DNA of 64,000 bases from Laetmonice hystrix (Eukaryota). Shown piece after piece: positions 1 through 64,000 of this stretch. The notes under the pieces are model-generated. The model made no database searches. It saw only the letters and a program-made list of their open reading frames with translations, and had not been told where the DNA came from. Made by a program: the position numbers and the translations under genes. Location: the NCBI GenBank assembly GCA_965235115.1, contig OZ249436.1, positions 23,686,001 through 23,750,000 of the forward strand, read 5' to 3'. The first letter of the stretch is position 1. Every line of letters begins with the position of its first letter.

Positions 1-1011
1 GCAGGTTACAGTATTAAGGCCTCTCGTCACCGGACGCTCAACTCCAGCAAGGGTGTTATACGAACTAACTCTCTTGACACTACAACTGAACAGGAGATCC
101 TTGCTGGGTTGAGCTGGCAAGGTGTGTCGGAAGTCAGAAGATTGATAGTGAAACGAGATGGTAACACCATCAAGACACACACATATTTTCTGACATTCGA
201 CAGGCCCACTCTACCAGATGAACTCGAGATTGGCTTTCTAAAGGTAAAAGTCGATCCCTATATCCCAAATCCTCTGCGTTGCTTTAAGTGCCAGAGGTTT
301 GGGCATGGGACCGACTCATGTAGAAATGAACAAAAATGTTCTCAGTGCGCTGAAACAGGACATGACCATACAGGCTGTAAAAAGCCTGCTAAATGTGCCA
401 ACTGCGGGCAAGGTCATTCCACTGTTTCACGCGAGTGCTCCGTGTGGAAAAAGGAGAAGGAAATCCTGAAGGTTAAAACTGAGAGAAAACTTAGTTTCCC
501 AGAGGCACGCAAACTGGTGGAGCAATATCTGCTTCCACCAACAGTTAAAACCTATGCTGCCGCTGTTAAACCTACCACACGGACTTTCGCTTGTCAAACG
601 GAGATGGTGTGGGTCAAGGGGGATAAACCTGTGACCTACCCTGATCCCGATGACAGCACAAATGAACTGCCTAAGAAAGCTGTCTCGAGTCAGCCACCTA
701 AAAAGTCCACCTCAACACAGAGCCAGACAACCTCGGTTCCTCCTCCACAGGCCGGGCCGAGTACCAAAGAACCAACTCCGAAAAAAGATCAACCAAGTAC
801 TAAAGAGTCATCTACAAAGAAAGATCAACCAAAAAAGAAAATAATGACAGATCGGCTGCCCAAGGCAGCCTCCAACAATAGTGCAATAGCACTTACAAAC
901 AAATTTCAGCATCTTCAAGATGTTGAAATGGCTGATGCTACGACTTGTCGTAGTCGCAGCCTTTCCCCCAAAATAAAATCTAGGGGGCGTTTGCCTGTTA
1001 AACCACCTTGA
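1..1011 (+). CDS. LINE ORF1 gag-like nucleic-acid-binding protein (5'-partial)
   Basis: Frame +1 is open from base 1 (HRTLNSSKGVIR). It contains PNPLRCFKCQRFGH..C, CSQCAETGH..C and CANCGQGH..C knuckles. Stop TGA at 1009-1011. Confidence 0.9.
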   Translation, partial: AGYSIKASRHRTLNSSKGVIRTNSLDTTTEQEILAGLSWQGVSEVRRLIVKRDGNTIKTHTYFLTFDRPTLPDELEIGFLKVKVDPYIPNPLRCFKCQRFGHGTDSCRNEQKCSQCAETGHDHTGCKKPAKCANCGQGHSTVSRECSVWKKEKEILKVKTERKLSFPEARKLVEQYLLPPTVKTYAAAVKPTTRTFACQTEMVWVKGDKPVTYPDPDDSTNELPKKAVSSQPPKKSTSTQSQTTSVPPPQAGPSTKEPTPKKDQPSTKESSTKKDQPKKKIMTDRLPKAASNNSAIALTNKFQHLQDVEMADATTCRSRSLSPKIKSRGRLPVKPP

Positions 1012-4000
1012 TGGCAGGCAAATGCTTCCTTCAATGGAATTGTCGAGGTTTTAGAGCCAATTTTAATGAGCTCAGACTTTTAGCAGAAAACCTCAATCCT
1101 CTTGCCTTTTGCCTACAAGAAACATTTCTTACTGCCCGAGACAAGGTCTCATTTAAGGGCTATCACACTTTCTTTGGTTTTGCACCAGATGGTGACCGTG
1201 CTATTCTGGTTCGACAAGACCTCATCCATAGCCCTATTACAATAAACACACCATTGCAAGCAATAGCCATACGCCTAACTCTACATAAAGCCATCACTGT
1301 CTGCTCCATATACATTCCCCCAAACAGTAACTTGGCCCACCAGGATCTTGATGATTTAGTGGGTCAACTGCCAACTCCGTATCTCCTTTTGGGAGATTTT
1401 AATGGCCACAATCCCTTATGGGGTGGCACCACAACTGATGGCAAGGGCAAGAGGATTGAAGAGTTCATTGATAATCATGCTCTATGCATTTTTAATGATG
1501 GTTCAAACACATACCTACATCCTGGTCATGGCACCTATACAGCCATTGACCTTGCAATAGCCAAACCAGATCTGCTGCTGGATTTCTCCTGGAGGGTCTT
1601 GGACGACCTTTGCGGGAGTGACCACTTTCCCACCATCCTTACATATGAAGGACCCAGTATAGGGGAAAAACAACAAAGGTGGCAACTTAAGAAAGCCGAC
1701 TGGCACTCCTTCCAGGCCCTCTGTCGGGAGGAATTCAGAGCAGACAACATTAACGATCCTGAAGCAATGGATGATTTTACCTCGCTTTTAATCTCCATTG
1801 CAGACAGGACGGTTCCTAAAACCTCGACAATTCATAAACATGTCTCAAATCCATGGTTTAATGATGACTGCAAACAGGCAATTAAAGACCGGAAGAAAGC
1901 AGAACGCCTTTTTAACAGGCACCCAACTGCAGTGAACCTTACCAACTTTAAAATCATGAGAGCAAGGGCACGCCGTATCTGTAAAGAGAGACGGAGGCAG
2001 AGCTGGAGAGACTATGTCTCCAGCCTGACCTCTCGTACTCCTATCACAAAAATCTGGAACATGATACGGAAACTTAAAGGCAAGGGAGGTGGTACTGGAG
2101 TTCAACACTTAAAACATCAAAACACCTTATTAACCACCACAGATGCAATAGCAAACAAACTAGCGGAAACATTTCAAACAAACTCCTCCTCCAGGAACTG
2201 CCTCTCTCCATTCCAAGCCATTCGTGCTCAAAAAGAGAAACAAAAACTAAACTTCCATTCTGACAACAGAGAAGAGTACAACCAACTCTTCTCTATTGAA
2301 GAACTCAAATGCTCTCTTAAAAAATCACACGACACTGCAGTTGGACCTGACAGAATACATTACCAATTTTTAAAACATTTACCTGATACCACCCTTCTCA
2401 TACTTCTTCACATTTTCAACAATATCTGGATAACTGGTAATATACCCCGTTCCTGGCAAGAAGCAATAATCATCCCCATCCCAAAACCAGGAAAAGACCA
2501 TAGTGAAGCTAACAATTACAGACCAATAGCCTTAACAAGTTGCCTGTGCAAAACCATGGAGAGAATGATTAATGATCGCCTCGTCTGGAAGCTGGAGTCT
2601 GAGCAGCTCATAACCGAGTTTCAGTGTGGCTTCCGGCGAGGGAGAAGTACTCTTGATCATCTAATCAGACTCGAGACATACATCCGAGATGCTTTTATCA
2701 ACCGTGAACATGTTGTTGCCGTATTTTTCGACCTTGAAAAGGCATATGACACAACATGGAAGTACGGCATTTTAAAAGATTTACATGATATGGGTTTTAG
2801 GGGGCGTTTGCCCCTTTTCATATCTCAGTTTTTATCCAACAGACATTTTCAAGTCAGAGTAGGCACGACCCTGTCTGACTTGCACGACCAAGAATTAGGT
2901 GTGCCTCAGGGAAGCATTTTGTCCGTTACCCTTTTTAGTATTAAGATCAACAGCATTGTTAACTCGGTTAAAACTGGCATGCCCTGCAGCCTGTTTGTCG
3001 ATGACTTTGACGTCTGCTGCAGAGGCAAAAACATGAATGCCATTGAGAGGCAGCTCCAACTCTGTCTCAACAGAATCCACACTTGGTCGGTGGAAAATGG
3101 TTTTAAGTTTTCAAAGTCAAAAACGGTCTGCATGCATTTCTGCAAACTGCGTGCTTTCCACCTTGACCCTGAGTTGACAATGGATGGAGATCCTATCAAG
3201 GTCGTTAAGGAGACAAAGTTTCTGGGACTCACTTTTGACAGCAAGCTGTCTTTTGTCCCTCACATTAAATCACTGAAATCCAGATGCCTTAAGGCTCTGG
3301 ATGTTCTCAAGGTTTTGTCTGGCACAAACTGGGGGGCAGACAGTACAGTCCTTTTACAACTGTACGGGGCTTTAATCCGGTCGAAGCTCGATTACGGTAG
3401 TATAGTTTATGGTTCTGCTTGTAAGTCTTACATTCGGCTTTTGGACACGGTTCACCACCAGGGTTTGCGGCTTTCACTTGGGGCTTTTAGAACGTCTCCT
3501 GTTCAGAGCCTCTATGTGGAGGCCCGAGAGCCATCGCTTGACAACAGGCGTCTGAAGCTGGCTCTGCAGTATGCAGTCAAGCTCAGGACAAACAGTTCAA
3601 ATCCAGCTTACAATTGCGTTTTTCACCCTCAGTTCCAACATTTATATGAAAGAAAGGAAACGTACATACGTCCTTTTGGACTGAGGGTGAAACCTCATCT
3701 AGAGGAACTGAATGTTGATCTGCACGTCCTGGGGCAGACACATTTTTGCAACATTCCTCCTTGGGACCTGAAAAAGCCTGACGTCATTTTTCAGTTGGCT
3801 CAACTGAAGAAGTCAGAGACTCATCCCCTGACATATTTTGAACATTTTCTTGACGTCCAGGCAAGGTATCCCTCACATTATGCCGTCTATACAGATGGCT
3901 CAAAGGATGGCAGTGATGTGTCTGCGGCTGCAGTTCATGGCAAGCACAACTTCGGCACCCGCATCTCGGGGCAAAGTTCCATCTTCTCAGCAGAGGCCCG

Positions 4001-4679
4001 GGCCCTGCTTCTTGCCCTTGAAAATATTGAAGTTTCTAGTGAAAAGGGTTTTCTCATTTTCTCGGATTCCTTATCCTGTCTGCAAGCACTTGCTAACTTG
4101 AACACAGATCACCCAGTGATCGTTCAAATCTTGTCCAAGTTGGCAGTGCTTGCCAATGCAAACTTTGATATTCACTTTTGCTGGGTGCCTGGTCATGTTG
4201 GCATCCCGGGCAATGAGCAAGCTGACAGAACTGCCAAGAGGGCTCTTGAAACAGACGTCGAACTGTGTCCAATCCCTGCCTCTGATCTCAGACCTACCAT
4301 CTGGGCTTACGTAAGGAACAAATGGCAGGCTGAATGGGATGAACAACCAAACAATAAATTGTATCAGATCAGTCCCATCGTGAACCAAAGGTACCGTCAC
4401 GGCCTAACCCAACGTAGGCATGAAATTGTTTTTACTCGATGCAGAGTTGGTCATTCTAGATTAACTCATGTGTTTTTATTGAAGGGGGAGCCGCCTCCAG
4501 AGTGTTATGGCTGTCAGTGTCCTTTGACACTGAAGCATCTTTTACTTGAGTGTGGTGATTTTACTCTGATCAGACAACGGTTTTATAGTGAGGCGAGTCT
4601 TAAGGATCTTTTTAACAATGTCAGACCAGGAGTGATATTAGAGTTTTTGTCAGAAGCTGGACTTCTGACTCTTTTATAG
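1011..4679 (+). CDS. LINE ORF2: AP endonuclease, reverse transcriptase, RNase H, C-terminal CCHC
   Basis: QWNCRG, LQET, GDFNGH, SDHFP (APE); YRPIALTS, FDLEKAYD, GVPQGS, LFVDDF (RT); YTDGSK, FSDSLS, WVPGHVGIPGNEQAD (RNase H); CYGC..H..EC. ATG at 1011 overlaps the ORF1 stop (TGATG). Confidence 0.95.
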   Translation: MAGKCFLQWNCRGFRANFNELRLLAENLNPLAFCLQETFLTARDKVSFKGYHTFFGFAPDGDRAILVRQDLIHSPITINTPLQAIAIRLTLHKAITVCSIYIPPNSNLAHQDLDDLVGQLPTPYLLLGDFNGHNPLWGGTTTDGKGKRIEEFIDNHALCIFNDGSNTYLHPGHGTYTAIDLAIAKPDLLLDFSWRVLDDLCGSDHFPTILTYEGPSIGEKQQRWQLKKADWHSFQALCREEFRADNINDPEAMDDFTSLLISIADRTVPKTSTIHKHVSNPWFNDDCKQAIKDRKKAERLFNRHPTAVNLTNFKIMRARARRICKERRRQSWRDYVSSLTSRTPITKIWNMIRKLKGKGGGTGVQHLKHQNTLLTTTDAIANKLAETFQTNSSSRNCLSPFQAIRAQKEKQKLNFHSDNREEYNQLFSIEELKCSLKKSHDTAVGPDRIHYQFLKHLPDTTLLILLHIFNNIWITGNIPRSWQEAIIIPIPKPGKDHSEANNYRPIALTSCLCKTMERMINDRLVWKLESEQLITEFQCGFRRGRSTLDHLIRLETYIRDAFINREHVVAVFFDLEKAYDTTWKYGILKDLHDMGFRGRLPLFISQFLSNRHFQVRVGTTLSDLHDQELGVPQGSILSVTLFSIKINSIVNSVKTGMPCSLFVDDFDVCCRGKNMNAIERQLQLCLNRIHTWSVENGFKFSKSKTVCMHFCKLRAFHLDPELTMDGDPIKVVKETKFLGLTFDSKLSFVPHIKSLKSRCLKALDVLKVLSGTNWGADSTVLLQLYGALIRSKLDYGSIVYGSACKSYIRLLDTVHHQGLRLSLGAFRTSPVQSLYVEAREPSLDNRRLKLALQYAVKLRTNSSNPAYNCVFHPQFQHLYERKETYIRPFGLRVKPHLEELNVDLHVLGQTHFCNIPPWDLKKPDVIFQLAQLKKSETHPLTYFEHFLDVQARYPSHYAVYTDGSKDGSDVSAAAVHGKHNFGTRISGQSSIFSAEARALLLALENIEVSSEKGFLIFSDSLSCLQALANLNTDHPVIVQILSKLAVLANANFDIHFCWVPGHVGIPGNEQADRTAKRALETDVELCPIPASDLRPTIWAYVRNKWQAEWDEQPNNKLYQISPIVNQRYRHGLTQRRHEIVFTRCRVGHSRLTHVFLLKGEPPPECYGCQCPLTLKHLLLECGDFTLIRQRFYSEASLKDLFNNVRPGVILEFLSEAGLLTLL

Positions 4680-4792
4680 TTCAGTCTCGTTGATAGCCCA
4701 GGTGGGCTGACAGGATGGAGTGTGTTTTAATGATATTCCCGTTGGGGCCCGGGATAAAATAGGTTCCTTTCATTTCATGGTCTTTTAACCCT

Positions 4793-4860
4793 GTTTTCGC
4801 CGTGGGGATGGCCCCGGATGCCGGCACGGCGGAAAACCACCACTACTCACTCACTCACTC
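4793..4860 (+). other. LINE 3' stem-loop and (CACT)n tail
   Basis: GTTTTCGCCGTG (4793) pairs with CACGGCGGAAAAC (4825-4837), followed by CACCACTACTCACTCACTCACTC. Confidence 0.75.
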
Positions 4861-5837
4861 CGATTTTTCACGTTTCCTCATAATATGCCCCTTTAAAGTT
4901 GTCCCTACATACCCCGTCATTGCGGTCACCACAGCTCATAATTCACCCCCCCCCCACCCGGTAAAATGTCCTTCCGCCGCCTATGACAGTAAATAATACA
5001 GAATAGGGTCTGCATATAATGACTGTAAAGTGAGCCAGCTTCGGGGGTAGGTTAGAGGTGCTCAACCCTGACAACCAAGTCCCTTATTATTGAGTCATAT
5101 CACTTATTAAAACTTCTTATTATTTCTACACTGGGAGACAGTCCAATAATTTGGAAGGCACCAAGAGGCCCGTAGGCGGCGGGGGGGAGACTCGTTCCCA
5201 ATGCTCCCAGAATATGTCAAGGTTCAACTTTTCCAAAACTTTAGACTGGACTTCTGGTCCTGAAAATTATCTTGGACAAGATGCCAGACAATATTTATGG
5301 TTATTCATGCAGTTTTGGTTTTAAATCTCATATTATTGCTTTCCTTTAATCCTTTGTTGAAAAAGGTCCAGAATTTATAACTGTGCCCCACCCAACATTA
5401 TGGGCTGGCTACGGGCCTGAGCAAGTGCTGCAACAGCGCAGGCGCTGCGTGCATGGAGCACTCTAACCAAATAGCGTTCTTTCCTCTCACCCTCAGTGAC
5501 AGCAAGTGTGCTGCCTGCATCTGCCTACGTCATGTGCTCGGTGTGTTCACGTCTAACTCCTGTCACTTAGCCAAGACTCAAGACCCAAGAAACATACTGA
5601 AGTCAAATAAACATGTTTAGCATGATACTACCTTCACTTTCAAATCAAAGCACTGAATATTTCTGAATTTAGATCCCTTGTCGCCTTCAGTACCCCACAG
5701 TGCTGCCTTGCTTGCTTCCCTCCTCCGATGATACATTTCTTATCCAGTTGATCATATATTTTGATCTGTCTTTATCATCCCCAGGGAGGCATAATGAACT
5801 CCCAGCCCCATTAATAAATATTAAATGTATCTTTCAG

Positions 5838-5945
5838 GTCTGGATGGTTTCCCTGGAAGTCCTGGTATCACCGGTGCCACTGGTCTTGCTGGGTTCCCAG
5901 GGGGGCCAGGAGCAGCAGGCCTCCCAGGAGGTCCCGGAGCAACAG
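5838..5945 (+). CDS. Collagen-like gene, Gly-X-Y exon (108 bp, phase 1/1)
   Basis: tttcag|GT CTG GAT GGT TTC CCT ... GGA GCA ACA G|gtaag; 12 triplets. Upstream exons lie outside the window. Confidence 0.9.
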
Positions 5946-6187
5946 GTAAGCAATTTGTAGCTGGGGGAAATATTCGGACATCTAGCTATGTAAACAACCT
6001 AAATCTGACATACTTGAAGCGTCAAGTGGACTTTTGTTTCCCCAGGCAAATTGAGTCCCTCTGGTAATTATTGAAACCAAAAATTAATTAACAGCACCTG
6101 AAACGTACACTACTTTTTATTAGATAAAACATGAATTTCCATCACTTTCCATAGATAATAAAAAGTAGTGTTTCAGGTGTTGTTAAT

Positions 6188-6422
6188 GGCCCTGTCACAC
6201 CTTGCCGGATAGCATAAACAGACGTGACGAACAGCAACTTTATCAAAATTAACCATCCGGTGGTGAAAGTCGTCTCCATTGCTACTCGATGCCCTCAGGC
6301 GTTTCATCAGATTGAACGGACCTCGCCTGACTAGAAACGCATTTGGCGAACGAGAAACGGACAAAAAAGGCATGCAAACGGAGATGATCCGTTTATGCTA
6401 TCCGGCAAGGTGTGACAGGGCT
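6188..6422. mobile_element. MITE with ~28-bp TIRs (PIF/Harbinger-like)
   Basis: GGCCCTGTCACACCTTGCCGGATAGCAT ... ATGCTATCCGGCAAGGTGTGACAGGGCT. Partial copies at ~6466 and ~18621. Confidence 0.7.
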
Positions 6423-7260
6423 ATAAGTAGTTCATGGTTTCCCCATAGACCTACTCATTTGTTATGCCGCTGTCACATCTTGCCGGATAGCATTAACGGA
6501 CGTGCGACGGACAGAAAATTTGTCAAAAATAATCATCCCATGGTGAAAGTCGTGTCCGTTGCAGCTCTAGGCCCTCAGGAATGGATTGTGGTGTCGATCA
6601 AATGCACAATGACCGCATAATTACTGGAAAAGTACAGGATAATTACCGGCCAATCTAACGGACACTACCGTACAAGTAATGGACAAGAACTGGACAAAAT
6701 GAAAGCAGAACGCTAGAGAAACTGACAAAACGTTCTTTGAACGTATTTGTTCAGGTCATGTTCTGGTCATGACCTGCCAAACCTAGGAGACGTGGAAATG
6801 ATAATTAAAAGTGACTCTTTTATGATCAGAGACAGTAATATTTGTAATTAGAGACAGTAGCCTACAATTCGTAACGCCCTTTTTTATATCACCTATAATC
6901 GTCTTAAGTGTATACTAAGTGCCAATTCATCCAGGTAGTACAGCAATAACCAAAGTGACTCCATCATATGACGTTACATTTTAGTACATTTTGTTTACAT
7001 GTGGAACATATTGAAATTATGTAGCGCTCGAGATCAGCACCTCTTGCACCTACGTAACCCTGCCTAACTGGTTGTGCCAGCAACCGGTGGCGCATGGCAT
7101 GCAACATAATATATGATAGGCCAACTGCAACTAGGCCGAGAGGAGAGGGGGATACAAGTCAGCTAACGGGGCAGAAAGGGGGCTGGATTGTGGATTTTTG
7201 AGTTGAAACTTTAAATAGTCTCAAAAAATTAAGCAGGTGCCTAATACTAAATAGTCGATT

Positions 7261-9686
7261 CTCACGAACTGTCGTCATTTGCAAAGTTTCTCTTTACTGG
7301 CCTAGAAGTACTTCCCACTTTAAGATAGGCATATAATATTAGTTTAATAAGATGAGGCTCTTTGAGATCTTGAAGGGGAACCATACTTTTACCTATCTGT
7401 GACCAATATTACAGAAGTTATAGACAAATACCCACCCAAAAATGGCACTTTTTAACAAATAAAATAAGAAATTACCTTTTGACATGTTTCTGAAAGAATT
7501 AAATGTAACAAATAGAGGGGAAAAGCTGCCGTACAGGGACAAGTACCCCACTAAGAATTGGTATACTTGTCTATATAAAGAATGAGTGAAAGTAAATATA
7601 TCCTGTCGTCTTTTATAACTTGGGGTAGTTTGATGTAGAAACGCGTAACTCCTTTTTGCATCATCTAGTTCAAATATTTAAATGTAGTGTATTCGAGAGT
7701 TTTAAATTGTATGATATCAATCAACACTCAACGGAACTTTCTAAAACAAATATAGCTGAAAATGCTTATAGTTGGTGTGAAATAAGCAATACCCTCCAGG
7801 TTAGGTGGTTTGATTGGTGTAGTTTTGGTGTACAAACGCGTAACTCCCTAGAATGCGCTGTATAGCCTATGGTTTTGATATTTAACTGGGTTGGTGTGGT
7901 AAATAAATTAACATTATTATAAATGGATAATGACATAATAAGGGAAAGATGTTACAATTATTTGTTTGGTAGATAGAATAGGTTAATGTCCTGCTGTAGA
8001 TACGCGTAACTCCATAGAAACGCGTAACTCCCTAGTGGTAAGTAAAAGAAGTAGCAGCAGTTCCGCCATCTGCGGGACTTTTGTGGTGAAGTTTTATCTG
8101 CTAGCATTTTCGGTTCAAGTAACTACCATGGTTATATTGTATTTAGCACGAAATCTACCGGTAATCTTTCAGTATGCCTTCATTAAGTAGAAACGCGTAA
8201 CTCCCTGAGGGACAATTATTGTAGTAAGCTTGACCAGCCTGTTAGCCTATAAGATATTTTTATATTATAAGATATCTATAACAGTTTTGTCGACTGCTTT
8301 TTGAAAGGCCTTTTGGGTGACGATACGTCGTGGAGAAGCACATTAAAGATCCCTTGGCATCTATCGATAACAGTAGGGGTTCGCCCCGATGTCGGGTGTC
8401 CTCCTATATCATCATCACCCAATGGATTTCACCAACTGAGTTAGTTACCTTGTTCTCGCCCTGAAATAGCTGAAATACTGCTGACTGGGCGTTAAACACC
8501 AACTACTCTAACTCGTGGCAATAAAAAAAATTAAATAAGGTTTTGCATATCGTTCCCGGAGAAAAAATCAACTATAATCAAGAATATTCCTTGGATTCAC
8601 ATGTATGGCATCCTGTGTTATAGTGTCTTATGTCAAAATATTTCGTTACCGAAATGAAATTGTTACTGAAATGAAATGAAATAAAGTTAATTACTTCATT
8701 GTTACTGAAATGAAATGAAATATACAGCTTCTAAAAGAAATTCATATTAGAAAATGACTGTATGAAATATATTCTGTAGAAACGCATAACTCCCTCTATT
8801 TATTCAGCATTTATTATGTACCTGGAAGAGCAAAAAGAGCAACTGCATATCTTAACAGAGAACTCGCAGTTTCAACGGTATTAATATATAAGACCATCTA
8901 TTGCTGACTCGAAAATTTGCACATTTAATTTGATTAATCAATTCATGCATTATTCCTATCTTTGAGACCTAAAAGTACATTATACATATCTTTACATATA
9001 CATAAGTACTAAATACCGGTTATTATACTGTATTTTTGCACTGGAAAATCATAGAAACAAACAGAGAAAAGAAATACGGCACATTATGTCTTACTTGGTT
9101 AACTTCTACCAGTCGTGGTCCTTACTATGTAGAAACGCGTAACTCCTTTTCCAAGGACCAAGTACATGTATTGAAAACTTGTCAGAGCAGCCATACATAC
9201 TACACACTAATATAAAAAACAAAGCCTACACTCATAGTTTCAACAGATAATACTCGTATAACATTTTGCACATAGAAATAGTATATTCTGGAAGCAAAAC
9301 ATATCAGAAATGCCCGGAAAACCCTGGATTTCAGAGATAAATCACTGAGTTCCATTATAAAAAATTACAGAAAAAAATGAAATTATTTTAAAGCCTTATG
9401 TTCGGTAGTATAAATTAGTTTCTGCTGGCTTGAATAAACACGTAGACAGTAGAGGGATGTTTCTTATTTATATATATTAGGTTCAGGGAGTTACGCGTTT
9501 CTATGTGGTCTCTGACACAGGCAAACTTGATCCTTTGCCATACTAACCAATTCTTGCATTTAACTTTCCCAAGCATACCTGCATAACGCCCCAATACCTT
9601 GATTCTTTGTTACACATAGTTATTTTCTTTTAGTATATGATTTATTTTTGACCCCCTTCCAACCCCAAATGACGACAGTACATGAG
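7261..9686. mobile_element. Non-autonomous TIR DNA transposon with internal 18-bp repeated motif
   Basis: Imperfect 21-bp TIR CTCACGAACTGTCGTCATTTG / CAAATGACGACAGTACATGAG. Motif GTAGAAACGCGTAACTCC occurs 7x forward and 1x reverse. Confidence 0.65.
8334..8512 (+). mobile_element. 5'-truncated SINE (Meta-domain-like core) with LINE-like tail
   Basis: GCACATTAAAGATCCC...AGTAGGGGTTCGCCCCG core recalled as resembling MetaSINEs; tail GGGCGTTAAACACCAACTACTC; flanked by TCGTGG direct repeats. Confidence 0.65.
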
Positions 9687-10318
9687 CCTACAAGTAGGCC
9701 TACTAGTAACCTGCTACTATATCTGACCAAAAGTTTCTCATGTGACATCAACTCCACAACCAAGAATCAGAGTATCCATTTATTCAGCTCTGCTCCTATA
9801 TAAGATTCAAAAACATATATTGGCCCCTTACTTAGCTGCCCATTTCTGAAGTGGTCAATATGGCTAAGGTCGAGATATCTACGAAGGAGGAGGTTTTACT
9901 ACCTGAACAGCACCAGTAACCTGAGACCATTACTCATGTTATCACAGAGGTAAACCTCGTCAGGCCTTACTGTTTTAATGATTAAAGTTAACAAAACTTG
10001 TCTGGTCCTTAGCATTTCTAAAATACCAGTCTAAAATAGCCAACCGTTTGGGTGGGAAATTAGTATTTTCTACAATAAAATGAACTTGGAAAAAACGGTA
10101 TCTCAGTAACATTATTATGGAGGAAAAACTGTGAGTTGACTGCGTGTGTTAAGACAGTGTAGTTCAGATCAGCAGGGCATTTTAACCAGACAACCTATTG
10201 ATGTACCCTTTATCGGGCTTGTGATTTTTCCGTTAGTTTGCCGGATTTCTGGCTTTTTATATCAAAAAGTTACCCCTCTGTGATTGGTGCAAATCCGTTG
10301 AGATCTTATAATGCATAT

Positions 10319-12199
10319 GGGTCATTCCATGTGAAATCACCCAATTTTCAGACAAATCCCATAGTGATAGTCTTGGATTTGCTTCAAATTTTTTTGACAT
10401 GTTGCCTGTGGTGCCAAATGAAAATATGCAAAGTTTTACCTCATTATCATTTATAGTTTTTTTTTAATAGGGGGTCAAAAAAGTGGGCGTGGCTCCTTTT
10501 ATCGCGACAAAAATGCTGCCGACAGATTTATTCCCATCTTTAACAAACCATAGCTAAGGAACTATCAACGATATCAACTTGATTTTTTCAACATAGATCC
10601 TTCATCATGTACTCTCTTGTTGGCAGGTGTCAGATTAAAATTTAATCAAGTAGGAGTCAAGCAATTATCTGCTACATTTAAGCATTTTTCTGACGAAAAT
10701 GAAAAATCGTCACATTTCAGATCAGCTTTTCACCCATACCTCATAGGATGAATTGAGTTTAGTTGTTTCTCAATGATAGTACACCTAAAGGGCTTCCTAC
10801 AGTAACAAAAGCAGTTACTTAAGATCAGTAGTTTTTTGGCAAGAATAGCAGGTAACGGGTCTCAGCAGGAAAAAACCCCTATTTGGGCCCCTTTTTTGAA
10901 GATGTGGGTATCCTTCGATTTTGATAATAATTATATCATCAGAAAGCCCTTGATGTGTACCATCAACATACCTATTGTCATTGTTAAACTAGCACCCTTT
11001 CATCTTGAAAAAAAATATTGATTTTTAACAATAATGACACATTTCAGACGTCATCATGCCCACCATGATCTTCCAAAGATAATACTGAAAACACATTTCT
11101 ATATGCCTATTTTCAGTGTGCAACTAGTGCTCTTTCATTTTGGAAAAAATTACTGTATTTTAAAATTATGACATTTCGTAGGTCAGGTCTGAGGATACCC
11201 TGTAAAGAAAATTCCAATGCACTGCTAGATCAGCACTATTGTAGTTCATTTATATTTCACTAGGTGGCAGGCCAATCGACAGAAACTGGCAAAAAAGTAG
11301 GAGCACATTCTAATTACAGGGTTGCCAGACAACCAGACAGATTCCAGATTGAAAATAGGCATGGTGACAGTACACATCAAGGGAGCACCTTCTGATGATA
11401 TAATTATTATCAAAATAATTTGCATAGAAATGTGTTTTCAGTATTATCTTTAGAAGATCATGGTGGACATGATGACGTCCGAAATGTGTCAATATTTTTA
11501 AAAATCAATATTTTTTTTTCAAGATGAAAGGGTGCTAGTTTAACAATGAAAATAGGTATGTTGATGGTACACATCAAGGGCTTTCTGATGATATGATTGT
11601 TATCAAAATCGAAGGATACCCACATCTTCAAAAAAGGGGCCCAAATAGGGCTTTTTTCCTGCAGAGACCTGGTACGTGCTATTCTTGCCAGATAATTACT
11701 GATCTTAAGTAACTGCTTTTGTTACTGTAGGAAGCCCTTTAGGTGTACTATCATTGAGAAACAACTAAACTCAATTCATCCTATGAGGTATGGGTGAAAA
11801 GCTGATCTGAAATGTGACGATTTTTCATTTTCGTCAGAAAAATGCTTAAATGTAGCAGATAATTGCTTGACTCCTACTTGATTAAATTTTAATCTGACAC
11901 CTGCCAACAAGAGAGTACATGATGAAGGATCTATGTTGAAAAAATCAAGTTGATATCGTTGATAGTTCCTGAGCTATGGCTTGTTAAAGATGGGAATAAA
12001 TCTGTCGGCAGCATTTTTGTCGTGATAAAAGGAGCCACGCCCACTTTTTTGACCCCCTATTAAAAAAAAACTATAAATGATAATGAGGTAAAACTTTGCA
12101 TATTTTCATTTGGCACCACAGGCAACATGTTAAAAAAATTTGAAGCAAATCTGAGACTATCACTATGGGAGCCCTGGGTGATTTCACATGGAATGACCC
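10319..12199. mobile_element. Foldback element with ~780-bp inverted arms (Sola-like termini)
   Basis: GGGTCATTCCATGTGAAATCACCCA... mirrored at the right end. Arms ~10319-11107 and ~11423-12199. ATAT on both flanks; GGG...CCC ends. Confidence 0.85.
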
Positions 12200-13015
12200 A
12201 TATGTAGGGGGATGGGGGTAAATTGTTCAAATTGGGCAAAACTCGCCAGCGAATGGTTGCAAATCATTCCAGTATTAGCACGAGTAACACCTCCAAAATG
12301 CATCAGATTGCACCATTTTAAAGATAAACCGGCGTCATAGGCCAAAAATTTAAAACAATACCAAAGTTCAGTCAGCATAACGTTATCTGATTGGTCGATT
12401 TTGTGGTAGATATGCAAGTTCTGCAAATCAGATTTTGAATTTTGAATTTCGAATGAGCCTTCTGGGCTTTCGTACCGGGCAGTCAAAACAGCTGATGCCA
12501 TGTGGGACAGGGGCAGTAGCCAAAGAAAACACCAATTTCCATAGAGAAACATATTAGATACATTATTTTATGACTTCCTGTTTTATTAGGCTTAGTCATA
12601 CCTATCCACCCTATACTGGTTACATGAACCTAACGGAACAACCGACAAAATCAAAATAATTCGGTTGGGCAGCCGATTGGTCGCCGACGTCGGCTGAGCC
12701 AGCCGATACCTGATTACACAGCAACGACGTCGGCAGAGGGATCGGCTGGGACAGCCGACTGTCAGCCGATGGCGAATCGGATGGAAAATCGGCTATGTGT
12801 GATCCAGCCTTCAAGATCAAATATATCCTTTACAGTGGCATCCATGATCTAATCTCGGCCTCATTATCGAAAGTGAAAAGTCGGGGAAACAGATGTAAAA
12901 AGTCGAGAAACCAAAACAATTATTTTATTTAGCTGAAAAGGGCAGGAAAATGAAAAGTCAGGACAACGATTTTTTTTTCTTTTCTTGCATGTCCTTTCCT
13001 AACCACCATATATAC

Positions 13016-13309
13016 TTTAATCCCCCAATTACCTAACCTATTCTATAGCACATATAATTTCAAATTCCATAAATCCCTATGATACTGAATGGGCCAGAGA
13101 ACAATGGAAAGAACAGTATAAACAGCACCGGTTACCTCCAAATACACTTCGTGTAACAGGTCGGAATAGTGCGCCAGTGACAGATACACGACCTGGTTTT
13201 GATAGGGCTGTTCTGTTATCGGTTTGTACCCCCAACCAATGTAGTACCTTTTCGGGCTTACACAATTTTCGGCCACTTCGGGAATAAGAGAGGTAAGTGG
13301 GGGATTAAA
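13016..13309. mobile_element. Small MITE
   Basis: TTTAATCCCCCAATTACCT ... AGGTAAGTGGGGGATTAAA inverted termini. Confidence 0.55.
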
Positions 13310-13760
13310 GTAAACTGGTGACATATAAGACAATAAGAAAATACTGCCTTCAATCTGTTTCTGGATAAGTTATGGTGCGTTGTGCTTTAAAGCTAAAAAT
13401 AGGTATGGAAATTTAATTTTGTGTTTTGGAGAGTTTTGGAAAAATTATGGAAATTCTTCCAGCCCCAACTGTACCAACACTGAATATAAACAATAGATGA
13501 CATAAAGGTTTATGGTAAACTATAATGATACTATATGTTTCTGTGCAGTTAGGATCAGACATAACCAGTTTGGGGACTGGAATATGAGATATCCTTTTAG
13601 TTTTGTTATTTTAAACATACTAATACATCTTAAAATGGCTGTAGGCATGTAGGGTCATTAACGCTCGTGGCCATCTGGGAAGTGTACAGTCGCAGGAAAA
13701 TTACATGTAGGTCATTAATATGCTGCAAATTGATGTTCCTTTGTTGCTCCTTCTCTCAAG

Positions 13761-14039
13761 GCACCACAGGGTTCGCCGGATTCCCCGGGTCACCTGGGTC
13801 AAACGGTATCCCAGGCGGTCCTGGTTTCCAAGGTGAGACTGGTGTGCCCGGACTGCCTGGCCTGCCCGGCGCGCGTGGGCCACCAGGGTTCCCTGGAACT
13901 CTCGGTCTTACTGGTGTGGTCGGAAGGCCGGGTAATGCAGGCCTTGCGGGGTCCCCGGGGTTTCCTGGACCTCAAGGAGCTATTGGACCAGCTGGACTGC
14001 CCGGGTTCTTCGGAGCTACTGGTACACGTGGCCTCGATG
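13761..14039 (+). CDS. Collagen-like gene, Gly-X-Y exon (279 bp)
   Basis: ctctcaag|GC ACC ACA GGG TTC ... GGC CTC GAT G|gtacgt; 31 triplets. Confidence 0.9.
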
Positions 14040-14212
14040 GTACGTGCTCATGTAGCAACTAAAGCTGACCTTGTGTTGTCTTCTGCATAGAATTTTATTC
14101 GACTGTAAGAAGTATAATTCCTTTTTTTAAAACCTAATTCTGGTTTTATCCTTTGTATTTAAGAACTGTTTGAGTTGAAATGTAATTTTTAAACCTGGTG
14201 CTTACATTCCAG

Positions 14213-14320
14213 GTCCAGACGGTTTCCCTGGACCTAGCGGAGTGACTGGCGTTCCTGGATTCCCAGGGTCACCCGGTCCCCGCGGCTTTGATGGCGGTCC
14301 AGGCCTATCTGGAGCAACAG
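14213..14320 (+). CDS. Collagen-like gene, Gly-X-Y exon (108 bp)
   Basis: attccag|GT CCA GAC GGT TTC ... GGA GCA ACA G|gtatag. Confidence 0.9.
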
Positions 14321-14488
14321 GTATAGAGCAAATCTAATTTTTCAACAGTTGTAGGTGTGGTCAGCTGTAAAGTCAATTTTTCTTGTCAGTTTCTTGATTG
14401 TCGTGGCTATAAATGGACCCTTATGTATGAACCACATTATTGTAACGTCAGTAGAGCCCCCAGAAAATAATCTTTCTTTTTTTGCCAG

Positions 14489-14614
14489 GGTTACCCGGTG
14501 ATCCAGGAGTCCCTGGTGGGCCAGGCCCACTTGGTCCTGCAGGGTTCCCTGGTTTGGCAGGGACGCCAGGACCCCCAGGCTTCGTTGGCACTCCAGGATT
14601 TCCAGGCCTCCAAG
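14489..14614 (+). CDS. Collagen-like gene, Gly-X-Y exon (126 bp)
   Basis: tttgccag|GG TTA CCC GGT ... GGC CTC CAA G|gtaagg. Confidence 0.9.
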
Positions 14615-14736
14615 GTAAGGCTCTCTGTAGAGCAGTGAGAATATATAGAGGAAATTTTTCAGATAAAAATGCAAAGATTACAGGTCACTGTTGTTCAGAT
14701 GAAAACAGATTTTATGGTACCTTGTTATGCCTAAAT

Positions 14737-16546
14737 CCCCCGTCACACTTTCTCGGATCGCACGACGGTTTGGAATGGTCCGTAGCGCAAGGCGATCCGG
14801 CAGCTTCCGTGACCTGGAAAGGCGATGATGCGTGAAACTCCGTATCCAGAACGGGTTGATAAGCGTTGACACGGCTCCAGTAGGGGTCACTACGACATTG
14901 TTACGGGTTGTGAAGGATTGTTACGGATAGCACCCGGGTGTACGGATAACATACAGATAGCTACAGCTTACTATGGCTCACTACGGCTTTCTTACGGGTT
15001 GATGCGGTTTCACTACGGATTACTATGGGCTGTTACATATCTCCGACGGGTTATTACGGATTGAATAGTTTGGGATGCTCGCCAGTATATAGGCAAGCGT
15101 TACCACGTGACCCACGCGTTGGTCACCTTCATTCGTAGCACCCCATAGCAAGCCATACCAACCCGTCACTATAGGGCGCCTAAGTCTTGTGACCTGGATA
15201 TGCAAATGACGTTAAATAGCCTCAAACCAGCTCGCGATAGCACCAAACGTGCACCATGCGATTGTTGACTGTCACTGTTCCCTATGGCCATCGCAATGTT
15301 AAACCAGCGAGGCTATCTGCTCCTTGTCCCGACAACGCGAAATCTCTTGAATTCTCGTGACAGAGTTAGGCGCCCTATAGTATACGTTGGGTACCACCCG
15401 TAGCATGCCGTATCAGCCCGTATCAAGCCGTAGTGGATACGAACCAATACTTGTTGTGATCCGTTCCTATACATACCAATACCTACCTATACGTACCAAC
15501 CCGGGAAGGATACCTAACAAACAACCCGTAGTGGATCCGTCACCGATCACGTAATCACGGCTTACTAAAGTCCTGCACCGTAAGTTGGGAACTTGGGAGG
15601 TCATCCAGTTCAACCCCCACTTGAAACCCCAGAACGTGTTATTTATCGTTCTAGGTGATAATAGTGTGGGCAGTTAGTCTTAATATTTATGCAAACCCGA
15701 ATGTTATAAAAAATAAATAATTATTTTATAGTTAGAAAGTGTTATTTTAGAGCGCTGCTGCTCAAAAACCAGTGTACTGGCCGGGTGTCTTGGGCTGGTA
15801 GAGCCGTCAACACGTTCGTTTTCATTGCCTGGGCCAGAGACTGGCCGGCGATAATGTCTTCATAATCTGCATTGGCTACAATTTTATAGCCTGGGTTGCC
15901 TGGGCCAGAGACTGGCCGGCGATAATGTCTTCATAATCTGCATTGGCTACAATTTTATAGCCTGGGTTCGATCTGTTTGTGCTTTCATTGTCACTTGTGA
16001 CATCATAGTATAGTTAACTACGTATTTTGATACATAATATTACAATGTCAACTGTGGCTGTGACGTCATAGAGAGGACACGTGCAGCACAGTCATGAAGA
16101 CTAACGTAGACTGCACTATTTTGCAATCTAGCTCTCGTTTTATTAAAAGATGGATTAAAATACTACAGAAGCAGAGACTTCGAAGGTCAGTAGTCTCAGA
16201 AAATTATAGCATTATAATACCTCTGTAAACATCACTGTAGGCCCTGATCCTACAGGCTACACAGCTTAGATTGGAGCTTGGCTACATCTATTGTGATATT
16301 TTTAATATATAAGGATTTTTACGCATCATCGCCTTTCCAGGTCAGGGAAGATGCCGGATCGCCTGGCGCTACGGATCATTCTATACCGTCATGCAATCTG
16401 GAAAAGTGTGCTGGGGGCTTAATGGTTGCTACATATAGTCTACGGGTTGCTACAGTGTTTTTATCCATGGTCGAAATCGATTTTCTTAAAAACCTTTTCC
16501 GATTCGGCAAGACCCAGCGCGTGATCCAGGAAAGTGTGATGGGGGC
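14737..16546. mobile_element. Non-autonomous TIR element (PIF/Harbinger-like), intronic
   Basis: CCCCCGTCACACTTTCTCGGATCGCACG ... CGCGTGATCCAGGAAAGTGTGATGGGGGC(TTAA). A second right-end-like copy lies at ~16395-16420. Confidence 0.6.
15825..15968. repeat. Perfect tandem duplication, 71-bp period
   Basis: TTGCCTGGGCCAGAGACTGG...ATAGCCTGGG repeated at 15825 and 15896. Confidence 0.9.
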
Positions 16547-16656
16547 TTAAATCTTCTTTGGGAGGAGTGAAACAAGAGACCACTTTACACAGTGTCCGCA
16601 GTATATGATAACTTCTAGAGACACTCGCCTACAAGATTGACTTTGTACACATTCAG

Positions 16657-16764
16657 GAGAGCCTGGGGCCAGAGGTATCCCTGGGTCAGATGGACGTCCA
16701 GGATTCCGAGGGGTTCCGGGGCTTGACGGATTTCCAGGGGCTCCAGGAAGAACCGGTGCAACAG
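16657..16764 (+). CDS. Collagen-like gene, Gly-X-Y exon (108 bp with GC donor, or 99 bp to a GT at 16756)
   Basis: attcag|GA GAG CCT GGG ... GGT GCA ACA G|gcatgg. Confidence 0.8.
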
Positions 16765-17205
16765 GCATGGAAATAATGTCTTCTTAGTAACTTCATTTTC
16801 AAACATATGTATGAAGAATACATGAGAAGGACGTTATATGCCACATTTTTGTTGGATGGACGATTACTGTGCCATCTGCCTGATGTTGTTCAGGCTTCGT
16901 TCTGACCCAATAGAAATAGGTGAACTCGATCCCAGTCCTTAGCTTTGGGGGTATAATGATTTAACCTCCTTGTTCAAAACGATCTATGTCCACGGCTCTC
17001 AGAACGGCTACTTAAGGTACACATTAATGTTTAACCAAAAAATATATACAAAATTAATGTAGTCATAATTGCAAATACCACAATATTTGGCTAAACGATA
17101 GGCTTTTTGGCCCAAAATATAAATATCTCTTAAATACTTCGTTTGCATTGCTAACCTTCTCTACTTCTGTACTAAACATGTAGGCATTATTCATTAATAT
17201 TCCAG

Positions 17206-17466
17206 GATTGAACGGATTCCCAGGCAACCCCGGTGTTTCTGGCGTCCCAGGATTCCCTGGGGCAGACGGTTTAACAGGAGCCACAGGATTTGCTGGTGCC
17301 CCTGGCCTGCCTGGGGCCCCAGGGTTCCCTGGGCTGACAGGGGCCACTGGATTACGTGGGGCAGATGGACTTCTAGGCCAGGCAGGCCAACCTGGTTTTG
17401 TGGGCCCAGATGGAAACACCGGCGCTCCCGGCCCACCAGGCTTCCAGGGACCGCCCGGAGGGACAG
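17206..17466 (+). CDS. Collagen-like gene, Gly-X-Y exon (261 bp)
   Basis: ttccag|GA TTG AAC GGA TTC ... GGA GGG ACA G|gtacta; 29 triplets. Confidence 0.9.
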
Positions 17467-18897
17467 GTACTATATTCATTACAGCACATTCTCAGGCATC
17501 CTCCCACGCTCGGGGTTGAACCGCTTTGAGCGATTCCCACCCTCACGACAGCCAACCTTTTTTCACCGGAGATCGCAGCGCCATCTGCTTACGACCTAAT
17601 GATTCTACTTTCAGTACCATAAGCACCAATCGGATTACAGCACTGCCTGAGGTGCGATTCATAAAAATTGGCTTGCATTTCCAACAATAGGGACATCTCG
17701 AGTAAAGTTAATGTTGCTGAAGCAATTAGATGGCGAAGCCAACGATGGCAGCCACGGGTAGGCATTAAATCCTGACAGTAGGATGAACAACTTTGAGTTG
17801 ACAGGGCTTCAAGAACACACACTATAACTATAATCCTATTGCGACCCTTAAACTTAACCCACATGCACAGCAGAGGCCGAGACCGACAGCCAGCGCCGGC
17901 AACACTGAGCAGGCCAGTGTTCAAATGCCAGTCGAATCAAAGCAACGATGCTGAAATCAGAGGAGAAAGAAAATTGGAATTTCGCGTGTTAAATAGTATC
18001 AAGTCAGAGTGCTACAAACTGTATTGTCAGGGAGGGACACATTTGTGTATCAGCGAACTGGGCAAAGCAAAGGGGCATTTTCGTTAGAAAGCCTACAGTG
18101 AAGCATTTAGCGTTGGTGGCTCTGCGACGTCTCAATGATAAGCTCACATCCTTTATTATTTATAGGATGGGGACTTCTACCTGTCTACTTTAACATAATA
18201 TTATAAATATCAATTAGCAAAATATATAAATAACAACACAGAGAGAAATTATATAAGAGAAGGTCATGACGACAGGCAACGAATTTGACCATTGATGAGT
18301 GACCTAGCTTTTGACCTCTTACCATGTCTCTGCAGATCTGGAGCATTCCGTCAGCACTCATGGTCCACCTGACATTTGATCCAAATCTATTTATCTCATT
18401 TGTCAGTAATGAAATTTACAATACAGGGACAACCTATTCTGTTCTCTTTCAGAAAATCTAAAATTAATTTGTGGAAAAGCTATTTTTATTATGAAGAATA
18501 CTAATTTTTGAAGACAGGATTCATGCAGCACAGTCGCATGGCCGCTTCAGTCCTAGCTGTAAACTCAAGGAGGGCACAGCATCGTGGGGTGTAACTTCAG
18601 AAATATTCCATCTTACTAATGGCCCTGTCACACCTTGCCGGATAGCATAAACGGACCTGCAACGGACAGAAACTTTGTAAAAAATAATCATCCGGTGGTG
18701 AAAGTTGATCCAATTCAAAATGGCTACCTAGACTGACTGCTCTGCTCTAAGCTCCGGAATTACTGCACTGAAAAACTTGGTTTAGCTTGGCTATATCCTC
18801 CAATATCTGGTGAGTCCATCCAACTAGTATCAAAATACACTGTATAATCTGTTCAATCATCTGAGCGACCCTAGCTATCGTTATTTCCATGGCGTGA

Positions 18898-19213
18898 TTG
18901 ACGATGAGTGACAATAGAATAAAAACCAGATTGCAAAATCGTGAACCCAACTCGAAGGAGGCTCAACAGCAAGCATTGGACAGGCCTGTACACACAGATG
19001 ACTCTCATAACACACACACAATGACCTCCCCACTCAAACAAGAAAATCAACCTGCCTCCAAGAAGAAAATACAGCAAATGATGGCCAAACTTGACAAAAA
19101 CAAAAACACCCTCTCGGGGGAAATAAAACAATTGTCAGATATTGTTAAAGACCTTGCAATCAGATTACAAGGGGCTGAGGACCGGTATGCTAAATCAGAG
19201 GAGAGTAATAGGA
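18898..19213 (+). pseudogene. N-terminal coiled-coil part of a CR1/L2-type LINE ORF1, interrupted at 19214
   Basis: ORF ...KQLSDIVKDLAIRLQGAEDRYAKSEESNR resumes in frame at ~25438 (NKDTMIMHLEERIRQLE) once the intervening insertion is removed. Confidence 0.7.
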
Positions 19214-21211
19214 ACTAGTTGCGAGGTGCCTAGGGCACAGGTATCCCATTCACCAGTCAATGGTGTTAAAATCGGAAATTAGGTCAACTTGGCCGCCATC
19301 TTGGATTTTTCAAATTCAGTTCAAATGGGTCAAGTTTTCCATCCTAACCCCAATGGTGAAAACCAGACGTTGATATCTTTAACCGTTTTAGAGATATCAC
19401 TGATTTTTGGTTGAAAATGACCTAAAAGGGCCAACTTTGAAGAGCCATAACTTGGAAACTATTGATGTTAGGGGAGCCATCTCGGTGTCAGAGACAGCTG
19501 ACCTATTACCCTATCCAATGGTGTTAAAATCGGAAATTAGGTCAACTTGGCCGCCATCTTGGATTTTTCAAACTCAGTTCAAATGGGTCAAGTTTTCCAT
19601 TCTAACCCCAATGGTGAAAACCAGACGTTGATATCTTTAGCCGTTTTAGAGATAGCACTGATTTTTGGTTGAAAATGACCTAAAAGGGACAACTTTGAGG
19701 GGCCATAACATGGAAACTATTGATATTAGGGGACCCATCTCGGTGTCAGAGACAGCTGACCTATAACCCAATCCAATGGTGTTAAAATCGGAAATTAGGT
19801 CAACTTGGCCGCCATCTTGGATTTTTCAAATTCAGGTCAAATGGGTCAAGTTTTTCATCCTAAACCCAATGGTGAAAACCAGACATTAATATCTTTAACC
19901 GTTTTCGAGATATCACTCATTTTTAGTTGAAAATGACCTAAAAAGGGTCATGGAGCCAATGGGGTCACGTGACGGCATTTAAATAGATGGGAAATGAAAG
20001 ATCATATAAGATTTCCCATGAATTTAATTAGTAACCATGTACCCATCTGACTCTTTTTCCAAGTTACAGTCATCTGAAAGTACCGATGACGTCATAGGGT
20101 CACATAGGGTCACGTGACCTAAATAGAAATGGTGTCATTTTAAAGGCCATATATGACTTCCTATGGGTCTTCATTAGTACTTATGGGCCTATGTGGCTCT
20201 TTTTCCAAGTTACTGCCAGCTGAAAACACTGATGACGTCATACAGCCATATAGGGTCACGTGATCTAATTAAATAATGGTGTCATTTGAAAGGCCATATA
20301 TGACTTCCTATCTGTCTACAATAGTAACTATGGGCCTATCTGGCTCTGTTTCCAAGTTATTGCTAATTGAAAATACCGATGACATCATAGGGTCACGTAG
20401 GGTCACGTGACCTAAATAAAAATGGTGTCATTTGAAAGGCCATATATGACTTCCTATCTGTCTTCAATTAAATAGTAACTATGGGCCTATCTGGCTCTAT
20501 TGCCAAGTTACTGCTAGCTGAAAATACCGATGATGTCATAGGGTCACGTAGGGTCACGTGACCTAAATAAAAATGGTGTCATTTGAAAGGCCATATATGA
20601 GTTCCTATACATGTTCTATAGTAACTTTGCCTCTATCTTCCTTCGTTTCTGAGTTATAGCCCTATATTGCTTTCTTGGCAAGTTTTCTCAACTTTGAGGT
20701 CACGTGACTTGATTAATCTAGGTCACATCGCCACAACCTGAACGTACTTTTAATGAGCTGTCTCATGGGCTTCAGTGACATGACATTTGAGGATTTTCAC
20801 CATAATTTGAAGGGTGAGTTTCGATTTTAAGAGTTTCTGCTCCTTGACCTACTTTTCATATAGGTCAAAGGTCAGAGGTCAAACTGCCCTCCATAATTAT
20901 GCTAGCCACTTGTCCAATAATGATGATGGCTATAGTTTTACGAATGGTCTAATTTACCATGAAATACAGGCCTATATATCTGGAACCGTTTTTACGTCAT
21001 TACGTCATGACGTTACGTAATATGACGTCATGGGTCAGGTGGCCAACTCATCTTTTCATGGGCAATCTATGTGCCAAGTTTCATTGAGATATCTTGAAAA
21101 TTAATACCAATTAGGGTACAAAGTTTAACAACTACTACTACTACTACGGGAATACGGAAGATGAAACCATACAATTTCAAAATCCCATTCACCTAGAAGG
21201 TGAATGGGATA
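19214..21211 (-). mobile_element. Non-autonomous Helitron2/Helentron-like element (family E) with internal satellite arrays
   Basis: Starts ACTAG + hairpin + ATCCCATTCACC. Internal ~3x 258-bp and ~4-5x ~146-bp repeats, then (CTA)n. Ends in hairpin ATCCCATTCACC-TAGAA-GGTGAATGGGAT. Confidence 0.75.
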
Positions 21212-21619
21212 ACTAGACCTGTTGTGGCGATACCACAATGGATCCCATCCCCTGGGTGTCTTTTCTGACTAGACTAGACCAGACCAGACGTGAGACTAGT
21301 CTACAATAGTCAATAGGAAAGATTCAAGATGGCCACCGAAATTTGCAAATTTCTAATATCACCACCATTTCATAGCTTTCATCCTATACGGTCTCTGACG
21401 CCAAGATGGCTTGCCTATCCTTAATAGTTTTTATGCTATTGCTCCCAAAAGTTGACTTTTTTCATCCATTTTGAATGAAAATCCTCAAAATCTCGAATAT
21501 AGTTAAAGATATCAACGTCGCAGTAGGAAATGAGTTATCACATGACCCCTTTTTGTCGATTCTAAAAAAATTCAAGATGGCCACCAAAATTTGGAAATTT
21601 CTAATTTCACCAGCATTAA

Positions 21620-22146
21620 AGGGGCATATTATGAGGAAACCTGAAAAATCGGTATTTCAAAGAACTTTTGCTGTTTTCATAAAGAGATCCTTCATTAAAA
21701 TTGCTTGGTAAACAAAGACAGACTTAGCAGTTTCATTTTGCGTGAGAAATCGAAGTTTATGAAGCTCTCTTGCCTGCTTCTCTGCCGATTTCGTAAAATA
21801 TTTTTGGGTGGCATTCTGATGCCGGATGATCGAGTGCAACTGCTGAATTGTTTACAACTAAGCGAAGCATGTGACTAAGCACATGCAGAAAGTGCAAACA
21901 CAGGATGTGACGCAGTACGCGATTACACGGGTTGATGGGAGGTTGTCTACCAAATTACGGCGGGAGATGTGCTATTGGGAGAAATCTATAGGTTTGGTCG
22001 TATAGGACCTACTTGTGCTGCATACACAGCAAAAACACGTCGAAGGACAAAATGCTGTGGTAGGATTATTTACTTGGATGCCTAGTACACGGTCATGTTG
22101 GATAATTGCCGGAAATCCTCCAAAACGTGTTCCATAGCATGCCCCT
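21620..22146. mobile_element. Kolobok-like MITE (TTAA target)
   Basis: TTAA|AGGGGCAT...ATGCCCCT|TTAA. Empty site CAGCATTAAAATAGC is visible in a sister monomer at ~23040. Second copy at 43395. Confidence 0.85.
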
Positions 22147-22229
22147 TTAAAATAGCTTACCTCCGTACTGTCTCTGACGCCAAGATGGCTTGCCTATCCT
22201 TAATAGTTTTTATGCTATAGCTGCCTTAA

Positions 22230-22842
22230 ACCTACAGGAAAAGTTTAAACTCTCAATATAAGGGTATTCAGCATCAATCATGTGATGGTGTGATATTTAA
22301 TAAAAAAATAATCAACTGAAATGTAGCTTGACATTCTACCCCTGGCTTCGTCTGCTTGTCTGCCCTACTTGTCCACGAATTGTTATGTGGCCGCCAGGCG
22401 GAACGAACCACGCAGATTCCCGGCCAGAGGGCTGTTATTCAAGTACCGCCGCTATTCCACTTTTACCAGAAACATGCCCATGACGTCACCGATAATTCAA
22501 TTCGAAGCAAGATGGCGACAGATTCTTCAACGATTGGTTGCAAACGATAGCCGCACACAAACTCTGTATTTGTTAACATGCCCCAATAAGGGTGTGAAGA
22601 GAGAGAAAAAGGTGTCTGCTGTCACCGGTACGAGTACACAATCAGTAAGTACAGTCGTAGTGACGGAGTTAGAGTCCTATGAAGCCAGTGGCGGCATAAC
22701 GCTTGTGAAAATAGCGCATGACCCATACGGTATTTTTAAAAGTCGCCTTAGACAGTGTTCCACTTATCGGTGCGACTTTAGACACTTCCCATGGTGTTGC
22801 TGGTGTTCAAAGGTACGTTAGTGAGGAACTTTATCTGTAGGT
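22230..22842. mobile_element. TTAA-flanked MITE
   Basis: TTAA|ACCTACAG...CTGTAGGT|TTAA interrupting a 278-bp monomer. Confidence 0.65.
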
Positions 22843-24309
22843 TTAAGTTGACTTTTTTTAGCCATTTTATATGAAAATCGTCAAACACTCGAATATAGTT
22901 AAAGATATCAACGTCGCGTTTTCATCTTTGGATTCAGTAGGAAAAATTACATGGAAATGAGTTATCACATGACCCCTTTTCGTCGATTCTAAAAAATTCA
23001 AGATGGCCACCAAAATTTGTAAATTTCAAATTTCACCAGCATTAAAATAGCTTACCTCCGTACTGTCTCTGACGCCAAGATGGCTTGCCTATCCTTAATA
23101 GTTTTTATGCTATTGCTTCCGAAAGTTGACTTTTTTCAGCCATTTTGAATGAAAATCCTCAAAATCTCGAATATGGTTAAAGATATCAACGTCGCGTTTT
23201 CACCATCTGATTCACTAAGAAAAATTGCATGGAAATGAGTTATCACATAACCCCTTTTCGTCAATTCTAAAAAATTCAAGATGGCCGCCAAAATTTGGAA
23301 ATTTCCAATTTCACCACCATTTGATAGCTTACCTCCTATACTGTCTCTAACGCCAAGATAGCTTGCCTATCCTTAATAGTTTTTATGCCATTGCTCCCGA
23401 AAGTTGACTTTTTTCAGCCATTTTGAATGAAAATCCTCAAAATCTCGAATATGGTTAAAGATATCAACGTCGCGTTTTCACCATCTGATTCAGTAGGAAA
23501 AATTACATGGAAATGAGTTATCACATGACCCCTTTTCGTCGATTCTGAAAAATTCAAGTTGGCTGCCAAAATTTGGAAATTTCTAATTTCTCCACCACTT
23601 GATAGCTTACCTCCTATACTGTCTCTGCCGCCGAGCCGCCCTGCAGTTGTCAACAGCGCCACCTCAGTGGCAGGTGGAGTGCCCTGCGGTATGCTGGGGC
23701 CATCCGTGACAACGGTGACATCGCCACTCAAAATGTTCCACTAAAATGTCCCTCCTGGGGACATGACCAATTCAGGCGATGTTAATTTCAAGGACATTTT
23801 AGTCAAACGGGATGTTTCTGAATCATGTCCCCACTTGGGGATATCCTCGTTTTGTGAGACGGCCCCCTGCTCCATCATTCATGACTGGGACAGAAACCTA
23901 CTATAGTCATGAATGACAAAACTATCAATACTGAAATCCTCACTCTATTTCTTAATTCGTTGATTTGACACCGTAATCCTGTTACATACTTTAAAGCCTT
24001 GGTGTTGGGAACCTGAATATTCAGTGTGGCCTCAGAATTCCTAGAAAAATATGTTCGCAAATTCAGGAAATATAGAAAAAAAGAAATATGTTTCACCTTC
24101 TGGGCCATCGTAGTTTGGGTGACCTTAGCAACGAGGTCACGAGGTCACCCTACATACAGCTTTGTGACTCCGATTGTCCACTCGGAAGCTAATAAACAAT
24201 GGTTTTGTTTATGTTGATCTTTTTAACCATTCAAGAGTTATTCTGATTTCTGCGATAGTTTGAGAATGACAACAGAGTTAGTTTGTGCTGGATGCCGTAG
24301 TTTAATTAA

Positions 24310-24479
24310 CCACTTGCCGGCGGGATTAATTTTTAATTATCTGACCCCCTGCTCAGGTTAATTCTGTAAATTACATGTACTTTAATGCAAATTATTGCGT
24401 ATATATACGTCATCCGTTAGAATGGAAGGTTCAATGCATGCGTATATAGACCCGCTACACGTCATCCGCCGGGAAGTGG
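24310..24479. mobile_element. piggyBac-like MITE
   Basis: TTAA|CCACTTGCCGGCGG...CCGCCGGGAAGTGG|T(T)TAA. Confidence 0.55.
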
Positions 24480-25437
24480 TTTAAGATTGAGCAGTGTGTG
24501 CGACATCCTGGGCCGACTGCAGCCGAGATTGTGATGTAACAAAACATCTCATGGCAAATCTATGTCACTACTGGAGGGTCGAGTTGGGTACCCTCCTAAC
24601 ATAATTGACCTCTGTCTTGTTAATTATAAACATTACTAATTGAAATATACAACATGTAAAATAAACAGTTTGAAGTCCCCAGTCTGTAAATCGTAAGTGG
24701 CGTTCTGTAGTTACAACGCCCCAAAGTGTAGGGCAAAGATGAAGTTGTAGATGATGTAACAAGTCACGTAGATGATGTCACAAGTCACGTGACATGAAAA
24801 TTATTGTATACCTAATTAAAGAGAACATACCCGTATATTAGGTTCAATATACTATAATATTAGGAATATAGGTCAAATCAATTGTAGCGAGCCGGATTCC
24901 TTTGGAACTCTCGTTAGACACCATTCCTGTGCAATTTCATAAAATTTTAATGAAAATTAAGGAAGAAGTAGGGATTTAAGCATTTTATGACCTTTGACCC
25001 AGATTTCAGACATGTCAAAGGTCAAAGGTCAAAATATTTGTAAAAAATTTACTAGGCCCTTGCCCAGTTCTGACAGTGTCATCAGTTCCTGGAAAGTATC
25101 CATATTGACTTTGAAAACCGTCCTAATAGTCACAATACGAATGACGTCATGACGTTACGTCATGTGACGTCATGATTCATTGTCAAATAAGAGTTGATGA
25201 CTATCAACACGTCCACCAAGTTTCTCTTAGATATCTTGAAAAACGACTGAGATATGACCCCTGATAACAATTGTTTACAACTACTACTACTACTACTACT
25301 ACTACTACACAAACAATACAGAAACCGAAACCAGGCAATTTCAAGATCCCTTCCCCTTGGTAGGGGATGGGATAATAATACTGAAACCGAAACCAGACAA
25401 TTTCTAGATCCCATCCCCTGGATAGGGGATGGGATAA

Positions 25438-26345
25438 TAAAGACACAATGATAATGCACCTAGAGGAACGCATTCGACAACTTGAGTTCATAAACAAACA
25501 TACTGCTACTAGATTTGAAGAAATGGAAAATTACAAAAGGCGGAATAACCTAGTGATTGATGGTAAAGTAGAAGAAAATGGGGAGGACCTACACAGCTAT
25601 GTGATTGGGTGGCAACAACATTAGGAGTGCAATGCGAACGGAGAGACATAGACAAAGTATACAGGATAGGTCGACTAAACCACGGATCAACACGGGTGAG
25701 GCCAATCTTGGTGTGATTCCACTCAATGGTTACTAGAAACGGTCTTTTCTACAAGAGATCTAACTTGAAACAAGCGTGAATGGAAGTCTGTCTGGATAAA
25801 TGGCGATGGGCCTGAGCAGACACGAAGAAAGAGAAAAGATATGCGTTCCATAGCAGCATTGTGTCGAGTCAAGGGTATACATTGTAAACAGCACACAGAT
25901 GGAATCATTGTTCGGGGAAGGAAAGTTGGAATAAACGAGCTTCACAGATTACCTGAAGAGGTGGCCCTTGAGAAGGCCAAAAGACTTAAACACCAAGGCG
26001 AAGTTTATTTCCAGTCCCCTCATTCTTACCTGAGTAACCTTGCTCTTGTCACATTTAGGTATGAAAACAATCTGTACTCAAGCGCGGAGCAATGTTGGCA
26101 GCAACAAAAATGTAAGGTTTTGGGCCTTACCCTGGAACAGGCGGGATAATGTCCACTAACTGGCCATATGTGCAAAAAAGATTGGTGACAGGGTGAGGAC
26201 AGGCCAGGCCTGGGAAACAAGGGAAAAAATACAATGCTGGACATACTCCGCGCGAAGTTCACGCAAAACGGAAGGAACGTGGAACGGGAAAGACGTCTTA
26301 GGAGAGTTCCTAAACAAGGTGCGAACGGAGCTCGCTGGTAAATAA
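25438..26345 (+). pseudogene. CR1/L2-type ORF1 C-terminal part: RRM-like region plus NADAR (YbiA-like) domain, frameshifted
   Basis: EEMENYKRRNNLVIDG..E (LINE ORF1 motif), then YFQSPHSYLSNL..FRYENNLYSSAEQCWQQQK, KKIGDRV..W..TMLDILRAKFTQN and WNGKDVLGEFLNKVRTEL* (NADAR-like motifs, in shifted frames). Confidence 0.75.
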
Positions 26346-26354
26346 ATAGGCGAA

Positions 26355-26965
26355 ATGGAAGCAAGAAATCTATCTACAATCATTATTACATATTCGCGTG
26401 GCAGAGGATTGGACGATATACTGCGTAGCATAGGCCTGGAAACGCACCTTGTTCTGATTCGACCTAGGAGCACCTTACTGACTGCGGCTACTCACTTCTT
26501 GCCAAACATTGTTGCGAAACAACCGGAGATGGTTCTTATTTTAAATGGAATCTGTGACATCACCTATCGCAATCCAACCACTAAGGTAACTATCATGAGA
26601 TACGCTTCGATGAAGGAGACAGTGGATGAGTACGTCAAAGCCATGAAGAGTGTCCATTCCCTGCTAACCGATATTAAACCGGATTTGCTGGTTATCTTCG
26701 CGCCAGTGACTGGTATAGATCTGACTGACTACAACAATAAAACTAGGCGAGGGCTGTCGGGTCAAAACCTTAGGGAGCACCACGAGAGGAAACATACCCA
26801 ACAGGAGCTGCTGAATTACACGATTATCGAGATAAACAGGGAAATCACTCAATACAACGTAGAAAACCATGTGGCGACACCATGGACAGCATCAGCGGTG
26901 CACCGATACTACAGTCACTCATACCATCACTCGTACCATCTACTCTCGGATGGGTGTCACCTTCT
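26355..26965 (+). pseudogene. SGNH/GDSL esterase ORF of the same LINE
   Basis: IIIT(Y)SRG block I (D>Y), ILNGICD block III, LSDGCH block V. Confidence 0.7.
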
Positions 26966-27525
26966 GAACAAGACCCCAAAATGTGCTGGGAAAAACTGTT
27001 AAAGGTCATTGTCAACATAGCGGATGACCTGTGTCCTATTAAAACATTCCGAGTAAAAAGTGATAAGCCCGCGTGGCTGTGTAACGAGCTACTCGAACTC
27101 TGCCACGATAGAGATTACTTCTTTAGAAAAGCTCTACAAACAGATCAAGATGAGGACTGGTTTTTAGCAAATACTTTAAAAAGCAAAGCCAACAATGCAA
27201 TTAAAATGGCCAAGGGGCAGTTTGTGAAACAAGAAGCAGATGAAAACATTAAAGACCCCAAAAAGTTTTGGCGAACAATGAACGAAGTACTACCACAAAG
27301 CAACTCAGGATCGATTTGCCTAGTGAATCCCGATACTGAAGTAAAGATTTCCGCACAAGAAACTGCAGACACTATTAACAATTATTTTGCTGACATAGGC
27401 CCACGATTGGCCGACAAATTTGCTGGGAGCCGACACACACCAAAACAATATAGCGCCAGGATGAACCAATATTCGTACAAACTTAGACCTGTTTCGGAAC
27501 AAGAGGTGCTTGAGAAAATCTTTAA
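26966..27525 (+). pseudogene. LINE ORF2 fragment (post-endonuclease linker, CR1/L2-like), truncated before the RT
   Basis: WEKLLKVIVNIADDLCPIKTFRVK..KPAWL..RD..FRKA; DPKKFWRTMN; ADTINNYFADIGPRLA. Endonuclease is deleted. Confidence 0.8.
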
Positions 27526-28960
27526 AATCTCAAAGGCCGTAAAGGCAGTGGGAGGCAACCGCTTCACAATATCTACTGCTTCATCCATCATTGCATACAA
27601 CACTTTTTCCTGAAACTGGAATGTTGGCATTAACCGAGGTAGACTTGCTAAAAGGGTGTGAAATATTGTAAATAAAACGATATTCGCCAGGGACTTCCTT
27701 AGGATGCAGGTGCACTGAAGAGCAGTGAAAACTTCCTAATGGAGGAGTGTCAAAGGGACCAAAAATACGACCCAACAATATCTCCTTCTCTATCTTGTTC
27801 ATAACGACCTCCAACTTTTGGCGTAGGTGGATTGCAAACTTTGTTAGAGACAAAAAAACCTTCTGTAAACCTGAGTTTAGGTACGTTGTCTCAATCTCCG
27901 GATAACCCGATAGTCTCAAAAAGGGAAGCAACTCAGGGGTTGGAAGACCACTGCTGGTATTCCGAGAGTCCCTGAACTAGATCCCGAGTAACCCTGCTGC
28001 TGCAGGTAGTTACTTGGATGTTTCCATCAACCTGGGAGCGGTTGGATGTTTCCCCCGGGACTGCTTGCATGAGGCCCCTGGGTGTTCTCCATCACATTTC
28101 GGACATATGTGCAGGAATCTACAAGCGCGTAGCCAACAGGTTCCTGATCTGTGTAATAAGAAACAGAATCCTTTATGGATGTCTTTCCAAAAATAGGTGG
28201 CCAACATGACCTCCTATACCTTCCCCTAGATGATCGGCTCTCGACAGGATCATAACATCTAACGACAGATCTAAGTTCATTTGACCCCATTTCATTACCC
28301 CATCTGCTATTGCTCTCCTGTATTCCTTGGCATAGCTCATCCATTCCCCGCCTGCCTGGGCAATATTCTTTACATGTTTTCGTTGCGCAATGAGTGCTTC
28401 TGACAGAATCAGAATAGCGTGATCAGAATAGCGTGGAACCTAGCAAATGCTCTATCCCACTGGGGCAACGACCTAATGGACGCTGTAGGGCGCTGGCCGA
28501 CGGCAAGGGAGGGGTCTGAATCTCCCGAAATTACAGTGAATGTTAAAACTGACTCCTGTTTGAAGATCAACGTTGACAACTCCACATACTTTCTGGGATT
28601 CCTGATAAAAGGGAAGTCATGGCCGTATTCAAGGCAGCCTGGACTTTTCCTGGGTGCGTATTGACCTCTGGATCCCCACGAATAAAGGATACGGTACCTG
28701 CAAGCTCATCTCTGACACACTTCTCACGATCTCCAGAGCTTGGACCAACTGCGGGATTTACTGGAGCATCCACAGCTGGGCTCGCCCCCAAAGCTGGTGA
28801 AAGCGTCGCACGCTGGCCTGTTCTGGACGATGGTTTCGGAAGTCCAGCGCTCTGCATCACTTCTGCCACTGCTGCCCCAACACCCTCTTCGAAGCATACA
28901 CATCACACCAAGACATTAGGCTTATTACGACAATTTTTACTCAGTATTTCCGCAGCTGCA
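27526..28960 (-). pseudogene. DIRS/Ngaro tyrosine-recombinase retrotransposon remnant: gag and N-terminal RT
   Basis: CFLLHRSGTCWLRACRFLHICPKCDGEHPGASC zinc fingers; KIEKEILLGRIFGPFDTPP...PKEVPGEYRFIYNISHP...SVNANIP...YAMMDEAV; frameshifted. Confidence 0.8.
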
Positions 28961-29017
28961 AAAGGAGCTCAATCCATTTCACTGAAGACAGTTATAAGGA
29001 AGAGGAATTAATTTCCA

Positions 29018-29603
29018 TTAATGCCGAGACCTTGTTTTCCACGTTTTGATGGTCTTGATTAACAAGGACTGCATGCTTTTGTACAATTTGCAATTCCCTC
29101 TGTCATTCAAGTGAACGCCATCATCCCCCAAAATCCCAACTGCACCAAAGGTTCGCTGATGCCTCCAATATATTATTGCGTCTGACATCTCAGCGACCCC
29201 TTTCATCCACCTATTTAGCTGAAAGACCTTGGATGGGAAAGGAGGGTTTACTTTTCCTGTTGAAAGCTGTGCCTAAACTACCTCTAGGACCCAAGGTTTA
29301 ACGTTCTCTCTGCTAACTGCATTAATTGGTCGCCCACAGTCCAGGCTTGAAGCTTATGGCTACATAGATATTTGCTCCTAACTGGAACACCAGGAGGTGA
29401 GGTTAATGTTCTAGCAACCAGTCCAGCAACTGATTTTCTATTTTGCTAAATGCTCCTCCCGATATGTAACGAAATACCACATCGACGTCCGGGAGTCCAA
29501 AACTGCTACTTAGGCTGATGTTTAGGGTATACTGCTCCAAACGTCGGACGTAAGAATCCCCCACGATCAGAACTCTCACCGGGGCCCCGGAATACATAAT
29601 CAC
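29018..29603 (-). pseudogene. SGNH hydrolase remnant (Ngaro-type accessory ORF)
   Basis: VLIVGDSYVRRL (block I) and DDGVHLNDRGN (block V) in two broken frames. Confidence 0.75.
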
Positions 29604-29835
29604 TACAACAGAGCAGAAGACATATCAATTCAGCGTATAGAAGTTGTTGTTCCTTAGCGTTACGTCCAATTTATAATATCACTTTACGAGGGCCTGGACA
29701 CAGAATTGGCATACATACTCTCTGTATCTGCACCCGGCCCCCGTCCTGGTAACATCATACTACAGAAAGCGACATGTCGCATTGTACTTTACCTGGCTCG
29801 GCACCTGGCAAAAGCAGTCCACACCGAAACGTACC

Positions 29836-30030
29836 TGGCCAGACCACGGGCAGCAGCATACCACACTGCACGTTGTACATGCCCAGACCACGGGCAGCAG
29901 CATACCACACTGCATTTTGTTTGTGCCCCGACCACGGGCAGCAGCATACCACACTGCATTTTGTCCGTGCCCCGACCACGGGCAGCAGCATACCACACTG
30001 CATTTTGTTCGGGCCCCGACCACGGGCAAG
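29836..30030. repeat. Minisatellite, 44-bp period, ~4.5 copies
   Basis: GACCACGGGCAGCAGCATACCACACTGCA at 29842, 29886, 29930, 29974 and partial at 30018. Confidence 0.9.
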
Positions 30031-30146
30031 AGCTGACCATGCTGTCCTCCCCTAGCTGTTACAACAGACAGCAGAAATGCATACAAATAAACGATACCAA
30101 TGAAGTAAGCACTTAACAATATGAGTAAAACGTATTCTCTCCAACA

Positions 30147-30212
30147 TATTGCACCCTGAAACAGTTGAAATACTGCTGACTGGGCGTTAAACACCAACTA
30201 CTCACTCACTCA
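30147..30212 (+). mobile_element. Severely 5'-truncated SINE 3' end with TSD
   Basis: Same tail as the 8334 SINE plus (CACT)n; CTCCAACA on both sides. Confidence 0.75.
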
Positions 30213-30547
30213 CTCCAACACGTAGCTCCTGAAATTGTTCATCACCAGTCCTCTCCGCACTTGTAGTTGTGGCCCGATTGCCGACTGAAGGTGGAATGGC
30301 AGAACCAGTGTCTCGAGGTTGGCTAGGAAGAGTTTCCAAGTCACGTGGACATTACCTCAGGTTACATAATTTCGAAATTGCCGCTGTGCAGTACACGTGT
30401 ACCGTTCTCGTTGCTTGCTGTGAAAACACTGATTCGGAGTCTCTCTGAATGGTATTTATGAGTGCCTAATACATCAAAATATATTATGAACATCAAAAAA
30501 AGTAATATACTTTCAATAGAACCGAATAGTGAATAGTACCAACTCAC

Positions 30548-30970
30548 CTGTTGTGAGAGCTGCTGCAGCAAGAAAAAGTCCGCACGTGGCTTCTGCCCAA
30601 AGTGAAAGACCACTTCATATGGTGGCTGATGCTGTTGAGGTGTTCATAACATGGGTAGCAAACTGCAGAGCTGTTGACCAGGTACCACCCTGCTCCTCTA
30701 TCCACTTTCCTAGTCTTATTGGCAAGTCTCCATTACCTGGAAATATAAAAAAAAACGACACATTTTAATGAAATAATGGCAGGAAAAAGACATAATACAA
30801 CAGATAGCAAGAAAGATAGAATATGTAAAGAGATGAACTGTACCTCAGTGGCTCTTTTGAGAAATGGTCTCTAGCATGTAAAATCCCGTTATTCTCACCA
30901 TCTGGACGGCTTGTCATGGCTATTAGGTCAGCTTGGACTCTGGTGAGAAAACCGAGGGAGATGAATTGTG
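30548..30970 (-). pseudogene. Ginger/KRBA2-like DDE integrase remnant with spliceosomal introns
   Basis: FLTRVQADLIAMTSRPDGENNGILHARDHFSK exon ending at a GT donor (30843). Exon 30736-30548 NGDLPIRLGKW..WSTALQF..MNTS..PYEVVF.GQKPR is bounded by ag and gtgagt. Confidence 0.7.
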
Positions 30971-31379
30971 ACGTAGGTATTAGAACACGCACTCTCTGTT
31001 CATTGGTGGAAAAATGAGGTTGGACAATATCTGGGTCAGTAAACAGGGGTAATACAGGATTTAAAGTAGGCCAAACACGAGTCACATGGTACAAATGCCG
31101 AAAATCTATTGGTACAAAACTGGGTCGAACTAATTTTAGGTCAGTGGGCGGGTAATACAGATATTTTTATTACACTAGTAGCTCAGCCAATCAGCGCTCG
31201 TTATTTCGTGCAAAGGTATAATAAATAGGCCTATAGAGTTTACTTACTTTTCGTCCCACTCTTCTTTTTCAGCACATGAGTCACTATGAAATGTCAGTTT
31301 TTGATTTTTTGGTCCCTTCTTTGTGATGTCAGTAAATGCATATTAAAGCGTTCTTCACTGTTTTAAGGCTACACTGTAA

Positions 31380-32532
31380 AGCCGGCCACACACCAGAGAA
31401 ACTGGGTTAATTTCTGCGACTGATCAGTCGGGACCAGTTTTATAGTGCAAAGACTAGGCGTGTGTCCCCTGCACACACCGAGCCGACTCCCGACTGACAG
31501 TCGTTGATGCGATGGATGCGCCCCACCCGGAAATTTTCCATACTAAGCGTGCAACACGCGGATACTTCCCACATTAAGCAAGCAACTACAGCGCTCCATG
31601 TGGAACTTTGCTCAAACCACCAAATTAAACAGAGTTTGCAATTGCGCAACTTCGAGGAGATCGTACGGGATCGAAAATGATTGTTTTCCAACTCTATACA
31701 GGTAGCTGAGACTCTTGTAGGATTCCCCTAATAAGGAGAAAGGGGTAAAAAGGCATGAATGTTCCAAAAGTATATATGGTATCATTGTGCTCAGGATCAG
31801 AGATAGCTTTTATATTGACATTAAATTTTATTAAAACATAAGCCAGTTCAATTTTCATTGTGAATGTATCGATGGCCTGTAAAAGTGGGAAAAGAATGAA
31901 AGAAGTTAATAAAAAAATATACATTTTTGTCCATCATGTCTCACTGTTTTCCATTCTTCTTTTCCTGTTATGTATTACTAACGTTTATCGATTCTGACAT
32001 TTAAGAAAACTTACTACTGCTGCAAAAATGTACAGAATCCAGAGCTTTATCTAACACTGTTGTCCCTAACATTTGTATAGGTTCCGCCATTTGCATGTAC
32101 AGTCTGTGGAAATAATTTGAACACAAACTTTTTTAAATTGAATAGATTTTTAATTGAATAACAGCTAGGATTTCTAATGTTAAAATCCTAAAATCGCAAC
32201 TTTTAGGGCTTTCTTCTTCCTCCTCGACATGCCCCACGCCATCTTCTTTTTTTTCCGTATGGACACTATATGGATCACATAACACGAATTATCACATGGT
32301 ACTTTGCTGAGCACTGATTGGCTATTGCCTCTCGGCCAACTAAAGACTGCCTACTGTCAACACACACAGAGTCGGGAGTCGCAGTCTTTCATATTCAACA
32401 TGTTTAATCTGAAAAACTGGCCATCGCCGACTCGCAAAAACCGTCTCGTCGGGTCGTAGGGGCGCACACACCAAGGAAACTGTCGAGTCAGGTCGGGTTG
32501 GATGACCCGGTTTCTCTGGTGTGTGGCCAGCT
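31380..32532. mobile_element. PIF/Harbinger-like non-autonomous element
   Basis: TAA|AGCCGGCCACACACCAGAGAAACTGGGT ... ACCCGGTTTCTCTGGTGTGTGGCCAGCT|TAA. Confidence 0.8.
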
Positions 32533-32935
32533 TAAAAATCGATTAGTTAAATTTTACAAATTGTTTGGTGTGTTTATGGTTCATTCTAATAAGCGTAGGC
32601 CTACACCCAACTGTACTTCCCCAAACCATAGAAATCCCATAATTCCCCTTGAATGGCCATGCCACCTTCCGGCATGCAAATCTCGGTCGCCATCTTGAAG
32701 TGGGGTAGCTGCAGCAGTAAAGGCGGAGAGTAAAGTGAGCGTAGCCGACAGAAGACCATCCCGTGACCGTCGTTTAAGCCTTCCATGTATTGAAACAGGC
32801 ACAAAATAACTGAATAAACCCTTGTCAAAGGATGACAGAAGACTGGCTCCGAATGTTTCGGAATCAACTGTAACGAGAGTCCGTTGGGATGGACAGATGT
32901 AAGGCCTTCTCATGGGGCTTTACATTGACATTGAC

Positions 32936-33055
32936 ATTTCGGATTACGGATTTCGCATTTCAGATTTTGCATTTCGGATTTCGCATTTCGGATCTCGCAT
33001 TTAGGATTTCGGATTTCGCATTTCGGATTTCGCATCTCGGATTTCAAATTTCAAA
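32936..33055. repeat. Degenerate 7/14-bp tandem repeat (GGATTTC/GCATTTC)
   Basis: Direct reading. Confidence 0.85.
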
Positions 33056-33107
33056 TTTTGTGACATGCTATGCCTGATCCCGGCAATAAGAAAGTACCAT
33101 GCAAATT

Positions 33108-33790
33108 CGAGGCACGGATCCAGGATTTCTTGAAGGGTGGGGTTCAGGGTCTTCTCAAAGGGCAGCTACCTACAGAACAGGCGTGGATACAGCACTGCAA
33201 CGGGGGGACGCCCTCGAGTGCCAAGGGCGCGAAACAACTGCAGGGGAGGGTTTGGGAAAATTTTTGAATTTAGGAGGCAACAACGCTATTTCCTGGCATC
33301 TGGAGATAGAAATTGTGATGGAATGCGAAAGTTTTTCAAAGCATTTAGGCCTAGCCTACCAATAATTTTTGTCACTTTTTCAAAAAAGGGGAACGTGCCC
33401 CCCCCCCCCCCACTCCACTTGCCCTTGGAGTCGCGCCTGCAAAAGTTAGCCAGGAAGTGCACTTTGAGGCCCAATGACGGTTCGAACCCCCGAACCCCCC
33501 CCCCCCCCCCCGATCCGCACCTGAGTAAGTAAGCTAGGGGGTCCGGGGGCATGCCTCCCGAAAAAAATTTGAAATTTATAGTGTAATTTGGTGACATTTG
33601 GTGCATCTTAGAGCACAAAGTAAGGTCTGAAAGTGAGAAAATACCCTCCCCCATAGACTTCCATAGACTTCCAACATTTGGCAAAAGTCAAGGGGAGGGA
33701 AAAGGTTGGAGGGCCAAAAGATACTCTGCCCCCCCCCCCCCCCTCATTTCAAAGTGCGGGGCCATGGCCTTTTCCTACGCCCCTGGGTAG
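33108..33790. mobile_element. Cluster of nested GC-rich short TIR elements with poly-C/G tracts
   Basis: GGCACGGATCCAGG...GATCCGCACCTG; CAGGCGTGGATACAG...GAGTCGCGCCTG; CCTACGCCCCTG. Confidence 0.5.
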
Positions 33791-35249
33791 TTCCTTAGAT
33801 CTTGGAAACAATGAGAAAGTTTTACTAACGGCTCGGCAGAAGTCTGGGTGCAAGGTCAGCACAACACCTCTGACTACTGAAGACAACAGAGCGATTAATT
33901 AGTGTCCAGACTCCTTTCCATACAGAAAAAAAAACGTTCCCACAATTACATTTATTTTTAGATTTATTTCACTTCACACTGACGTCTCAGAGCGTGAAGG
34001 CCCTATACTAATTTTAAATCCATGATGAGGAACCATGATTTGGATCTGGACCAAGAGTCATTGGATTGGGGTCTGGGCTGGACCAGATTGAAATCATTAT
34101 TTCGTCTGGACCAGTTGCCAACTGGTCCGGACCAGATTCCAATCTTATGACTGAAAACGTCGATTGGCAGGTGCCAGTTGGGATCTGGGCCCCGTTTCCT
34201 AACTGATAGCGAATGCCGTGTTTCATAAGCATTTGCATAGACGCCAGGAGCATGCGTTGCGCTAATAGTGATCGTTATTATTCCGCGGGCTCAAAACATT
34301 ACAAGGGAGAACATATCCAGCGACGCCCCGTTTCATAACTAACAGCGAACACACAAGTGCGTTATTAGTGACCGATGAAGATAGCGATCGTTGCATTGAA
34401 ATGTTTCTTAAGCATTTGCGTAATTGTCCCCGGTCTCCCCTACTTTTCAATTTAAGTATCAACGTTACGTATTTTCATAGAATTGCCCGCCAACGGGGCC
34501 CTGGTGTATGCCAAACAGACGGCGTGATGATTAAGGCTGGTGAAAGTTCATTGTGTTGGGCACAAAGGCAGACACCTGGAGAACTGCCCGACACGCTGCG
34601 GCCTTGAAGACGTGCTGCAAATCCCCAACGCGGAAATAAAGTCCACCGCTTGCGTAATACCTAAGGGCTAGGCAAAACTGAAATGGGGTGAAAACATTCC
34701 TGGGGCCCGTTTCATAACTAATAACGCAGCCGCGTTATTAACGCAAATGCGCAAATAGCCTCAATTGAGGTTAATGTGTTACATAACTAATAACGCAACG
34801 CACTATGCGTTCATAGCGCGTGTTGTCTGGCTCTAAAATCGTTTAATTAACGCGCACCTACAAGGGTCTGCGCTAACTTCCCATTTCGAAATATAAAGCT
34901 GGCAATTCCACGAAAATACGTAACGTGGATACTTAAATTGAAAAGTAGGGGAGACCGGGGACAATTGTAACATTTTTCACATTATTGGTGTTTACTGAAA
35001 GCACCACTGAGGTAGAGGGCCTCCAATAATATCGACATATACCTCAATGTTTCCTATATTATGCAGACCAAAATAGTTAAAACGGGAGAACGGTACAATT
35101 TTCCAATGGGTGTCGAGTGTTATAATCGTCCCCTATACCGGGTCAATAGTAACACACCCCAGGGTCAATTGTACCGGGACGAAAAAGGGGTAAAATGTCC
35201 ATTTAGAAAAAAATTGTTATTCTCAATATGATTCGTACAAATACAAACG

Positions 35250-36001
35250 AAAATCATGGTGGGCATGATGACGTCTGAAATGTGTCAATATTTTTAAAAA
35301 GCAATATTTTTTTTCAAGATGAAAGGGTGCTAGTTTAACAATGAAAATAGGTATGTTGATGGTACACATCAAGGGCTTTCTGATGATATAATTATTATCA
35401 AAATCGAAGGATACCCACATCTTCAAAAAAGGGGCCCAAATAGGGTTTTTTTCCTGCTGAGACCCGGTACCTGCTATTCTTGCCAAAAAACTACTGATCT
35501 TAAGTGACTGCTTTTGTTACTGTAGGAAGCCCTTTAGTTGTACTATCATTTAGAAACAACTAAACTCAATTCATCCTATGAGGTATGGGTGAAAAGCTGA
35601 TCTGAAATGTGACGATTTTTCATTTTCGTCAGAAAGATGCTTAAATGTAGTAGATAATTGCTTGACTCCTACTTGATTAAATTTTAATCTGGCACCTGCC
35701 AACAAGAGAGTACATGATGAAGGATCCCGGTTGAAAAAATCAAGTTGATATCTTTGATAGTTCCTGAGCTATCGTTTGTTAAAGATGGGAATAAATCTGT
35801 CGGCAGCATTTTTGTCGCGATAAAAGGAGCCACGCCGACTTTTTTGACCCCCTATAAAAAAAACTATAAATGATAATGAGGTAAAACTTGGCATATTTTC
35901 ATTTGGCACCACAGGCAACATGTCAAAAAAATTTGAAGCAAATCCAAGACGATCACTATGGGATTTGTCCGAAAATTGGGTGATTTCACATGGAATGACC
36001 C
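35250..36001. mobile_element. Solo arm of the foldback family at 10319-12199
   Basis: Near-identical to the right arm, ending GATTTCACATGGAATGACCC. Confidence 0.85.
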
Positions 36002-36162
36002 TAATGTAATTTTAATGTAGTGGTGGTAACATAGGGGTAGATATTTTGGAAAAAATAAAATGGTGAAACTTCGGGGAAGAAACTGGTTTGGGGAAATCTC
36101 TCCCCCCCCCCCCCCCAAGTTTTTGCATGTGATCTTTGAATAAAATACCACATTTCTTTCAG

Positions 36163-36279
36163 GTTTCTTTGGTAACCCGGGAGCACCAGGACTTCCGGGT
36201 GTCCAGGGATCACCCGGACGTCCCGGAGAACCGGGGTTCAACGGTCTGCCAGGCAGTAATGGAGCAACAGGTTTCGCAG
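36163..36279 (+). CDS. Collagen-like gene, Gly-X-Y exon (117 bp)
   Basis: ctttcag|GT TTC TTT GGT AAC ... GGT TTC GCA G|gtaggt. Confidence 0.9.
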
Positions 36280-36471
36280 GTAGGTCTTTCAAAACATCAG
36301 TTGGGATCAGAGTTGTGATTAGAATAGTTCTTTGATATTGGCAACATAATTGAGACATGGTAATGATATGCATTTCTCATTTAAATTTGATGGTATGTTT
36401 GATGGTAATGTTTTAAGAACTCGCTGTGATGTCTGATGTCCTTATAGTAGGGTTTTGTATGTCATTTCCAG

Positions 36472-36576
36472 GACCAGAGGGGTTCCCCGGAGGCCCCGGT
36501 CTACGTGGTCCTGACGGTTTGCCAGGCGGTCCAGGGGCTCCAGGAGTTACCGGTTTCCCCGGGCCAGCAGGACCTG
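36472..36576 (+). CDS. Collagen-like gene, Gly-X-Y exon (105 bp, ends G-P-G)
   Basis: tttccag|GA CCA GAG GGG ... GGA CCT G|gtaaga. Confidence 0.9.
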
Positions 36577-36862
36577 GTAAGATATATTCACAAAGTACCA
36601 CTCCTTTGTCCGTTATTGTAACACAGTGAAAACACACTCTTTTAAGATCCTAAACTTACGCAAGTCTATAATGAACTTCCTTTGAAAAAGACCTATTATC
36701 TACTACTGCTGCTTTAAGGTATATATCTATTCTATCTTTGACCATGCAGTTCTTAAACCTTGGGAGTATAGGGACATAGAAAGATAGCGAAAGGTACAAT
36801 GTCATTACTATGGAATGATGATGGTTGCCCGAGTTGCCCTAATCTTTGTTTGGTGGATGCAG

Positions 36863-36916
36863 GTTTTCCAGGACAACCCGGACCACCAGGTTTCCCAGGG
36901 ACCGGGGGCATTATTG
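36863..36916 (+). CDS. Collagen-like gene, last Gly-X-Y exon (54 bp)
   Basis: atgcag|GT TTT CCA GGA ... GGC ATT ATT G|gtgagt. Confidence 0.88.
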
Positions 36917-37335
36917 GTGAGTGTCCGTGTCTATAAACGTAGGAGACTTGCCCCAGGGCCCTTACATACCCGATCCCACCACCCCGACACAACCACACAC
37001 TGAAATATTTGAAATACCAATAAAATACCATATTTTTCAGGTTTCTTTGATAACCCTGGAGCATCATCCCCATACTCACACATATGAGATAATCACATGT
37101 TTTAAAACTGCTATAACTAAAAAAAAAATTATCAACCAAGCTTTTGGATCTGCCCCTTTTCTGACGTTTTAAGACCAGTGTGGGTCCCAATCATAAAGGT
37201 AGCAAATGTGTATACGAATAGACTCAAGTCAATAGTCATGTCTAATTTTCTTATTATGCATTTGTTACCGACATTCCCATATCTGTTCAATATCAACAAG
37301 GAGTAATGATACCTTCCTTGCGTTTATAACTGTAG

Positions 37336-37461
37336 GTACAAACGAATGCCTGGTAGACAATGGCGGATGCGACCAGTTATGTGTGGACCTATATAATACC
37401 TTCTACTGCGGATGTCGTCCAGGATTCAGGCTAACGACATTCAGCAATATTGATTGTCCAC
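37336..37461 (+). CDS. EGF-like (calcium-binding type) exon of the collagen-like gene
   Basis: tgtag|GTNECLVDNGGCDQLCVDLYNTFYCGCRPGFRLTTFSNIDCP|gtaagt; six Cys with EGF spacing; phase 1/1. Confidence 0.9.
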
Positions 37462-37492
37462 GTAAGTGACTAAAATGAGCTTCGAATGATTT

Positions 37493-39410
37493 TTAGCCCC
37501 CACAACGGGGGGCTTATAATTCGCCCTCCGTCCGTCCGTCCGTGCGTACTGGCGTACGCACGTACGTCCATATGTCCGTAGACCGCGATTTCTCAGAGGT
37601 GTATGCGTCGATTTCTTTGAAACTTCACACAATGATCAGGGATGAACTGGGGATGATGCACGTCAAACAGATTTTTGATATCATTCAAAAGAATGACGAT
37701 TTCTTTCAAACATGGTGCAGGGACGAGGCATAATGATGGCCAATATACATTACAATGAAATTTCAATTCAGATCAAAAATGGCGACATGGCGGCCATATT
37801 TGTTTCCTGACCTCCACCATGACACTGTTTTGGTTTATATCTTGAAAATGGTGAATGATAACGCCATAGTTAGTATTATTTTATGGCTGCCGCACTTTCC
37901 CTGTCCTGATTGGTCAGTTCCCTGTCACGTGATCACAGATAAAAACTAATATTGCACGGAAGAAGTAATATTGACCAGCATGACGTCACGTAACGCCACG
38001 TCATGACGTCATGACGTGAAACGTGTTTTGTACATTTAGCCCATTTTTGAACCTTATCTTGGGAATTTCCGAAACTCGTCAAGGTGTTTCAGTCGGGCAA
38101 GGGTGCTGCATGAGTCTGACCCTTCATTTGACCTTTGACCTTTGAACTTAGACAGACCTGGTCCCTAGCTCGCAAATCGGTTTAGTCATTACTTCTTCCC
38201 ATTTTTTTGATAAATCTTGATAATATGTCGCACAGGCACTCTCTAGGGACAGCTCAACCAGATTCCTAGGCAGATAAGCGATTTGACCTATTTTCGCTGA
38301 ACCACGTGACCTGAAAGTTTTGAACTTGAGCTTGACTTGGGTCATTTGGAAGATTTTGTGCTGTAACTCATGAATGATTTGAGATAGAGACATACTTTTA
38401 AATGAACCTTATAAAGGTTTATGTCTACTTTAATTAGGTACCATATTTTTGGTGCCACGTGACCTGTGACGTCATCTACAACGTCATCTGCAAGGTGATC
38501 TCTTCTTTACTTTGGGGCACTTCTCAACTATGGGACAATAAGCTCAGCGTTTTAATATTTACACGTTGTGGACTTTAAACTGTCTACTTTAAGATATTAT
38601 GAATTTCAATTGGCAAAATATATAATTAACAACACGGAGATCAATTATATAAGAGAAGGTCGTGAAGAGAGACAGGCAATTTGACCACTGATCGAGTGAC
38701 CTAGAAACCTCTTTCGTGAGTGACGACGGGTCCCCGCTCCCTGTCCGCTGGAAGGGGCCGACTGCAGACACTGAGCCGACCGGCCTCTGTATAAATAGTA
38801 TCTAATGTTTCTATCTATAAATAGGGGAGTACTTCAGGGACATATTTAGCTCAATGTCAGGCAACTTTGAAGAGAAGATTCCAAGTCTCGGAATGGAACT
38901 CGCCATGTGAAGACCGAAGCTATTTACTAACAAATCTCAGTTAAATCCAATGGCGTTCTCCATAGTAAGTCCACACTGCAAACAGTGGCGTATGTGCTGT
39001 ATATTTCGTCATTAAACGTGAAATATAGCTGTAAATTATCTGTAGCCGAATGACTGGCAATTGTCAAGGGGAGAAACATAATATTTTTCAAATTCAGTCG
39101 AAAAAACATCAAAACGAAAAGAGCAAATGACTTGCTAGGGAATCAAACGCCAGACCTGTCGCACATCAAGCATAGACTCTTCTCAGGAGCTATCACGTTC
39201 TGCTTGCTACTACTGCTTTGAATTGCTACTGATGCCTGTCTTTGTAAATATTTAATGTAGACTTTTGCTTTGAAAGTCGATGTATAGATTAAACATTTAT
39301 AGCTCCTTGTGTGTAACGTTTGAAAGGCTGCGTTTTGGCTAAGGAAATGGCTAGAGTGAGAAATGAAATCCCATCTCGTTAGCACACAATCAACCGTGGG
39401 GGGGGGGGGA
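37493..39410 (+). mobile_element. Helentron/pearl-type non-autonomous element, composite (right end uncertain)
   Basis: TTTTAGCCCCCACAACGGGGGGC hairpin, (CCGT)n microsatellite, GACCTTTGACCTTTGA motif. Segments recur at ~18180-18310 and inverted at ~63700-63970. Confidence 0.5.
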
Positions 39411-39460
39411 GTTTGACACCAGGTAGCAGCACGTCTCGACTATACATTGTACTCACGCTA

Positions 39461-39577
39461 GGGGGCCGGGCCCTGGCGGCGGCAGATGGAGTGAGCAGTG
39501 CTACTATACTATCCCTGACCCTGTTTTTTGCCTCCCTCGAGGTTGTGAATAAACATATTGTATTGTATTGAATTGAG
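39461..39577 (+). mobile_element. Probable LINE 3' end
   Basis: AATAAA followed by an (ATTGT/ATTGA)n tail. Confidence 0.4.
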
Positions 39578-40571
39578 AATATCTGGGCCAGGGATGGTCA
39601 CATATCAATATGTCGGCTAAATATCAGGGACCCCCTACCTTCCGCATATCTATTGGGACTAGAACTTCCTCACTTAATAGGCCTATTAAATATGAGGGAC
39701 CCCCTACCTGCCGCATATTGGGACTAGCATATCGGGGACCCCCTTCCTACCACATGGCGATATGTGGCATCCCTGACCCGGGATATTGCCGAGGCGTGCT
39801 GCGACCTGGTGCTAAACTTTGAAACTAGAGAAATGGCATGTGACATTGAATTTGGGTCATAGCCATTTTTGAGAAACAAATGACTGTAACTCTGAAACGG
39901 TCTAAGATAGAGCCATGGTTACTACTGAACATGAATAGTAAGTCATAGATACTCTTTCAATTGACACCAACATTTTTACCTATCGTGACGTATGAACTAT
40001 GACGTCATTCACATTTTCTAAGGATTTTCAGAGGTCTGTAACTCCTAAACTGTGCTAAATAGGACCATAGTTACTATTAAACACGAATGGGAACTCATAG
40101 ATCTATGCTCTTTCAAATGACACCAACATTTACGTCATATGACCTGACGTCATGACGTAATTTGATGTTTGGGAAGTACCTCATTGTACCACATTGTACC
40201 AGTCCCGTGATCAGTTAGAGAAAATTCATTCATAGCACTTAACTTGCCACTTGAGAGGGAATAATTTTATTCATCAATTTTACGTCTGACCTTTGACCTT
40301 CTTGAAATCTAGGTCACAGCTTAAAATGTGACTAATTCGCCAAGAGCTCCTCTTTTTGACAAATCGAGCCCAAATTGATACCAGGGGGAATCTCCATGGG
40401 GTTTCCCAGATCCCCAGGATCAGACTAAGGGCTGTGCAGTATTTTTAGCATATCATGTGACATCGAAATTGAATCATAGCCATTTTTGAGAAACAAATGG
40501 CCGTAACTTTTTAATTTTTCAGAAGAAAATTGTTCTTTACTATATTATATACTGTACATGGTTATTTTCAG

Positions 40572-40625
40572 CACTGACTAAGAAACGAAAGAAGCGTTCA
40601 ATCTCCCAGAAGAAACATGACGAAG
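40572..40625 (+). CDS. Probable 54-bp exon with basic proprotein-convertase site
   Basis: ttttcag|CA CTG ACT AAG AAA CGA AAG AAG CGT TCA ... GAA G|gtaagt = (P)LTKKRKKRSISQKKHDE; phase matches the EGF exon. Confidence 0.65.
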
Positions 40626-40863
40626 GTAAGTGGAATGTTAAGAAGCCTAATTATTCCACGTGGTTTCATTGTAACTTTGAATTCAACAACAAATATTCCA
40701 CAAGTAAGTAGGTAGTGAGACCTGGAGGAGTTACTTCTATTCTGAGTAGTACTTACGTTTAATTATCCGATTTTCATTACAGGGGAATTGGTTATTTTGA
40801 AATAATCTGGTTTTGTCTGCACTGTTATTTTCTGTTTCATTCTCCTATTCCCAGGATGGAGAA

Positions 40864-40938
40864 TCTTCTTCTTCTTCTTCTTCTTCTTCTTCTTCTTCAT
40901 CTTCTGCTTCTGCTGGGTCTTCTTCTTCTTTTCTTCTT
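40864..40938. repeat. (TCT)n microsatellite next to Helentron-like terminal modules
   Basis: Direct reading. GGGATCTTGAAATTGTCTGGTTTC modules at ~40971 and ~41033 resemble the reverse complement of the 25320 module. Confidence 0.8.
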
Positions 40939-41136
40939 CGTGGTACACTATTAATATCCCTTCCCCCCATAGGGATCTTGAAATTGTCTGGTTTCGTCTT
41001 CCATATCATTATCTCTTCCGCAAATAGGGCAAGGGATCTTGAAATTGTCTGGTTTCATCTTCCTTATTTATCCCATCCCACTGGCTGGACGATCTTACCT
41101 CATATTTCTGTCCATACTTCTGCTACTCCTGCTTAG

Positions 41137-41163
41137 TTCCAGCAGGACCACGGCTAGATCCAC
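41137..41163 (+). CDS. Possible 27-bp micro-exon
   Basis: Pyrimidine-rich tract, cttag|TT CCA GCA GGA CCA CGG CTA GAT CCA C|gtagga; phase 1/1. Confidence 0.35.
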
Positions 41164-42959
41164 GTAGGATTGCCGTATTGCTTATTTTTACTTTTTCTTC
41201 GCCATTAAAACATAAAATAGACAATTAATTACATATCTTCTTACAGCTCATGTCGCATAACTCCCCGGCACAACTGTGGTAATTGACAGAGAACACGATG
41301 TGTAAGGTTGCCGACCGTGGAACCAGGCGTCCATCAACATCTTGGACTGGAAGTACCGCTCTACTGGTTACATGTCGTGGAATCGTGCGACACTACAACT
41401 ATATTTTTGACGACAGCACCTACGACGTTTACAAGTGTCAGATGACAAAATCGTTGATTTACTTACTAACTACATTTCTTGTGGACGACAGTTGTTATAA
41501 AACGGGATTTCCTACAGTTCGGACGAAGATCGTCCAGCCAGTGTCGTCAACGTCCGACAATAACGACTAACGACACCAGTATATGAAACAGTCCCACTGC
41601 CATCCACATAAATGTAGTTAGTTAATCTATGATTTTGTCAGGCGACACTTACAAACGTTGTAGGTGCTGTTGTGAAAAATATAGTTGTACTGTGTCCTGA
41701 CAGTAAAACTGTGTTACTGTTGGCCCATAGTACTATTTTTGTCCGTGTAAGCTAAACAGAGGAGCGGTTCACTTTCTGGTTCTGGTTGTTGTTGTATTTT
41801 ATGCAGTTTCATGCTCGGTTGATGCATTGTGTCATCCCCTTTAGTTCCCACAGTTACAAGACGTGAGTATGAAATGAAGATTATGTACATGTTAAAGAAG
41901 AAGTAAGACTTTTAAGAATCAAAATTGAGGCTAGATATAAAAAAATGGGGATCCCTCCCCCCCCCCCCCCCGGGCGTCGCCAGTTACCGCAGTATTATTG
42001 TCGCCTGATTTCTGTTTCTGTTTTTTATGAGACAGTAGGTAACTATAGGAAACCCATCGGTAGTTGTTTCAATCGTGCAACACTATAGTAATTTCATGAA
42101 ACATGACAGCGTCGTGCGTCACTGTAGTTAGTCATGCAACTGACTACACCAGTTTAGGAAACACACCCATGGTCTACTAAACACAATAAGCAATACTTTT
42201 ACTGGAATAAGATTTTGAACCAATATAGTTTCAATATTACTTGTACATCATGTACATTAATGCCATCATTTAAAAACCCACCTTTTTTCATTTTTTTGGT
42301 GTTTTCAGGCTCTGAAACAATGAATCATGTACCCAGATACACAATTTTTTCCATATACGTTGTCCAAGGTGTGCTCTTTTGATACAACTAACAAAACGAA
42401 TTGTGACCGCCATTCACTTGGAATAGGATGCTACGACAATATCAATGTTGCATTCGAAGATCACAGGTTTTTGGTATATTAAAAAAGAACTAAACAGTGG
42501 ATGGAAGCTTTCATATATTCAATTTATATGCATGAGCAATGCCCATAAACTAAAAAAAACAACGGACCATAACTCTAAAATCCAACTGTCCAGAGACAAT
42601 AATCAAAAGTGGTCAAAATGTAATGTTGCGTTCGTAGATTTAAAAAAACAGGTTCCCACAAAAAATACATAGCATTGGGGCATGTTTATTTCATAACACA
42701 CAACTCCCAACACAGAAATCCTTTGTAGATACTTTTATTTATTTATCTACTGCCACAACCGTGACCATGCCAAGAATTCTCATTGAAGTCAAGGATTCCC
42801 CCCTGAAGCTTCAGGTGAGAGAACCCCATAAGTTCTGTGATAAGCATTCACGTTATATGCCCAATTACAAGCATCAAGTTGGCTATCCACACTCTTCTGA
42901 ATTGATGACAAATCCTCCCTGATGCTTCAGGTGGAGGAAAGTAAAGTTCCGTACAAGCC

Positions 42960-44510
42960 AACAGGACGACACACTTCACCATGATTCTTCTGCGGTATCC
43001 TATTTGGGCTGGCCCGAAGCGCCAACCGGATGACAAACGTCATCCCGGGCCCACCCAAACAAAACGGCGAGGAGTAAACTGTCTGAATATATCCGACCAG
43101 CCTATGAGTAGATCAGCGATAACCATTCTATCGCCCACATGATATCATAACTCCTCCGGACGGATCATCCTACCTATTCTACCATTCTATAGCCAGTTCA
43201 CCCTCCAAAGCACCTTGCGCCTCGCTTACAGCACCCCCTCTTAACCAACACACCGAGCCGCAATACCCCTTACCGGAGGAAGATACCCATCATTGGTCCC
43301 CGCATGAATGACCATGCAAGGAAGGACCTCCCCAGTATGCCGTTCCAATTTACTAGAAATCTCTGCACCATAGTCATGTACCTCCGCATGTTAAAGGGGC
43401 ATATTATGAGGAAACGTTGAAAAATCGGTATTTCAAAGAACTTTTGCTGTTTTCATAAAGAGATCCTTCATTAATATTGCTTGGTAAACAAAGACAGACT
43501 TATCAGTTTCATTTTGTGTGAGAAATCGAAGTTTATGAAGCTTCCTTGCCCGCTTTTCTGCCGATTTCGTAAAATATTTTTTAGGTGGCATTCTGATGCC
43601 AGACGATCGAGTGCAACTGCTGAATTGTTTACAACTAAGCGAAGCACGTGACTAAGCACATGCAGAGAGTGCACACGCAGGATGTGACACAGTATGCAAT
43701 TACACGGGTTAATGGGAGGTTGTCTATAGCAAATTATGGCGGGAGATGTGCCATCGGGAGAAATCTATAGGTTTGGTCGTATAGAACCTACTTTTGCTGC
43801 ATACGCAGCGAAAACACGTCGGAGGACAAAATGCTGTGGTAGGATTATTTACTTGGATCCCTAGTACACGGTCATGTTGGATAATCGCCGGAAATCCTCA
43901 AAAAGGTACATTTTAGTATGCCCCTTTAAATAGCCTGAACCGTCAGGCGCCGCTCAACCTCCCGCATTAAAAACCAGGGATGAATCCTACAGCAATAGGT
44001 AAAAACCCTGGGAAAGCGTAAAGGTGACTCCAATCTCCTCAAGAGAAGGGGCGACCTTAAATTATAGATGTCGTCAACTTGTCTATACACACTTTGCATA
44101 GTGGGCATCATAACGCACACCAGAGCCAATAAGTACAAGTGTGAAGTAAATAATCACGATGACCCGAATAGCCATGCGCCATACAAGTACAATGAATACA
44201 ATGACATACCCTAGAGTCTATTAAGTCAACCATAATAACTACCGAGAAACTATGGCCAGTAAGCTTCATCTCATATCGAGGGGCAAAAGCAAATATATTG
44301 ACAGATGCTCCCGACTGTAATACACCCGCAGATGCGGGCAGCCAACCCTGTCACACCAAAGCCCCGACTCATGCGACATCGCCAAGACGCCACCCGCATC
44401 CTATCGTCGACAATCCAGGTATCCTCTCGATGACGGTCCACCCGAAAAAGCCACGACCAAAACGCTATCCTCTCAGCTCGCTCAGTGACAATGAAAAAGA
44501 CATCGTGTAA
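42960..44510 (+). pseudogene. Possible highly decayed Gypsy-type integrase remnant
   Basis: Weak motif echoes only (LHHDS..LG; DQPMSRSAITIL; MTMQGRT; RPKRYP), many stops. Confidence 0.25.
43395..43925. mobile_element. Kolobok-like MITE, second copy
   Basis: TTAA|AGGGGCATA...TATGCCCCT|TTAA; homologous to 21620-22146. Confidence 0.85.
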
Positions 44511-44914
44511 TACAAGCACTTAGCAGTTCCACCCAGAACCAGTCACTTACACACCACCATGGCCGAATAGTGCAGCCCTTTTGCACCAATCTCAAGACCC
44601 CCATGAACATCCTGCAACTTCGCCACCTGTGATACGCCGTCATAATTCACCGTTACCATCTTAACAGCTCCCAGGTCACTAAACAAACGGCTCCACATCA
44701 CTGACCTAACGAATCCATCATCCTCAAACCGAACAGCCCCCTCATCGTCAACTGAAACGAACTCAAATCATCAGACTACCAGTCCCTTCACCTTCAGACC
44801 CAACGTTACCACCAATTTCATACTACGGGCACCACCATAACCAGCCTACCCTTCACAAATGTCCGGCTAACATAAACAACACATCAGTCTAAAGACTCCA
44901 TCACTGGCACACAA

Positions 44915-45265
44915 CACCACATCGTCAACCTAACGTAACCAACACAGCCAGCCTAACGTCACTACCAATAACATCACCAACATCGTCAGCCTAACGTCAC
45001 CACCACAGCTACTAAAGTCAACAACATCGTCAGCCTAACGTCACCACCACCGCCAGTCTAACGTCACCAACATCGTCAGCCTAACGTCACCAACCTGTCA
45101 GCATAACGTCACAACCATCGCCGCACCAACGTCACCACCATTGAGAGTCAGCCTAACATCACGGCCTAACATCACCACCATCGCCAGCCTAACGGCACCA
45201 TCATCTCCCGCCTAACGGCACCATCATCTCCTACGGCACCACATCTTCAGCCCAACGGCACTGGT
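44915..45265. repeat. Degenerate ~21-24-bp tandem repeat (CATCGTCAGCCTAACGTCACCA)
   Basis: Direct reading. Confidence 0.75.
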
Positions 45266-45954
45266 CACCCTCGTTAGACTAACGGAACCCCCCTCAACAT
45301 CACAGAATAATACCAAACGTCAAGATAACTACAATTCCCTATTTTCTGGGGATTCCATTATACCTATATAACTAAGATACCAATGACCAAATTTAAGGAT
45401 AAGTACCCAAAATCCCAACAACCATTACCTGAAACAATTAACTCAAGGACACAGATAATACAATATGAATACACAAAATGTAACAACCTTCACAATAATA
45501 ACAACCACAACAACTAGACATGCAGATTGCAGGCAATCAGGTATCCCGTTCCTCTATGGATGTATCTAGAAAGGTTCTGTATAGCATGAAAGCAAGTCGG
45601 TCATACCAATAATGAGCAAAGGGTTACAAGAGAAAGACTATGGAGAAGGTATATTCCAAATCTGGAGAAGATTCTCCAAAAAATGAGGGAGTAGATACAT
45701 TTTGACCAGTAATAAGTATAGGGTACCGACAGACCACTTAGACACCTGTGTACACAAAAATGTCTTCAAAATAAAAAATATAAAAATGAATACCAAAAAA
45801 AAAGAGTTGACATAGATGGGATTTGAAGGCAATTCCCTTGTCATGAAATTCACACACATCTGTTCACACACATATTTTGTAGAGTGTTTCTGTAAATTCA
45901 TGACCACAGTAATTAACAGCTAAGTAGAAAATATTTAAAAAAAATAAAAATTAT

Positions 45955-46025
45955 GCCATGGGTAGGATTCGAAACCACGACCCTTGGCAAGAAAGTCCTA
46001 CACTCTACCACTACACCATCCGTGC
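45955..46025 (-). pseudogene. tRNA-derived cassette 1 (present in every family-A unit)
   Basis: GCACGGATGGTGTAGTGGTAGAG...GGTCGTGG(T/G)TTCGAATCC with box A/box B and a downstream T-run; stems do not pair as a tRNA. Confidence 0.7.
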
Positions 46026-46206
46026 ACGCACACAATTAGTAGAGTCCTGCAATAAATGAATGACCATTGGCATAGAAGTAAACAACGATGAATTACATCA
46101 TACCAGGGAGACGCCATAGGAGGCTTATAAAGGTCCCCTATTGGAAAAGAGCTATTTATCAAGATTACCGGAGATAGAAAATATATAAATAAATGAAAAA
46201 ATCTTT

Positions 46207-46280
46207 TGTCAAAGGTGGGATTCGAACCCCCGACCTCTGGCATGAAGATCATACACTGTACCCACTGAGCCATCCAGGCA
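46207..46280 (-). pseudogene. tRNA-derived cassette 2 (present in every family-A unit)
   Basis: GCC(T/C)GGATGGCTCAGTGG...GGGTTCGAATCCC, tRNA-Lys-like 5' end, followed by a T-run. Confidence 0.7.
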
Positions 46281-47424
46281 CACACTCAATTTGTTGAGTG
46301 TTGCTGTAAATAAATCACCATAGTGGCAGATAACTGTGTGTTACATCATACAATCGTTACGTCATAGCAGGCTTATAAAGGACGCCTAGTGGAAGAGAAT
46401 TATGCCATTATCATTATATATCAACGAAATTCCACGAACTTCCACATTACATGCAAAATAGACAAATTTCAAAGTCACGTGACTGAGTCATATGACGTCA
46501 GATTTTTAAAATACTGCCTTTATTCGATCAGTCCCACTACTGAGAAGGCATATACAAAATCTGGAGAAGATTCTCCTAAAAATGAAGGAGGAGATACATT
46601 TTGACTGTTTTCTAAGTGGTGACCTGTATGTCAGAAAGGTCAAGGGTCAAAGGTCAAATGTATGTGGCAAAAGGTAAAGGTACTAGTCCTAAGTAACATG
46701 ACATGAATAACTTTTGTCTATCTCTGACTGGAAGTGTTCCACGTGATATCAAAATTGATAAATATATGACGTCATAACTTGACGTCATGACGTGACATGA
46801 CGTATTCCTTCATATGTCGAGGTCTCCATGTCATGATGTATCTAGCCTGAAAGTTTCATCCAGATATCTTGAAAACTGAGGGAGATATTGACCCGACCTT
46901 AACTACAACAATAACTAGACATGCAGATTGCAGGCAATCAGGTATCCCGTTCCTCTATGGATGTATCTAGAAAGGTTCTGTATAGCATGAAAGCAAGTCA
47001 GTCATACCAATAATGAGCAAAGGGTTACAAGAGAAAGACTATGGAGAAGGTATATTCCAAATCTGGAGAAGATTCTCCAAAAAATGAGGGAGTAGATACA
47101 TTTTGACCAGTAATAAGTATAGGGTACCGACAGACCACTTAGACACCTGTGTACACAAAAATGTCTTCAAAATAAAAAATATAAAAATGAATACCAAAAA
47201 AAAAGAGTTGACATAGATGGGATTTGAAGGCAATTCCCTTGTCATGAAATTCCCACACATCTGTTCACACACATATTTTGTAGAGTGTTTCTGTAAATTC
47301 ATGACCACAGTAATTAACAGCTAAGTAGAAAATATTTAAAAAAAATAAAAATTATGCCATGGGTAGGATTCGAAACCACGACCCTTGGCAAGAAAGTCCT
47401 ACACTCTACCACTACACCATCCGT

Positions 47425-48879
47425 CAGGGATGAAAGTTTTCAGGAAATTTCCTGAAATCAGGAAATTTGAAAAAATCCCCCCCCCCAAGAAATAACACTC
47501 AAAAAAGGAAATAGGCCTAGATCTATAGGCAAAAGAGGTAGGCCTAAGCCAAGGCTAAGTATTGCCCTGGACTGTGTGGTGGGCAATTTTATTTGTTAAT
47601 ATCAAATGAAACAATATCCCTTTCCAGGACGTTTTTTAACACCATGCAGCTCAATATATCTCTACCTGCCAAAGTTCGTTTATAGATGGGGATATTAGAG
47701 TGTCTCAAACCTGTCCAGTGTCACAGGTGCCGCCGTGCATAGGCCGGTCTGCCGGGGGTGCTGATGTACCGCCCGCGGTCCCTGTAGCTGTGGTCACATC
47801 GCTCACATAGACCGGCCCGCATGCGCTGACTTCTACCGGCACGCGGTGGCGTCTGTCCCGTCTGGCAGGCACGGCCCCGTGTCGCTGTGGTGAGAGCGAC
47901 TCCCCTCAGGTAATGACTTCAGGCAAAACTGATGGTCAGGCAGCTGCGAAGCCCGTTGATTCAGGCTTGCCATTATGCCATATCCATGCGCGAGTTTTGC
48001 CTGAGCGCTCACTTAGTGATAGCAATGAGACTATAGACAGACCGGTCTGTCTAGTCCCGGTGATAGTGATTAGGCTGACGAACTGCGCACCATCACAATG
48101 TCACTCCTCACAGGAAACTGGGTCAATTTAGTTCTATGAATCTGCCTAGTATATATGTCAGTAAGTTTTCATAATGTTTTCTTGCATATAAATTTGAGGA
48201 TAATGGCATTACGTAAGTGGTTTTCACTGAAGTTTTGGGGTTGTCAGGACTTTTCATTACATTTGTCGATCAGTGCAGGTGTCCTGATAAGACCGGAAGT
48301 GACAATATTTACAACCACATGAGTGGCACATGGACACACGGGCTGAACCACTCGACTCAGCGACTGTGTTGCTTGGCTGAGAGCCGCTGAGGGTCGTGAC
48401 TGCTGAGGGTCAAGACTGATGGACAGCCTGTGTGGTCAGTCTAACACATGGAAGCTGTTTGACAACGTAATCGGGTGCATTTTGGACGCTAAAAGCCGAC
48501 TGGATTCCAATGTTGGAGAGAGACGGCAGAGCCAGGCAGAGCCAGAGGTTGACACGACAGGCAAGCAACAGCCTTGAACAGGGGCATGGACTGATGAGTG
48601 ATGGAGTCTATCTAGCAAATTTGCAGGGGTGGGGGGTTGGGGGGGGTGGCGACTAAATACTGAGGGCTAGGCCCTATAATATATAATAGCTAGGAGGCCT
48701 TATCGGATTATGATTGTCTGCTGTTCCTAGCCTGACTTTTTTTAAGGGGGGGGGGTAAGCCTTGGATGTGCGCATGAACAAATATTAATTATGGACATTG
48801 GCCCCCGCCGCTCCCCCCCCCCCCCCCCCCCCCCGGTCAGAATTTCAGGAAATTTTACAGCTGGCCACTTTCATCCCTG
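47425..48879. mobile_element. hAT-like non-autonomous element with 6-bp TSD
   Basis: ATCCGT|CAGGGATGAAAGT...ACTTTCATCCCTG|ATCCGT; empty site present in the six sister units. Confidence 0.9.
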
Positions 48880-51800
48880 ATCCGTGCACGCACACAATTA
48901 GTAGAGTCCTGCAATAAATGAATGACCATTGGCATAGAAGTAAACAACGATGAATTACATCATACCAGGGAGACGCCATAGGAGGCTTATAAAGGTCCCC
49001 TATTGGAAAAGAGCTATTTATCAAGATTACCGGAGATAGAAAATATATAAATAAATGAAAAAATCTTTTGTCAAAGGTGGGATTCGAACCCCCGACCTCT
49101 GGCATGAAGATCATACACTGTACCCACTGAGCCATCCAGGCACACACTCAATTTGTTGAGTGTTGCTGTAAATAAATCACCATAGTGGCAGATAACTGTG
49201 TGTTACGTCATACCATCGTTACGTCATAGCAGGCTTATAAAGGACGCCTAGTGGAAGAGAATTATGCCATTATCATTATATATCAACGAAATTCCACGAA
49301 CTTCCACATTACATGCAAAATAGACAAATTTCAAAGTCACGTGACTGAGTCATATGACGTCAGATTTTAAAAATACTGCCTTTATTCGATCAGTCCCACT
49401 ACTGAGAAGGCATATACAAAATCTGGAGAAGATTCTCCAAAAAATGAAGGAGGAGATACATTTTGACTGTTTTCTAAGTGGTGACCTGTATGTCAGAAAG
49501 GTCAAGGGTCAAAGGTCAAATGTATGTGGCAAAAGGTAAAGGTACTAGTCCTAAGTAACATGACATGAATAACTTTTGTCTATCTCTGACTGGAAGTGTT
49601 CCACGTGATATCAAAATTGATAAATATATGACGTCATAACTTGACGTCATGACGTGACATGACGTATTCCTTCATATGTCGAGGTCTCCATGTCATGATG
49701 TATCTAGCCTGAAAGTTTCATCCAGATATCTTGAAAACTGAGGGAGATATTGACCCGACCTTAACTACAACAATAATAATAACTAGACATGCAGATTGCA
49801 GGCAATCAGGTATCCCGTTCCTCTATGGATGTTTTTAGAAAGGTTCTGTATAGCATGAAAGCAAGTGAGTCATACCAATAATGAGCATAGGGTTACAAGA
49901 GAAAGACTGTGGGGAAGGTATATTCCAAATCTGGAGAAGATTCTCCAAAAAATGAGGGAGTAGATGCATTTTGACCAGTAATGAGCATAGGGTACCGACA
50001 GACCACTTAGACACCTGTGTACACAAAAATTTCTTTAAAATAAAAAATATAAAAATGAATACCCAAAAAAGGTTTGACATAGGTGGGATTTGAAGGCAAT
50101 ACCCTTGTCATAAAATTCCCACACATCTGTTCACACACATATTTTGTGTTTCTGTAAATTCATGACCAAAGTAATTAGGAACTAAGTAGAATTTTTTTTT
50201 TTAAATCATGCCATGGGTAGGATTCGAACCCACGACCCTTAGCATGAAAGTCCTACTCTCTACCACTGCACCATCCGTGCACGCACAGAATTTGTAGAGT
50301 CCTGCAATAAATGAATGACCATTGGCATAGAAGTAAAGAACGATGAATTACATCATACCGGGGAGACGCCATACCAGGCTTATAAAGGTCCCCTATTGTA
50401 CGAGAGCTATTTACCAAGATTACCGGAGGTAGAACATATATAAATAAATGAAAAAAATCTTTTGTCACAGGTGGGATTCGAACCCGAGACCTCTGGCATG
50501 AAGATCATACACTCTATCACTGAGCCATCCGGGCGCACACTCAATTTGTTGAGTGTTGCTGTAAATGAATCACCATAGTGGTAGATAACTGTGTGTTACG
50601 TCATACCATCGTTACGTCATAGCAAGCTTATAAAGGATGCCTAGTGGAAGAGAATTATGCCATTATCATTAGATATCCACGAAATTCCACGAAATTCCTC
50701 ATTACATGCAAAATTGACAAAATTCAAAGTCACGTGACTCAGCGATATGACGTCATATTTAAAAAAAATGCCATTAATCAATCCGCCCCACTATGACGAA
50801 GCTATAAATTAAATTTGGAGAAGATTCTGCAAAAAATGAAGGAGTAGATAGATTTTGACTGTTTTCTATGGCTTGACTTGTATGTCAGAAAGGTCAAATG
50901 TATGTGGTAAATGATAAAGGTACAAGTCCTAAGTGAGATGACATGAATAAGTTTTGTCTATCTCTGACTGGAAGTGTACCACGTGATCTCAAAGTTGCCG
51001 AATATAATACGTCATAACATGACGTCATGACGTCATATGACATATTCCATCATATGTTGAGGTCTCCATGTCATGATGTATCTAGCCTGAAAGTTTCATC
51101 CAGATATCTTGAAAACTGAGGGAGATATTCACCAGACCTTAACTACAACTACTACTACTACTACGACAACTAGACATGCAGATTGCAGGCAATCAGGTAT
51201 CCCGTTCCTCTATGGTTGTATCTAGAAAGGTTCTGTATAGCATGAAAGCAAGTCAATCATACCAATAATGAGCATAGGGTTACAAGAGAAAGACTGTGGG
51301 GAAGGTATATGCCAAATCTGGAGAAGATTCTCCAAAAAATGAGGGAGCAGATACATTTTGACCAGTACTGAGCATAGGGTACCGACAGACCACTTAGACA
51401 CCTGTGTACACAAAAATTTCTTCCAAATAAAAAATATAAAAATGAATACCAAAAAAAAGGGTTGACATAGGTGGGATTTTTAGGCAATACCCTTGTCATA
51501 AAATTCCCATACATCTGTTCACACACATATTTTGTAGAGTGTTTCTGTAAATTCATGACCACAGTAATTAAGAACTAAGTAAAAAATATTCAAAAAAAAT
51601 AAAAATCATGCCATGGGTAGGATTCGAATCCACGACCCTTGGCAAGGAAGTCCTACACTCTACCACAGCACCATCCGTAAACGCACACAATTAGTAGAGT
51701 CCTGCAATAAATGAATGACCATTGCCATTGGCATAGAAGTAAACAACGATGAATTACATCATACCGGGGAGAAGCCATACCAGGCTAAAAAAGGTCCCCT

Positions 51801-54800
51801 ATTGTAAGAGAGCTATTTACCAAGATTACCGGAGGTAGAACATATATAAAAAAATGAAAAAATCTTTTGTCACAGGTGGGATTCGAACCCGAGACCTCTG
51901 GCATGAAGATCATAGACTCTACCACTAAGCCATCCGGGCACACACTCAATTTGTTGAGTGTTGCTGTAAATGAATCACCATAGTGGTAGAGAACTGTGTG
52001 TTACGTCATACCATCGTTACGTCATAGCAGGCTTATAAAGGACGCCTAGTGGAAGAGAATTATGCCATTATCATTAGATATCAACGAAATTCCACGAACT
52101 TCCTCATTACATGCAAAATAGACAAAATTCAAAGTCACGTGACTCAGCGATATGACGTAATATTTTTAAAAAAACTGCCATCAATCGATCCGCCCCACTA
52201 TGATGAAGCTATAAATCAAATTTGGAGAAGATTCTGTAAAAAATGAAGGAGTAGATAGATTTTGACTGTTTTCTATGGCTTGACCTGTATGTCAGAAAGG
52301 TCAAAGGTCAAAGGTCAAATGTATGTGGTAAATGATAAAGGTACAAGTCCTAAGTGAGATGACATGAATAACTTTTGTCTATCTCTGACTGGAAGTGTAC
52401 CACGTGATCTCAAAGTTGCCAAACATAATACGTCATAACATGACGTCATGACGTCATATGACATATTCCATCATATGTTGAGGTCTCCATGTCATGATGT
52501 ATCTAGCCTGAAAGTTTCATCCAGATATCTTGAAAACTGAGGGAGATATTGACCCGACCTTAACTACAACAATAATAATAATAACTAGACATGCAGATTG
52601 CAGGCAATCAGGTATCCCGTTCCTCTATGGATGTTTTTAGAAAGGTTCTGTATAGCATGAAAGCAAGTGAGTCATACCAATAATGAGCATAGGGTTACAA
52701 GAGAAAGACTGTGGGGAAGGTATATTCCAAATCTGGAGAAGATTCTCCAAAAAATGAGGGAGTAGATGCATTTTGACCAGTAATGAGCATAGGGTACCGA
52801 CAGACCACTTAGACACCTGTGTACACAAAAATTTCTTTAAAATAAAAAATATAAAAATGAATACCCAAAAAAGGTTTGACATAGGTGGGATTTGAAGGCA
52901 ATACCCTTGTCATAAAATTCCCACACATCTGTTCACACACATATTTTGTGTTTCTGTAAATTCATGACCAAAGTAATTAGGAACTAAGTAGAATTTTTTT
53001 TTTTAAATCATGCCATGGGTAGGATTCGAACCCACGACCCTTAGCATGAAAGTCCTACTCTCTACCACTGCACCATCCGTGCACGCACAGAATTTGTAGA
53101 GTCCTGCAATAAATGAATGACCATTGGCATAGAAGTAAAGAACGATGAATTACATCATACCGGGGAGACGCCATACCAGGCTTATAAAGGTCCCCTATTG
53201 TACGAGAGCTATTTACCAAGATTACCGGAGGTAGAACATATATAAATAAATGAAAAAAATCTTTTGTCACAGGTGGGATTCGAACCCGAGACCTCTGGCA
53301 TGAAGATCATACACTCTATCACTGAGCCATCCGGGCGCACACTCAATTTGTTGAGTGTTGCTGTAAATGAATCACCATAGTGGTAGATAACTGTGTGTTA
53401 CGTCATACCATCGTTACGTCATAGCAAGCTTATAAAGGATGCCTAGTGGAAGAGAATTATGCCATTATCATTAGATATCCACGAAATTCCACGAAATTCC
53501 TCATTACATGCAAAATTGACAAAATTCAAAGTCACGTGACTCAGCGATATGACGTCATATTTAAAAAAAATGCCATTAATCGATCCGCCCCACTATGACG
53601 AAGCTATAAATTAAATTTGGAGAAGATTCTGCAAAAAATGAAGGAGTAGATAGATTTTGACTGTTTTCTATGGCTTGACTTGTATGTCAGAAAGGTCAAA
53701 GGTCAAAGGTCAAATGTATGTGGTAAATGATAAAGGTACAAGTCCTAAGTGAGATGACATGAATAAGTTTTGTCTATCTCTGACTGGAAGTGTACCACGT
53801 GATCTCAAAGTTGCCGAATATAATACGTCATAACATGACGTCATGACGTCATATGACATATTCCATCATATGTTGAGGTCTCCATGTCATGATGTATCTA
53901 GCCTGAAAGTTTCATCCAGATATCTTGAAAACTGAGGGAGATATTCACCAGACCTTAACTACAACTACTACTACGACAATAATAATAGTGTACACCCAAA
54001 CCGTACAATTTCAGAATCCCGTTCCTCAGTCGGAGGAACGGGATAATAATAGTGTACACCCAAACCGTACAATTTCAGGATCCCGTTCCTCAGTCGGAGG
54101 AACGGGATAACTAGACATGCAGATTGCAGGCAATCAGGTATCCCGTTCCTCTATGGATGTATCTAGAAAGGTTCTGTATAGCATGAAAGCAAGTCAATCA
54201 TACCAATAATGAGCATAGGGTTACAAGAGAAAGACTGTGGGGAAGGTATATGCCAAATCTGGAGAAGATTCTCCAAAAAATGAGGGAGCAGATACATTTT
54301 GACCAGTACTGAGCATAGGGTACCGACAGACCACTTAGACACCTGTGTACACAAAAATTTCTTCCAAATAAAAAATATAAAAATGAATACCAAAAAAAAA
54401 TGGTTGACATAGGTGGGATTTTTAGGCAATACCCTTGTCATAAAATTCCCACACATCTGTTCACACACATATTTTGTAGAGTGTTTCTGTAAATTCATGA
54501 CCACAGTAATTAAGAAGTAAGTAGAAAATATTTAAAAAAAATAAAAATCATGCCATGGATAGGATTCGAATCCACGACCCTTGGCAAGAAAGTCCTACAC
54601 TCTACCACAGCACCATCCGTACACGCAGACAATTAGTAGAGTCCTGCAATAAATGAATGACCATTGCCATTGGCATAGAAGTAAACAACGATGAATTACA
54701 TCATACCGGGGAGACGCCATACCAGGCTTATAAAGGTCCCCTATTGTAAGAGAGCTATTTACCAAGATTACCGGAGCTAGAACATATATAAATAAATGAA

Positions 54801-56997
54801 AAAAAATTTTGTCACAGGTGGGATTCGAACCCGAGACCTCTGGCATGAAGATCATAGACTCTACCACTAAGCCATCCGGGCACACACTCAATTTGTTGAG
54901 TGTTGCTGTAAATGAATCACCATAGTGGTAGAGAACTGTGTGTTACGTCATACCATCGTTACGTCATAGCAGGCTTATAAAGGACGCCTAGTGGAAGAGA
55001 ATTATGCCATTATCATTAGATATCCACGAAATTCCACGAACTTCCTCATTACATGCAAAATAGACAAAATTCAAAGTCACGTGACTCAGCGATATGACGT
55101 CATATTTTTAAAAAAAACTGCCATCAATCGATCCGCCCCACTATGACGAAGCTATAAATCAAATTTGGAGAAGATTCTGTAAAAAATGAAGCAGTAGATA
55201 GATTTTGACTGTTTTCTATGTCTTGACCTGTATGTCAGAAAGGTCAAAGGTCAAAGGTCAAATGTATGTGGTAAATTATAAAGGTACAAGTCCTAAGTGA
55301 GATGACATGAATAACTTTTGTCTATCTCTGACTGGAAGTGTACCACGTGATCTCAAAGTTGCCGAACATAATACGTCATAACATGACGTCATGACGTCAT
55401 ATGACATATTCCATCACATGTTGAGGTCTCCATGTCATGATGTATCTAGCCTGAAAGTTTCATCCAGATATCTTGAAAACTGAGGGAGATATTGACCCGA
55501 CCTTAACTACAACAATAATAATAATAATAACTAGACATGCAGATTGCAGGCAATCAGGTATCCCGTTCCTCTATGGATGTTTTTAGAAAGGTTCTGTATA
55601 GCATGAAAGCAAGTGAGTCATACCAATAATGAGCATAGGGTTACAAGAGAAAGACTGTGGGGAAGGTATATTCCAAATCTGGAGAAGATTCTCCAAAAAA
55701 TGAGGGAGTAGATGCATTTTGACCAGTAATGAGCATAGGGTACCGACAGACCACTTAGACACCTGTGTACACAAAAATTTCTTTAAAATAAAAAATATAA
55801 AAATGAATACCCAAAAAAGGTTTGACATAGGTGGGATTTGAAGGCAATACCCTTGTCATAAAATTCCCACACATCTGTTCACACACATATTTTGTGTTTC
55901 TGTAAATTCATGACCAAAGTAATTAGGAACTAAGTAGAATTTTTTTTTTTAAATCATGCCATGGGTAGGATTCGAACCCACGACCCTTAGCATGAAAGTC
56001 CTACTCTCTACCACTGCACCATCCGTGCACGCACAGAATTTGTAGAGTCCTGCAATAAATGAATGACCATTGGCATAGAAGTAAAGAACGATGAATTACA
56101 TCATACCGGGGAGACGCCATACCAGGCTTATAAAGGTCCCCTATTGTACGAGAGCTATTTACCAAGATTACCGGAAGTAGAACATATATAAATAAATGAA
56201 AAAAATCTTTTGTCACAGGTGGGATTCGAACCCGAGACCTCTGGCATGAAGATCATACACTCTATCACTGAGCCATCCGGGCGCACACTCAATTTGTTGA
56301 GTGTTGCTGTAAATGAATCACCATAGTGGTAGATAACTGTGTGTTACGTCATACCATCGTTACGTCATAGCAAGCTTATAAAGGATGCCTAGTGGAAGAG
56401 AATTATGCCATTATCATTAGATATCCACGAAATTCCACGAAATTCCTCATTACATGCAAAATTGACAAAATTCAAAGTCACGTGACTCAGCGATATGACG
56501 TCATATTTAAAAAAAATGCCATTAATCGATCCGCCCCACTATGACGAAGCTATAAATTAAATTTGGAGAAGATTCTGCAAAAAATGAAGGAGTAGATAGA
56601 TTTTGACTGTTTTCTATGGCTTGACTTGTATGTCAGAAAGGTCAAAGGTCAAAGGTCAAATGTATGTGGTAAATGATAAAGGTACAAGTCCTAAGTGAGA
56701 TGACATGAATAAGTTTTGTCTATCTCTGACTGGAAGTGTACCACGTGATCTCAAAGTTGCCGAATATAATACGTCATAACATGACGTCATGACGTCATAT
56801 GACATATTCCATCATATGTTGAGGTCTCCATGTCATGATGTATCTAGCCTGAAAGTTTCATCCAGATATCTTGAAAACTGAGGGAGATATTCACCAGACC
56901 TTAACTACAACTACTACTACTACTACGACAATAATAATAGTGTACACCCAAACCGTACAATTTCAGAATCCCGTTCCTCAGTCGGAGGAACGGGATA

Positions 56998-59900
56998 ACT
57001 AGTTGCGAGGAGTTGCAGGGCAACACCATGTATCCCGTTTCCTTTTTATAACATGGAAGCAGCAGAAGACGTGAAAAAAGTATTTTAAACAACATTGTAA
57101 ACATTGTTCTACACTGTAAACATTCAGCTCCTAGCTACAGCCACCTGTAAATACTGATGACGTCATACAAGGGTCACGTGACATAAATAAAAATGGCGTC
57201 AACAAAAAGGCCATATATGACTTCCTATATCAGTTCAATGGTAACTCTGGGCCTATGTGGCTCTGTTTGCAAGTTACAGCCAATTGAACATACTGATGAC
57301 GTCATACAGCCATATATGGTCATATGACATCATTAAAAATGGTGCCATTTGAAAGGACATATATCACTTCCTATATAAGTTCAATGGTAACTATGGGCCT
57401 ATCTAGCTCTGTTTTTAAGTTACAGACAATTGAATATACTGGTGACGTCATACAGCTATATTGGGTCACGTGACATCATTAAAAATCGTGTCACTGGAAA
57501 GGCCATATATGACTTCCTATTTGTGTTCAATGGTAACTATGGGTCTATCTAGCTCTGTTTCCAAGTTATAGCCAACTAAAAATATTGATGACGTCATACA
57601 GCCATATAGAGTCACGTGACATCAATAAAAATTGTGTCACTGTAAAGGCCATATATGACTTCCTATTTGTGTTCAATGGTAGGTATGGCCCTATGTGGCT
57701 CTGTTTCCGAATTATAGCCATCTGAAAATACTGATGACGTAATACAGCCATATAGAGTCACGTGACATCAATAAAAATAGTGTCACTGGAAAGGCCATAT
57801 ATGACTTCCTATTTGTGTTCAATGGTAGGTATGGCCCTATGTGGCTCTGTTTCCAAGTTATAGCCATCTGAAAATACTGATGACGTAATACAGCCATATA
57901 GGGTCACGTGACCTCATTAAAAATGGTCTCACTGGAAAGGCCATATATGACTTCCTATTTGTGTTCAATGGTAACCATGGGCCTATGTGGCTCTGTTTCC
58001 AAGTTATAGCCATCTGAATATACTGATGACGTCATACAGCCATATAGGGTCACGTGACATCATTAAAAATGGCGCCATTCGAAAGAGCATATATGACTTC
58101 CTATATGAGTTCAAGAGGAACCATGGGCCTATCTCTCATCCTTTAAAAGTTACAGGCCCTTTTATACAAACGGTTCAAGTTACAAACTTTAAGGTCACGT
58201 GACTCACTCAATATAGGTCAAAGCAAGTTCTAACGTAGTAGACTTTTTTCGGCTCTCCATTGTGTGTTATCATCTGCAGTTTAGTTGAAATTCATAAAGA
58301 ATTGTGGCCTGTGAAAGGTTTTAAGCGGTTTTTCACATGTGACCTGTAACTCACAAAGGTCAAAGGTCAATGGTCAAATGAATATGGCAAATTGTTAAGA
58401 ACTAAAAGCCTAGTTGCTGCATGGCAATAGTTTCACTCTGGACCCCCCAGGGACTGAGAACTGCATGACCCCTCTGACCACTTTGTGACCTAATAGCACC
58501 GTGACCTTAGGTCACGTGACCTTATTTTTCAAAATTTTGCGCCTAGGGGCCATGATGAACATGTGTGCAAAATTTTAGAAAGATCGCTCTAATAGCTTCT
58601 GAGATATTCACCCTAGGTCACTACAACAATAATGATAAAAAATAATAATAATAATAACTAGTTGCGAGGAGTTGCAGGGCAACACCATGTATCCCGTTTC
58701 CTTTTTATAACATGGAAGCAGCACAAGACGTGAAAAAAGGTATTTTAAACAACACTGTAAACATTGATCTACACTGTAAACATTCAGCTCCTAGCTACAG
58801 CCACCTATAAATACTGATGACGTCATACAAGGGTCACGTGACATAAATAAAAATGGGGTCAACAAAAAGGCCATATATGACTTCCTATATCAGTTCAATG
58901 GTAACCCTGGGCCTATGTAGCTCTGTTTGCAAGTTACAGCCAATTGAACATACTGATGACGTCATACAGCCATATATGGTCATATGACATCATTAAAAAT
59001 GGTGCCATTTGAAAGGACATATATCACTTCCTATACAAGTTCAATGGTAACTATGGGCCTATCTAGCTCTGTTTCCAAGTTATAGCCAACTAAAAATATT
59101 GATGACGTCATACAGCCATATAGAGTCACGTGACATCAATAAAAATAGTGTCACTGGAAAGGTCATATATGACTTCCTATTTGTGTTCAATGGTAAGTAT
59201 GGGCCTATGTGGCTCTGTTTCCAAGTTACAGCCATCTGAAAATAATGATGACGTCATACAGCCATATGGGGTCACGTGACATCATTAAAAATGGTGTCAC
59301 TGCTAAGGCCATATATGACTTCCTAGTTGTGTTCAATGGTAAATATGGGTCTATGTGGCTCTGTTTCCAAGTTATAGCAGTCTGAAAATACTGATGACGT
59401 CATACAGCCATATAAGGTCACGTGACCTCATTAAAAATGGTGTCACTGGAAAGCCCATATATGACTTCCTATTTGTGTTCAATGGTAACCATGGGCGTAT
59501 CTAGCTCGGTTTCCAAGTTATATCCATCTGAATATACTGATGACGTCATACTGCCATATCGGGTCACGTGACCTCATTAAAAATGGTGTGACTGGAAAGG
59601 CCATATATGACTTCCTATATGAGTTCAATAGTATCTATGCGCCTATGTGGCTCTGTTTCCAAGTTATAGCCATCTGAAAATACTGATGACGTCATACAGC
59701 CATACGGGGTCACGTGACATCATTAAAAATGGTGCCATTTGAAAGGGTGTATATGACTTCCTATATGAGTTCAAGAGGAACCATGGGCCTATCTCTCATC
59801 CTTTTCAAGTTACAGGCCCTTTTATACAAACGGTTCAAGTTACAAACTTTAAGGTCACGTGACTCACTCAATATAGGTCAAAGCAAGTTCTAACATAATA

Positions 59901-60426
59901 GACTTTTTTCGGCTCTCTATTGTGTGTTATAATCTGCAGTTTAGTTGAAATTCATAAAGAATTGTGGCCTGGGAAAAGTTTTAAGCGGTTTTTCACATGT
60001 GACCTGTAACTGATTAAGGTCAAAGGTCAAAGGTCAAATGAATATGGCAAATTGTTACGACCGAAAAGTCTAGTTGCTGCATGGCAATAGTTTCACTCTG
60101 GATCCCCCAGGGACTGAGAACTGCATGACCCCTCTGACCACTTTGTGACCTAATAGCACCGTGACCTTAGGTCACGTGACCTTAATTTTCGAAATTTGGC
60201 GCCTAGGGGCCATGCTGAACATGTGTGCAAAATTTTAGAAAGATAGCTCTAATAGCTTCTGAGATATTCACCTTAGGCCACTACTACAATAATAATAATA
60301 ATAGGGATGACGAATTCATACAATAACAAAATCCCGTTTCCGCTGGAAGCGGAAACGGGATAATAATAGGGATGACGAATTCGTACAATAACAAAATCCC
60401 GTTTCCGCTGGAAGCGGAAACGGGAT
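56998..60426 (-). mobile_element. Two nested ~1.65-kb Helentron-like elements (family B) with 146-bp internal satellite
   Basis: ACTAGTTGCGAGGAGTTGCAGGGCAAC...ATCCCGTTTCC at 56998 and 58657. Two terminal modules ATCCCGTTTCCGCTGGAAGCGGAAACGGGAT at 60303-60361 and 60368-60426. Confidence 0.85.
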
Positions 60427-60561
60427 AATAATAGTGTACACCCAAACCGTACAATTTCAGGATCCCGTTCCTCAGTCGGAGGAACGGGATAATAATAGTG
60501 TACACCCAAACCGTACAATTTTAGAATCCCGTTCCTCAGTCAGAGGAACGGGATAATAATA

Positions 60562-61714
60562 ACTAGCTCGGAGGTATTGCAGGGGCAATACCGAATCCCA
60601 TTCCCCATTGACGTATGTGAGGAATATGAGTAACTTTACAGTAGCAACTGTGACTCTAGTGCAAAGGCATTTATTGTATATCATAACTCTGTGTCAATTG
60701 AAAGAACATATGACTACCTATCAGTGTTTAATAGTAACTTTGGCAGTACCTTCAACCATTAAAATGTAATGTACCAGAGAAACTATAGATGACATTGCTA
60801 TCACGTCATAGGGCATGTGACCTAAAAAATAATGGTGCCAAATGAAGGAGTATTGGTGTTTCATAGTAGGCCTAACCAGGGCTCTAACTTTAACCATTTA
60901 CAAGTTATAGCCCTTAATATCGATGACGTCCTTGTGACGTCATAGGTCACGTGACCTAAAAATGATGAGGCCAAAGAAAATAGCATATATGACTTCCTAT
61001 TCGTGTTCAATATTAACCATAAGCCTATCTAGCACCGTTTAAAAGTATTATATGTAATCTTTGCAATGTTCAGAACTTCAAGGTCACGTGATTACGCGAA
61101 AATAGGTCAGATCACTATTTCAATGAATAACTTTTTGAAGCCCCCCCATGGAGAGTTCGTGTAGTCTATCTGGTTTCGATTTTATTGGGGGAAGAAGCGA
61201 TTTGCTAAAATTTGACTTATGAAAAATGACAAATGACAGAATTTCCAAAGTTTAAGGTCACGTATCTAGGTCAAAATATGGCGCAGCCCTTAGCCATGAA
61301 GTTCCCAGTTAGATACCCCTATGGAGATGTCCTGTAGTCAAGTTGGCTTCGATTTGACAAAAAATGTGGGACAAGAAACCATTTGGTCACTTTTTGACTT
61401 ATGACCTAGATCTCAGAGGTCCCAGGTCATAGGTCAAAGCGAGAGAAAATAAATATTACCCTTTAAATGCCAGGGGCCCTAATATAAATGAATTCTGCCT
61501 ATCTCTGTGTAGCTCTTTACAATGAGGTACTTTAGAAAACCTTAAAAACGTCTTTATAACGTCATAAAATGACGTCATTACGTCACATGACGTCATGAGT
61601 CATAGCACCATATCTCCTTCCTATTGTCCATGCCCCCACCAAGTTTCATTCAGATCCCTTGAAAACTGAGCGAGATATCGCCCCTGTCTAACTACATGGA
61701 ATATAATAATAATA
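60562..61714 (-). mobile_element. Helentron-like element body (family C); terminal module not in window
   Basis: ACTAG + GTATTGC/GCAATAC hairpin + ATCCCATTCCCC; ends in (AAT)n. Confidence 0.7.
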
Positions 61715-62450
61715 ACTAGAGACGAGTTGTTGCAGCGCAACAACGGATCCCATTCCCCATCTTTGGGGCCAGAAGAAATCCCCTTAGGAACACTGCAGTG
61801 GGGGCAAAACAAACAGAGGGACTCGAACGAAACACAGTTGATTATGGTGGTTGACAGAATCGATAAGAGCCATGGCTAGCTGAGATCTAGACTTTTTTCC
61901 AGCCATTTTGAATGAAAATCCTCAAAATCTCGACTATGGTTAAAGATATCAACTTCGCGTTTTAACCATTGGATTCAGCAGGAAAAATTACGTGGAAATG
62001 AGGTATCACATGACCTTTTTCGTTGATTCTAAAAAAAATTTCAAGATGGTCGCCAAAATTTGCGAATTTCTAATTTCACCACCATTTGATAGCATACTAC
62101 CCATCCTGTCTCTGACTCCAAGATGGTTTGCCTATCCATAATAGTTTTTGTGCTATGGCTCATGAAAGTTGTTTTTTTTCACCCATTTTGATTGAAAATC
62201 CTCAAAATCTCGAATATGGTTGAAGATATCAACGTCGCGTTTTCACCATTGGATTCAGCAGAAAAAATTACGTGGAAATGAGGTATCACATGACTTTTTT
62301 TCGTTGATTCTAAAAAATTCAAGATGGCCGCCAAAATTTGCGAATTTCTAATTTGACCACCATTTGATAGCATACTTCCCATACGGTCTCTGACGCCAAG
62401 AGGGTTTGCCTATCCATAATAGTTTTTGTGCTATGGCTCCCAAAATTTGG
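61715..62450 (-). mobile_element. Helentron-like element (family D) with 278-bp repeats; far end not seen
   Basis: ACTAG + GTTGTTGC/GCAACAAC hairpin + ATCCCATTCCCC; monomers homologous to 21300-23640. Confidence 0.7.
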
Positions 62451-63579
62451 TTTTATTTATCAAAAATTTATCAATTTAACATTTATTTAATAGAAAAAAA
62501 ACAGCCACCACATGTCGTGACCGTTCCAACACCTGTTTAACTTTCAGAGATTACATATGAACAAGTCGAAAAGGCATTGCTTTTGACAGTAGTTGAAACA
62601 GACTGTGCCTATACCCTCCATACATGTAGTCAATATAAACCTGGGGACCAGGCTACGTTACCTTTGACCTTTTTAGGTCGCCAGCAAAAGTGGGGGGAGG
62701 GGGGATGGCATGTCCCCCGTCCCCCCGGCAGTTGTGCCCCTGTCCTGGCACTCGGCTCACCCACGATTGACTCCGTCATATCTCGGCTGTACGACGAAGG
62801 TTCCCATGCTGGGGGGTGGGGTGGGTGGGTGGCTAGGTCGGGACCGCTGACCCGGATGTAAACAACAAACTCGCGCGCTGCCGCCGTGCCGAAAATGTAG
62901 AACTCCCTAGTGTCGGACTTTATACAAAGTCAGAATATCTGGGTTTCCTCCCAGGTGAAGAAGAGACTGTTTTGTCTCCACGATAGAAAATTCGAAGTAC
63001 AGGTATGCTGAGAAATTATATTTGAACTAGGCCTATGTGCCTGTGCGTAGGGGTCGACTATTTACTCTTTGTGTTCATGTGCGACCGCTTTACACTACTT
63101 TGCACGAAAAACGGGAAAATGGCCGCTTCATACATCCGAGGCCTGCTTCGCCTCCGGATATGACCTAGAAACAGCCAATCAGAAGCAGCGTCGGTGTTCC
63201 GAGTGCCTGTCCTGGTTACAGCCTACTGTAAAAAAAAACAAAAAAAAAAAACCTTCAGCCACAGTGCTTCAGGTGTATGTGGCCACCGTCGTGATATATA
63301 GTATTGGTAACAAGCCAATTGTCCGCTTGCAGATCCATCTGTGTTTGTTGTCAGGGCAACAGGCAATTTCTAACTCTACTCTCTAGCTATTTACTAAGCC
63401 AAAACGCAATTATAGCTCTTTAAACTTTACACACAAGGAGCTATACATGCTTTATATACATATATATAACATACATAGGCTTTCAAAACAAAAGATTAAA
63501 TATTTTTGAAGTTACCCCTGCTACCTACCAAGCCAGGCATTGGTACGAATTCAATGCAAATAAACCATGTAAAATATCA

Positions 63580-63660
63580 TAGCACGATGGCAGCGCCAGT
63601 GCTTCGTACCTGTGACAGGTCCCGGGTTCAAATCCTGGCGAAGTCACTATAATTTTTTTT
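63580..63660 (+). pseudogene. tRNA-derived sequence within a repeat
   Basis: TAGCACGATGG (box A-like), GGTTCAAATCC (box B), T-run. Confidence 0.45.
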
Positions 63661-64000
63661 CCGGTTTTGATTTTTTTCGGCCACTAAATTAGAAAAATAT
63701 TATGTTTCTTGCCTTGACAATTGCCAGTATTTCAGCTATACATGTTTTACAGCTGTATTTCACGTTCCATACCGAAAATATACAGTAGTCTACTTTTAAA
63801 TATTAAATATGCGTCACTGTCTGCAGTGTGGACTTCTCTATGGCGAACGCCATTGGATTTTTGAACTGAGATTTGTCATTGCTTCCGAGTTCATCTCGCC
63901 TCTATTACAAGACGACTATCTCTTCAAAATAGTCTTGCATTGAGCTAAATATGTCTCTGAAGTACTCCTCCCGTTTCAGACAGAAATAATCGATACTTCT

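Follow-up and report, generated by a model that had tools for sequence, protein, structure and literature searches.

Repeats derived from Helentrons rank with the most abundant DNA of flies, bivalves and other invertebrates and are a seed of satellite DNAs. We know of no accepted mechanism for the retention of the microsatellite next to their 5' end, nor for the way in which dispersed copies become arrays. Described non-autonomous Helentrons (HINEs) include HINE-Mo of a mite, Cg_HINE of the oyster, and pearl and DTC84 of bivalves (PMC4067079, PMC7492417, and PMC3879986, in the parts consulted). The elements of the nest analyzed here are non-autonomous Helentrons of the pearl/Cg_HINE type, an already known family. 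According to the same parts of these three papers, HINEs resemble them in carrying, a few nucleotides inside the end, a palindromic 5' subterminal repeat with a microsatellite behind it; in having, in some cases, tandem repeats of ~140-170 bp at the centre; in the short palindrome that comes after the 3' subterminal repeat; and in inserting at TT or T-rich sites with no target duplication, with 'AA' at both ends as read on the other strand. The ends of the elements in the nest are unlike the boxes published for C. gigas, and neither ATCCCGTT nor AACGGGAT had a match in the supplement of PMC8268682. In the consulted parts of the HINE descriptions, neither a microsatellite serving as the landing site for further copies nor ends stacked in mirror order was found, and the literature examined contained no description of such a landing-pad grammar.

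The nest spans ~26 kb, from position 45514 of the window (the whole analyzed stretch of 64,000 nucleotides) to ~71186 in the window joined to 10 kb of downstream sequence, and contains 14 'body starts' (heads) and 19 hairpin modules of at least six families. Motif scans of the window, with CTAGACATGCAGATTGCAGGCAATCAGGTATCCCGTTCCTC for the A heads and the hairpin ATCCCGTTCCTC-AGTCG-GAGGAACGGGAT for the A modules, reproduced exactly the order of bodies and modules given in an earlier note made from the letters alone, including the two bodies and two modules of family B (Table 1). If the AAT spacer is not counted, the modules are ~59-61 nt long and not 57 bp as stated there, and their hairpins fold far better than shuffled sequences in both A and B. 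The left flank of U1 resembles no Helentron body.

Table 1. Elements and modules of the nest within the window, with the start of the head or hairpin motif found by scanning.
Feature	Position	Strand	Motif start	Remarks
U1, A body variant c and short tract	45514..46914	-	45514	Head motif; element-strand 3' end at 45514; outermost element on the left
U2, A body variant c	46915..49782	-	46915	Head motif; inserted after ACAACAATAA of U1
U3, A body variant a	49783..51169	-	49783	Head motif; partner is module E5
U4, A body variant b	51170..52584	-	51170	Inserted after ACGACAA of U3; partner is E2 (AGG)
U5, A body variant a and (ACT)n(AAT)n tract	52585..53985	-	52585	Partner is E1 (AGA)
E1, A module (AGA)	53986..54046	-	54016	5' palindromic subTIR hairpin 54016-54044 and 30-nt leader; fold z -5.0
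E2, A module (AGG)	54050..54110	-	54080	Motif scan
U6, A body variant b	54111..55530	-	54111	Begins immediately after E2
U7, A body variant a and tract	55531..56937	-	55531	Head motif
E3, A module (AGA)	56938..56998	-	56968	Motif scan
B1, family B body	56999..58657	-	56999	6.6 copies of 146-bp tandem repeat, 57170-58132
B2, family B body	58658..60300	-	58658	In AAT tract of B1; 6.6 copies of 146-bp repeat, 58830-59792
e1 and e2, two B modules	60301..60428	-	60331, 60396	Hairpins 60331-60361, 60396-60426; fold z -7.8
E4 (AGG) and E5 (AGA, two base variants), A modules	60432..60556	-	60462, 60526	Close U6 and U3
C, body, subTIR ATCCCATTCCCC family	60563..61715	-	60563	Own module in other copies is of gamma type
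D, body, second ATCCCATTCCCC family	61716..64000	-	61716	In tract of C; continues to L011 ~945, closed there by delta module

Satellite DNA, understood as head-to-tail monomers of constant period, was considered and rejected, because the 1.4-kb bodies are interrupted by stacks of modules and by other families. Tandem Repeats Finder (period up to 500) reported in the window only the module runs, which recur with a period of 64 nt, and the 146-bp repeats in B.

The polarity is the reverse of that first assigned: the hairpin module, a palindromic subterminal repeat, forms the 5' end, and the 3' end is formed by the 'body start', where a 3' subterminal inverted repeat (subTIR) and a short palindrome precede CTAG-TT. 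The evidence is an intact Helentron open reading frame (ORF) of 1638 aa (L027:4916-9829) with Helitron_like_N, PIF1, and Exo_endo_phos domains; ~600 nt downstream on its own strand, an A-like head occurs in reverse complement. HINEs are expected to have an autonomous partner with Rep, helicase, and a C-terminal endonuclease and with termini like their own. The last 126 nt of the ORF-bearing element are 83% identical to the 3' end of A, a comparison covering the 3' terminus only, and Rep matches number at least 125 genome-wide. An element with the module at its 5' end and the 'body start' at its 3' end agrees with the HINE layout given in the parts consulted of PMC4067079 and PMC7492417.

HINEs are recognized by subterminal inverted repeats of 12-15 nt, the 5' one palindromic and 2-4 nt from the terminus. 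Read on the minus strand, the elements start with TT-ATCCCGTTCCTC-CGACT-GAGGAACGGGAT, and the 12-mer recurs inverted near the opposite end in family-specific form in A, B, C/D, F, and G, so that head and module of a family have this 12-nt inverted repeat in common. The 3' subTIR of HINEs lies ~38-60 nt from the 3' terminus and is followed by a palindrome of 5-10 nt located 8-35 nt from the terminus. Here the 3' end reads GAGGAACGGGAT-ACCTGA-TTGCCTGCAA-TCTGCATGTCTAG-TT, with the subTIR beginning ~41-43 nt and the palindrome TTGC/GCAA lying ~13-15 nt from the end; the fold energy of this small palindrome was no better than that of shuffles (z 0.1 and -1.1). An (AAT)n(ACT)n tract occurs in every family, and central tandem repeats are found in B (146 bp, 6.6 copies) and F (~12 repeats of ~150 bp). 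A canonical Helitron (Helitron1), which has 5' TC, 3' CTRR, and a hairpin of 16-20 nt ~11 nt before the 3' end and which integrates between A and T, was also considered and rejected: a 3' CTAG is present, but the 5' end is a palindromic subTIR and not TC, the inverted repeats are terminal, and the element-strand flanks are TT/TT.

In the full nest, all 13 internal heads lie in the tract of a host or at the GGGATAA of a module, with none in ~25 kb of body. Within the window, which contains 10 internal heads, the statement that every new body begins inside the tract holds for the 7 that follow the (AAT)n/(ACT)n tract of a body, but not for the other three: U6 and B1 stand directly after a module GGGATAA, and C after a module plus AATAATAA. 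Of the AATAA sites in a typical A unit, 5 belong to the body and 2 to the tract, and the chance of 13 tract insertions under equal use of AATAA would be (2/7)^13 = 8e-8. Since copies that inserted into unique DNA occupy AA|T(A/T)A sites, the tract, which is (AAT)n or, on the element strand, (TTA)n, is a tandem run of the general target. The tract receives insertions, as the idea of a self-targeting landing pad required, but the targeting is not self-specific. Guests of another family make up 5 of the 13 internal insertions (B in A, C after A, D in C, F, and G in F), and such guests cannot be produced by within-family recombination. Left flanks ended in AA in 14 of 15 cases and right ends read (G)GGAT-AA in 20 of 20, with T as the next base in 15 of 20 outer flanks (p 1.5e-5). 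The element-strand flanks are thus TT on both sides, where the shared flanking letters do not allow the exact cut to be placed, and no longer target-site duplication was seen in the outer flanks (15 left and 20 right).

Heads and modules of the same family formed 13 of 13 possible non-crossing pairs in the full nest; shuffled token orders gave a mean of 7.7 pairs, and 0 of 3000 reached 13. This pairing and the tract positions bear out the proposed cross-family nest formed by insertion into the tract between a body and its module. Body comparison distinguished the A variants c (U1/U2, 98.6% identical), a (U3/U5/U7, 99.4-99.9% identical), and b (U4/U6, 98.2% identical). A foreign 1455-bp element is located within U2 at 47425-48879. 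The AGAATCCC and AGGATCCC readings of the five A modules were confirmed by motif scan, and the five last-in-first-out pairings are concordant as described, but taken alone they are weaker evidence than they appear, because only two variant states are involved. They are convincing together with the linkage in single copies and two further loci. Among 16 single A copies, body and module variants are linked (Fisher p 0.0048), a b or c body end occurring with an AGG module in 9 of 9 and an a body end with an AGA module in 5 of 7. Last-in-first-out order was likewise seen at L002, where b holding a is followed by AGA and then AGG, and at L051, where a holding b holding b is followed by AGG, AGG, and AGA. 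Downstream, the order fits the next two pairs, U2 and U1 with two AGG modules. Closed C copies end in a gamma module (6 of 6), and after C(D( the nest continues with delta and then gamma, as last-in-first-out predicts.

It is very improbable that misassembly of a highly repeated family produced the stacked arrangement. U3, U5, and U7 differ by 2-8 bases only, and the runs holding the stretch are short contigs broken at every repeat, none spanning 1 kb. The same grammar is, however, repeated at more than 10 loci with different unique flanks and family mixes, the junctions are phase-exact, always AA|CTAG and GGGATAA|T, and the genome is in 35 contigs, which suggests a long-read assembly.

Elsewhere in the genome, the end of an A module is followed after exactly one spacer length (AATAATAG) by another module in 25 of 215 cases, and by CTAG in 25 of 215, at least two of these CTAG cases being plain flank. 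Identical a-type body ends are not closed by their own module in 14 of 30 cases (contigs C1-C4), and 6 of 12 C copies hold a guest head in the tract. At L052, four A copies lie head to tail and neighbours are the most similar (99.4-99.5% alike), the array pattern expected of unequal crossover. Growth by nesting, and not by crossover or concatemers only, is supported for the nest, but unequal crossover builds arrays elsewhere.

We consider it unlikely that the main process behind the nest itself was tandem segmental duplication or unequal crossover between AAT tracts and bodies, starting from one or two insertions and with gene conversion keeping the copies similar. Such an origin is favoured, besides L052, by the AAT tracts around every body, which could pair, by four nearly identical tandem modules (M2-M5), and by the a, b, a, b, a alternation of U3-U7, part of which could reflect a nested b(a) unit duplicated in tandem. 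Plain b(a) duplication is disfavoured because divergence is unequal, 25 of 1415 positions in U4/U6 vs 8 of 1406 in U5/U7 (p 0.004), a difference that gene conversion could mimic. U3, which under nesting must be the oldest, has the fewest private differences among the three a copies, and this counts against nesting. Crossover cannot account for the nested order in which the families B, C, D, F, and G lie within or after A and does not produce stacked modules apart from stacked bodies, and doubles and triples of the same grammar occur in different unique flanks. The independent insertion events would be fewer than 13 if pre-formed nests moved as units.

The closing modules predicted downstream were present in the expected families and order, but not in the expected numbers, with six ATCCCATTCCCC modules found vs two predicted and three A modules vs two. 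Bracket balance fails in the nest, where head H is never closed and six modules have no partner: four ATCCCATTCCCC (M3-M6), one degenerate (N3), and one A (N6). It also fails elsewhere, with extra heads at some loci (8 heads and 7 modules at L050, bounded by unique flanks; 2 heads and 1 module at L046) and extra modules at others. The surplus ends may have arisen in one of two ways, by transposition that used the 5' end of an outer copy together with the 3' end of an inner one or vice versa, or by recombination between AAT tracts, which flank every body, deleting or duplicating units.

Extra 5' ends are also what aberrant rolling-circle replication can leave. Concatemers formed after a missed terminator, or by re-initiation on a circle without an end, could have been integrated as blocks, and the order would then reflect replication errors. 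Plant tandem Helitron arrays have many 5' ends and one 3' end (Xiong et al. 2016, as summarized in parts of PMC12628747 and PMC8268682), terminator bypass, described for bat and silkworm Helitrons, has been invoked for Helitron arrays (PMC4067079, in part), and L005, bounded by unique flanks, consists of one head with its one body and three 5' modules. As the origin of the nest this is nonetheless highly unlikely, for a single-template concatemer cannot mix six families with different terminal repeats and predicts head-to-tail copies, not stacked 5' ends followed by bodies in mirror order, and the variant tags pair last-in-first-out. Once a nest exists, rolling-circle error may be a source of surplus ends.

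A HINE nest with this anatomy, polarity, internal insertion positions, pairing order, and recurrence elsewhere in the genome probably grew mainly because new copies inserted time and again at one small site within resident ones. Nested insertion into a target tract carried by the elements themselves is well supported. On its own strand, minus here, each element comprises, in this order, the 5' palindromic subterminal repeat, the (TTA)n(GTA/GTC)n microsatellite, the body, which may or may not contain 146-bp tandem repeats, and a 3' end in which the 3' subterminal repeat and the short palindrome precede CTAG-TT. Autonomous Helentrons of this genome would supply the Rep-helicase-endonuclease proteins that mobilize these elements in trans, and integration would take place between two Ts in an A/T-rich context. 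With the element's own (TTA)n tract as a tandem run of this target immediately adjoining the 5' hairpin, residents would capture copies of their own and of sister families, and repetition would leave 5' modules stacked on one side and bodies with 3' ends on the other, last-in-first-out.

The preference for the tract presumably has a reason beyond its short motif. It is possible, if rather doubtful, that the microsatellite which HINE and DINE-1-type elements retain beside the 5' hairpin is no mere passenger but an evolved landing pad, the machinery being guided to the tracts of resident copies by the hairpin next to them or by ssDNA exposed through hairpin and repeat. If so, new copies would land in old copies and not in genes, nests would grow recursively, any outer 5' end could combine with any inner 3' end into composite elements and satellite-like arrays, and a feature described without explanation in bivalve and Drosophila papers would have a function. 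If the tract is the preferred target, microsatellite retention and array formation both follow from one rule, which predicts stacks in mirror order, nests of mixed families, alleles with an empty tract, and composite elements with several ends. The nest would then be one route by which Helentrons build satellite-like arrays. Repeat finders will call such nests satellites or many false 'families', which a bracket parser of termini would resolve.

Integration into simple repeats, in this case TA repeats, is also described in the source parts consulted for the MuTAnT Mutator-like elements, which belong to a different superfamily. Coates et al. (2010) reportedly found Lepidopteran Helitron-like elements in (GAAA)n, likewise a simple repeat, although not the one used here. 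Drosophila DINE-1, as covered in parts of PMC4067079 and PMC9075770, shares the superfamily, subTIRs, microsatellite, 3' stem-loop, TT preference, and clustering; its 5' subTIR is not itself palindromic (PMC4067079), and it is described there as clustering, not as nesting in order in the microsatellite. Helitron arrays ascribed to rolling-circle error (Xiong et al. 2016, known here in part) also have unequal numbers of 5' and 3' ends, which may account for the surplus modules and heads, but they consist of one truncated element repeated head to tail, whereas six families are interleaved here in nested order. In the transposable element dimers of McGurk and Barbash (PMC12628747, in part), site preference and not recombination makes the adjacent copies that can seed satellites, as in the nest. 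Those Drosophila dimers share external targets; in the nest, each element brings its own internal target, and the process therefore becomes recursive and yields nests.

Motif scans of the window for heads, the starts of element bodies, and for modules, units of ~59 to 61 nt with a palindromic hairpin, reproduced exactly the order of element ends set out in the earlier note, and the nested order is confirmed. Head and module share a 12-nt inverted repeat within each family, namely, ATCCCGTTCCTC in family A, ATCCCGTTTCC in B, and ATCCCATTCCCC in both C and D, and the module hairpins fold far more stably than shuffled sequence (z -5.0 and -7.8). The seven A bodies, U1 to U7, fall into three variants, a (U3/U5/U7), b (U4/U6), and c (U1/U2), while the A modules in the window read AGA, AGG, AGA, AGG, and AGA, as had been stated.

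With 10 kb of the genome (627 Mb, 35 contigs) added on either side of the window (C1:23686001-23750000), the right limit of the nest was located. Downstream of the D head, the first tokens are six ATCCCATTCCCC modules of types delta, gamma, gamma, gamma, gamma, and delta, followed by the heads of three more families, F, G, and H, the last beginning with CGAG and not CTAG. A G module, an F module, and a degenerate gamma-like module come next, and three A modules (AGG, AGG, and AGA) close the nest before DNA without likeness to Helentron parts. The left flank of U1 does not resemble any Helentron body. The full nest holds 14 heads and 19 modules. The runs containing the stretch (four runs from one sample in one study) consist of short contigs, none of which spans a 1-kb test stretch.

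Element ends and other features in and near the nest (window positions; L011 is the DNA directly downstream of the window)
Feature	Copies	Position	Basis
Family A heads	7	45514, 46915, 49783, 51170, 52585, 54111, 55531	motif scan
Family A modules	5	54016, 54080, 56968, 60462, 60526	motif scan
Family B heads	2	56999, 58658	motif scan
Family B modules	2	60331, 60396	motif scan
Family C head	1	60563	motif scan
Family D head	1	61716	motif scan
G head followed by H head		67779-67905 (L011 3779-3905)	
Outermost A module		71156-71184 (L011 7156-7184)	
Right limit of nest		~71186 (L011 7186)	
Stretch common to D and H bodies		63500-64000; L011 5400-5900	
tRNA-like stretches of U1, minus (element) strand	2	~45960-46030, 46205-46275	
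Foreign element inside U2		47425-48879	
SNORA5 match in B/A module run		60384-60507	
Minisatellite		44931-45261	
Body end and module of another Helentron family		21080-21260 (hairpin 21182-21210)	
F-like head		21213	

Several other features were seen in this region. Directly upstream of the nest lies a minisatellite whose main period is 23 bp, with 38, 44, and 68 bp as further periods, for which no link to Helentrons was seen. Far to the left, the module of another Helentron family abuts an F-like head, a second end-to-end junction in the window. The G head is separated from the H head by 84 nt, so that two 3' ends are stacked with hardly any body in between. Downstream, a closing module is present for G only. 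Heads of the H type are also known from another place (locus L042), and the stacked pair may be a composite family with a gained second 3' end. Within a long stretch common to the D and H bodies lie a tRNA-like piece and also a segment rich in T, so either the two families are related or both contain one sequence acquired by capture or insertion.

Pairing was evaluated on an automatic list of 32 of the 33 tokens, the degenerate module being left out because it failed the palindrome test. Non-crossing pairing within families reached its maximum of 13 pairs, while shuffled token orders gave a mean of 7.7 pairs and reached 13 in none of 3,000 shuffles. The parser behind these counts required an exact subTIR 10-mer and a small palindrome; one-mismatch subTIR matching merges A with C/D and admits two false heads, and counts from that setting were not used. 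On four truncated loci (L050 to L053) and a 30-kb region of contig C2, the shuffle tests gave no significance and held little information; the 30-kb C2 stretch itself was parsed as a three-family nest. The earlier note had read the array as balanced brackets and predicted closing modules downstream of 64000. The nested same-family order holds and the families and their order came out as predicted, but the balance was overstated, with six modules lacking a partner and the H head unclosed.

Sequence variants identify which module belongs to which body. Among 16 single A copies, b or c body ends occur with AGG in nine of nine cases and a body ends with AGA in five of seven (Fisher P = 0.0048), the linkage anticipated for solo copies, and the five last-in-first-out pairs proposed in the window agree with it. 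Downstream, the first two A modules both read AGG and, when paired with U2 and U1, also fit the order and the linkage, leaving the last A module (AGA) unpaired. Outside the nest, a b body holding an a body is followed by modules AGA then AGG (locus L002), and an a body holding a b body that holds another b is followed by AGG, AGG, and AGA (locus L051). C has gamma as its own module in all six closed copies elsewhere, and in the nest the opened C and D are followed by delta, then gamma. These three checks agree with last-in-first-out pairing.

The unpaired outermost A module has the 5-nt loop CGACT instead of AGTCG, with its leader in the usual orientation. A general hairpin flip-flop mechanism was dropped, since only two flipped-loop A modules occur in the genome. 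At L051 (C2:4245001-4250400, reverse strand), an A module and its following flank are present twice, at 263-911 and 5086-5400 of the locus (flank of ~580 nt in the first copy and ~240 nt, up to the locus end, in the second), and the two copies flank an a-type body that is truncated at its 5' end and holds two b-type guests. This duplication is a local rearrangement superimposed on a nest.

By their layout, the elements are classed as non-autonomous Helentrons (HINE). According to PMC4067079, non-autonomous Helentrons have palindromic subTIRs 2 to 4 nt inside the 5' end, a 3' end with a subTIR at 38 to 60 nt and a small palindrome 8 to 35 nt from the terminus, and insert in TT with Ts at both boundaries and without target duplication. 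The left flank of the oyster Cg_HINE is described in PMC7492417 as a hairpin-forming subTIR followed by a microsatellite. Both layouts match only with the minus strand as the element strand, which makes the module the 5' end and the body start the 3' end; the latter reads …GAGGAACGGGAT-ACCTGA-TTGCCTGCAA-TCTGCATGTCTAG-TT on the minus strand. Helitron_like_N matches number at least 125 in the genome, and many of them lie within open frames of 2,800 to 3,600 aa. A protein atlas search returned generic Helentron clusters only. At the first of three Helentron open reading frame loci (C2:38.48 Mb), a 1,638-aa frame with Helitron_like_N, PIF1, and Exo_endo_phos domains is followed ~600 nt downstream, on the same strand, by an A-like head in reverse complement, and this head adjoins modules of the next element; the last 126 nt of this element are 83% identical to the A 3' end, the 3' side alone being compared. 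At the second locus, a G-type head lies in reverse complement 3.8 kb downstream of the frame, and element ends were looked for at the third and none seen. The polarity originally assigned was reversed, as the published layouts and the arrangement at C2:38.48 Mb indicate.

Every one of the 13 internal heads lies in the (AAT)n/(ACT)n tract of a host element, the microsatellite between body and module, or directly at the module GGGATAA, and no Helentron end interrupts a body in ~25 kb of nest body sequence. Five of these 13 insertions are cross-family. The single A copies (16 on contigs C1 and C2) lie in non-Helentron DNA in 10 cases, in an AAT-rich repeat in 1, and in or against tracts, modules, or heads of other Helentrons in 5. 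Outer right flanks have T after GGGATAA in 15 of 20 cases (P = 1.5e-5) and left flanks end in AA in 14 of 15, so the general plus-strand target is about AA|T(A/T)A, and the (AAT)n tract is a run of such targets. AATAA sites number five in the body and two in the tract of a typical A unit; under equal site use, the chance of 13 of 13 tract insertions is 8e-8, or 4e-5 with only eight independent events. The tract is preferred beyond its AA|T(A/T)A motif. Self-targeting, as first proposed, is borne out as landing in a self-carried tract, but self-specificity was overstated, given the cross-family insertions and the single copies in non-Helentron DNA.

Each A body has two tRNA-like stretches, at the same places in U1 to U7. 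Neither an ARAGORN tRNA nor an Rfam match above threshold was found, so these stretches are decayed or SINE-like. A weak SNORA5 match (28.3 bits against a gathering score of 30) was put down to chance similarity with stacked hairpins. A foreign element of 1,455 bp interrupts the tRNA-like part of U2. Its terminal inverted repeats are 13 bp long (CAGGGATGAAAGT), its target duplication measures 6 bp (ATCCGT), and the empty site is seen in U1. Transposons targeting small-RNA genes make target duplications of about this size.

The survey covered ~220 kb of genome sequence and coordinate lists. With up to one mismatch, the genome contains 453 heads and 390 modules of family A. Another module follows 25 of the 215 exact A module ends at a distance of exactly one spacer (AATAATAG), and CTAG follows 25 of them, at least 2 of these being plain flank. 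Contigs C1 to C4 contain 30 identical a-type body ends, of which 16 are closed by their own module within ~90 nt and 14 are not, and 6 of 12 C copies have a guest head in the tract. Three balanced doubles (L047 to L049) each lie in different unique flanks. The bracket balance expected of other nests was not found everywhere: one locus in unique flanks has one body and three modules (L005), surplus modules as in this nest, and surplus heads occur at L046 and at L050 (eight heads and seven modules in unique flanks). Surplus ends could arise when one transposition combines an outer 5' end with an inner 3' end, or an inner 5' end with an outer 3' end, or else from recombination between the AAT tracts flanking every body. 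In the head-to-tail array at L052, similarity is highest between neighboring units, a hallmark of unequal crossover. Within the nest, U4-U5 and U6-U7, each with its two modules, look like a duplicated nested b(a) unit; the two copies have diverged unequally (P = 0.004), which speaks against plain duplication, although gene conversion could blur this signal.

The core of the earlier interpretation, nested cross-family insertion into a self-carried target, stands, with its polarity corrected and its bracket balance and self-specificity reduced. The element type is already known from HINE, Cg_HINE, pearl, DTC84, and DINE-1, and clustering, adjacency, and terminator bypass are treated in PMC4067079. 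As summarized by others, Xiong et al. 2016 explained arrays with many 5' ends by aberrant rolling-circle replication, and TE dimers from site preference are credited to McGurk and Barbash. The literature search found neither an HINE microsatellite as landing site nor cross-family stacks of ends in mirror order. The "complex loci" built of Helitron parts in C. gigas, known from citations and credited there to Satovic-Vuksic and Plohl 2021, may overlap with the ordered nesting described here. The published C. gigas boxes differ from the terminal sequences of this nest, and ATCCCGTT and AACGGGAT are absent from the supplement of PMC8268682, so the families described here are distinct from the named C. 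gigas boxes.
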